The position numbers and the translations under genes were made by a program. Below are positions 1 to 64,000 of a DNA stretch of 64,000 nt, in pieces. How positions within the stretch are numbered: position 1 is the first letter of the stretch; the number at the start of each line of letters is the position of its first letter. This DNA comes from Haliotis rufescens (lineage: Eukaryota): positions 64,418,001 to 64,482,000 of the forward strand of contig NW_025963779.1 of the NCBI RefSeq assembly GCF_023055435.1, written 5' to 3'. The notes below the pieces were generated by a model. That model was given only the letters and a program-made list of their open reading frames with translations. It had not been told where the DNA came from and did not search any database.

Positions 1-37
1 CGGGTGTGACTGTTTTTACTAATCCGAACTTTTAGTG

Positions 38-262
38 CTAGCCATGCAGTTGATATTGCATGCCACAGTTTGACATGAATACCCAACTCGGACACATAAT
101 GATACTGTTTCCGAACCGACCTGTCCTTGTTTTCCCGTAATTGTCGAACGCCAGGTAACAACAAGTACCACCTCTTAGCGTCTTTTTGGTATGACGTGGC
201 CAGGGGATCGAACCACCGACCTTCCCCTCACCCGACATACGCGTTATCCACCAGACCATTGG
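38..262 (-). mobile_element. SINE family D copy
   Basis: Reverse-complement match to 63717-63950. Confidence 0.65.
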
Positions 263-828
263 TAAACTATATAACACTGCTTTCAATGTTTGTTCGTGGA
301 ACTTGTTCCGGCACTACATAAGCACGCGCTATGGTATGACACAATGTGTAATACAGCTGTATGTTTATTAAACAGGTGGTCTCTTCACGGGCAAGTAATA
401 AAAGAAAAATATTATATACTTGTATTAAGTATTTCATTGATAGAAAAGATATCTCTTAGGTAAAGTTGTGTCTCTTCGGTGACATTTGTGTCTAATTTTA
501 GATTGTACGTCCCACCTAAGGTGTCATAACACTTGAGCCAGCAAAGGTACATGCAACTTTTTGATGATTAATTACTGTGTGACCAGATATATGCTCTCGG
601 CCCTATTAAAAGTACATTACGTAATCTAGAAAAATTAAATGCACCTCGTTCATATTTTATAGTCCATAATACTGACCTTTCAATAAATATCATTCTTTCG
701 CACTTAAGAAAGTCAACCCAAACTTTGAACAAAAATAAATGCACTCTGGAACAGGACATTCATTATTATCTTTTGGATTGATTACAAGAATTCGTTTGTA
801 AACACTGATTACCTCCCTTCTGTTGTTT

Positions 829-867
829 CCGGAAGTGACGTCCGTGGAGAAAATGGCTGTAGAATGA
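829..867 (+). promoter_or_regulatory. Probable UBAP1 core promoter and non-coding first exon
   Basis: CCGGAAGTGACGTC (overlapping ETS and CRE motifs) at 829-842, a YY1-like AAAATGGC at about 850, then a GT donor at 868. Lies 1.3 kb upstream of the first coding exon. Confidence 0.5.
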
Positions 868-2164
868 GTAAAAGGGAACTAGATGTCAAGATCTTGTGAC
901 GATTTCGCAATGGTTTCATTGGAGATAAACTGATGTGTGAGTTCTGATTCCGATTATTTAGAAACAATTTAGCCTCGGTTGTATCCCTAAAGGGTTTCCT
1001 CTTTTGTTTAACAACTATCGTGCAGGCCAGGCCTAGGCTAGTTTACATCGCACAAGAAGAAGAGACAGCTGAGAGATGGTACATGTTGAAAAAGTGCTAC
1101 ACAAATATGTTGTCAATGTTGCCTCGAGGAAACAGGAGCACGTTTACATCTCTTTGGAACTCATGTTTGGGAGTCTTGATTGTGACGAGTACTATCACAT
1201 TATGGCTTCCTGTCAGGTTCCGGATAACCTAAAAATATCTCGTAATTATCTTACAACTTCGAGGTCCATCATGTTTATGTTGTTATTTATGGCTTCACAC
1301 AATAGAATTATTTTAGTTTAAATTTTTTTTATATTTGTCAATTGTTTGAATGTGTGTGTATGTTGGAAAGGAATCTTGGCCACCTATTACCACAACCCGC
1401 AATATTTAAGAATTGACTTTCACTTTGTGTGAGTTCATTTAGCAGATGAACACACTATGTTTTAAATAGAGTTAACCATGCTCAATTTAATTATTTGGAA
1501 TCAAATGTGCAGTGTGAGGTTTCAAATTTAATTTTTTTATTAATTTATATTTTAATATGATTAAATTGCGTAAAAAATGATTAAATCTTTTATACTTTTA
1601 TAAATGAATGTATTTAGTAGTCAAATGATTTTTCCAATTTCCCCCAAATAGTCATTTCCCCAATGACCCATATATATTTTATTTTAAACAACCTACCAAC
1701 AATGACTGAAAAAAAGGATGTTTCTATCAATATTAGTTTCAGCAGTGCTACGTCTGCCAAATTGTCTTGAAAGACATATGAACGTTGGGAGTGCACATGC
1801 TGTGCAAATCGTGCAACCAGCAGAAATCTCTGCACAACAGTTGACAAACCGGATATCGATTTCGTTAGCAATTTTGATTGGACTATGCATAGACGTTAGT
1901 CCAGCCAAAATCTTACTCCATACTTCAAGCCTTGTTCGGCAAGGGTAGAAACTGGACTTTTATAGTCAGTTGACTCCCTTGCCTCAGGAAGATGTAAATA
2001 ACATTGAGCATGTTGAGCTATGGGCCTCTAATTCTAAGAATGTTCATACTTAAGTTGTACCCCTGTGTACATTTGTGAATAATATCACTTTTTCTTGCCT
2101 ACAATTCAGCAGGTTCAGAAACACTGACTCTGGTGTGTTCCATTTCTTGCAGATCACAAGAGAA

Positions 2165-5100
2165 ATGGCTTACTCATACAACAGAAGTCATTCTAGAAAT
2201 TCCAGCACAGGTATGTACTGATTATTTCATTCTCATCTTCTTTTAAACATCAGTCAGCATGTGTAAAGTGATTAACATGATAAACATGATAAAGTGCATT
2301 GACATTTGAAGATGCAAAAATCAAACTCGCTCACTCAACATGCTCAACTACCTGGCACACTGACGATTTACAGCTGGCAGTGTCAAGTATAATGCAGCGG
2401 ATGAAAATATGAACTTTTTTAATATTAATTTTCACTACTAATTAGTGTTTGGTGTAACAGCCATTAAAGTAAACATTTAAGGTATGAATCGATATTTTTT
2501 ACTTCATGTGCGACTAAGAAGTAAGATTGATACTTGTATCGGGAAGTAAAATATCGCGATCCAGCGATGCATTGGTGTATTGCCCCACCACTAATGAACA
2601 CACCTATTTGTAACCTGTGTATGCATGGCAGGGGTAGATGTCATTGGTAATATGTAACTAGTCCACAGTTCATTTCGGTCTAGTGATGTAGGCATTTGTG
2701 TAAACACGGAACGTGACTGCTAAACATGTTAAATGCATGTTTGTTGAATTGGACAGATGTTGGATAATAAATGAGTCTGGCTCTCCTGGCTGACTTTTTG
2801 ATCATGGTTATTGGATGACGTTTCAGGTCTAGCATCCAGTAATTCTTGTCTCGATGGAGTGCCTTTTAAAGTGGGACCGAAATTCAAACCGCCACCAAGG
2901 GTAAGTTTTAGCATTTTGTTAACAACTATGACCTGAGAAATGCATGCTTCAGAATAAATAGTAGATGAACATCGGAATGTTAACTTTAATTTTTAAACTT
3001 ACCCTATCTCACACTTTGCATTTCTTCCTTCTTCTTTCGATCCTTATGTGGAAAAAAACGTTTCCAGCTATTAAAAGCAGTTCACCCGAACTTACGGGAT
3101 TACTTTGCGTGACCCATTTGTTGGGGTAGTGACCATGGTGATGCTTGGATGTGTTTGGGCGAATTATTTTTAGAAGCTGGAAACTTTATTCAACCTTGTT
3201 TTCACATAAGGATCGGAAAAATTAGGAAGAAATGCATAGTGTGAGATAGGATAAGTATATAGAAATATAACTTAATGTAAAATTTACAAATTGTTGACAA
3301 GAAATTGTATTCAATATGATCCATTGTTTCATTATCAGCGACTATGTTCGTCATGTTCATGAAAGTCATTCATGTTTCTATTATAATTACGATCATGACA
3401 ATCGACATGATCAGCAACATGGTATCAGGGCTTGATTTAGCTATGTATGAATATAATAACATGCACTGTTGCAACCTGTAATTGCAAAATGCAATCAAAT
3501 ATTTTTGTCTGCATGAACCAAGTGCATGTCAGTATATTTCAAATTTTTTCATGACTTGTCCACACAACATCGATCACACTCAACAAATATCTCAATACCT
3601 CTACGTTTTATTTACCATACATCGCTAATCCCTGTGTTGTGGGTAATTTGTCATGCTTTCTTGGGCTTGAGGTCATCAAACTGTGGGTACAGTGCCCATG
3701 TTCGTAAAATGTATTACATCTAACAGCAATACGTCTCTAATTTATGTGACACTTGTCGCAGATTGGCCTATGTTTGAACTTATGTTTGAACTTTGATCAT
3801 TTATGGGACCAGAGTGCAATCTGGTTTTGTTTGGTGTAAATAGGTTTTCATGTCAACATGCACATGGTGCAAATCTTTAAATCTGGGTCAAAGTAGAAGG
3901 TTTGAGGTGTACACAAATGTTCATCTCATAAAATCCTGTATGCCCCACTGGTGACACATGGAACATATTTATCATTATGTGTAACAAAGACTTATTATTG
4001 GTGAGATTGATTGGTTTGTTGTTTAACACCGCACTCAGCAATAGTACAGCTATATGACGGCGGTCTGTAAATAATCGAGTCTGGACCAGACAATCCAGTG
4101 ATTGGTATCATGAGCATCGATCCACGTAATTGGGATCAATGACATGCATCAACCAAGCCATAGAGCCTGACCACCCAATCCCATTAGTCACCTCCTCTTA
4201 TAAGCATAGTCGCCTTTTACGGCAAGCATGTATTGGTGAGAATATGGTTCTGTGACAATAACCTCTATCGTGTGACCGACTTACAGTGTCGTAACACTAA
4301 CAGGATCAATTATGACGTGACAAGCAAGTGATGCTACATCAAAGGTTATATCATGAAGTCATGACAAGACAGCAACTGGCCAATCAGATAGCTGGATTCT
4401 TTAACAAATAATTGGGGGCCCAGTCGTCTAAGGTGCCGCAGTTTGTTGTACAAATTTGCGTCAATTTAGGCACGTGATGATCGTGGGTTTGAATCCTGCT
4501 TTCCCACAATTATTACATTTCAATGTTTGTCAGCACCATACCCATGTCATGGGTTTCATCAAAGTGGTAAATGTCTGAGCACTTTGGGCTTTCCTCCCTT
4601 ATTAAGCTGACACATCATTATATGATCATGAATTCTGTTCAAAGCGGCATTAAAGCAGACTTGCCTGCTTACAGGTGTTACAAGCAGTGTTCGAAGGATG
4701 CACCTGACGTAGGCCTGTGGCAGGCAGATCTTGTGTTGGGCTCATAGTTTCAAATTTGCATGGGTCCCTATGGCCTGCAGTCAATTTATGTGTCTATTTA
4801 TTTGTCACAATAAGCTGCAGTTATTTAAATGAGGACCTAAAGATTTTTCCTCGGGCCTGCAGCTTCTAAAATCTGTGGGTCCTGATGGTAGCCTGGCAGT
4901 TTTTTTTACTACTTACTTTTTACACTACTTAAGGGGCATTCACACGGTACAACTAGTTGTATACAATTTGTTGCATGCAACACATTGCATCGTGTGAATG
5001 GGCAAGTCGGTCCAACTTTTGACGCATGCAACTTGTTGGACGTGAGTTGTACGGAATAGGACATGCTCTATTTTCATGCGACAAGTTGTACGTACGCAGC

Positions 5101-8100
5101 CAATCAAAACGCGTATCCAAATCACGTGATATTTTCACCTCCAAATGTAAACAATCATGGCGACCCCAGCGTCCCGCTTGAAGAAATTTGAGATGTCTAG
5201 AGTGGAAACGGAGCGGTTTATCGGCTATTATGCGTCCCATGATTGCTTGTGGAATGTATCCAGTCCATTTTATTCCAAGCGGGAACACCGACAAGCAGCC
5301 TACATCTCTATTGCAGAGATGATGGGTAATGGGATTACAGGTGAGAATTGATGAACATGATATGCGAAGTATCAGCTGGTGACACACGGCATTTGTAGAA
5401 GCTGTACTCGTTTTCGGGTATTATGACAATGCGGAAATGGTTAGTTTGGTACATGTGTACACATAGAAGGGTCAGATAACGATTTCATACTTCTAATTCA
5501 TTGTTTTATGTGATGAACTCTGACCTCTTACTTCGGCGATTGATAGGTGTGTACAACGTACGTCTGCTCTTCGAGCGTGTTCAGACAGATCAACGAACAT
5601 AAAATGAATCAGAAATACGTGTTCAGCTTGAAATGATGTTGAATTTGAGAAGCTATATCTCATACTATGTGCAGTCACCGATATATGTTATTACAACCCT
5701 TTTTAATGTCGATGCACGCTTTTCTGTTTACACTATTTGACCTACATGCGAGAGGCTCCATTGGAGTGATACATGTCATGCTAATGTTGGAATAGAGACC
5801 GCTTAAGTATGTTATTCTATGAAATGATAAGGAATATTCCGGCTCAGTGATTAATTATATTTTATCTGGATATTTTACAACAATGAAATATTAACAATCA
5901 ATCATATTGTACAGCTGCATATATACATACAAAAATCATTTAAATTATATTAGCAACAATTCATATCACAGTTAATTCAAGTAGACATATATTTCCATGA
6001 TGATTTTCAGACATGATCATAAAGTACATGAGCATATTCCAAATAACAGTCTTACAAATAGTCTTACTTTGTCATGTGTGTGTGTTATCAATCATTATGT
6101 TAATTCCACACAGTTCTATAATGTTATCAGATTGTTCACACTAATGAACTCAAGTTCATGTTTATTTATGTTCTTATGTAATAAAACCTAAATTGCTCTG
6201 TGTTGTGTATCTTAATCTTAATAAATTCAGTCCCTAAATGTAATATTGAATTACATTCACTCCATCAGTAAACATTGTTAAAGAATCCAACTACCCGTCA
6301 CTTTCTTGTTTCCAGCATTTGATACTAATATGACAATATTTATGTCTCTTCTAGTTGATCAAGTCCCAACTAAAATTTCTACCTTACGAACATACTATGG
6401 TAAGGAGCTGAGGAAGGAGACCCTGTCCAAGAAGAGTGGAGCAGGGACCGATGAGGTCTATGTTTCCACATGGGAATGGTTCCAACTTCTGGATCCATTT
6501 CTGAGGAGGCAGGTTCATCAAAAGAACACAGTGAACAACATGGTTGGTGTCATGAAAATAGGCATATTTATCATTATCATTATTTTGTTGATAAAATTCA
6601 TTCAAATGAGGGCGGCCTGTGGTTAAAGGGTTCGCTTGTCACGCCGAAGACCTTGGGTTCGATTCCCGACATGGGTACAATGTGTGATATACATCTGTAC
6701 TATAGGTAAAGGGTATTAGAAATATAACTTTAGATGACATGGTCCCATTGCCACTGAACCTGACCATTTGTAGAGAAATATTCTGCAAATTCCTCTCTAA
6801 CAGTTCTTGCATTGGCAGTGTTTCTGTTTCCCCCTTGCTGGACAAGTGATGTTGCTCTACTCTCTCTTACAACAGAAATATCAGTGCTATTTGATTCTGT
6901 GTATACATTGTCACATTTTGTGCGAAGAAAGTTGTGAAGAGCCACAGATGCCATAACAATCTTAATGCCATTTTCAGGTTCAACAGTAATAGTTCTTTGA
7001 AATACAGCAAATCTGTTTACAAGTATGCCAAATGCATTTTCAGAGACACGTCTAGCTCTAGAAAGGCGATAATTGAAGACCTTTTTGTCCTCTGTAGTAT
7101 CTCTAAAGGGAAATGGTTTCATGATATATGTCTTTAGTGGGAAAGCATCATCCCCAACAATGACATGGGGCACAGGTTCTTGGCGTCCAGTAAGGGGGGA
7201 AGGGGGTGGTACATTCAGAGTATTGTTCTCCATAGCTGCATACAATGAGGAGTTTGCAAATATACCTGCATCACTGGCTCTTCCATTGGCTCCTATGTCA
7301 ACATAAATAAACTTATAATTTGCATCAACAAGGGCCAACAAAACAATGCTGAAGAAATTTTTATAATTGTAATACAATGATCCAGAGTTTGTAGGGGCCC
7401 GAATGGCAATGTGTTTCCCATCCAGTGCTCCTATACAGTGTGGGAATTGCCACTTGTCACTGAATCCCTGACTAATGTCTGCCCATTCCTGTTCTGTGGT
7501 TGGAACCTGAAATTGGAAATAAAAAATAAAGGATAACATTGGAACCTTAAATTTACAGAACAGCTCAGAGAGACAAGACACAGATGAACAGGAGCAAAGC
7601 AGCGCCTCTGACAGTTTGTTCACAAGTCAAATGGATACAGAAGACTGCCCTTCTCTGCCCCTGGCAGAGTCAACACCAATCAAGAAAGCAAGGCGCTCAG
7701 ACAATAACAGTTTGCAAACACAAGTTCTGCAAACACTGAAATCACTTGAGCAAAGAAGGGCAGCAAAAGAGAATAGTGGGGACATGTTGTTTGCTAAATA
7801 CATAGCGAGTGAATTAACAAATGTCACCAATGACAGAAAGAGACAAGAATTAAAAATAAAAATACAACAATTAATTTTTGAAGCTCAGTTAGACAACTGA
7901 AGTGGAACTGTTATTTAGAGGTTATTTATGATGCACAATTTGAAAAACATGAGAGTTTTGACCAAATCTTGTATATGTATTAATCAGGGGATGATGTGGT
8001 GCATTTTGTCAATTAGAATTTTTTTAAAAATTCATGTTTCCATGGCAACAATTTTTACTTTGACTCTGTACATAGTGGTGTGTTTTTCCAGACCATATCC

Positions 8101-11100
8101 AGACCAGTACTCTTTCTTGAAACTGTACACACACAAAAGACCAGGTTGTCAACTGGTGCCTATGCTATTTATATTGTTTTCAATAAACTTTGCTTTCAGG
8201 AAATAATTTTTAATAAAAATATCAACAATACCTTCAGGTAATCATCCTTCAATGAGTCATAAATCGCTTGGCAGACATGAGGAATAAATCCACATATTGT
8301 GTTGCTTGGTATTCTGTATAGATATTCCAGTGACTTGTAACTATCTCCTGTTGAAAATTAAAAAAACCATAAAAATATGTATTCATAGATTATCATTATA
8401 GCATCACTCAATCTTGGAGATAACATTACCTACCATAAAAAGATGTAATACAAAGTAGAATTTAAACTTAAATCAATTATTATATCATTTACAATTGCAT
8501 ACCCACTTCATGTAGTACATATGTACTAATTTTCACATCTTTGAATCAATAACAAATGTAAATGAAACTGTTTCATGGCATCTGGTTATTTACACACTTG
8601 TGTCAATTATTATATCACTTTGATATATACAGTTCACAATAATAATTGATGAAAATATGTCATGATCTGAACTTGTAATTATTTTTTTATAGAATAAAAA
8701 CAACATTAATTCTAACTAACATTTCTAATTAATAAATTCTAAGTAACAGACCCAGAATGAGAATGTAAATGCCAAAGATGGTGGTTGTGTCTCTTAATGT
8801 TAACATGCCAATTTAAAGTGCCTATGTATTGGTGTCAAATAAAGAATTGTTTGCGGGTTTTGAATAATTTAATTGAGTAAAATGTAATAAGAAAAATATT
8901 TTGAAATAATAAAGCTGTATGTGATCAATTGTGCGAAGAAGAAATTGTCTGCACTTAACATATTTATATTTCAAAACAGACACTTCACATTGATGAAATA
9001 TACCTGAACATGTACAAAATAAATACAATTCATCTTCAAAATGAGCGTTTATGTTTTCTATGGCAATACATTAAAGATAATAGACTTACAGTGGAAAATC
9101 AAGCATTCTCATTCACCCATACTCAGTTTTACTGTTTGCCTATATACTGGTATGATGAGATGTAGCAATGTGTTTGTTGGAGGTAGTGATTGGCCTAATC
9201 TTTATTTTAGGTAACGTAACAGATACAATAACATATGCGAAAAGCTGGCGGGCACACAGTTAGACCCTCGTTCAAAGCTCCTCGCACACTTATTCCGTTG
9301 ATGCATAACAAGCGATTATGCCATTGTACAATGTGAGGAGCATTTGCCTGTTCATCGTGTCCTTGCCCTTCAATAACAGCTGATCACGGGTAAACAATAG
9401 ATCTCTTTTCGCAAGAGTATACTTACCGGTGGCTAGATAGCGGAGAGTAATGGCCAACTTCTCACCGGGTGGAATGGCATCACGCATGGGGGTGTCTGTT
9501 TTGGCAATAAGAGGTGACACGCGATCTAGGAGATCGGTGAAGCTTGACTTGTTCATGCGAAGAAAATTGGAGAAGGCCTTTGTATCCTCGGCTTCGAGCT
9601 CAGCCAAAAGAGCGCTGTATGCTCCAAATTGCCCTCGCCTAGCAATCCATGGCCTGACCCAACATGACCGCTTGGTTCTTACTTGTGAACAATCCACAAG
9701 CAACGCAACTGTGGCAATCTCAAGTATATCGTCATCGCTATCATAGTCATACGCGGACGCCATGACGTAATGTAAACATCGTCTTAAAAATTGAGATCTC
9801 GCGAGATCCGAGTTGTATGCAACTCGCCGCCGTGTGAATGCCGAGTTGTATACAACTTCAGTTCGTGCAACTAGTTGCATGCAACAAATTGTATACAACT
9901 AGTTGTACCGTGTGAATGCCCCTTTACATAATGTAGTTCTTTATTTCACCTATGATTCCATCACTCATACAAGTTTTTAATGATTTTGCCAATTTGCAGG
10001 TTTTCCTACCACCTGAGTTGAGGGATACAGCCAGTGCCTCACAAGTTGTGAATGATGAAGTAGGTGCAATACAGTTGTCACTTCAGGCTTTAAAAAAATA
10101 AAATAAATGGTTCTCAGGCAAATAAACAGATGTTGTGGGAAAGGGCCTTCCAACATAAATGTATTCCTTGCCTGAGTAAAATACTGGAATATAGTATTTG
10201 TCTACCGTTGGACTTTATATTTGAGGATTTTTTTATTTAAAAAAAAAATGGAAATAGAAATAAAACGTGCGGCAAACTTCATGATGATGCAGGAGGTGCC
10301 TGGGAACCAAGACTATTACTTTTTTTAATTCTAATATCTAAGACAGAACACACCAAGTTAAACTGCAGGTAACATGAAACTCTGTTCTGTCATTTGTGAC
10401 TTGAGTGAGGGTGGTTTTGTCCTGGGACCATTAGATTCCGTTGATAGGGATGTTCCCGATGACTAACTTAGACAATTTTAGTGTCGTCCACCCTAAATAA
10501 TCAATCAAGTGACACCACAAACATGGCAATGCTTATTTTGTGACAGTGATGTAATTGTGATATATCTATGGGATGGTTGATGAAGTGCTTGCTCAGGATT
10601 CTGAAGTTGTGGGTTTGATTCCCACATGGGTAAAATGTGTGTCCATGTCTTGTGCACCTTCCCTGAACTTCCTGAAATTTTGCTGAAGCTGCATTCACTG
10701 CCACTATTATCCTGATTATTTCTATGCTGCTGTTTTTTCCAGTACCTGTTTGAGACGGAAGATGCAGTGTTGCGGTGGGCACAAGCCAGAGAAGAGGCCA
10801 AGGTGGAACAAGAGAGGCTGAAGGCAGAAAAAGTGGCCAATGCCATCCAGGAGTTATCTCAGCCACAGGATTCAGATGACAGTGATAGCTCAGATGGGGG
10901 GGAAAACGGAACAGCTGAGGCACCATTCCAGGGAAGTGCATTACTCCCCCAGCAAGCACCTGCACTTCAGCCCCAGCCAGCCCTTGCTACAATGTCCAAT
11001 GATATCCTCACACCAGTTCCTATCATGCCAGCAAAGACTGTTGAACCAGCTCAACAAGAAACCACAAAAACTGTTGACCTTGATCTCGCCCTGTTTGAGA

Positions 11101-14100
11101 GGGAGGATGACCCATTTGAGAATGTTGAACGTCAGTTGATAAATGAAATGGAGGAGCTCAAAACTCTGTTAGGGCCTCTAAATAATCCACCATCAGACTT
11201 GTCGCCTAGCAACAATACAACTAACTGTGATACCAACATGTCAAATAACACGTGCAACAGTCCTGCTCTTAATGGCGCCATGTCAAAAACAGATGTACAG
11301 AGCACAACAGCACAACAGCCTGGCAGTGATGGGGAGAGGTTGGACAGACACAGTCCAGCACCAGTGTTCGTTCCTCAGAGTCAGCCCTTTGAGGAGGGCG
11401 ACTATGTTGAACTGAGGCTAGACTACAACAGTCAAGGGAGTAACAGTGTCTCCTTCAAGGCCAGTGACAAAGAGACAGTGGACAGTGTTGACAACAGCAG
11501 CCCCAGAGTTGATCCTGCTGCTAGCAATAAGATATACAGACAAGTGTTACCCCCTATAGGTACCCCCATGTCCAAAGTCCGACCAGTGTTGTCCCCAGGG
11601 CTTGATAGTTTAGCGAAGACATTAAGTGAAAACACTGTCCCTGAGCCCAGTGCGGCGGCTGTAGCGGCGAACCCGTCGGCTGTTAGCAATGGCGTATTGA
11701 ACAAGTACAGTCGACATTGTGAGACTTCTTCTGTCACATGTGCACAACAGAGTGAGGCAAGTATGAGAACGGCCCGAAGTAACCCTGACTTGTACTCCGA
11801 TCATAGCAACGTGTCTACCGTGTATCCTCTCTCTTACTCACCACCGTCAAGACCGTCGTCAGGACAGGTGGGTTGCCTGCAGTTTAGGAACATGGCTGAA
11901 ATGCCTACTGACACCCTGGCCCTGTATAAATCATACCCCTTGACCTACAGTGTCAGCTTTGTTGAGATCATATTGACACAGTGATGATGGGCTATTTGAT
12001 TCTTTACAGCATTACCATCAGTGCTAATCAGTGGCCGATGCTTATTTAATTATGCTGGATGAGTGAGTTATTACCAGATTTATAATATTCCTGATATATG
12101 CACGCATTAGTTAATACCAGACTAATAACATACCTGACTTATGCATGCATGCATGCATGATTCTTTGCATACATCCTATTTCTGTTGTTTGTCTGATTGT
12201 TGTAAGAAATTGCACGTTACCATGGTTACATTTAATTACGGTAACCATGCTACGAACTATTCCAACTACTAATATTGTCTGTAATATATCGTTGTTTCTT
12301 TGTTGTTTTTGGTTTTGACTCTTCAGGAGTTTGAAGTCAGGTCTTTTGTTTGATCAATTTTACAAGCTATCAAAAATAATTATTTTAATCTGATCTAATA
12401 AGATTGTGATAAACATGATAAACATTTCCTTCTTAATAATTATATTATTATTACAAGTATTAGACCTCATATTGATATAATTTTTCCTAGTATCCTAAGT
12501 TTATGCTTCAGCCTCATGACCTAAATGTTGTGTATATTTGCTTGCAGACCTGGAACCCCTACAAGCCCCTGCCCCCGACACCTGACGTCATGTCCTCCTC
12601 GGTGCACTCCTCCTCCAGCAGCTCGGACCTCACCAGTCCCTCCGAGTTTGACCCGTACACAACCCTCTCCAGCGAGGCGCAGAAGTTTGCTGCTAACCTC
12701 ATCTCCATGGGCTTCTCTCGACCACAGGTGGCTCGAGCTGTACATAAACAGGGAACAGACGAAAAACAGGTGAGGACTGCATGCTTATTTAATTAACTTG
12801 TTTTGGTTTTTTTAAAAACTCTTTTATCTATATCAGATCTGTGGGCATAATATTCTTTACATTTATATGGTTACCTTTACATTGAAATTGTGGTAAATTG
12901 GCAGGAAGCTAAAAAAATAGAAATAAATAAACATCATATTTAAATTCAATGTCATTACATTAAGTAATACGTTACCACTGTTATACCGAGGCTGTTGTCT
13001 CCCACAACTGCTGCTATAGCGAAATCTACCACAGAGATCTCAATTACCTCATGCAGCACGTGCGTAACCACCTAGCTGCCATGTGACACCCTTCACTCTT
13101 GTCTCCTTCGTCTGCTTAGCAAGACGTGTTTTCTCCTGCTGAAGCGTTCCTTGAAGATTTGGTGATATTTATTATAGTTTATTCTCTAATAAACTGTGTT
13201 TTTATGGGTCGTTGCGGTAGCTACGCTTGGTTATAATTTTCCCGCCAAACGAAAAAATTTTCCCGCCCTTTTTTCTATATACTTGCGGGGTTCGCGTATG
13301 CACGTTGTGTTTTACGTTTCCCCTGTTCTTGTATGTTTTGGGGGTTAACATAACTTATTTCTTTAATAAAAGTTATATGTGTATGTTATATGTTCACATT
13401 GCTCGTTTATTTTCTTGTGAAAATGTTCGTTTGTGAATCATTGTGGTGCGTGCGTTGTAACCATGTTTTGTTCTTTGTTTATAGCAAACAATCAATGTCT
13501 GACATGGATATGTCCCCAGTATCCACCCCCTCTACCCCTGCTCCTAGGAGTTGTGGGGTGTGCAGAAAGTTTTTGTCGTCCCGGGATCCCCACGATCGTT
13601 GCCCGCGGTGCAGGGTTCCTTGCGGGGACACCCGGTGCATCCTGTGCGAAGGTCTGGGGCCTGCGGAGTTTGAGCGGTACCGGCTGTACGTACAGTCCGT
13701 CTCCACCCCTGTGGTGGCCGGTTCGTCCGGTCGGGGTCCCCGTGCGGGTACCACCTCCTCGGCTGCGGCGGATCCCCTTGCGGCCCTCGGGCTGTCTGGG
13801 GATTCCGTCGCCGCATTGTTGTCGAAACTTGTGGACTCCAAGCTGGCGGCCTTATCGCAAGATAGGCCGCTGGCTGTTCCGTCCCCGGCCTCTTCGGTGG
13901 CCGCGGGGTCCACCGGTAAAGCGGCGGATCTCTTGGCGGCCCGTGTGCTGTCCGGGGATTCCGTCGCTGCATTACTTGCATAACTTGTGGACTCCAAGCT
14001 GGCGGCCTTATCTCAGGATAGGCCGCTGGCTGTTCCGTCCCCGGCCACTTCGGTGGCCGCGGGGTCCACCGGTACGGCGGCGGCTCCCGTGGTCACCGGT

Positions 14101-17100
14101 CCTTCCCCCGAACCGTTGCTCCCGCTATCGGTTTAGGACCGCGTGGCCATGGTTTAGGACCTCTTTGAGGACATGCCTCGGCCGGTACCGCGGGGAATCC
14201 ACGACTGTGGGTTCCTCCGAGGTATACGATGAGTCTTCCGACACGGCTTTCCCCGCATCGACCTTGCTGCGCGGTTTCAAGCCTTCCTTGGAGAACGCCT
14301 TCGCGGCGGCCTCCGGTCGGGGTCTCCCGTTACCTCCGACGTCGTGGAGAAAGGGTTTATTCCCGGTACATGACCTTGCCTTTCCCGAGGCTGGTCCTAC
14401 CGCGGAGGCCCATGTTGAGCGGTTGGGTGTCCGTGCCCCACCGGCTGCTACGGTAACGCAAGCTACCTTGCACCAGCTGGACTCCATGTCTCACTGAGAC
14501 ACTTACTTGGCTGCAGCGGCCCGTCTGGTCGAAGGTTCTCCCACGGACCGTGACCAGCGCATTTACAACTGCCTGCTCAGTTTAAATGCTTCCCTGGAGT
14601 ACGTTGCCGAGGACTCTCGGCACACACTTGCTCTTGTTGGGTCCCTGCATAGGCGCCTGGGTGCCGCTCCTAACCGGAGCGCGCCCCAGACTGCTGCGGC
14701 CTGTAGGTCTAAGGGGTCGGGTTCTTCTCTGGGAAGTAGCCCCGCCCTGAGGGCTCCAGTATGGGCAATCAGCTGCCCTTTCGCGGGAAGACGAGGAACT
14801 GGGGGGAGCCCAAGTCGTCGACGGACGGCAAGGGCCCCTCCAGGTGACTCTCATTGGAGGGGTTCGTATGCCGACAGCGCCAACTTCGGTTGGCCCTTAG
14901 GTGAACCCGAGTCACTTGGCCCTGGACAGTTGCGCCTGCCGCAACCTGTCAGGGCCCCCTCTCCTTCCCCAGTGGGAGCCAGACTCCAGACTTACTGTTA
15001 AACGACCCGTGGGTGGTCAACACGATTCGGGACGGCTATCGGCTTGATCTCAAAGCGAATCCGTTGCCCCGTTGGCAGGTTTCGATTCGGAAACCGATCT
15101 TCCCATCCTTGCCGATGCCATCGGCAGGTTGGTGGAGAAGGGGCAGTACGGGAGTTAGCTCTACTAGAAATAACACCGGGGTTTTACTCCAGGATATTTC
15201 TCGTTCCCAAGTAGGACAGTGCCGAACTCAGAATGATTCACACGTCCGCTCCCTGGCTGTTCACCCGGTTAACCACCCCCATAGTGGGGTTCCTCCACAG
15301 GAGGGGTGTCCGGTACTTCGCGTACCTGGACGACTCGCTAGTAGCAAATCGAATGACGGACACCCTGTCACGCCATCTCGATTTCGCACGTCGGCTCTTG
15401 GAGCAATTTGGGTGGATTATCAATCTCCCCAAGAGCGAGTTAACCCCTTCTCAGAACTTGCTGTTCATCGGAGGTCGGTTCAACACGGTGTCCCATCGCC
15501 TCTTTGTCCCCCCAGACCGGTGGCACAAAATTCAGGCGATGATTGCCAAAGTCTTAGCGGTGCAACAGACTGTTCACTTTTGGGAACAGCTGTTAGGGCT
15601 ACTTGTATCAGCCCAGGACTGCACCGCACGGGGTCGTCTCCAACTCCGCCCGCTGCAACGGTTTTTAATCCAGTTGTTAGCAACGGAGGTGAACAGTGCG
15701 ACCGTCGCCCTCCCGGATCTGCTCCGTCCGCATCTGGAGTGGTGGACGGTCCCTTACATTGTCTTATCAGGAGTCTCTATGCGGCCCTACCGGGCCACGT
15801 TGACCCTGTATAAAGACGCCTCTCTAGTGGGCTGGGGCGCCCATCTAAAGGGGGAGGTGAGCTTGGGGCTGTGGTGCGTAGACGAACTAGGTCTTCACAT
15901 CACTTGTCTCGAGTTCAAGGCAGTGATCAACGCAGTCAATCACTGGAAGCATCGTCTCGTCGACGCTCGGCTCATGCTGGCGACCGACAACACGACGGTA
16001 GTGTCCTATGTGAACAAACTGGGGGGAACCCACAGTCACTCGCTACTCGATCTCACGTTCGAGTTTTACGCTCTGGTGGACAGTGTCCCGTGCCAGATAC
16101 GCGCCCGTCACATCCAAGGTGTGCGGAACGTTCTGGCCGATGCTCTATCGAGGCCTCAGGATCCGAGCCCCACAGAGTGGATGCTGAACCCAGTAGTGTT
16201 TCAGTGGCTGTGCGAACGTTTGGGTCGTCCGGTGGTCCGGCAATCAACTCCCGTTGTTTGTATCACCAGTCCCGGACCCAAGGGCCATCGATCACGATGC
16301 TCTCGCGTTAGACTGGACGGGCTTGGTCGCTTATGCTTACCCGCCGACAGCATTGATACCACACATTCTAAGCCGGCTCCGAGGAGTTCGCTGTCGAATG
16401 TTACTGATCGCGCCCATGTGGCCGAACAGATCGTGGTACCCCGACTTGCTGACCCAGGTCACGCAGTCGCCACTTCCACTGCCTGTGAGACCGGATCTCT
16501 TGATCCACCCTCACACCCGTCAGCTTCATCCAAACGCAGGGCAGTTCAATCTGCACGCGTGGATGTTGTCACCGAGCGTCTGAGGAGTAAAGTTTTTTCT
16601 CGCCGGGCGTCTCGGGCATACGTTAGTATGCATCGTGATTCTATCCAGAAGGTGTACATGTATAATGCACTTTGGGTTATTTTCACGAAGTGGTGTTGTA
16701 AACATCACATTCATTCGCCAGATAAGGTATCTGTGCAGGATATTGCTCGTTTCATGTCTCACTTGCGAGAGACCCGGAAACTCTCCGGGGGTTCCATTGC
16801 CAACTATGTCTCGTCCGTGGCTACGGTACGGGACGTTGCTATGGGTACCAGTCTCTCCAAAGAGCCGGTGATACGGGGTATTATCAAGGGTTTCAAACAG
16901 CACGATCTTAAGAAGGGCCGCCTTCGGGCGACGGCCTGGGATCTTTCCCTAGTGTTGCAATCACTTACGGAAGCTCCGTATGAACCCTTGCATAGTGTTT
17001 CGTTCCGGCATGTGACTTGGAAAACAGCATTTCTCCTCTCCTTTGCCACGGCGGCACGTGTATCCGAAATTCATGCACTCGATGTCGCCAAGGTATGATT

Positions 17101-20100
17101 CGATAGGGGTGACGAAGGAGCGGTCCGCCTGGGCCTGCTCATGGGCTTCGTCGCCAAGAATCAGAGAGTCGGGCAGAGAATTCACTGTAAGATCACTCAA
17201 AGAAATCTTACATCCTGCTGATACTGAGGACAGAGCGCTGTGTCTGGTTAGGGCCCTTAAGTATTATCTTAAGGCTTCGAATGAACGTAGACAAGGGCGT
17301 GACCGTCTGTTCATATCGTGTAACCCTAATCGCACGGTTGACATAACTCGCAACTCGATTGCGTTGTGGCTTCGTTCTGTCATCAATCTGGCGTACCGGT
17401 CTCGGGGGTTACCGGTAGCGGGGTCAAACCCGCACGAGATCAGGGCGCTGGCGGCGACATTTGCCCTACACTCGAATATCTCTGTTCGCAGAATATTACG
17501 AGGTTGTTACTGGCGTTCTGACTCGGTTTTTGCCAATCATTACCTCAAACAGGTCGCTGATGCCGTCGTGGAGAGTGTGCACCGTCTTGGCCCGCGGATC
17601 GCGGCGCAAGCGGGCACCTAAGGGGTGTGCCCAGCGCAATTCCGAACTCCTCAGGCGTCTGACCTTGCACGGTGGTCAATCTGGGTCGACTCCAATGTTC
17701 CCACTGCCGTGGGTACAGGAGTTGGGGTCCCGCAAACCAGCGCACTCACACCACAGGTGAGGGCGGCTTTTTGTGTGCTTTGTCCTTATTTGTATTTTGA
17801 CAATTATGTCTTTAATTGTCTGTCGTGTATCCCAACCTTGTGATGCATGCTTACAAATACTGGAATTAGGTCACGCGCCTAATGCATACTTTAAGTAGGC
17901 TTGCTCTGGGATATACGGTCTGAATGAAATTAATTTCCCTCTTTTCGACTGTTTAACCTGATCTAAGATTAAGCTCACGCGGATACAGTGTTCTCATCCG
18001 CTGCTGCGATGAAATACCTATCCAGTGGGGCTGTTTGGAGTCACCAATCGTTTTGGCAATGACGATTGAGCCTTACGGTATGCGCTTGACAGTGCTTTGG
18101 TATTCCTATAGGGTAATGCCTAGCTAGGTGCATGCGCATCGAGTGCTTCCGCCTTGGTGTTTACTTCCGCTGGTCGGAAGGAACGCTAGCAGTCAGGATT
18201 CGGGTTGTAGGTGCTCCCCACCGCCTACTGTGGTAGTCAGCCTCGGTATAACAGTGGTAACGTATTACTTAATGTAATTTGTAGAATTTTCCTATTCGGA
18301 ATATTCTATAAGTAATACGTTACCACTGGGCTGCTGCCCGCCCGTCCGTCCCCCGAGCACTTGCTCTCGCAGGAGACAAGAGTGAAGGGTGTCACATGGC
18401 AGCTAGGTGGTTACGCACGTGCTGCATGAGGTAATTGAGATCTCTGTGGTAGATTTCGCTATAGCAGCAGTTGTGGGAGACAACAGCCTCGGTATAACAG
18501 TGGTAACGTATTACTTATAGAATATTCCGAATAGGAAAATTCTACAAAATTACTGGAATGTCTGGTCTAGACTTGATTATTTACAGTCCACCGTCATATA
18601 GCCGCAATATTGCTGAGTGCAGCGTTAAGCAAAAAACAAACAAATGATGACATAGTTCAGTGCAATAATGCGAGACAAACCTGGCCTATTCTATAATCAG
18701 CCAATCAGAAAATGGTGGTCCATTAGTGGGCATGGCCTTAGTCCTTTTCATTTATGGAAACAGAAATGCATAAATTTGCTTGGTTAACAAATGAAATAGT
18801 TTCTTGCCACTTGACCACCACCCAGTCATCTGTAATGTCATTAAAAGCCCTTTCATAGAGTATTAGACATTCAACATGCGTAATTTCAGTCAGAACATTC
18901 TTGCTTGTATCAGAAATAAATCAATTGCAGGTGATGCTATACCTGTCCAACCTGTACATATTACTATACATGGACATCAGGCAGTTCAGTTTAAGTCCCT
19001 GTGGACAGTGTAGACATTTAATTTGACTGTGGTCTTGTTTTCAGGTGGTGGAGTACTTGTGTCATGTTAACAATCTGGTGGAGAAAGGATTCAATCCAAT
19101 CCGTGCTGAGTTGGCACTGAATCTGTTCGACAACAATTTCCCAAAGGTACAGTTGGCTTGACTGCGTTTCATTTGATTGAACTTATATGTTTTATTATAC
19201 CCCCGACAAAATGTCGGGGGTTTATAGTTATACCAAGATTCCGTCCGTCCATCTGTCTGTCCGAAAACTTTGTCCGCACGATTTCTCTTAAACTATTCAG
19301 TGGATTCATCTCAAACTTAGTACATATAATCTGTGTCATATGGAGGGGTGCAGTCAAAAGAAAAAAAATTGTTTTGATTAATTTTCCATTTTTTTATGAA
19401 TTTTTCAAACCCTAACGTCCGTCTGAAAACTTTGTCCACGAGATTTCTCTTAAACTATTCAGTGGATTTATCTCAAACTTAGTACATGTAATCTGTGTGC
19501 TATGGAGGGGTGCAGTCAAAAGAAAAAAATTGTTTTGATTAATTTTCCATTTTTTTATGAATTTTTCAAACCCTAAAGGCTAACCCTATCCTAGCTATTT
19601 AATTTGTAACTACTGACACACTAGGCATGTCGGGAGTATTAGTTAGCCACGCTCACTTTTGCACTTGTTTAACCATGTTATGCATGTTTTGAAACCATGA
19701 TGGACGTGGGTCAGTGGTCTTGGTTGCCAAGTGGTTAAAGCGTTTGCTTGTCATGCCGAAAATCAGGGTTAGATTTCCGACATGTACAATGTGTGAAGCC
19801 CATTTCTGGTATCCCTCGCCGTGATATTGCTGGAATATTGCTAAAAGCGGAGTAACATCAAGCTCACTCACTGTTAGTGTAACAGATGCTGGTTGTGGGC
19901 TGCCTAACAAATTAGTTAGTGGAGGTACCTGGGATAGAATCATGTACTGCACAGACCTGTGAAGATCCAGGTTAGATAAGGTCTTCAGCAACCCATGCTT
20001 TCCCTAAGAGGTGACTGCTTGTCGTAAGAAGTAACTAACCAAATTTGGTGTTCAGGATCGCTGACTTGGTTGATGCATATCATCGTATTCCAATTGGAGG

Positions 20101-21520
20101 GATCGATGGTCATGATGTCAATCACTGGACTGTCTGGTCCAGACTCAATTATTTACAAACCGCTGTCATATAGCTGGAATATTGCTGAGTGTGGCGTTAA
20201 ACAACATACAAACAAAAAACATCTCATAGGACAAAGACCCCATCAGTTTGTGAATGCAAGATGAAAAAGAGGTAACAGATTGCCCATGGTTTGTCCACAC
20301 ACCGGCAGATCCAGGATTTTGAAGAAGGGGGCTGTGTACTGCGTACACATTGGGCTTCACTGCCATTAACATGATTGTGATACCTAAAGTTCAACATGGT
20401 GTTAAGACCCATCTTACCCAATCTCTGAAATGAATGGATTGCTTGTACTTCCCTGTTTTTGGTGTATATGTTGATCCACTAATGATTGAGAACAAAGAAT
20501 ATTTTGAAAGAAATCTTGAAAAAATGTTGAACATATATTTTTACTTATCCTACATTACTCCTTAATGCATCTGCTGCTTACCTGACAGACCGTCTCCATG
20601 GTCTAGTGGTAGAGCGTTCAATCCCCCACCGCGTCATACCAAAAGAGGTGAGGTGAAATTGGGTTTAACGTCGCGTCCAAGATTATTGCACTTATATAGC
20701 GACGTTCATACCAAAAGACGTTAAAAGATGGTACTTGTTGTTACCCTGTCTGGTGCTCAGCATTAAGGGGCTAAAACAAGGACTGGTCGGCTTGGAGTCA
20801 GTAAACTGTGTCTGAGTGGGGTATAGATGTTAAACTGCGACATGGTATCTCTGTGGGCTAGCACTATAAATCGACATCAGTCCGGNNNNNNNNNNNNNNN
20901 NNNNNNNNNNNNNNNNNNNNNNNNNNNNNNNNNNNNNNNNNNNNNNNNNNNNNNNNNNNNNNNNNNNNNNNNNNNNNNNNNNNNNNNNNNNNNNNNNNNN
21001 NNNNNNNNNNNNNNNNNNNNNNNNNNNNNNNAAGTGCAATCTTGGACCTGGCGTTAAACCCAATTTCACCTCACCACCGCTTACCTGACAACAAAGAAAC
21101 AGCACCTGGTGATGGTCCTTGATGAAGAAAAAATGATGTTTTCACATTCGGTCTACTTTTGAAAGGACCCATCGCCACTATCCAAATGTAAAAAATATTT
21201 CGATTTTACTTTAAAATTATTTTTTTTAATTGTTAGCTCTTGATTCAAGAAGGATGTGTTAGTGAGGTCCTATACACTGAAAGGTTGGGTAAAGGTTATT
21301 ATAGTTTTAGGGATGTAAAAGAGACTTTCTTGTTTTCAAAAATAGGACTGAATCTGAATAGCTGTCTTGACGTGGCACATTGTTCATATTTCAGGCTGAG
21401 AAGTACCTCGAGATGTTTGTGCAGTTCCAGGAATTAGGATTTGGTGAGGACAAGATCCGAGAAGCCCTTGTCAAGGAGAACATGGATCGTGACAAAGCTT
21501 TGGACTTCCTCACTGCGTGA
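2165..21520 (+). CDS. UBAP1: Ubiquitin-associated protein 1 (ESCRT-I subunit), about 584 aa, 7 coding exons
   Basis: Exons 2165-2210, 2827-2900, 10000-10059, 10743-11867, 12548-12769, 19045-19146, 21395-21520 join in frame with GT-AG introns. N-terminal UMA motif LDGVPFKVGPKFKPPPRVFLP...YLFETE; central FEREDDPFENVERQLINEMEELKTLL; C-terminal SOUBA repeats (MGFSRPQVARAV, KGFNP, LGFGEDKIREALVKENMDRDKALDFL). Confidence 0.9.
2997..3257. mobile_element. MITE with long imperfect TIRs
   Basis: ACTTACCCTATCTCACACTTTGCATTTCTTCCT...AGGAAGAAATGCATAGTGTGAGATAGGATAAGT; complementarity extends about 90 bp inward. Confidence 0.7.
4010..4230 (-). mobile_element. SINE-like family C copy
   Basis: Reverse complement of the 50.1-kb copy, 5'-truncated. 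Confidence 0.75.
5157..7900 (+). CDS. Harbinger Myb/SANT-like DNA-binding protein (MADF plus BESS-like), 237 aa, 3 exons
   Basis: Exons 5157-5340, 6355-6542, 7559-7900 join in frame. MADF pattern FIGYYASHDCLWN...KISTLRTYYGKELRK...KSGAGTDEVYVSTWEWF; BESS-like C-terminus DMLFAKYIASEL...KIKIQQLIFE. Confidence 0.87.
6730..9763 (-). CDS. Harbinger DDE transposase (HARBI1-like), 409 aa, 3 exons
   Basis: Exons 9763-9427, 8347-8232, 7506-6730 join in frame (1230 nt). Motifs NFLRM, PGEKLAITLRYLATGDSY, GALDGKHI, IVGDDAFPL, FNYRLSRARRVSENAFG; DDE triad intact. Confidence 0.93.
10087..10333. mobile_element. MITE (family shared with 31882-32178)
   Basis: TIR cores TGGTTCTCAGGC and GCCTGGGAACCA; the interior is homologous, inverted, to the 31.9-kb copy. 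Confidence 0.6.
13495..14700 (+). pseudogene. DIRS gag-like ORF, disrupted
   Basis: Cys/His finger CGVCRKFLSSRDPHDRCPRC...CILCEGL, an internal duplication (about 13790-13920 and 13947-14075), a stop at 13981 and later frameshifts. Confidence 0.7.
15000..16583 (+). pseudogene. DIRS reverse transcriptase / RNase H / Dam-like methyltransferase ORF, deleted and frameshifted
   Basis: APWLFTRL, YLDD, GWIINLPKSELTP, DASLVGWG, HITCLEFKAV, TDNTT, ADALSR. The methyltransferase segment DALALDW...YAYPP...LIAPMWPNRSWYP is in another frame (16254-16583). The RT N-terminal part is missing. Confidence 0.85.
16585..17621 (+). pseudogene. DIRS tyrosine recombinase, frameshifted near 17100-17170
   Basis: WDLSLVLQSL..PYEPL, KTAFLLSFATAARVSEIHAL, then LCLVRALKYYL, PHEIRALAATFA, YWRSDSVFANHYLK (R-H-x-x-R-W-Y catalytic pattern). 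Confidence 0.85.
19193..19660 (+). mobile_element. Helentron-associated (HINE / DINE-1 / pearl-like) non-autonomous element
   Basis: 5' TTATACCCCCGACA...TGTCGGGGG short inverted repeat, a GTCC/GTCT microsatellite, two tandem 162-bp core repeats, a 3' TGTCGGGAGTAT subterminal repeat and T-rich flanks. Confidence 0.65.
19714..19872 (+). mobile_element. SINE family A copy
   Basis: Colinear with 30230-30406. Confidence 0.7.
19954..20220 (+). mobile_element. SINE-like family C copy
   Basis: Colinear with 50094-50333. Confidence 0.75.
20588..21077 (+). mobile_element. SINE family D copy spanning the gap
   Basis: Colinear with 63717-64000; a (CACCT) tail follows the gap. Confidence 0.7.
20886..21031. 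other. Assembly gap
   Basis: Run of N inside a SINE copy. Confidence 1.
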
Positions 21521-22112
21521 CACACGCCACCAGATAGAGCTGACACCGTCACTATGATCAACCTCCTTCGATTGTTAGTTCTGTTACACGATCTTTTAGC
21601 CATGTGTAGTACATGTACAACTACAAGACAAAACACTATGTTATCTTGATCAGTCAGTTTATTTTATATTTTTGTTCTACTGTTAAATTTGTTTTGTCAA
21701 CTGGAAACATTTACTAGTGTGACATTTCACTGTTAACGAAACCAAGTCGTGTAAAATGTGTCATGCCTGGCTTGATGCACAGAAATAGTGGAGGTAACTC
21801 CAGAACCAGTGTTGCGAGGTGGGGATATGCATCACTGTAGTGAAATGGTGTGTGATAGCTTCACCATTTGTCCATTGAGATTTGTTTTCAACTTAGTGAT
21901 CTCCTGTTTAACCTCAGTCTAACAGGATGACATGTTTGATTGCAGTCAGTCATAAACAGCATTTCATCCTAGTCCACGACAAAGTAACTTATAGGTTTAA
22001 TGTAATGCACCCTGGGATCTGTCACTGAGGTAACTCAGGGGTTAGTGTTGCAGATCATCACAAGGATAATGTGTGTGAAGCCTTGTCTTAAAATACCCTT
22101 ACTTGTTCACAT

Positions 22113-24155
22113 TAGACACCAGCTCCATCACTAGGCCGTGGTATAACATACCAGATTTGTCACTAGGCCAGGTATAACACACCAGTTTTGTCACTGGGCC
22201 ATGGTTTAACACACCAGCTCTGTCACTAGGCCGTGGTATAACACACCAGTTTTGTAACTAGGCCATGGTATTACTCCAGTTTTGTCACTAGGCCATGTTA
22301 TAACTCTAGTTTTGTCTCTATGCCATGGTACAACACTAGTTCTGTCACTAGGCCATGGTTTAACACATCAGCTCTGTCACTGGGCCATGGTATAACACTC
22401 CAGTTTTGTCACTAGGTCATGGTATATGACACCAGCTCCATCACTAGGCCATGGTATAACACACCAGTTTTGTAACTAGGCCATTGTATTACTCAAGTTT
22501 TGTAACTAGGCCATGTTTGATTGCAGTCAGTCTAGTTGCAGTCAAACTAGTTTTGTCCCTAGGCCATGGTATAACGCTAGTTCTGTCGCTAGGCCATGGT
22601 ATAACTCCAGTTTTGTCACTAGGCTAAGGTATAACACACCAGCTGTGTCACTAGGCCATGGTTTAACACATCAGCTCTGTCACTAGGCCGTGGTATATCA
22701 CACCAGCTCTGTCACTAGGCCATGGTATCACATGCCGGTTCTGTCACTAGGCCATGGTATATGACACCAGCTCTGTCACTAGGCCATGGTATAACACACC
22801 AGCTCTGTCACTTGGCCATGGTATAACATGTTGGTTCTGTCACTAGGCCATGGTATAACATGCCGGTTCTGTCACTAGGCCACGGTAAATGACACCAGCT
22901 CTGTCACTAGGCCATGGCATAACACACCGGCTCTGTCACTAGTCCATGGTATAAAAAACACCAGCTCTGTCACTAGGCCATGGTATAACACACCAGCTCT
23001 GTCACTAGGCCATGTTATAAGACACCAGCTCTTTCACTAGGCCATGGTATAACACACCAGCTCTGTCACTAGGCCATGTTATAACTCCAGATTTGTCACT
23101 AGGCCAAGGTATAACACACCGGCTCTGTCACTAGGCCATGGTATAACACTAGTTCTGTCGCTAGGCCATGGTATAACTCCAGATTTGTCACTAGGCCAAG
23201 GTATAACACACCGGCTCTGTCACTAGTCCATGGTATAACACACCAGCTCTGTCACTAGGCCATGGTATAACACACCGGCTCTTTCACTAGGCCATGGTAT
23301 AACATGCTGGTTCTGTCACTAGGCCACGGTATAACACACCAGCTCTGTCACTAGGCCATAGTATAACATGCCGGTTCTGTCACTAGGCCATGGTATAACA
23401 TGCTGGTTCTGTCACTAGGCTATGGTATATGACACCAGCTCTGTCACTAGTCCATGGTATAACACACCTGCTCTGTCACTAGTCCATGGTATAACGCACC
23501 AGCTCTGTCACTAGGCCATGGCATTATATGCTGGTTCTGTCACTAGTATATGGTATAATACACCAGCTCTGTCACTATTATATGGTATAATACACCAGCT
23601 CTGTCACTAGGCAATGGTATAACATGCCGGTTCTGACACTAGGCCATGGTATAACATGCTGGTTCTGTCACTTGGCCATGGTATAACCAGCAGCTCTGTC
23701 ACTAGGCCATGGTATAACATGCTGGTTCTGTCACTAGTCCATGGCATAATACACCAGCTCTGTCACTAGGCCATGGTATAACATGCCGGTTCTGTCACTA
23801 GTCCATGGTATAATACACCAGCTCTGTCACTAGGCCATGGTATAATACACCAGCTCTGTCACCAGGCCATGGTATAATATGCCGGTTCTGTCACTAGGCC
23901 ATGGTATAACATGCTGGTTCTGTCACTGTGCCATGGTATAACACACCAGTTCTGTCATTAGGCCATGGTATAACGTGCCGGTTCTGTCACTAGGCCATGG
24001 TATAGCATACCAGCTTTGTCACTAGACCATGGTATATGACACCAGCTCTGGCACTAGGCCATGGTATGACACACCAGCTGTGTCACTAGGCAATGGTATA
24101 ACATGTCGGTTCTGTCACTAGGCCATGGCATTACATGTCTGTTCTGTCACTAGGT
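22113..24155. repeat. 32-bp minisatellite, roughly 60-65 units
   Basis: Consensus ACACCAGCTCTGTCACTAGGCCATGGTATAAC, period 32 (some 30-bp units), no long ORF. Confidence 0.95.
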
Positions 24156-26508
24156 TAGGTATGTATGAGGGTGAATATTGATGAAGTCAAATGATTCAGA
24201 ATAGATGAGTTAGAGTAGATTTATGGTAGATTGATCATGAAATAGCCAAGTGATTTACTTTTGTTTTTAGGAAGAATACTTTGAAAAACTGTGATATTTG
24301 TGAGCAAACACACCAATGATGGAAACACATGTTTCTTAAGAAAGCTACTGTGTGTGGCTACAAGTTTGTATATCTGCAGTAGAAACTTCCCCATATTGAT
24401 ATATGCGCATTCTCATGTGTGTGGGTAGGAGTTTTGAATGAACACACATCTGTCCGGGACATGACCTAGTTGCTGCTACAATGAGAGCAGCGGGATGCAG
24501 TCATGTTACTCTTCGTCATGATGTTTACCAGGGTATATATAGATGCTGTGGCACAAGAAGTGCCTGATTATGTCTAAGTTCTGAAATAACTAAGGCAGAC
24601 AAGTGATATTTTCAACATCATTTTTGACAACAGCATGTTTCTTATTTAGTATTGGGCATGATCTTGTGAATCGAAACAGCCCATGCACCCAGTCTTACGA
24701 ATTCCTCAACGAGCAGGTGATTAAGGGCAATGTTGATATATGGTAACTGAAGTGAAGAAACATTAAGTATCAATTCAGAATGAAGGGTTCATGTATAGAG
24801 CTCAACATTTGCTAAGGACCAAAATAGTCATCTTCAGTTTAAGGTGTGGTCCTTAGCAAATGTTGAATTGAATATTATTTAATGGTTAGAACATTGTCAT
24901 ACTGTGTTGCCTGCTTGTAGGGCCCATCAACAGTATTGCTATATTGCAGGGCTTGCCAGGAGAACTGTGTTGTAGCTAATGTTTTGTCTTTTATTATTTG
25001 CTCATTGTCAGATGAGGATAAATTGAAGCCAATTCTTTTTTTCAATTGTGCAATATTAACAGAGATCTTATGTAATTTCTGCTGTCTTTCTATATTCATG
25101 ATGTTTGTAACACGTTTTTGTACTTTTGTAAAGAAAAACAATTTTAATTTAATTATTGTATATCATGTCAGTTTACTTGATCACAACTTGTATGTATTAC
25201 TATTAAGGCCAGCCTGTTCTTTTCTTATTTCGCAATCGGCCTGTTGCAAATTTTGCAGAAGTACAAAAAAGGTCACTGGATTAAAAAAGGTTTCATTAAA
25301 TGTATGTGGGTTTTTTCATATCCCCACTTGTTATGCTTGTTGAAATGTTTTAGATCCTTGTCTTTGAAAATGTATATATGATTTACAGGAGCTTTAGGTG
25401 GGACATGCAGAATAAAAAGTCCATACAAACAGTGATGAAAGTCTGGCCTACAAACAACTTGTGATCCTATTTTCCATGCATGATATTATTAGCGTGATAA
25501 GCTGGGATGTAACCTCAGTGTGTGTTCAAGGATGTATCTACACCTGCTTACAAGCCAATATTTGTCCCCAAGTCTGCAGCAGATGCCAGTACAAAAATTC
25601 TCAAATTAGAAATTATATTTTCCTAATGCATGTAGTAAGATTATGATGAAATGCTATGGCTTTGTTGTGGCAACTTGTATTACACAGATTACAAGACAAT
25701 AAAGAGGCAAAGGTTACAATGATTAGTTGTACAGTATTGTATTGAATGCAAGGTTAAATACCTGTACGAAAATAAGAACTACGAACGAAAAATCCCAATT
25801 TTGAAAAATAACGACTTGTTTCAGCAATTTGTCTGCCAGAGGCACTGTGTTTGGAATCGTAGATAAATCTGTGGTGTTGATGGATGTGACTATGTTTATA
25901 ACTTCCCAAGTTTGGTAAGGGAATACTGTCTGTGGTTGGGTGTTACGTGAGGTCGAAAAGGCCTGTGTATAAGTAACCTTTGTGTCATAATGTGCCTGGT
26001 TACCTGGTAATGACCCAACCCTGGTGGGGGATTGGTCCAATGTATACTACTCAAAAGAAGTTAGGGCATGACAGATTAACTGTAGTAATTTGAAAGGATC
26101 ATGTGTTCTTTAACTTGTTTTGAGTACTATATATCAGAAGAAGTGACTATAGTGAGGATCAGTTGGTCACCTGCCTGATTGTGTGTCATCGTGTCCAGAC
26201 ATATGATGTCATTGTTCTTGAGATCAAACACGGATTTACCTGGCCCAGACTTACCTTTACATACAAGCCATTGCAACATGGCAGAATGTTGCTGACTGTG
26301 GCATATAACAACATTCATTCACCAGTCTTTGTTTAATTAAAACAAAAATAGATTATAAAAATTAGCAATTACTTCTAGTAGCTGTATGAAAGTGATAGAA
26401 ACTTCTGTGTAATAACAGATTCTATTGACTATTAAGTTTAATGTTACTATGTAAGCTTAGTGTACGACACAGAAAGGAAATTTACTCTTCTCAGACTTCG
26501 GACAAGTG

Positions 26509-26790
26509 GCGGGGGCACGGGTGGCCCGGTCGTCTAAGGCGTCGCAATTCGCTGTGCAGAGTTGCGTCCCTTGGGTACGCCAGAAACCTATGATTGGGTT
26601 CGAATCCCGGTTTGCCCCGATTATGTTTCTAGGTTTGTCAGAACCATACCCGTGCTCGTGGGTTTCACCGAAGTGGTAAATGTCTGAGACCTGCATCACT
26701 TCGGGCTTTCCTCCCACATTAAGCTGACCCGCCGCAATATAACTGGAATACTGTTAAAAGCGGTGTTAAACCCAACTCACTCACTCACTC
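26509..26790 (+). mobile_element. SINE family B (enlarged tRNA-Leu-like head)
   Basis: TGGCCCGGTCGTCTAAGGCG A-box region, GGTTCGAATCC B box, shared tail and (CACT)n. Other copies at about 4414-4650, 28670-28835, 44510-44610, 48428-48633 (-) and 61635-61800. Confidence 0.8.
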
Positions 26791-27159
26791 GGACAAGTGG
26801 CTAAAGTCGCAGACTGCGTTGAACTTTTATGGTGGCAGGTTCATCTTATTAATACAAGAGTATTTTATTGGCTCTGTAGAAGAGGAAGTAACATCTCATG
26901 ACGGTTAAATTTATTGCTTAATGTTTCACACAGCCATGTTCAGCCAGGATCCATTAGGTCACAGACCGGTATGTCAAAGCTGCATGCACCCTGTGGTATT
27001 TGCTCCATGTTGCTGATGACATGCAAGGAGTGTGGACACACAGGGGAATCTATCTCCACCTGGAATGGAGCTATTGGGAGATGTCTTCACGTGTAATAAG
27101 ACTTGACATTGTAACTTCTCTTGTTAAGAACCTAGTTAAGTTTCAACAGAGCCTCATGT

Positions 27160-27670
27160 TAGTACACTATAAGGTGTAGCAGGATTACTTGGGGTATAGC
27201 GGGTTTTATGCGTCCAGCGTTAGGTTTTATACCACGGGCCATAGAAAACAGCTGGAAGCGGTTGGTATAAAACCTAATGAGGGACGCATAAAACCCCATG
27301 TACCCCGAGTGATCCCGCTTCAATGAATGTATCTTACCAACATGTTTTAATGCGACATTGTAAAAGAAATACAAACAAATTCAAAATTGATAGAAAGCAG
27401 CTGTTCAATTGAGCTGATGTTAGTTTGTGCCATGTCATATGACTTCCACTGACTTGGAAAAATTGTGCAGCTTTTTGCTTTGAAGCAGGGTATAAGGGAT
27501 TTATTCTGCCACTCAGAAATCCACGTGCAGCCTGTATTGCTTGTGGCAGGGTATAAAAGATTTATTCCCCCGCTGAGAAATTTATTACCCTCTAAGGCGC
27601 TACACAGTATTTTATCAAGATCACGTGGACCAATCAGATCTCATCATTCTGACATGGGGGTATGACAATG
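27160..27670. mobile_element. Putative non-autonomous element with an internal palindrome
   Basis: Long hairpin GGGTTTTATGCGTCC..AGGTTTTATACCA / TGGTATAAAACCT..GGACGCATAAAACCC (about 27190-27315). Boundaries approximate. Confidence 0.4.
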
Positions 27671-28844
27671 TGTTTTGTCAATATTTATTTGTCATAAGCT
27701 TTGTTGCATTTAGTTTCAGGATATGCTTATTGTGGGGTCAAGTCCCCAGTTCAGTTGATTCAGAGCCTTTGTTTGCACCTGCCCTGTGCTTCTTCTAGAT
27801 GTTACCTGTTGATCACAACACTAAAATATTAACATTGAATATTCTTAAGTGTGAGCGCCAATTCATTGTCACCATAAAATCATTTCTCATCACTTTAATT
27901 TATTCAAAAGGCACATTTTTTCTTATTTGTGTTATTCTGTTACGATCATTTTTATAAGCAGAGGAAAATTAACATAATCTCATAGCAATGAATATTGATG
28001 CACTGTCATGCTTATATGGTTTGTTATGGTTTTGCATCAAAACTCACTTGTATTATCACCTGTGTTTTAAAATGGTCAGTATATATTCTACTAAAACAAT
28101 GTTAAGGACTACCTGATTCTTTCATGTAACTGTAGTTGATAGATTGACTATACTAATATGAAAGAATCGGGTGATCCTTAACTGTGTTTAGGTATAATAT
28201 ATTGTCAAAGGTATGTATTACATGGAGTAGCCTGAATGTGAAACTATCTTCCATCCAGGGATAAATTAGAGACACTGATGTTCGCTACTCCACTGTGCCA
28301 AAGGACTTAGATACTCATAAACATGTGTCGAAATTAGTTATTTGAACTAGTGATAAAATTGTTAAAAATTAATTCTGTTCTAGTCTCTATACGTCAAATT
28401 TATTTTCACAATGTTCCCAGGTGCTAATAGTCTGCTGTTGAACTGTATTGTCTCTAACAGACATTACAAAGTGGATGTAAAACTTCTCCCTCGATGATAT
28501 AGGTTTTCTTTGGTTAACAATCAAAATACTGAGTTCCCATTCACACTCGACTGTTTGAGGTATTGTTTTGAAGTTGCGGTGGATGAGAGTTAGGCAATTC
28601 ATTTTAAGATGAATTATACACCAGCGATCAATGTCCTGACCGATTTTCTAAGGTGGCACATTTCACATTGCAGACTTGCATCCTTCAGGTAGGCAGTGAG
28701 GGATCCATGGGTGAGAATCCCAGATTCACCCCGATTCTGATCCTTGCTTTTTCAACGCCATGCTCATGGGTTTAGCCAACATGGTAAACATCAAAGACCT
28801 GCATCACTTTGAGTTTTCCTCACTCAGAAAGCTATCATGATTTA

Positions 28845-29187
28845 CCGTATTCGACGTAATAAGCACCCCGCTCTAATAAGCGCCCACGGCGACATTTGCT
28901 AAGATATTGGCTAATGAACATTCCCAATTAGCACCCCTTCCAATTGATCAATGTACACATGACTTATTTATTCGCGTATAATACGCACTCGTGTGTTATA
29001 TGCACCCTTAATTATGGGCATTTAATTCTGGAAAAATATATCTGTCGTACATAAACATTTCAGACTGTCAGCATAAACCACGAAATGTATCTTTCAACTC
29101 TGTATTTTTCACCAAAATAACATTCTAATAAGAGCCCCCTATTTCTAATTTTGAGAGCGCCCTGGGCGCTTATTACGTCGAATACGG
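28845..29187. mobile_element. Tc1/pogo-type MITE
   Basis: TIR CCGTATTCGACGTAATAAGC / GCTTATTACGTCGAATACGG flanked by TA; second copy at 59464-59785. Confidence 0.85.
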
Positions 29188-30229
29188 TATTTGAAATGCA
29201 AAATTCAATGTGGTGAAAATCCCAGCTTACTCATTGTCAGGATTTTGTACACTCTCATGTTTCATACACAGAATATGTAGTCAGTTTTACAGTGAATATT
29301 GTTAATTATATTTTGTTTTTCAATATGGTTGTGCTTTCATGTGTTTTGTACTCAGATGACTGTATATACATGCTGTTGTTTCTGTGTGGATCTCGGCTCT
29401 AGACAACCATCCTGTATGTGTATATATTGATTTGCATGTGTATATTCGTGCCACCTGACTCGGTATAGAGGAGCTGTCATGTATATTTATCATTGTAAAT
29501 TCAAAGGTGTTTAAAATTTCAGCTGATGTACAGAATGTATATTAAATGATGATCTATAGAAAAGTGTATTTGTTTTTATTTGGTAAGTTCAACAAAGAGT
29601 AGCTTGTATTTCCAGGCTGTTGAACAAGGGTTCTGAGTTTTAGTAAGAAGTTTCCTGTTATTCAAAGTAATTGTAGCAGCGACATTTTGTCAATGGATTC
29701 CATGTTTAGCCGAGATGCCAGCAATTTCGATTTTGACAGAATCATTACAATATTTGGGAATAAATTCCAGAATTAATGATTAAATCACATTTACTAGGCA
29801 AAAGAAGTTGAACACCCCAGTTTTTCATATGACTCTAGTTAATCTGCCTGTCATACATAATTTTTCATGTCACGACAGAGTTACTATAGTCATATAAAAG
29901 AATCAAGTGTTCTTTTGTATTATTAATTTGATAAGAAAATACATTACCAGTAATTCAGACAAGTGACTGACCTTGTTTCAGGCACTGTCACATGACCAAT
30001 AAATAAGTCCTAATTCTTTTAGCTTGAAGGTTTAGAGTTCTGGTGATGAAATTTAATAGGTGATTTATTTTTATCACTACCTTACAGTTAATCATGATAA
30101 TAATAGTAACTAATTATTTTTTAAACAAACAATTCTTCGTTTCAGTCCACCAAAAATGACCGAGTCATATGGAGTATAGTAACTGTTCTGGATACATCTG
30201 TGTAAGCACTTCTCCCTTAGAGTCAGGAA

Positions 30230-30406
30230 GGGGGCGGTCGGGTAGCCTAGTGGTTTAAGTGTTCGCTCGTCACGCCGAAGACCCGGGTTCGATTCCTGAC
30301 ATGGGTACAATGTGTGAAGCCAATTTCTGGTGTCCCCCCGCCCTGATTTTGCGGGAATATTGCTAAAAGCGGCGTAAAACCATTCTCACTCACTCACTCA
30401 CTCACT
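30230..30406 (+). mobile_element. SINE family A (tRNA-Asp-like head)
   Basis: A box TAGCCTAGTGG, GTC anticodon position, B box GGTTCGATTCC, shared tail GGAATATTGCTAAAAGCGGCGTAAAAC and (CACT)n. Other copies at about 6610-6688, 19714-19872, 58848-58970 and 34530-34640 (-). Confidence 0.8.
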
Positions 30407-31592
30407 AGAATCAGGCAGATCCTGCAGAATATACACAGCTCCAGTGACTTACTCCAACTGGCACTATCTTTCCAAGAAAATCAATATCTGTTAAGCATTT
30501 ATTCTGTTTCCTTTAAGTGTTTTGTTTAGTGATGACATCATCTAGTAAACGGAAAAGCTTTGTTACATCATTTTTTCATTCACTTCCAGCACGGCCCATC
30601 CGTCATCCAAAACACTGCTAGTATACCTGTCAAACTGACTATGTTAGGGGCAGACAATTTTCAAGTCCTAGCTTTAGGTTTATCAAGTCATCAATGCCAT
30701 AAGCTTGTTCTTTTGGGTAGTACATGCATCAGTGGCCATCTGAGGGCAGAAACTCGATTGTGATCTGCCTCAGGTTTGGATCATCGTACCGTGAAGGGAT
30801 GGATCAATACTCACAAAACCAATCAATGATTTCCCTGCTCTAGGACAATACATTTTGACAGCTGCCATAACTGTTTGTATTTTGTTACTGTATGCCATCA
30901 CTCACTCATCGATTGATGATTTATTACTTGTCAGTGTGCAATTAGAACTAACTCTCCAGCCAATCAAGATCCAAATGCTTTATTCACAGATTTACCACAG
31001 TGTCTAGCTGCATATTTTATTCTTATACTTAATGTACTATACTATGATCTAAACAAGCAGATAGGACTTGTACATAATTCCTACAAGTTGAACATAAAGA
31101 CCAATAATACAGATACACTTGGAAAACGCATATTCAAATTTCTGTAATAATTGGTAATTATCTTAAAAACATAAAGGCAATAGTTAATAATCATATTGAA
31201 ATCAAGTTCTTAGAAAAGTTTAAAACATTAGTACACATTATAATAGAATTTTTAATCTGATCAAATAAGTTCAAAACTAAATGTGTCAACTTTATTTCAA
31301 ATAAAAGGCTTTATTAGCATCAAGTTTATGGATAACAACTTTAATATACTGTAATAGCGACATTTCAGTATACAACCTTATACCTTTGTCAAGCAGGTCG
31401 AGTAATGAACGTGGTACAGAAATATATATGGTAGGTGAAGGACTCAAATATGGCTGCCTTTATGTACTTTGAGTCGGCCGATAGTAGATGGTGGTATCAC
31501 CCCCACAATGTTGTATGATGTGGACATGACGTCTACAATCATGGCAGCACAGCTGAAGATGCTGACCAAAGCAGCAAGCACACTAAACGATG

Positions 31593-34500
31593 CTAAGCAT
31601 TTCGGTGTTTGTTTCCCTTCTTGAGCCTGCTCTCCTTCAGCTTCTGAGCTTGTCTGGATATCGTCTTGTTCAAACTGCTGTACTTCTGGCTGTCATTCCT
31701 GTCAGAAAAGGTGATAATCAAGAGTTATCCTCCTTGGACCATAATATTGATTGATACCAAAGCCAACGTAATTAAAGGAAATAAGATTGACCATCTGCAT
31801 TCAATGACAACGGAATACAACTTCAACTGGGGTATTTCAAATCGTAATACTTGTAAGGATGTTAAATTATGAGTAGGTATTAGGCTAAAAAAAAAAATAG
31901 TCTTGGTTCCCAGGCACCCCCTGCATCATCATCAAGTTTGACACATGCTTCATTTTAATTTCCATTTCCCTAAATATTCAAAGTCAAAAATCGTATTCCT
32001 GTACACATGTATTTAACTCATCAAGGAATACATTTATGTCCGGTGCCCCTTTCCCACAACTGTTTTTTTGGTTACATACTAGTTTGAACAACCCCCCCAA
32101 AAACAAAAAAACACCACCCGAATACACTATATTTTCAAAAGCTATAGCCTGAGAACCAATTATTATTTTCTTAAGCCTTAGTTTAATTATTTTTTACTGG
32201 TACACAACAAACTGTCCACTCAAACAACAAGCTGGATATATATGTAATATTATGTTATGTACTGTACACAAACAACAGATTAGATATCTTAAAGTGAGTG
32301 AACACATAGATTTGATGTGAAAATAGTAAATCATAAGATTTTTCCATTTTACAACCTTTTTACAGATGACAAAGCCATTCACCAAGACAGTATTCATAGA
32401 CATAGTTCAACCAATACTAATTAAGCTCAGTAAACATTTCATGATATAATGTTGTACCTACTGAACATATCAGTGATAACAAAACAAAATGTCACTGATT
32501 CATGTACAACATGTACTGACAAACCTCAGATAAAACAATTTGAGGGTCCAGAGGTAGGTCATACTATAAATTTACGTGTGTTTTGTCTGTTGTTTAACAC
32601 CACACTCAGCAATATTTCAGCTATATGACTACGGTTTGGACCAGACAGCCCAGTGATTGACACCATAAGCATCGATCCACGCAATTGTTATACGATGACA
32701 TGCATCAACCAAGTCAGCGAGCCTGACCACCCGATCCCGTTAGTCACCACTTACCCATATTTTAATAGTTTCTTATCCTCATACAACCTTTTTCACAATA
32801 CCTCTCCCTTCGATCCCATGACACGGAACCCAGAACATGCCTCTATCAGGGGAGCTCTCTCCCCGTCACTGACCTTCCCTTGAACACCCACTTTCCACTT
32901 ATCTGAATGCTGCTAACAACATTTTATGATAAGTATACTAAGATATAATAAATATTGTAGTGTATATAAAATACTACCTATGAAAGAACTTCAGTGCACT
33001 TACTTGCCCATCTTGACCTTGTTGCGACATCCCAAACCTCCCTCCCAGTGTGAGGACTTCCCTCGGGTCAACATCTGCTGACAAGTCACACACGGTCGGT
33101 CTGGGGCATACATCTGAACAAAAGAATAATTACACTAACATTAGATGTCACAAATCTTACATCACCAGGCATGGTCAGGAAACTGTAGATGTGGCTAAAC
33201 ATGCTTAAAGAAAAATAATTTTTATGACCGTTTTGGGGCAACTTCTACAACTGGTAAAATGAAATTGTATACATGTATATGAGTCTCTGCCAAATGATAG
33301 GACAACATGCATTTCTCTTTCATTAATTTGTTCTAATGTTAATCAACTTTTTTCAATTTTCAAAGTGAGAAAAGTATTCTGCACTACATGAGCATATTAA
33401 TAAGATTTCACAACATGAATAATATGAAGATTTAAGAACATGAATGCTTACCTGTTCCTTACAGCAGAAGCCACAGATGACTCTGTTGGCAAACACCATC
33501 TCATGGCCATCGGACTGCTCGTCATGACACACATCACAAGGGTACACCATGCCACAACAGGGGAACCTGCAATACACCAGGCAGTTGGTCAGGAGGGGTC
33601 AGGGGGGGCCGAAACCTTGGTTAATAGCCGTCACAGCATCACAAACACATTGTGACAAGTTACACAGGTTCAATGCTGATTTTTGTCAAGTATGAAGTTT
33701 CTGAGTGAATTGTGTTATACGTGGTCAACAGTTTTAGTGTTGTACAGCAGGATTCATTTCTGTTGTCAGTTTCCACTCACCTGAACCAGCGGTAACTCTT
33801 CTTGTAGTGTTTGCAGGCACCATTGTCTGGCAGTGGCTTGCCCTCCTTTATTGCAGGGTCCTTCAGTACCCTTCGTTTCTTAATTGCAACCTCGTGAACC
33901 TTCTGCTTGGGGTCTGAAATAGAGAAACTGAGGTTAGAAGAAATTTTTTAAGTGGACTCCCAAGATTATATGCAGGGTTTGATCAATAATAAGGGTGGTA
34001 CAAGTTTGTCCTCAACAAATTCAAGGCCTTTTCTGGGCTTTTTCAAGGCAGTTTCAGTCAAATACAAGGCAAATAAATAACAAACAAGAAGTTCACTCAT
34101 TTGACTGATGTACACAGCCTCCAGCTTGTGACTTCACGTTTAAATTACTCGTAAGCACACAGCATTAGTGCATATGTTAGCAGACATTCAAAAGCAAGTT
34201 GCTCTTGTTGTCTTCCCACTACAACCTACCTGTGACAACACCAGATGGCTGAAGTTGAAAAAACTGTACAGTATCCGTAGCAATCTTCATCTTCTGATGG
34301 CAGTGACGACACCAGGTGTTGGACACCTGACCAGGAAGCAGACCCTAAAATTAAACAAAAAATTCTAAAACTATTGAATGATAATCAAAATCTTCTCTCA
34401 GTCAAACATCTACATTTGGTTTTCAAATTGGATAGGGTTGTCCAGGCGACCTGGATCCCCCCTTCATGATCTACCTCTGTGATAGTTTGTGACTGATTGG

Positions 34501-37500
34501 AAATAACAATGGGTTAATGCTGCTTTAGCTATTTTCAAGCAATATGGGACAGGGAATCCTGATGTGTGCCTCACATAGGTATAAAACCCTATTTTGGGTC
34601 TGACAAGCAGACTTGGACCACTAGGCTACAATATCACCCCAACATAATCAAGAGTATGAACCTTGAAAGTCAACCAGCTACTTAGTAGGAGACCAACAGA
34701 TTCCACCAAAAACAAACCCACAATACTACTTCCCAGACTAAGGATACGATTAGGTATACAGTCCAAGAAATACAAACAAGTCTGAATTAATTAAATTCGG
34801 GCACTGACTACTGTATTAGATCAAAAATCTTAATCAGTGCACCAATGCCTATCCCAAGATAAACCATTATATATATAATATTATGTTGTGTTCAACATGA
34901 AGTTGGCAAGATGATAGCTTACACTGATCTTCGACTCTTTAGAGCAGTTGACACAGCCAACCCTTGCTTCGCAATCTTGTAGCACAAGGTCAAAGGCTGT
35001 GCAGTTTTCAAGGTCAAGGTAACCCATGACTGAGGAGAACTGGTGCATGAGCACTGGTCGGAAGGTGAGCAGTTGGGACTGGTTACACTTGGTGCAGGAC
35101 ACGGAGTTGATTCTATGAGAAGGAGTGTTGAAGTCAGTGTGGTTCTTGCATCGTCCACACTGAATAGTTATGTGAATCTTGTCACACATCAGGGTGTTTG
35201 CTCCTTCTCGCAACTGCAGATTTTTCAAAGTGATCTCTGTTCCTTTCTTCTCCGTGTCCATATCACGGTCAGTATTGTGAGAGGCAGGTGTAGGCTCGCT
35301 GTCCTCATCTGAGCAAGTTTCCCCTGAATCCACGTCGCTGTACTCATCAGAATCTTCCTCTGAGCCGTCCAGTTCCAAGTCCTCATTATTTTCCGATGCC
35401 TTGTACTTAGTCTGCAGCTCAGTGGCATTAATGAACTGGAAACCAGCTGCCTTCGCCACAATTTCTCTTTTCATCTGTAAATAAAATGCATATCTTGCCT
35501 GAACCTAAATGGATGACTGGATGAGAGAATACACAAGTTTAGTTTCACACTGCTAACACCAACATACCAGCAACATCACAGACAGGGGCTTCACATATCT
35601 GAAGACGAAACATGGCGGCAAATCATTTGGCACTGTTTGATAAATTGGGGGATTCACTAAAACATAGTGTTCATACACAGTCTCAAAAGTTACTTCATTC
35701 AATGAAATTACATCTTAAACATCCATAATTTTAAGCAAGACACAATACGATAAAGAATAAAGATACATGTATTACTACCCTGTGTCTCCATATCATAAAT
35801 ATCATAAATCAGGAATAAGAAATAAATCTTGTTCTCACCACTGGCTCACACAATACAGGTTTTATTTCTAATATCTCAGGACAAACAACCTTTATATATT
35901 ACCAGTGCAACAGTGCATAATTTACCTGTTTCAGTGCTTCAGTAACATTAGCTTCAAGGCTCTTGTCAAACCATCGGAGAAATGGTCTGAAGATAATCTC
36001 ATAATTTCCTTGTGTTTCCAAATAGTCCCTTTTCTCCTTCACCCAACCAACAACACAACTGTCCAGGTATCTGTGGAAATCATATGATCTTTTAGAGATC
36101 AACCACATAAAGATAATCAAAAGATCTGACAGCTTAAAAATAATCATGTTTAAGTTCTCAGTAGGTGATCATGGTTAACATGGTTAAACATATTATAATT
36201 ATTTTGCAATCCATACTGGAAATATTTTGATAGTGCATCCTTCATATTCATGGAATATAAATTGTTTATTCAGCTGTATTAGCATGTTTAGATAATCTCT
36301 AAATTATCATGCGATACATCTTCATATTCGAAACTCTAGTAGAAGACAAATAATTTACCCAAGCTGATTCTTTTGTACTGGTAATGTTACTTCATTTTTT
36401 AATCATTTTATGCTTAACTGTTTTGCTCAACATGCACAAAAACAAGACAGATTTAACCTTCCCACTGTAGCTGGCAAATCTTGATCCTCTGGCAGAGTGA
36501 TACTCAGCATCTGAAACATTTAGAATCGAGACTGTATCACACAATTTATTTCTGTCCAGATCATGTGGTGGAAACAACATCTGCATGTCAAGTACCTTGT
36601 TTTATCTGTCATACATGTCATCATTAGTTATAATTGATGCTAAATTTTAATGAGAAAATCCACTCAAAAGGATCATCAAGCAAATACCCTAACTTAAAAA
36701 GACTTTTCTAAATAAAACATCTGACAATTTCTTCTCTTATTAAACAAGAAACACAAAGTACACTGTAGTAATAGGCAATAAAGTCACAAACTTACCTCAC
36801 GGGGGTAGGTAGAAGGAATAGTGAACTCAAGTTCAAAGTTCTTGACATCATATGGCTGTAAAAAAGATGTAACCATGGTAACAGCAATAAATAAAAGTTC
36901 TTTTCTCAAAGATGGCTATCATTAACACAAAGTAAGAGTAATTATGAGTAAATAAATTTATCATGTTAACAAAATGTTGATCTTCATCAGGTGTACAATC
37001 CACTTAGAAATTAGTAGTTTGATATACATTGGTTTAACATATCTACTATGTGCTATTTCAGCATATTCAATTAAAGTACAGTACGGCGTTAAAGTACCGG
37101 TACTTACCCAATCAGGGTCACTTGGATGGAAGTTGACATTGCACTGAAAAGTGTCCGGATCATCATTTATGACTTTGCATCTGTCTCTGGGGAACCTTTT
37201 TTTCAGTTGATCAATCTCTGTCTTTCTTAGCTTATCCATTTCCTCTTGAGAAGCTGTCTCTCTTCTCAAAAGGATTTTCTGATTTGGGGGCTTAACAGGG
37301 GGCCTGCTGGGAAAGGTCTGCTGTCTTTGACCTGAGCTCATCTGTTGTCTGGCTCCAGAACCATTTGTAGAATCCTTAGATTCAGCCGCAATCTTGGTAT
37401 TGCCATGATTGCTTGTTTCTTGAATATCAACTGACTCATCAAAATTTTCAATCAAATCATCCATCATGTCCATGGGATGCCAAAACCGACATCTCTCTCC

Positions 37501-38256
37501 CCATCTGCAGTACCCTTTTTTGAAATAAGGACAAAGTCTCTTATTGCTTCTGGTTGGGTCAGGCCGATCAAGCACACTCTTTGATTTCTCTGAGGCTTGC
37601 ACCGTCTCTTTCTTACTTTCTCGATCGATATTTTGTGATTGTTTAACAACTTGTCGATGGTTTTTGTCATGTTGGAAATGGCACCGTTGCCCATAGTGAC
37701 AACGTCCAGTTCTAGCAAAGAAATTACAAATTCTTTTTTCATTCTTCTTGTCATCATGAGAAGATGTTTCAGGTCCTTGTTGTCTGTCTACTGCTTGTGA
37801 ATCATCTTCATTATCTTTTTGTTGAAAAGGTAACGAATCTGCAGTGGATGGGACTGGAGCAATTGAAGATGCTTGACTTACTGCATGTTGAGTGTCAGGA
37901 ATTTCGTGAAGAAAACGACACTTCTTACCAAAACTGCACCACCTGCGTTTAGCAAAAAAACTGCATATTTTGATACCTGAGGTAGTTTCACTTAAACTGT
38001 TGCTCGCCTGAGAAACAACCTGATCACAGTTTTCTTGATTTAGGCCTTCATAGTTACCTTCAGGGGTGATCTTGGGACAACTTTCACCTGGGTTCAAGAG
38101 TGACGGAGGAGATTCTTCAGCAAGTGGTCTACCAGCTTGGTGATCACTAGCAGTTGATAAATCTCTCACTGTGTGCTGATATCGACAAGCGTCACCGTAC
38201 CGACATATCTTTCCTCGTGAATAAAATCTGCACAATTGTCCTGAAGCAAATGACAT
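31593..38256 (-). CDS. CCCH zinc finger / RWD-like / CHY zinc finger protein, about 845 aa, 10 coding exons
   Basis: Exons 38256-37108, 36855-36796, 36510-36458, 36070-35926, 35474-34923, 34344-34230, 33913-33781, 33566-33452, 33113-33004, 31698-31593 are all GT-AG and phase-compatible. Four CCCH fingers; PSDPDWPYD...IPSTYP; CxxC pairs; GACKHYKKSYRWFRFPCCGMVYPCDVCHD; HWEGGLGCRN. The start codon could lie further upstream. Confidence 0.88.
31882..32178. mobile_element. MITE
   Basis: AGGCT-An-TAG..TTGGTTCCCAGGC...GCCTGAGAACCAA..AAGCCT inverted termini. Confidence 0.65.
32580..32748 (-). mobile_element. SINE-like family C copy
   Basis: Reverse-complement match to the body and tail. Confidence 0.7.
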
Positions 38257-38424
38257 AACCTGATCAACTGAACCTTCGATTGGCTGTTGCTTGAACAGAT
38301 TGATCTTTGTTTTCAAATCCTCTGAACTTGTTGATTTGAACGTGATTAAATTTCTTCTGCTGTTTGAAGTTTCCAGCAACAACGCTGCCTTTAAGTCTGC
38401 AAAAGACTTGGCGAAAATAATCAC

Positions 38425-38915
38425 TGGTTAGATTGTCAGGTGACTGTCCTACCTCACTCGGTCAAGACCTAAATAATGCAAACAAAGATGAAAAAAGTAC
38501 AAAATGTAAAACCTCTGTAATAAACTTAACCTTACTACCTCACTCCTACAAGAAGGGAGGAATAGGCTCGGAGCAATGATCAGTGAAGACGCCGGTATAT
38601 ATATACACCTGGTGGGTATTGCACCACAAGGGCCAATATCTCCAAATTTCAGTGTATCAGTTGAAGGAAGTTGTGCAATGATGTTACCGGAAGTGCCTTA
38701 CAACACATGACAGGAAATTACTACACGCTAAATCCTAGTTCTGTAAACACTTTTTAAAATTAAACATATCAAGTGAACATTATTAACATACAATTGTAAA
38801 AATGATAATCCCTTGTTAAAAAAAATTGGAGGTAGGAAATTGTGATAGACTTTCATGGTCTCTAACATATATCTTGAATATTGTTACGCAGGGTCAAGGT
38901 CACAGAAGTACAAAC
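38425..38915. promoter_or_regulatory. Probable bidirectional promoter
   Basis: About 660 bp separate the divergent ATGs. ETS site CCGGAAGT at about 38687; YY1-like AACATGGC overlaps the EF-Tu start. Confidence 0.55.
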
Positions 38916-40331
38916 ATGGCCGCGCACATGTTTCAGTGTCTGTGGCGTGTGCCAGGGCGTTTTAATCTGCTTACTACAAGATCGCTGTTGAATGACACCA
39001 AGGTTAAAATAACTTGGAATGCCCTAAAGCCTTTTTGCACAAATACGCCACCGTCGAACACTGTTGATAAGCCCCATTGTAATATTGGGACGATAGGTCA
39101 TGTTGATCACGGTAAAACCACTTTGACAGCCGCTATTACCAAAGTACTTGCAAGTAAAACAGGAAGCAGAACCCGATTTATCAAATATGATGAAATTGAT
39201 AGAGCGCCCCAAGAAAAGCTTCGTGGAATAACAATTAATTCTACTCATGTAGAATATGAAACTGATAACCGACATTATGCACATACAGATTGTCCAGGTC
39301 ATCTTGATTATGTCAAAAATATGATCACAGGAGCCTCGCAAATGGACGGAGCAATATTAGTGGTTGCAGCTACAGATGGCACTATGCCACAAACAAGAGA
39401 ACACTTGCTTCTGGCACGACAGATTGGGATAAAGAATATTGTTGTATATATCAATAAAACAGACATGGTAGATGGAGAACTTGTTGAGCTTGTGGAATTA
39501 GAAATTCGAGAGCTATTGACTGAATATGGATACAACGGAGATGAAACTCCTGTTATTGCTGGATCAGCACTTAAGGCTTTACATGGGACTGATCCAAGTA
39601 TTGGTGAGGACTCGATTCACAGTTTGTTGAAAAGCATAGATAAGCATGTGCCAATTCCAAATCGAGACACATCCGGTCCGTTTTACATGCCGATAGAAGC
39701 AGCAATATCTGTTCGTGGCAGAGGAACAGTTGTCATTGGTACTGTGCAACAGGGGTTTATAAGGAAAGGTGATAGCGCTGATATTCTTGGATTTGGAAAT
39801 GCTCTGAAAACCGCAGCATCTGATATTCAGGTTTTCAATAAATCGATTCCTCATTGTAGTGCAGGTGAAAATGTTGGCATTCTTCTCAGAGGTGTGAAAT
39901 CTGAATTTGTTCAAAGAGGAATGTTTTTATGTCATCCTGATTTGTTTGAACAGAAAGATACGTTTGAGACTCAGCTTTATGTCTTAACAAAGACTGAAGG
40001 TGGTCGGTCAAAACCTTTGACAGACAAATATATTCAAATGTTGTTCTGTAACATGTGGAATATTTCGGCAATGGTGAAGCTTCCTGAAGGAAGGGATATT
40101 GTGATGGGAGGAGACACTGTTACAGCAACTGTGCTACTTAGAAAACCAATGGTATTCACTGTAGGACAGCGATACACTGTTAGAGAAAATAAACTGACTG
40201 CCCTCACTGGTGTGATAACTAAAGTGTTGCCTTCGCTGGACATCAGAATCCAAGGTTTCAATTTTGAACGACCAAGAAGTCACAGAATAGAAGGAAATGC
40301 TTGGCTAACTAGGAAAAGAAGACTGACATGA
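38916..40331 (+). CDS. TUFM: Mitochondrial elongation factor Tu, divergent (EF-Tu2-like), intronless CDS, 471 aa
   Basis: Arg/Leu-rich N-terminal presequence; [56 protein letters not shown]; domains II and III; a C-terminal extension of about 33 aa. Confidence 0.92.
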
Positions 40332-40467
40332 TTGTCAAGTTGACACTGGAAGCAAATCATCAATATCATGATTATGATGTACTAGAAACTGTTTATTCAT
40401 CATGTTTATTGAAATCAGAAATATATTAATGGGATATCAGCATGATCAAAGTTTTCTGTTGACATAA

Positions 40468-40881
40468 GGCCATCCACACTTTTATGTGTTTCTCATCTCC
40501 AACCTCAACCAGCAAGACAGTGGGCGGGTTAAAAAAATGAATAATTATTTTTTGTTTAATTTTTTTTTTTTTTTTCAATAATTGTGTAACTTATTTTATG
40601 AAATTTTGAAGTTGAACACTTGTTAATAGTCTTTAAATAAATTTATGACGCAGATTGAGTCGCTTTGCTTCAGGGAAGTTTTGATAAATACAACTGAAGA
40701 AAGATCATGCTGGCCTGGTTTTTTATGTATGTGCAATTGTATGAGTACTTTTATTATTACATCGTAGCATAAATTTCCACAGCGGCAGGGGAAACTGAAA
40801 TAGAAAACTTTTTTATTTCATGTCAGAGGGGGGAATTCAGGGTGGGCAGATGGGAAACACAGAAATATATATGGACAGCCT
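40468..40881. mobile_element. Putative old MITE
   Basis: AGGCCATCCA..TGTGTTTCTCATCT / AGATGGGAAACACA..TGGACAGCCT degenerate TIRs. Confidence 0.45.
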
Positions 40882-43406
40882 AACAGCTATTGCATCTTAG
40901 TTTGGGAAATGAATTTCAGTCTTCATGGCAACTCTATATGTCAATAGTAAGGGTGCCATCACTATTTCCAGTGCAGGTTGGTGCAGAGTTTGTGTGATAG
41001 GCCCAACACCATGAGAATGATGAGTAGTTATTAGTGGTGGATTTGCTGTGATAATATGTTGGCAATGAAAGAATGTGGAATAAAGACTACAAATTAAATT
41101 CAGATTCTAAGTGTACTTCTTTACCACATTTACAGGACCTATTATGATGTACTGTGAAACCCCATCAGGCCAGACTGAAATATTTCCCCTGAATTCGTCT
41201 GGATAAATAAGTCATTTTTAAAGAGGAGTATCCTTTGTATAAATGTAGAGCAGGGTTTCTGGACTCTCAGGTCTGGAGTTTACTATAACAGAAGAAAATA
41301 AGGACCAATCAATTATCAAAGAGCTTATTTCAGTAAGCATGCCATTTGATTGTCCTGTTCTGTGTTTGGTAGCCCCTTTGGGACTTGTGTTAGAATTGTT
41401 CCCCAGTAACAAAAATGGATCTGATGGTCAGACTGTGAGTCATCATATCCTTATGGCCAGACTCTATTTTTTACCTGTCGTCCTGATTCTGCTGGGAGAT
41501 TGCTGGCTCCAGCTTCAAACAACATTCACGCACTGTTGAGTACAATATGTCGCTCTGGGCATCATTGAAAGTTCACGTGAGCTTGTGTCATGTAGCATTT
41601 TCTGTTGTCCGCTATATTATTACAATTTGACACCTGCTCTGAAACCATATGATGAACAAAAACAATAAGTTAGGGGGTGCCCAACTCTTCTTAGGAGCTG
41701 GATATTCACTGTACCGAGTTGTGTGATTAGGTGTGCCAGAATCCTGACCGTGTTTGAATCCCGGATTAGCTTTGGTTCAGATTCTTGGTTTCTCGGCACC
41801 ATACATGCATAAAAACATTCAAGACCTGAATCACTTCAGGCTTTCATCCCACATCAAGGCGACACCTTGGGATATCAATGAAATACTGTGAGAAGCAGAA
41901 ATACATCCAACTCGTTCACCATATTTACTACAATGCGCTTCTGATCTAAATAGACTGAGGTGCAAAAGAAACAATACCTCCCCATTGATTTTATCATGTT
42001 TGATTTTCAATTGTAAATATCTTAAGCTAGCAATATTATATTTTAAACATTAACTGTACTGGTGCTTAGTCAGCACTCATCTCAAAGAATATGTCTACCA
42101 TGATAATTTGACTTATAACTCTTCAAGATATAAACAATATTTTTCTCTCTCATAATTCACAGCTGCTCAAGGGTATCTTAGACATCTTATCTTTGAAAAT
42201 CAATAAATTTGCTTTTTTTACAGCACAAATTTACATTTTAAATATGATATGTCGTGGTGGCAAATTCATTTCTTAGCCCAGTCTTCATTGAACCACTATA
42301 TTTTTACACAAAATAAACCAGCAACAGATTTCTTTTTACTGTTGCAGGAAAGAGTGATGGTTACTTAGACATGATTACATTAAACAACAGCTCTTTCAAT
42401 CTTCAACAACATAAAATATAAACTCAGTATACTTTCTTTTGCTTCTCTGTTTATGTGGGACATGCCTGCATTACCTAAGACTTGCACACAATGTGCAGAA
42501 TTCTGCACAAACCTGACCTAATATTAATATGAAGAAACAACAAAAAAGACAAAGACAGACAATTGTGTTCTTTAATCATGTTTATGACATTGTACAACTT
42601 TCATTAATGGCCTAACAAATTTGCCATCTTGTCTTGGCCCCTGAAAGCATTTTTTTTTATCTATGAAAGGTATTAACATTTCAGGTTACATTTGCATAAG
42701 ATATATGATGTTTAACTTAAAAATGTCTGACTTGATTGGACTGAATAGTATAAACAAATTAACAAATTAATTACTGTGAACATGAAAGACACATAACTGT
42801 TAAACATAATTCTTAACTTTATGAAAACAATGAATCTGAGTGGAATCTTTTCAACAACTTGCAACAAAATGTAAATAAATAGAAAAACTGCTTCAGCATG
42901 TCATATTCAGTGTCTAATGAACAGATAAATTCACAACTTCAGTAAATATGGTGAAATGATAGATATGGTGTCATGAAATGAGTTAAGAGAAACAGAAAAA
43001 CAATACACATTGATAATATTGGATATTCACTTAGGGTCACTGCTTCATCTTCCTGTTTGATCTCAGTTTAATCTGTACCATCAGAATAGAGCATGCTGAG
43101 CTCACTTCTCAGATGTGGAAACCTGTGTTTCTGTTCATCAAATATCATTTGAGTGGTGGCAAAGGAGGTCGTCTAGAAGAAATGGCGCCGAGGTTAATGG
43201 AGGTGAAGGAGGTCATCAGGGAAGTGTTTGGAATGTAGCACTTTGAGCACACTTTAGGGTGTGGATTTGGTGCATTATAAATATGCACATTATTATTTTT
43301 ATTTTGCTCTGAGGTCAGAGGAGACAAAGGAGGTCCAATGATCAGTCTGGAATGATTCTGCTCTGAGATTACAATAGGCCTGTTGACAATACATCTCTCT
43401 GTACCC

Positions 43407-45471
43407 TCAAAGAGCAGGACATCTTTTCTCCAGCATAGTTTCTGTGTCTTTGGCATTCTCAGCATAGCATGTCACTTGCCCCCTCAAAGGATATGAAATG
43501 TCATTGGTCTTATTAGAGCTTATCTTCACATGTCCCTTGTGTGGACCATGCTTGTTGGAGATGAAGTTCATCAGATCTATTTGGAGAGGCAGCTTGGTGG
43601 ACTTTGGTGCTGATGTTTGGCCCATGCTTGTAGAGGCAGTATCGGACATATCTGTGGTTGGTTCTTTGCTGCCACATGGATTCACCTGGGAGATGTCTGA
43701 CTGGGAGAGAGTCAATGATAGGGAAAGAGAAGAAGGATGTGTTCTTGATCCAGAGCTTTGTGACTGAAGAGAATTCTGTTTGAAGTATGTGTCCAACGTT
43801 CTCATGCGAGGTTCCTTCCTAGACATAGAATGAGTGATGACTGTGGCAGCCTTGCCACTAAAAGATGTCCCTTTCTGGTCTTCAGACTTAGATTCACAAG
43901 ATATTAACCCTTTCCCGTTCCCAACATGTTTTCTTTGACTGTTACTGGTGTTCAGTCCTGTATCTTGTTCAAATTGGTGATGAGCCTGAGAGCAATTGAA
44001 TCTTTGATCACTTTGGCTAAACTTGTGGAACATAAGCATACCATTGGCAGGTTTCGATTCTCTTTGCCTCCACAGTTCAAATACATCTTTTGACAGACAT
44101 AATACTTCACTGCCAGCCTCAAATATTCTCCTCAGCTTGTCAGGGCTTATACGACCAAAAGGTGGAAACGGCAAAGGGCTGCACGGGTAGCTGTCAATGG
44201 AGAGCTCTCTCCTGTTTAGGGGCTTTAATGCCTGAGCCAGATTCAGACATGATGCCAGTTCATGATGCCAGTTAAATGACATCAGTGTCCCCACGCATCT
44301 ATCAAGGATCTTGACCAATGTTGTGAAGCTGTTCTCTGATAAATCTGAAATGAAAGGATACTGGTTCTTACACATATGCAAACTTCAGAACCCTCCTCAC
44401 TAGTTTCTTGGTTTACCATCATTATTCCCCCATCCCATCCCCTCTTCATTAAGAGACTGGTATGAGTTGAGCTGATATGAGGGGACATGGTTGGCCCAGT
44501 CATGAAAAGGGTCTCATTTTGCTGTGCAGAGTTGCTTCCCTGTGACATGCCAGGATCCTATCATCTGGGTTAGAACCCCTTATTTGCTCTGATTATGATA
44601 CATGGTTTGTCAAATCAATACAAAATACATCCAAAAAACATGAAACAAAAATAGTATGTCCTGACCCTGTTTTCCGTGTTCGATGGTAGTAATCCAACTG
44701 TTGGCAAGATGAGTCAGAAGTCTTTTTGGATCATGGACATCATTAGTTGTGAGGAAGGTACTGTTGTTTACCAAATAGTCAGTCAAGAGGCTTAGCATGG
44801 TGCATCGATCCACAGTGACATCCTGTGACTGGGCGAGATACTGAAAAAATGTACCCTGTCATATTTTGCTCTTTGAGGACTAAAAAAACAAATTTAGAGC
44901 AATGTCATATTTTTATTTGCTTGTTTGTGAATTGTATACAAACATGCAGCTAAACTGCCAACTCCCATTACTTTACAGGAAAAGAATACCATTTTTCTTA
45001 ATTCGAACAGGCAGTGTTTTGACCAGTAATCAATTTCAGGATTTACTGTGTATAGGTCGAGAAACGTCTCTCTAGGTTATGAGAGCAATTATCAACTTTT
45101 TGAACGTTACATATTATACGATTTGAGGTCGCTGTGTGTTTGAATACCTGGACTTGGATAGCCGAACCTACTACCCACCCTTTAAATAATTTGCGTAAAC
45201 ACAGAATTACGTCGGAAAAGAAAATTTAATTTAAATATGTATTCCACAAAAAAACATTCCCCTGGTGCTTAGTTCTACTTACCAACATTTTCCAAAGTGT
45301 CTTCCATGATAGATCTCCATACAGAGTACTGAGTAGCGATATGTTGGACAAGGCCACAGTGTCGTCTGCTATTTTCATGACTTTCTGAACGTTCTGGTCA
45401 TGACCGGCTAACAACTCACACACGAGACCATTGCTGAAGAGCTCACATGTAACAATATCAGAACTTGACAT
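43407..45471 (-). CDS. Uncharacterised protein, at least 3 exons, about 433 aa
   Basis: Exons 45471-45283, 44840-44666, 44344-43407 are phase-compatible with good splice sites. CCAAT box at about 45639. No recognisable domain; the 3' end is uncertain. Confidence 0.6.
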
Positions 45472-46089
45472 GGCCGACAAAAGTAAAATTTACGATGTAG
45501 TATAGAATACCTTCCTTTCTTTACCACAACTTGATTATCAGTACTTGTCCAGCTGATATCGTCAACTTGACATCAGCAGGGCCATTACCCAGCCAACCTT
45601 TCTAACTTATCACACGGCAGGCGGAAATTTTGAAGTGGCCAATCAGGATACAGATAACAATGGAGCCTACTTTTCAATGATTAGATTCGAACTTGGCAAA
45701 ATGCCATCGGAACGGTGTGAGGGGAATCGCTCCAAATAATATCAACCACTGGTTTGTCTGGTCCAGACTAGATTATTTACAAACCGCTGTCATAAAGCTG
45801 GAACATGGCTGAGGGCGGTTAGACAATATATATTATATAGACTGTCCCAGGGGGTCCGGACCCCCCCTCCCTTTTAAAAATGCTGGATCCGCCCTTACAT
45901 ACAAAAGCGACGAAACGCTTTCCACATAAATCACACAAAATCCCTGAAAAAAAGCAGAGTCCATACTATCATAAGCATATGTTTATGAATCACTATCAAT
46001 AAGTGATGATGCCAGTTGTTCGCGACAAGGTGAGTGTATCCTGCACCGACGGGGGCACCCGTCACCTGACTTATCTCGTGACCTGAAAT

Positions 46090-47583
46090 AACTGAGTCAA
46101 ATTAAAAACCTCACATTTTTAAAAGTAATCCCATATATGATATTATACAACGGACAAATGTATCAGAGAAGGTAATTTTTTATCATTAATGTCCAAAGAA
46201 GAATTTTAATTAACGGTGGTAACCATAATTTGTTCCAAGCACATACGGTATTCGGTAATAGCATCAACAGTTTAAATCATAAGTCCCAAGCACGAGAATC
46301 TGATGGCACACAAGTTCAGTAGCGTGTATGGCCACCATGTGCGCTGACAACTGCCACACAACGCCTCCGCATGGACCTTGTGATGCTTGTGAACACATGA
46401 TTGGGAAGACTACGCCATTGTTGCTGCAAAATGGTGCCAAGATCTTGCAAATTCTGTGGTTGGTTCTGGAGAGTGCGCAGACTTCTGCCAAGAGCATCCC
46501 AGACGTGTTCGATGGGACTGAGGTCGGGAGACCTTGACGGCCAGTCCATGACGTTGACTCCCGCATTCTGAAGGAAATTCCTTGTCAAAATTGCTGTGTG
46601 GGGTCTGGCATTGTCGTGTTGGAAGATCAAACCGGGTCCATGTGCTGCCATAAAAGGCAGAAGTTCTGGTGCCAGTACCTGGTCGCGGTAAGCAGCAACG
46701 TTGAGGTTGCCGCGGATGACAAGAAGCCTGGAACGTGCATTGTCACAGAAAGCAACCCACACCATGACACTTCCGCCTCGAAATCTGTCAACTTCCTGTA
46801 CACAACACTGGGCGTAACGTTCATGACGGCGCCTCCACACCCTCGCCCTACCATCAGCAAATCGAAGATTAAATCGGGATTCATCACTGAAGACGACTTG
46901 ATTCCAATTCCTCTGAGTCCATCGTAAGTGTCGCTGTGCCCACAATTGACGTTGACGTCTGTGTTATTGAGTCAGAATCGGCCCGCAGTATGGCCGTCGT
47001 GCTTGAAGGTGAGCAGTTCTCAGACAGTTCATTTCTGGTTGATGTAGCCGTCAAAAATCGGTTACGGAGGTGACGTAAGACAATCTGACGATCCTCTGCA
47101 TGTGACACGTGGTCGACCTGGCCGAGGGCGATCAGCGATTGTACCCGTTTGCTGTAGACGCGTCTGTAAATCATAAACAGTCCGTCGACTACAACCCATC
47201 GTCCTTGCGACTTCAGCTACGGACGTTCCCGTCTGCAACATGCCGATGGCACGTTCACGTTGCACATTTGAAAGGCGTGGCATGACAAATGGCCGTAAAG
47301 ACTTTTGTTTTCTTGTGTTTTTCTTTTTTTGTTAATGACTGCTAACAAGTATGGCTGAAAACACGTGCGATATTATGGCCACGTGACCAGTTGCACGTGA
47401 AGAACCACTTTTGCCACTATAGTGCTGTGCACATGATTTTGATCGATTCACCTGCACAAAAACCGGTGTTGTCTGAAGACAATACGTGGCCATTACTGTT
47501 TAAATACACAATAAGGGCCCACAATGATAACTGGTCAAAATGTTAAAATTTTAGGATTATAAAGTTTTTAATTTGGTTCAGTA
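46090..47583 (-). mobile_element. Tc1 (DD34E) transposon, decayed
   Basis: Degenerate TIRs ACTGARYCAAATTAAAAAC at both ends and a transposase remnant inside. Confidence 0.85.
46316..47283 (-). pseudogene. Tc1 transposase, frameshifted in the N-terminal half
   Basis: MPRLSNVQRERAIGML, RPRPGRPRVT, VFSDESRF, FQHDNARPH, WPSRSPDLSPIEHVW (34 residues between D and E), GGHTRY. Confidence 0.9.
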
Positions 47584-47615
47584 TTTATAGTTGTTATATT
47601 TTCATCTACACAATA

Positions 47616-47779
47616 TAAACTGACAAAGTGCGCACACATCTAAAAATCGCTTAAGTTCAATAACACGTCACATTAATAGCGTGTATAACCACTCCCTGCT
47701 ATAAGACACGAAAAAACTCTCCGGCGCTCAGAAGGTCAGTCGTCTGATGACGTCATGTGGGATACGTCCCAATTCTTCT

Positions 47780-47813
<34 letters not shown>

Positions 47814-48993
47814 ATGTCTGGGGAGCGTGCAGGCCACGGCAACACGTTGACGTTGGCTGCAAGGAAGTTCTGTACGATTCGGGCTGTATGATGGGGTCTG
47901 GTGTTGTCATGCTGATAAAATACATAACATGGCATCTGTTGTAGAAATGGTAGGACATATTCTACCCCACACCATAACACCCCGTCTACCATACGGCACG
48001 ACCTCCTGAACGCAACATGCCGCCGTTCGTTATCCCATTCGGCAGTATGCTGTCTTCCATCAACTCTGAACAAACAGAAGCGGCTTTCATCAGTGAAGAT
48101 GGCCCTCTGCCAGTCACGTCGCGGACAACGACGTACAGTCCAGGCCCATCTCAATCTCTGACGACGATGTTGCGCTGTCAAAACCTGTCCTCTATCACGG
48201 TCTGTCAGCCCTAATTCCTTGAGCCCTGAATCGACTGTCTGTCGACTAACCATATGCCCTAAGGCATTCGTCGCTGATGAAGTCACTGCCAGGAATCGAT
48301 TCCAGAGATGCAAAGTAGTGAAAGTACGCAATGACCGGTCTTCATTGGGCGTAGTTACCCAGGGTATGTCTGTTCTTGGCTTGTCTGCTGTCTACCCGGT
48401 CTGTCTGTCTGTCTGCACAGCAATCAAGTGAATGAGTTGGGTTAACGCCCAACTTGTTCTGACGTTTACCACTTCGGTGAAACCCACGAGTACGCGTATG
48501 GTGCTGACAAACATAGAAACATAATCGGGGCGAACCGGGATTCGAACCCACAATCATAGGTTTCTGGCGTGCCCAAGGGACGCAACTCTGCACAGCGAAT
48601 CGCGGCGCCTTAGACGACTGGGCCACCCGTGCCCGGGAGCAGTCAAGAGTTCTAGCAATGTGGGCATGGTAGGCTTCCATCTGTTTCATACCCAGGGCTC
48701 GCTCGCGTTGTTCGGGTGTCACTCGTGGCATTTCTTGGGTGGTGTTTATCAGTGTGAGTGTCTGACATGCCGTCCGTATCATTTATTTACCCTTATTGCT
48801 CGCGTAGTTTCGGTTGTGCACGTAGCACGTTTTTTTTCTAACTTTTTCGCACTTTCTACAAATAAAAAACGTGCCGTGAGCATTGTTGTATTTGGACGAT
48901 GTGTTGTGTATGGGTTTGCTTTGAACTTGTGTTTTTTCAAATTCTTGCAATTTCATTTTTGAAGTGGCTTAGTTTCTTTTGGCCGTCAGTTTA
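47616..48993 (-). mobile_element. Second Tc1 relic, deleted and interrupted by a SINE
   Basis: MPRVTPEQRERALGM starts at 48731; IFTDESRF, YQHDNTRPH, WPARSPDMSP; TAAACTGAC termini; SINE at 48428-48633. Confidence 0.8.
48428..48633 (-). mobile_element. SINE family B copy inside the Tc1 relic
   Basis: Reverse complement of the 26.5-kb copy, with an internal deletion. Confidence 0.75.
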
Positions 48994-50093
48994 TGACCTA
49001 TTCCAATGTTTGCGAAGAGTCCCATGGACGGCAGCGTAGCATTGTTAAAAATAAATGAAATGAGGTAACAATTGTAAATTAGTTTAGTAATTCCAACAAC
49101 ACATATTTCAACTTGAGCTCAGGAAACCCACTTACTCTTCTTTTCCTCAGAACAATACCTATTTGTAATATATAAATTTCGAGTTCACAGTGCGTTATTT
49201 AGAGAATAATATACACGCAACTCTTAATTACGGAGTATCTGTCTCCTGTGAATTATTTTTTAAACTCCAGGCCTTGGCGAGTAATGTTCAACATTAAGTC
49301 AAGATGGAAAGACAATCCGCACTTCCTCGTTGCTCGTATATTATTCTCTTAATAACGTACTGTGAACTCGTCATTGGTTTATCTGTCCCTGGTAAATAAA
49401 TGTTGCAAGTCTCGCGAAATTCATTCACTGAGGACGGATAATTAATACTTCGTATTAGCTCGTTGCTATATTCTCTCAATGTTTATGTTAAGATGTTGTC
49501 TATCATGCATTCAGAAAATAAGCATACTGATTTTGAGAGTAGATATATTCCGTTTTTCTCTTAACATATAGCGCTTCGATCGGCACTTGTATTCTTTGAA
49601 CACGTTTCCAAACCCATCGGATAATGGCCGACCCTTCTGTTATAAGAGACACGGCGCATGACACTACAGTGTTGCATAAGCTACTAAAGCTAGTCATTAT
49701 TAAATTGACATAGATTGTTAACAATAATGGTACACTTCACCTACATTTTATGTAAAATACAGGAATAAAAAGAAATCAGGAGATGTGGACTGCATTACTT
49801 GATTTAGGTAATTATAAGTGATAGGGGTGTTGAATTCGAAGATCCAGCTCTTGAATTCATAAGTGGTTACCAAAAACTGTACAAAGAAAGAGAGGATGGT
49901 GATAATGGCTTTTATTTTACGGTTTTTTTTATGAACAATGTGTCCTTTCATACACTGTTATAAATAGAGGATGGTTACCTCGATCATCACTATCAAACAT
50001 CTACGCATAGCCATACATCACACACGAGTATTCACACACATGTAGAAAACTGTTTTACGTCAGCACTATCAAACATCTTTTACATCTACTCTG

Positions 50094-50333
50094 GACCCGT
50101 GAAGGTCCGGGGTAGAATAGGTCTTCAGCAACCCATGCTTGCCGTAAAAAGCGACTAACGGGATCTGGTGGTCAGGCTCGCTGACTTGGTTGATGCATGT
50201 CATGGTATCCCAATTGCATGGATCGATGCTCATGATGTCAATCACTGGATTGTCTAGTCGAGATTGGTTTATTTACAGAACGCCGATATATAGCTGGAAT
50301 ATTGCTGAGTGCGTCGTTAAACAACAAACAAAC
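50094..50333 (+). mobile_element. SINE-like family C (no tRNA head; structured 5' end)
   Basis: GACCCGTGAAGGTCC...GCTGGAATATTGCTGAGTGCGTCGTTAAAC(AAAC)n; at least nine copies or fragments in the window. Confidence 0.8.
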
Positions 50334-50744
50334 TTTCCTGGTAAAAAATATGTTATTGGTACCAGTGTACCGGGGCGTCACGAGACCGACTGTCGCTCAT
50401 ATCGTGAAACTATAAAACAAACAAACAAACAAAACACAGCATCATCGTCCTCTCATAGAAAAATGCTTGGGTGCGAATCAGCACACATTTTGGTTGACTA
50501 AAATGTATTGTGAATATTCGTCGCCAATCGCATCTTTCCGTAACACAACAAGGCATTCGGCGTGTCCCGGAATGACACGAGGTGGTAACATTAATTGGTG
50601 ACACACCCAAATTCATTTAGCAAAATACCTAAGTCGTTATTATTCCCCAAACAACTTCATATTTGAGACTTGGATGAACCATACAATACAAAAAAAAGTT
50701 ATCAACAGGTTTATGAATACCGTTGTTGAAAACATCGAATAGAA

Positions 50745-50845
50745 CACAGGGCCACGGATAGCCATACTATACTGACTGTACTGATTACATCTTTTTTTAA
50801 TGTAATCAGTACAGTCAGTATAGTATGGCTACCCGTGGCCCTGTG
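50745..50845. mobile_element. 101-bp hairpin MITE with 8-bp TSD (P-element-like termini)
   Basis: 46-bp arms with one mismatch, 9-nt loop, CA...TG ends, GAATAGAA duplicated at 50737-50744 and 50846-50853. Confidence 0.85.
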
Positions 50846-51274
50846 GAATAGAACGACGGACTTGTATGATAGAACTTAGTCTCAACAGAGACCATAAAAT
50901 ATATATATATATATATATATTTTTACGGTCTCTGGTCTAAATGGTATCAACTCATTGTTACGTTGAAGCCAGTCTGCCAACAGAGGTCGCTGGCATAACC
51001 AGTAATTTTTTTTAGACTGTAATCCTCTCCTTCTCCTTAGCAGCTGCACAAAATGCGAAGGGCAGGCAAACCAGTCTAGTGATTTTTTTCCAGGCTTGAC
51101 GGAAATAGCCGAACGTGAGATTGTGTTGAAGTTCGCGAAATCAGAGTTAACTCCCCTGATGTGGCCAACTAAACCGCTGAGGGCGCTAACACTTGTTTTA
51201 TTTCTCACTGACACGTTCACAGCAACACGACAGGTGCCTCAAATTTAACGTCATAATTTGAGTAGTTTCAGATT

Positions 51275-54200
51275 ATGACAGCAAACGGTCGAGGAACAAT
51301 GAGACCCCAAGGACGTGCACCACCTTTTCTCCTAATTGGCCTGTTAGTAGTAATGTGTATCCTTGGGTACAGTTATTGGAGTGTAGCAAGTACGAGCAGC
51401 GACCAAGCTTCACAAATCGTGACACTACAAGATGAAGTTAGAATATTGTCAACGCGAAAAATGGAAGCTGACAAACGGAGTGAATCTTCAAATGACAAAA
51501 TTGGGACTCTTGAGAAACGAAACACAAATCTGATGTCTGAGTTACAAGAAAAAATAAAAGCAATGGAATCAGTTAAGAGTGAACTCAGTCGGAAAGAAGA
51601 GGACCTCAGGAATTCTAACACCGAATTGGACAACAAAGCAGAAGGACTGGTGAGTTGTTCTCAGTGTTTGAGCAGAGTTTACTGCTTAAAAAAAGCTACC
51701 AAAATTCAACATACATGTTTCCATGGTTATGCATGTTATAACGGGTTGCGGTGGGTCCTAATCTCGTACACAAAACGACCTCGCACACGGAAATTTCGGT
51801 AATTTCTTCGATCTACACAGTTGAGTACGTAATCTCTTACATGAAAAAAACGTTAGTACACAGTTGAGACAATTTTAAATGGAAATATATACTATTATGT
51901 TGGGTAGGTCCTGAGTAAGACCCTGGTACCCACTTGACTACCCGGACCCTTGGTTAGTCACGTGACATACTGTCTAATGACATTAACAACAAAACTCAAT
52001 GGTTACACTACAAGCATAGCTAATGTTCACATTTCTTTCTCACTATGCAGGCATTCGTTCTGACTTTTATATGTTTGAGTAGGGATAAAGCGTCAATCAA
52101 CTGCAGTGTATACCGGGTGATAGGGTGTTGGGTACCCTGGTAGTAAATGTGGTCTCGTCCCCGCCCTACATGTTACGACAAGCACTTGCTTTTTCCTCTG
52201 ATAGTTTTTTCTGGGATGCTAATTCCAAAAATTGTATGTATAAAAACTTGAACCATTCTTGTGAAGACATGGTTAGCATAAGACTTTTACCAATAACTGC
52301 TTACTCATAGGTCATGTCATGCTCTGATTTCTTGTGTTACTAGTCATGCTTTTAACATGTTTAATAAGAAACTATGATGCATGATGTAATAAAAATAGTA
52401 AGAGCAGTCGAGGCAGTAAGCTCAACCTCTTCGAGTTCCCCGAAAGATTTGTCTGTTTTCAAAAGTAAATGGTTTGGTGTGGGTAAAGTTAGTTTCCATG
52501 ATATGAAATTTGCTCCGTGGCCATGCTGATGTAGGCTGGTGCAGAATAAGCTGCAGTAACCATATCTCCGCGCTGCACCCAATAAACGATTTTGATATTG
52601 ACTTGTCGCTACACAGAGCATGTGACTCCCACAATTATCCTAATAGATGACATGCAAATTAAGTTAATATATCCTTCGGGGCTAATAGAATTAGAAAGTT
52701 ACACATTTTGAAATGTTTTCTTTTAACATGTACATGATGTAAGTATCAGATGATTACTCTATACAGACTGCAATCACTGCTGTTCATTTATTGTGATATA
52801 CCAAAGTAGGGATACCCGGGAATACTAGGTCCCTAGTATCCCATGCTTATTATAAGAAACAACAAAAAGGATTGGATGGCTTTGTATATTGATACTAGAG
52901 CCCCCCAGTCCTCACTCATTTCCTGTATACATTCCATCCTTCAACCCTTCATTGAGGTTTTCTATAGTGAGACTATACAGTTAGTATGGTAAGGTAGTAT
53001 ACACAATTAGTTTGAGCACATCCTCCAACCTCAAATGTTTTTGTATCACTGAATAAAGGTGAGCTTCCGTACCTGTGGTATTCTGGTTCATGATTTAGGG
53101 GAAGTTAGATTGCCATATGTAAGTTTCTTCGATCTATACAGGACATTTTGAGGAAGTAATCTCTCTGTGAACACTGTCTTTACATGCTGAACTGTCTAAA
53201 GACTTCTAACATGCTGATTCTGTGATTTCAGACTAAATGTGAACAAGACTCAAATGGAATTAAAGAAGAGCTCCAAAAATTGAAAGGTAATTTACAACTA
53301 ACTATTAATATTTCAATAATGTTCCAATTTAATGATCATGTGCCAGGATTCATACAAGATCGCATAAGTGGTGATTTTTGTTAACACTGTTTGAAATTGA
53401 AGGGCCCTTGGTGTTTGCTGCTATGGAATGTAATCTGGAGACGCTCTAAATATTTTGCATTTCTTTTTAATGACTAGGTCATGACAAAGACCCATTGATT
53501 TCATGCTTTGTTTTAAGCACTGGGATTTATCAAGAATTCTAAACTAAAGGCCCTGATCATTGCTTTGTTCAAAATGGCATTTCTTTAAGTTGAGATGTGT
53601 TTATTGGTCTAGTACGTCAGTGAAATACAGGTTATCCCTACAAAGCAGTAACATTAGCGTTTAGTTAAACAGTAAACTACAGATATAGCGAACTCAAATG
53701 GACCACTAATTTTAGTTCGTTATAAAAGTAGTTCGTTATAAGCATATTGACAACATCTATACAATAAATGACCGGGACCAAAAATAAAGGTCATAATACC
53801 AGTATCCGTCCGTTTGTTGTTATAAGCATGTTCGTCATAAACATATTTTACTGTATATTTTAACATGAATTGGGAACATTTTAGTTCCACTTTTGGAGTT
53901 TTGAATGATATTTGCTTCAGATTTGGGGCCGATTCATAACATAACCATTGCCAACCTGGAATAACAGCTTCAGTATTGTGGTTGTCTCTTGGAAATTATG
54001 TGGTACATGCTGTTGCCATTGAGATATATTCTACTTATAGCATGTATAGTACAAGTCAAAGAGTGTGTCTTACAAAGAAGGTGTTTTCTGGTCCTTGTGT
54101 CCATCAGTTAAAGAGCTTAAGGTTGTAATTGTTAATGTGCAAATGGAAATAGGGCTTACTACACTACCAATGTAATGAAACTTGTTTTATTTGCAGTTGA

Positions 54201-57200
54201 TGGACATGAATAATGCAATGAATAAAAGACAAGGTTTTCATTTAATAGACCAGCAGCATTAACATTTTGTTCTGGTAATTTTTGTTTTCAGAGGAGACAG
54301 AGTCTCTGAAGGGAAGTATGGACAAAAAGCCAGTGCAGTGTGATCAGAAGTAAGTTTTGTCTTTCTATCAATCCCTGTAGGGATTCTGGTTAGAATAAAC
54401 TATTTGTCCCTAGCAACAACCTATGCTTGTCGTATAATGCGACTTGAGGGATCGGGTCAGGGTAGGTGTCTTACAGTTGAATGTCTGTCATCGACGGTGT
54501 GGATTGTTGTTCATAATATTGATCACTGGATTGTCCGGCAAGGTTTGGTTGTTTACAGGCACAGTCATAAAGCTGGAATACTACTGAGTGTGGGGTTAAA
54601 CAACAAACTTTCTTCATAAAGTAGGTTCAGTTACAGGTGGGGTGGTGAGTTATAAAAGCAAACACAAACAACTAGTTCAGTCAGATCAACAATAACACAA
54701 TCCAGTGAAGTCAAATACAGTAGGACAGATTTATCCAGGTAGAATTAGAATGTGTTCAATGGGGTCACATACAATTGAACAAATTTAGTAAGGTCTACAA
54801 TACAACATGTTCGATGTGGTAATATGTGTTTGGTCAGATAATCTGGTTTTGTCAGTTTGGACCCCCCAAAACAGGTTCAATGAACATGGTCAGATCTTTA
54901 ATAAAACAGGTTCAGTCATGTCAACACAAAAACGGGTTCTCCAGATCGAAATAAGAAACCAGGTTTAGACAGGACAAACACAAAAAATAGGTTCATTTCA
55001 GACATTAAACAGGTTCAGTCAGGTCACCAATAAAACAGATCCAGCCAGGTCATGAATAAAACAGGTTCTGTCAGTTCAACAATAAAACAGGTTGTAATCT
55101 GTACCAATAGTGCCTGAGTCCTATCATAACATCAAGTAATACAAAGCCTTCCACTATCACGGCCGTCTGGAGGGCACTTGTAGCCTGAGGTCATGAGCAT
55201 GTATGTACATAATACTATTACTTGTTGATAAGAAACTTGATATCTAACAGAAACATTATAACACTATCATGATGAAGTTGATCCTCAGGCTGGGCTACAT
55301 TACCATGATTGCTAGGGGTGTTTATCACCAGAGGTACCAGCCATTACGATTTCGGTGGAATGAGTCATTCCATTATTGTGAACCATATACTGCCAATCCG
55401 ATTATATTTACAATTTTCTTGAGAAACATCCTTGTCATTTACACTAGTTATTGACCTTGTTACAGGCATTGTCACATACAAACCAGTTGTAAACGATAAA
55501 TCATTTGGTTTAGCTTGTGATTTTAAAGGTTTGTTTTTTAGGAGATTTGATGATGACATGCAATGGATGATTCAAGTTTATTGACACCTTATAGTTAGTC
55601 ATGCATAAGGTGATTTCCCAGATATTCCTATTGCCTCTACTTGGGGTTGGGGTGGTGAGTCATCTCTGTATGAGTGATGGCAAACAAAGAGTGAATTAAC
55701 AACAGTATTATGGAAGGGGGTTCTACTGGGGACCTGCAGCATGAGGACGACTTACAGAGTTCTTCGTCATGCTGTTGTCACAGCTTCTTCTGACTTTACC
55801 ACTAGTACAAAACATGTCTAGTATGATCTGTTTTGCTCTAGTTAGCTTAGCCAGTAATTCAGATAAAAACAAGTATTCATTGTGAGAAATGCCCTTTTTA
55901 AACACATTCCACTATTCAGTGGAGTTTTTTTCCGTTAGCTCTGGCAATAATAATTAACCTCCAGTCTGAACTAGGCTGAGGGCTATCTGCACAGGCTATC
56001 ACTGGCTTATTCAATGCTGCTTTGTGGGGCAGGGACTCGTAACTTGGGTACCCAGTTCGGGTGGGTCCTGAGAAGGACCCGGGTACCCACAGGACTACCC
56101 AGACCCGTGGGTAGTCAAGTGATATAGTGTTTAATGACAGAAAGTCACCATAGCTCAGTGGTTATGCTACAAGTCGCTAATGTTCCCATTTCATTCTAAT
56201 GATGCACACATTCCTTTTGATTTGTATATGTTTGAGTAAAGATAAAGCTTTAGTCAATTCAGTGTACGCGTGATCTGATTGTTTGATACATGTATCTAAA
56301 TAGTTTTTGCCAGGGCTGCAGTAAAACAATTCCCAATCAGTCATTTTGTTCCAGCTCTTGAGATCTACAGTGACCATCAGGGTAGGGTCGAGTAATAGCA
56401 GGTTGGGTACATGGGGAGTAAATTTGGACTCATCCCAGCCCTACTGCTGTGTTTTATATATTCAAAGTAAGTCTCTGGAATGTCAAGTGATGAGAAATCT
56501 GTAGATCCTGAAAATCAATTTGAAAAGTCCCAGGTTGAAAAAGTAAAAATGATACAAGAGATTGACTTGGAACCATCTAAGGTTTGACTGCAAGGGTGAA
56601 TTAAGGGTGAAAGCAAAATGGTGACATCAGAGTAGGTTTTCTTTGAATCACTGAGTGGGGTGTAATCATTTTGTGCACACAGACGTTGTTCAGCCACTGC
56701 AGCCAGTGTGTTGCCATGAGTTGTCAATGTGGCATGCCACATCTGTTGCCGGAGGACTTTGGGGATCAATAGTGGACAGCAAACCTTCTGCCTCATATCG
56801 ATGTGGTATTGTATCTCAATCAATGACTTTTCCACCACGCTGGCTTCAACATTTTTGTAGACATGGCAGACAGAATACTATTTACAAAGTCCATTATCTT
56901 AACATAGACACATGATTTGTAGATTTAACCAACAGTTTGATAAAAATATTCATTTGTATTTTATACTAGTATGATTTGTTTTGGTCTAGTTCGCTCAGTT
57001 ATATTTAAGACCAAAATCATCAGAAATATGCTTTATGAGAAATCCCCTTTTTTCCGACACATTTTGCTATTAACACATGCATGATTAAGACATGGACACC
57101 GGTCAGTTAGTCCTGGAAATGGAGAAGGACTACTTGTTTTCTCCCCAAATCTAGCTGTGTTACTTTAACCACAAGTCTGAACCAAGCTGAATATGACTAT

Positions 57201-60200
57201 GACCACTCTTTGATGGTCTTGATCTCAAAGTAGAGATAATTAATGGATAACAACTTCTTTATTTACTGTAATGGTAACGTTTTGGAATAGATCCTTATAC
57301 TGTTGTCAACCTTGCTTCTATACCGAAACATCACCTTCAGTCAACTTCTAAGTATTGCCTATCAAACAATTGGTCTTGATCTATCATTCATTTTGGTTCA
57401 AGTTCAATTTTTGATCATTTGAGTGGCAAATAATACAAATTTAAAAACATTCTTACCTAAGAAATGACTTATTAAAATGATTGATAATGCCTCTTGCCTG
57501 TATCTGATCTGTTTTATTAGACATTAATTTACATTAATAGCAAGTACCCATGAATTTAAAGGCTCACATATTCCTTAAGCATGTTAAGCTGCCATATCCC
57601 CATCTTCCCGAGGCAAGTGAGTTAACTGACTATAAAAGTCCAGGTTCCACCCTTGCCGAACTAGGCTGGTATTATGGAGTTACATTTTGGCTGGACTAAC
57701 GAGTCTATGCATAGTCCAATCAAAATCACGCACTGAAATCGAAATCCGGTTCTTAAAGTGTCATGCAGATTTCAGTCGACTGCAGGATTTGCAAAGCATG
57801 TTCACCGCTAACTCGTTGTCAACAGATATTTTCTAAATGTTTTCATGCTTTTAATCAAGGTGATCACGTGATTTGATGCACTTCGCGTTGTAAGACTCGT
57901 TTTATCACAATATAGATCTTGATTATCAATCAGATCGTCTTGACTGGGCGCCACCGTTTTGTTTGAATCAAATGCAAGTGATACGAGAGGTTGAATCTGA
58001 TTGGTCAATAGGAGAGGCATAGAAAGGACATAACTCGTAATAGCCACTGGTGGCGCTACGATAGAGCCCAGGAATTCCAGCCTACCCCGGTAGTTCGGCA
58101 AGGGTGGAAACTTGACTTTTAAAGTCAGTTAACTCTCTTGCCTCGGGAAGATGCCATATCCCCATCTCCTCATAATAATGACTGTCAAGCTGAAATATTT
58201 CTGAGGCATTCAGTGTTCCCACTGGCTTTTGAAACTGCTTGTCCTGGTGTCTGGCAACTCTAAAAATTACCAGTCCCCTCTAATTTTTGTCAGTCCCAAC
58301 TTTCAACAAATGAAAAAATGTATGAAAATTACCTGGTTTTAATTCCTTCAACATCATGTTCAATGCAATGACTTCCTGTTTGCAGTAACTTAGTTAGATC
58401 TACAGGTCATTCACACAAAGTCCAGTCATAAATTTCTCCTTTTTAACAATATTTTTACTCTAAGTCACTAAAAATACAAATTTAACCTGGAAGCAATGCA
58501 AAATGTTATTTCCTTGCACTAAATTTGACAAGGGGAAACCCTGATGGTGACAGACAAGCTGACTTCATTCGAAAAATATACTTATATGAATATTGCTAAT
58601 GTTTTGTTCAACAACAAAGATTTATAAGGTACTCTATTTGCCGGTCCATAGGGACCGGCCGTCACATGAATTACCAGTCCAAGCCTAATTTTACCGGTAA
58701 AAAACTGGTAATTACCGGTAGACGGGAACACTGGGCATTGTTATCCCAAGAATTATAATGGAAGGTGTTTATGCTATATACAGGGGAACAGTTATGGCAC
58801 AGGTGACAATTTTTACACCTTGATCAATAATGTTTTCTATAGATGATAGGGCAGTGGGGTAGCCTAGTGGTTAGGGGTACAATGTGTGAAGCCCATTTCT
58901 GGTGTCCCCCGCCATGATATTGCTTGAATGTTACTAAGAGCAATCTAAAACCATACTCACTCACTCACTCTATAAATTTCAAGTTAAGTTAATATATTTT
59001 ATGCAGTCCGCAACTTTAGATATATAACACTAAAATGTACCAGACATGATGCTAAGTGTCAAGTTTTTAGCTCGTAGACTCAAAAGTTTGGGGCACAGAC
59101 TGTTTATATCCAACAATTGTGACAGTGTTAGTTTTCACTTGTAACCATGGTAACTTGGGCTTGAGGATGTGGCACATGATCCCACTAGTGGTAGGACAGT
59201 AGGGACAATTAATCCGTGGCAGATGACAGTTATAGGATACTGTTAACATGGTTTTTCAATAGGATTAACCAAGATTTGATTGATAGTTAGTAACAGCTGA
59301 ACAATCTTTAATAAATGGACATGAAATAAATGAATAAACGTTCTAGAGTTAATAACTTTTGTTCAAATAATATTTTTGTATTTCGCAGTTTAAGTTAAAT
59401 TAAGTAATTGAAGTGTTCTGGTCCGCCAGTAAGCTGTCCAGCACAGAAGATCTGAATGAGCTAACGTATTCGACGTAATAAGAGCCCTGCTCTAATAAGC
59501 GCCCACGCTGACATTAGCAAAGACATTGGCTAGTGAACAATCCCAATTAGCACCCCTTCCGATTGATCAATGTACACAAAACTTATTTATTTGCGTATAA
59601 TATGCGCTCATGTGTTATATGCACTCTTAATTATGGGCAATTAAATTCTGGAAAAATATATCTGTCGTACATAAACATTTCAGCATTAACCACGAAATTT
59701 ATCTTTCAACTTTTTTTCACCAAAATAATATTCAAATATTTCTAATTTTGAGAGTGCACTGGGTGCTTATCACGTCAAATACGGTAATAGTTATAGCATG
59801 GTCTGTTCTCCTTTAGTTGACGTGTACTACTTCTCCGAACCTTTGAAGGGATAACGGCATCATAAGTAGACTGAATGCATTGAAATAAATGTTTAGGAAT
59901 CTAACGCTCAGAAAGCACAAGGCCGGATGTTGGCAGGATTTGTGTCCAACTAACCCTTATTTTTCTACACAGCAATGATCTTTGAACACAGTGAATACCT
60001 CCAAGCTTTATGTACCATACCACATCATTAATCCCTGGGTTGTATGTAATTTATCATATTTTCTCGGGCTTGACTGTGGATGCTTCAAGATTATTACGTT
60101 TTACAGCAATATTTATGTAAAATCATGACACAGTCTAGTGGTCAGCAAGTGTTTTGGTTCTACTTGAGTATGTTTGTTTCTATGATTAGTAAACCAAGAT

Positions 60201-63068
60201 AAAGTGTGTCTGAGACTGAAAGTGTGACAAACAGTATGTTGTATGTTGTAAGTTGTCATGTTGTTTCAGTTCCTGTGAAGAACCTATCAGGAACATTTTG
60301 ACTGTACTGGTAAACAGCTTGGGAAGACAGCAGATCATTGCGACACTTCAGAGCAACAACATTGACGCCAACAAGTTCATGTGAGTCTTCAGTGCCCTGT
60401 GTCAGCTAACCAGCATTGTATCTAACAGGAACAATAGTATTCCATCGCAGTGGGGTTCTGGGATGTCGGGGACAGAATAGTAAGGACAAAAGTAGTTACA
60501 GGCCCGTTAAGATCTGTGGTAGTGAAGGTCTTCTGCAACCCATGCTTGCCGTAAAAGGCGACTGTGCTTGTCGTAAGATGCGACTAACGGGATCGGATGG
60601 TCAGGTTCGCTGACTCGGTTGATGCATGCATCGTGTCCCAATTGTGTGGATCAATACTCATGATGTCAATCACTGGATTGTCTGGTCCAGACTCGATTAT
60701 TTACAGACCACTGTCATATAGCTGGAATATTGCTGAGTGTGGCGTTAAACAACAAACTAACACCCAAACAAAATAGTAGTTACATTGTCACAGGGATTCC
60801 TGGTAAGAATAGGGCCCCATGCAGCACCACATATTTGTCACAAGAGCAATAGTTACATCGTCAAATGAGTCTCTGAAGTTCACAGGGATTCCTGGGTCAG
60901 AATAGTTGTCACTATCCCACAACTAAAAGCTGACCACTGAGGATTCGGTGGTTACAATCAATAACAAGATGTGACTTGATGTTTGTGTTGGGTGTTGCCC
61001 AGAGGATTTGGATGGCTTCTGATGCTGTCAACCACTGGTTTGCCTGTCCTAAATTTGATTATGTACAGGCTGCTGTGATATTGCTCTTCAACAATGATTA
61101 GAGAATTCAATATCCTCATCTAAGACATGTTGTAGCTGATTTCAATGTTATACTACTTGTGTTTAGTTATCTTTTGGGTGTGTCTAGGACCTGCATCACT
61201 TGGGTCTTTCATGCCACTTGAAGCTGACATGCAGTGATATAACTAAATTACTGTTCGAAGCGGTGGCTTGCTGTAAGAGGCGACTATGCTTGTCGTATGA
61301 GCCAACTAACGGGATGGCATGGTCAGACCTGCTGACTTGGTTGATGCATGTCATCGTATTCCAATTGTATAGATCGATGCTCATGATATCAGTCACTGGA
61401 TTGTCTATTAGAGACACAATTATTTACAGACCTCCGTCATATAGCAAGAATATTGCTGAGTGCAGCGTTAAGCAACAAACAAAAAATCAAAGCAGTGTGA
61501 AATTTTTTATGTGAAGTTGAATACAAGTGAGTTTGATGTAATGTTCTGGAATATGTATCAACCTTACATGATAGATAATCAATCCTGCAGGCCAATCTGA
61601 AGTTTCTTACATCTGTAATCTTATTACTTGCTTACACTATGCAGAGTTACGTCTCTTGGGCATGCCAGAAATCTCTGATTCTGGGTTTGAATCCTGATTC
61701 AATCCTGACTGAATCCTGACTTTCGTCTCACATCAAGCTGACACGCTGTGATATAACTGGAATACTGTTCCAAGCAGTGTTAAACCCAACTCACTCACTC
61801 ATGCTTACCTTTCCAGCCCTGCTGAAGGTGCCCAGCAGCCCGGAGTCAACCCAAATCTTCAGCCACTCAATCCTGCAGGCCAACCACAGACTGGTGATCA
61901 ACAGCCTGTAAACAACCAGGGGCAGCCTGCAGGAGTGAACCAGTCCGGTCAGAACCTTGGTGGACAGCCACAACTGCAGAATCCTGCAGACCAACAACCA
62001 CCCCAGAATCCTGCCGATCCACAACAGCAACAGAACGCTGGCCAACAACCACCCCAGAATGCTGCCGATCCACAACAGCAACAGAACGTTGGACAACAAC
62101 CACCCCAGAATCCTGCCGATCCACAACAGCAACAGAACGTTGGACAACAACCACCCCAGAATCCTGCCGATCCACAACAGCAACAGAACGTTGGACAACA
62201 ACCACCCCAGAATCCTGCCGATCCACAACAGCAACAGAACGCTGGCCAACAACCACCCCAGAATCCTGCCGATCAACCTCAGCAGGGGCTCAATGTTGTT
62301 CCGCAGCCCAATGTGAATCAAGAGGAAAATCCAGGTCAGCAGAATGTAGTTGGGGTAGAAGGGAAGGGTGGTGTCTCAGAGCATGAAGCAGGTGTGTCTG
62401 CTGGTGTAAATAGTAGTGCCATGCATGAACAGGGTAATAGGGAGGTGCCAAGTAGTGAAGGAAAGGCTGATAGTAAAGCAGTTGCAAAGGAGTCAAATGT
62501 AACCACCACCACCATCACAACAACCAGTGGAGAGCCAGAGAGGAAAGAAACCAGTAAGACTGGAGAAACGAAAAGTGGAGGTCTTTTGAAAGGGCTGTTG
62601 GCAAATGCGAGGGGGCTAGAAACAGATGTCAAAGGTTCAGCAGGGAAAGTAGACAGGACTGAAACTACCAAAGCTGGAGAAGCCCCGACAACAAATGGTA
62701 CACCCAAAGAAGGGCCAGTGGCAGACGGCAAAGAACCTGCAGCAGATGTCACAGGGTCTGCTGAGGAACTCAAGGACACTGAAACAACCAAGTCTGGCAC
62801 AAATGGTACTTCCAAAATAGTAGCAGACGGCGAAAAACCTGCAGCTGACGACAAAGAAACTGGAGATAAAGACAAGAAAACAAGATATAATTTTAAAGAA
62901 GGTCAAGGCCCAGTAGAGAACTTTAAAGGCAAAGAAGGCTTCGAAGTTCTTGATGAGTTTGGAAAAGAGCTGAAGAGACTCAATAAGTCGAAGCATGGTA
63001 AGCTAGATGGGACTCTAACAGATATTATCATTGCCCCCGTGAGGTTACCGCTTGTTCAAGTTAGGTAA
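51275..63068 (+). CDS. GOLM2/CASC4/GOLM1-like type II Golgi membrane protein
   Basis: Exons 51275-51649, 53232-53286, 54292-54349, 60270-60380 and 61817-(63068) join in frame. N-terminus GRAPPFLLIGLLVVMCILGYSYWSVAS (short basic tail, one TM helix, YW motif), then coiled coil and a low-complexity region. The last exon may splice out earlier and the gene may continue beyond the window. Confidence 0.72.
53670..53853. mobile_element. Tc1/Tigger-type MITE relic
   Basis: CAGTAAA...TTTACTG-TA termini with repeated GTTCGTTATA subterminal motifs. Confidence 0.5.
54371..54608 (+). mobile_element. SINE-like family C, divergent subfamily
   Basis: Same layout as 50094-50333, with substituted stems. Confidence 0.65.
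54620..55095. repeat. Degenerate tandem repeat of about 30 bp
   Basis: Recurrent AAACAGGTTCAGTCAGGTCAACAATAA-like units. Confidence 0.5.
56030..56443. mobile_element. hAT-like non-autonomous element (related copy at about 51895-52147)
   Basis: CAGGG...CCCTA termini and repeated GGGTACCC motifs; colinear with 51895-52147. Confidence 0.5.
57601..58153. mobile_element. Mutator-like MITE with 9-bp TSD
   Basis: TIRs of about 63 bp (CATCTTCCCGAGGCAAG...); CCATATCCC duplicated at 57592-57600 and 58154-58162. Confidence 0.85.
58211..58733. mobile_element. hAT-like MITE with 6-bp TSD
   Basis: TIR CAGTGTTCCC / GGGAACACTG; GGCATT at 58205-58210 and 58734-58739; repeated TTACCRG motifs. Confidence 0.7.
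59464..59785. mobile_element. Tc1/pogo-type MITE (second copy)
   Basis: Colinear with 28845-29187. Confidence 0.8.
60501..60770 (+). mobile_element. SINE-like family C copy
   Basis: Colinear; carries a duplicated TGCTTGYCGTAARA.GCGACT hairpin. Confidence 0.78.
61255..61485 (+). mobile_element. SINE-like family C copy
   Basis: 5'-truncated colinear copy. Confidence 0.7.
61998..62285 (+). repeat. Coding 51-bp tandem repeat (PPQNPADPQQQQNVGQQ, about 5.5 copies)
   Basis: Seen directly in the DNA and in ORF 61935..63068. Confidence 0.92.
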
Positions 63069-63595
63069 TAGTGACCAGGATAGGATGGATTATGATCACT
63101 AATGTAGTATACATGTCACATTCATTGAGTACACTGATTACAGATGAGTTACAATCAGATAATGACATTTAGCATCATCGCTCAAAGATCATGGAACTGA
63201 AAACATCCTTCATCATGTAAGTAACATTAAACAGATATCGTTGGCAGTTTTGAACTAGTTTATGATAAATCCACATCCTATCCTGGTGTTGTGAAACGTT
63301 TGGCACCTCCCTTTTGCAGTTAACTAACTGTGGTTCTGCTTGTAGTGTCACAAGCTGTTTCTCAGCTTATTTTAGAGCATTTCTGATGCATGCTATTTTC
63401 TTATGCTTTTGAGTAAGAATGTTGCAGGTGAGTATATTTTATCGTCATATCTGGAAATGGGGATGATTTGTATCCATAATCAAAAGGTATATGTCGTTAT
63501 TGTGACGTGGTCAACATGTTTGATCAACAAATTGCAATATGTTATAGGATTTAATATAGGGAAGGATAACTGCATTTAGATAGCTAGGTACAGTG

Positions 63596-63709
63596 CCAGG
63601 GTGCCATTGTACAAAGCGATCTTAGCGCCAAGGTGATTGTAACTCCCATACCTTGACATAGACTACGACAGTCGTAGCGCTGAGGTTGTTTTGTACCACT
63701 GCACCCTGG
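63596..63709. mobile_element. Short palindromic MITE
   Basis: CCAGGGTGC..TACAAA..CTTAGCGC / GCGCTGAG..TTTGTA..GCACCCTGG. Confidence 0.55.
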
Positions 63710-63716
63710 TCTTCTT

Positions 63717-64000
63717 ACCGCCTCCGTGGTCTTGTGGTAGAGCGTCCGCCCGGAGAGCGGAAGGTCTGGGGTTCGATCCCCAGCCGCGTCATACCAAAAG
63801 ACGTTAAAAGATGGTACTTGTTGTTAACCTGTCTGGCGCTCGGCATTAAGGGGCTAAAACAAGGACTGGTCGGCTCGGAGTCAGTATACTGTGTCTGAGT
63901 GGGATATTAATGTTAAACTGCGGCATGGTATCTCAGTGAGCTAGCACTATAAATCGGCATCAGTCCGGACTAGTACAAGCAGCCACACAAACACACACGT
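63717..64000 (+). mobile_element. SINE family D (tRNA head plus Meta-domain-like core)
   Basis: A box TGGTCTTGTGG, B box GGTTCGATCCC, then GTCATACCAAAAGACGTTAAAAGATGGTAC. Other copies at 38-262 (-) and 20588-21077. Confidence 0.75.

Follow-up and report, generated by a model that had tools for sequence, protein, structure and literature searches.

The window analysed here, a 64,000-nt stretch of the Haliotis rufescens genome (contig NW_025963779.1, positions 64,418,001 to 64,482,000), contains at least eight related pieces of one SINE family. The copy described below starts at G50094, is about 240 bp long and is modular, with a head of about 70 nt followed by a body, a LINE-like tail and short A/C-rich repeats. 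This copy, the predicted parts of its head and its relatives in the window are as follows.

50094 to 50333, forward strand: SINE copy of the LP-SINE type, with head, body, LINE-like tail and short A/C-rich repeats
50096 to 50111, forward strand: pseudoknot stem S1 (predicted pairing of 50096-50099 with 50108-50111); the element starts 2 nt earlier
50100 to 50126, forward strand: one-base loop L1 (50100) and predicted stem S2 (50101-50107 with 50120-50126)
50112 to 50119, forward strand: predicted pseudoknot loop L3, with conserved AGAAT(A) at its end and long insertions tolerated on its 5' side
50132 to 50162, forward strand: predicted 3' hairpin, whose stem P3 joins 50132-50136 to 50158-50162, with a single A-C mismatch in the window copy
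50132 to 50162, forward strand: same predicted hairpin, stem P4 (50141-50144 with 50152-50155), with a 7-nt loop and a preceding asymmetric internal loop
50179 to 50231, forward strand: body segment, possibly a decayed tRNA-like region, with weak likeness to a tRNA head
50290 to 50321, forward strand: 3' tail common to I-group LINE 3' ends, 91% over 32 nt to LINE L381
54370 to 54608, forward strand: old-subfamily copy with other S2 letters and an L3 insertion
19954 to 20213, forward strand: copy with duplicated 3' hairpin
60498 to 60762, forward strand: copy with duplicated 3' hairpin
60790 to 60835, forward strand: decayed head fragment, cited in the original prediction, its decay too advanced for a fold test
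41370 to 41431, forward strand: another old head, which has lost the 3' hairpin by deletion (15.9 bits)
61266 to 61486, forward strand: 5'-truncated copy
4011 to 4239, reverse strand: 5'-truncated copy
32582 to 32754, reverse strand: 5'-truncated copy

Elsewhere in the window, a tRNA-headed SINE family (19722-19872 and 30241-30394) has a tail resembling those of the LP-type SINE and the LINEs. An element of about 5.6 kb (12954-18553) has 99% inverted ends (12961-13110 and 18368-18517), more short internal inverted matches, overlapping long ORFs and a weak RT match, a layout that we take to be DIRS-like. Two long single ORFs encode a CCCH zinc-finger protein (36961-38427, reverse strand) and, divergent from it, an EF-Tu-family GTPase (38820-40331, forward strand).

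Genome-wide, a first look gave 2862 candidates for the SINE family, and a covariance model applied to 600 kb sampled at round positions on large contigs found 75 head matches, 53 with the SINE body behind them, and 36 young heads; scaled up from this sample, the copy number is roughly 10^5. The young SINE has a mismatch in P3 and often one in P4, and 25 of the 36 young heads, taken from random genomic DNA, have the 3' hairpin duplicated, while old and young subfamilies differ by double compensatory changes in S2. Exact target-site duplications of at least 8 nt flank 20 of 44 full copies, 15 of them adjoining G1 and five offset by 2-8 nt. Compared with five tRNA-like sequences, the head scored at shuffle level and the body weakly above it, and the head is not a tRNA-like 5' head with A and B boxes of the SINE2 type. 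The original prediction that Pol III A and B boxes are absent holds for the head; in the body, an exact B-box-like string lies at +127/128 in 4 of 8 copies.

LP ("LINE promoter") SINEs have been described in Haliotis, Ostrea, Saccostrea and Littorina (Matetovici et al. 2016, PMC4758252), with a length of 255 bp in two Haliotis species (Hdi_LP and Hmi_LP) and a first ~70 bp that matches the 5' ends of Nimb-17_LMi, I-3_DR and RTE-9_CPB. Set beside Hdi_LP and Hmi_LP by length and description, the window SINE is probably this published abalone element: as in the covered parts of that paper, a LINE-derived head of ~70 bp replaces the tRNA head, the length is near 255 bp, and target-site duplications and terminal short repeats are present. 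Our copies have the LINE-homologous 5' head, variable target-site duplications, terminal tandem repeats and LINE-like tail of the class; the length of the window copy fits the 255-bp consensus, and the AATATA hexamer given in PMC4758252 is absent from its tail. The function put forward there for the head is that of a promoter, with an analogy to the ingi/L1Tc ribozyme mentioned, and the parts covered differ from the present account in holding no RNA fold, viral occurrence or upstream ribozyme. In supplementary Fig. S2 of the same paper, the scallop "Nimb-17 homology" segment has, by eye, the same core hairpin and AGAAT with other S2 letters. The SINE family and the homology of its head to LINE 5' ends are therefore probably already published. 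Open-licence full texts gave only PMC4758252 on the motif or on the function of the head, and in them we found no match to the fold, the viral occurrence or the arrangement of ribozyme plus head.

Structurally, the head is predicted to form a 5'-terminal H-type pseudoknot (S1 of 4-6 bp, a one-base L1, S2 of 7 bp and a loop ending in AGAATA) and, downstream of the knot, a separate hairpin interrupted by an internal loop and closed by a near-invariant cap, a fold that covariation across 20 families supports. These families are represented by one row each, chosen by hand from 40 rows, and because they are related and hand-picked the permutation counts given here are not probabilities. S1, which joins the 5'-terminal C run to the loop G run, forms all four of its Watson-Crick pairs in 15 of the 20 families, with compensatory changes at two positions, and 1 of 20000 permutations was equally good. 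In the 40-row alignment, fitted with a model that lacked S1, 80.9% of S1 cells are paired, and the structure containing S1 (with one G-C pair added) has a covariation of 0.204 versus 0.119 when shuffled, a value reached in 0 of 500 shuffles. The same alignment has 84.3% of S2 cells paired and double changes at all 6 pairs; 16 of the 20 families have at least 6 of 7 S2 pairs, with 19 different sequences (0 of 20000 permutations), and the single base of L1 is U in 19 of 20. AGAAT is invariant in 24 rows, for which the search pattern is partly responsible, and it recurs in viral and LINE copies retrieved without AGAAT in the query. The P3 run total is 92 versus 65.2 with swapped tails (0 of 5000), and P3 shrinks to only 2 pairs in 3 of 20 families, namely two of the four viruses described below and one animal family. 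P4 is present in all 29 LINE heads found by protein and shows no covariation among families of which most came from a pattern containing P4.

All letter strings cited in the original prediction are present in the window where it placed them, and its 7-8 bp hairpin (50101-50107 with 50120-50126), AGAAT loop segment, small hairpin and GAC-TAA exist as described and are conserved well outside the Haliotis genome. That the head is pseudoknotted is likewise supported by covariation, with the partners named for the knot likely mis-assigned. Its outer stem and loop pairing are not supported. The proposed outer stem together with the loop-GGGT/ACCC pairing left 56.3% of cells paired versus 54.8% in shuffles (62 of 500 as high; 33 of 500 for covariation), and the outer stem alone gave 73 paired positions versus 67.5 with swapped tails (397 of 5000). 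The covariation cited for these pairings is in part one-sided, the ACC side being unchanged in the 19954 copy. Across the 20 families, S1 is complete (4 of 4) in 15, the outer stem in 3, the loop pseudoknot in 4 and both rivals together in 0, with the rival pairings given more registers than S1. The young SINE, taken by itself, is compatible with either fold, and for the decayed 54371 copy the outer stem is the better fit; the stability of the nested fold of the 50094 copy is not unusual versus shuffles (z 0.49).

The LINE origin of the head, also part of the original prediction, is confirmed by an ORF1 query in the abalone's own genome, where the same head lies 550-680 nt before the ORF1 match in 29 of 30 fetched I-group loci. 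These LINEs encode an ORF1 with a zinc knuckle and an ORF2 with APE endonuclease, RT and RNase H domains; our assignment is to the I group, the finer label Nimb being that of PMC4758252. A SINE tail matches the 3' end of 29 of 30 ORF2-end loci (82-94% over 24-44 nt), and the exact partner LINE was not found among these loci, whose tails match and whose terminal repeat units differ.

At their 5' ends, the 29 loci fall into two types: LINE-A (4 of 29), with the head at the very start, and LINE-B (25 of 29), with an extra 58-nt module directly upstream of it. This module is HDV-like: three HDV-family models matched, all below their gathering scores (best RF02682, E 0.0026), and all 24 whole copies have complete pairing in P1 and P2, and 23 of them in P3. 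The module (L370:212-269 and 23 other loci among L339-L364) forms the exact 5' end and is a candidate compact HDV-like ribozyme, and open-licence full-text literature searches returned no earlier report of an HDV-like ribozyme in Nimb-type elements. We rejected the alternative that the LINE-B elements had inserted into a target represented by the common sequence before their heads, as this sequence belongs to the element. Whole modules are retained in 24 of 25 LINE-B copies, one begins inside the module and none begins at the head. Ten loci with two long ORFs were analysed out of 18 extended LINE loci, and all 10 have exact target-site duplications of 11-15 nt adjoining their first base; this base opens S1 in 2 of 2 LINE-A and is the ribozyme G1 in 8 of 8 LINE-B. 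In four families (27, 21, 7 and 34 copies), common sequence drops to background 0-2 nt before S1. The head thus marks the 5' boundary of the element unless a ribozyme precedes it.

Evolutionarily, LINE-A ORF2 is 78% identical to that of two LINE-B lineages and 62% to that of another. Likeness among the 5' regions of LINE-B is 90-100%, so that the 5' ends have had a reticulate history in which loss and gain of the ribozyme cannot be ordered. In L367, L370 and L381, a 5' UTR stretch of ~200 nt past the head is 78-97% alike while ORF1 is only 44-67% identical, and the start of this stretch recurs in L332 and L335. Small-RNA reads, which carry no information on 5' ends, numbered 15 on the SINE and 126, all antisense, on the LINE-B 5' UTR in one of three runs; over the pseudoknot (L370:275-305), 104 antisense 31-nt reads from one run share a single start and a first base U and are piRNA-like. 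Tandem arrays with units of ~51 nt that consist of the pseudoknot half of the head only lie at L450:190-569 and L474:1562-2090.

Beyond animal genomes, a 16-nt core pattern found seven loci in the viral collection, five of which, from four distinct viruses, also carry the unqueried upstream knot and AGAAT. Among these viral contigs, Pfam assigned RdRP_3 to two, one of which also has a nodavirus-type capsid, and a Peptidase_A21 capsid to a third, leaving one without a match; the L040 protein matched nothing in Pfam or PDB, and its RdRp-like label comes from motifs seen by eye. In all four viruses the motif lies on the coding strand past the last ORF, about 6, 10, 75 and 100 nt beyond the last stop codon, and one virus has a second, compensated copy of the knot in tandem, interrupted by the contig end. 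Three relaxed viral patterns (32, 48 and 62 stretches) yielded no further homologue after inspection or a structure filter, and protein-led viral scans added a single relative, on a contig that breaks off ahead of the 3' UTR. Six viral scans gave only four viruses in total. Because S1, S2 and P3 covary across the 20 families and the motif occupies the coding strand of contigs bearing an RdRp or a capsid, these comparisons indicate that the head works as an RNA.

A metagenome scan returned at least 119 stretches from several unrelated animal repeat families. At L133, L127 and related metagenome loci, the head precedes a tRNA-like segment, as in scallop MESC SINEs (by eye). Of five matches in prokaryote assemblies, four carry the motif and look like host contamination, two of them running into a LINE ORF1; L331, L332, L333 and L335 are animal SINE/LINE sequence, probably from the host.

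Rfam 15, scanned at E-values up to 1-10 with window, viral, LINE and metagenome copies, gave no match of the head to hammerhead, twister, twister-sister, pistol, hatchet or hairpin ribozymes, nor to the HDV-like nested double pseudoknot (P1/P1.1/P2/P3/P4, conserved L3, catalytic C in J4/2), and the same scan that skipped the head did detect the HDV-like module upstream of it in LINE-B. In line with the original prediction, the head belongs to no described Rfam class. Like the HDV-like ribozymes of R2, RTE and L1Tc/ingi, the head is a short mobile 5' module marking an exact 5' end; unlike them, it has no nested double pseudoknot, and in LINE-B it lies downstream of the ribozyme. With the H-type frameshift pseudoknots of luteovirus type it shares a short S1, a one-base L1 and an A-rich loop across S1, but it lies outside any coding frame and has a longer S2 and a coupled conserved hairpin.

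Further parallels are found among viral xrRNAs. These sit where viral 3' UTRs begin (PMC11702639, parts covered); Xrn1 halts at the 5' base of P1 in the ST9a xrRNA, as far as the source covers it; and the coremin xrRNA is modelled, in the sections covered, as an H-type-like knot dependent on a downstream hairpin (PMC10321173; PMC10520033). The head resembles them as a compact pseudoknot that occurs at the start of the 3' UTR in plus-strand RNA viruses, also in tandem, with its boundary at the base of the first stem and, as in the coremin model, a knot plus a downstream hairpin. Covariation and boundaries place a predicted pseudoknot at the 5' boundary of what would be the protected RNA. The differences are that its topology and sequence are its own, that its hosts are retrotransposons and that its resistance is a prediction. 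Rfam gave no match to the flavivirus xrRNA classes 1 and 2, to class 3 (ST9a, dianthovirus, polerovirus) or to coremin, and the topology is unlike the class descriptions. xrRNAs are defined by a ring of 15-16 nt that encircles the 5' end (PMC8374639, parts covered). The head thus lies outside every described xrRNA class and would likely work like one; in the covered parts of the same review, xrRNAs in cellular RNAs are treated as yet to be found (PMC8374639).

From these comparisons, we put the chance at about even that the head is an xrRNA-like maker of 5' ends. In outline, the head RNA would fold into a 5'-terminal pseudoknot followed by a hairpin, and the knot would stall host 5'-to-3' exonucleases; where a host transcript reads through a copy, decay would spare the RNA from the knot onwards, and the I-group LINE reverse transcriptase may then copy this RNA from the common 3' tail. 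Placement past the last stop codon in the viruses, the usual place of xrRNAs, counts for this reading, as does the start of elements at the head wherever it is their first module. LINE-B copies bear on it as well. HDV-type cleavage leaves a 5' hydroxyl, and Xrn1-type enzymes do not take 5'-OH ends. Self-cleavage, a transcription start or a reverse-transcriptase stop at the head should each lose the upstream module, whereas a block to exonucleases that require a 5' phosphate would keep it, because the ribozyme leaves a 5' hydroxyl, and for the same reason the block would be idle in LINE-B.

Several observations weigh against an exonuclease block. Four ordinary H-type frameshift pseudoknots, the kind to which the head was likened above, did not resist or stall Xrn1 (PMC10321173, parts covered), and the topology of the head fits no known xrRNA class. 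P3 has just 2 pairs in two of four viruses and one animal family. LINE-B lineages with ORF2 up to 38% different retain the head behind the ribozyme, where a pure block would be redundant, an argument weakened by LINE-B 5' regions that look homogenised. Finally, the near-invariant loop of the 3' hairpin lies 50-60 nt from the 5' end and resembles a binding site; a block does not account for it, and the invariance of this hairpin suggests a second role in ribosome or protein binding.

It is conceivable, if unlikely, that the head serves as a platform to which ribosomes or initiation factors bind, acting as a cap-independent translation enhancer in viral 3' UTRs and on uncapped LINE RNA and bringing SINE RNA, too, to ribosomes making ORF2 protein. 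The near-invariant hairpin loop and internal loop point in this direction, as does the retention of the head immediately after a ribozyme whose cleavage yields an uncapped end, and tombus-like viruses use 3' translation enhancers. Binding alone does not account for the start 0-2 nt before S1 that unrelated families have in common although their bodies, too, are unrelated; moreover, we know of no resemblance of the head to the BTE, PTE or TSS enhancer classes, and there was no Rfam match. The platform may also be combined with the block, the knot blocking and the hairpin binding.

The original prediction, partly supported overall, rightly tied the head to the making of the 5' end; it also saw in the head a candidate self-cleaving ribozyme. 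That it belongs to a new ribozyme class cutting at its 5' edge now seems quite improbable: 5' ends do coincide with the first paired base or lie no more than 2 nt away from it, as is the case for HDV-like heads, invariant unpaired bases could form an active site, and ribozymes occur in UTRs of linear RNA viruses (PMC13725137, parts covered), but such a cut would remove the HDV-like module that stands intact 5' of the head in 24 of 25 LINE-B copies, unless the HDV P2 helix stands in its way, cleavage where a viral 3' UTR begins would split the genome, and no ribozyme model matched even at E up to 1-10. We give little credence to the view that the structure is functional in LINEs and viruses and is inherited baggage in a SINE transcribed by other means; the P3 mismatch, frequent P4 mismatch and duplicated hairpin (25 of 36) of young SINE heads agree with it, as does neutral decay of genomic copies, while the double compensatory changes in S2 between old and young subfamilies, and the many independent SINE-like families that start at the knot, speak against it. 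Least credible is that the head acts as an internal promoter at the DNA level, as proposed under the name "LINE promoter" in PMC4758252 (parts covered), which suits the 5'-end position, the strong sequence conservation and the precedent of the L1Tc 77-mer, both promoter and ribozyme, but accounts for neither stem covariation nor presence in RNA viruses and predicts LINE-B copies starting at the head, seen in 0 of 25.

Returning to the xrRNA-like reading, the exact 5' ends of promoter-less non-LTR elements have so far been credited to ribozymes or internal promoters, and an exonuclease block would, if true, be a third route to a retrotransposon 5' end, with an xrRNA encoded at about 10^5 places in an animal genome. 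Both the 5'-end question and that of cellular xrRNAs can be tested on an 80-nt RNA with the standard Xrn1 assay, and the genome supplies a built-in control in the form of LINEs that have a ribozyme before the head and LINEs that lack one. A structured RNA common to retrotransposons and RNA viruses would be a rare exchange of a module between them. Thus we posit, at a little short of even chances, a new class of exonuclease-blocking RNA common to RNA viruses and animal retrotransposons, through which the decay machinery of the host would carve promoter-less LINEs and SINEs out of host transcripts.
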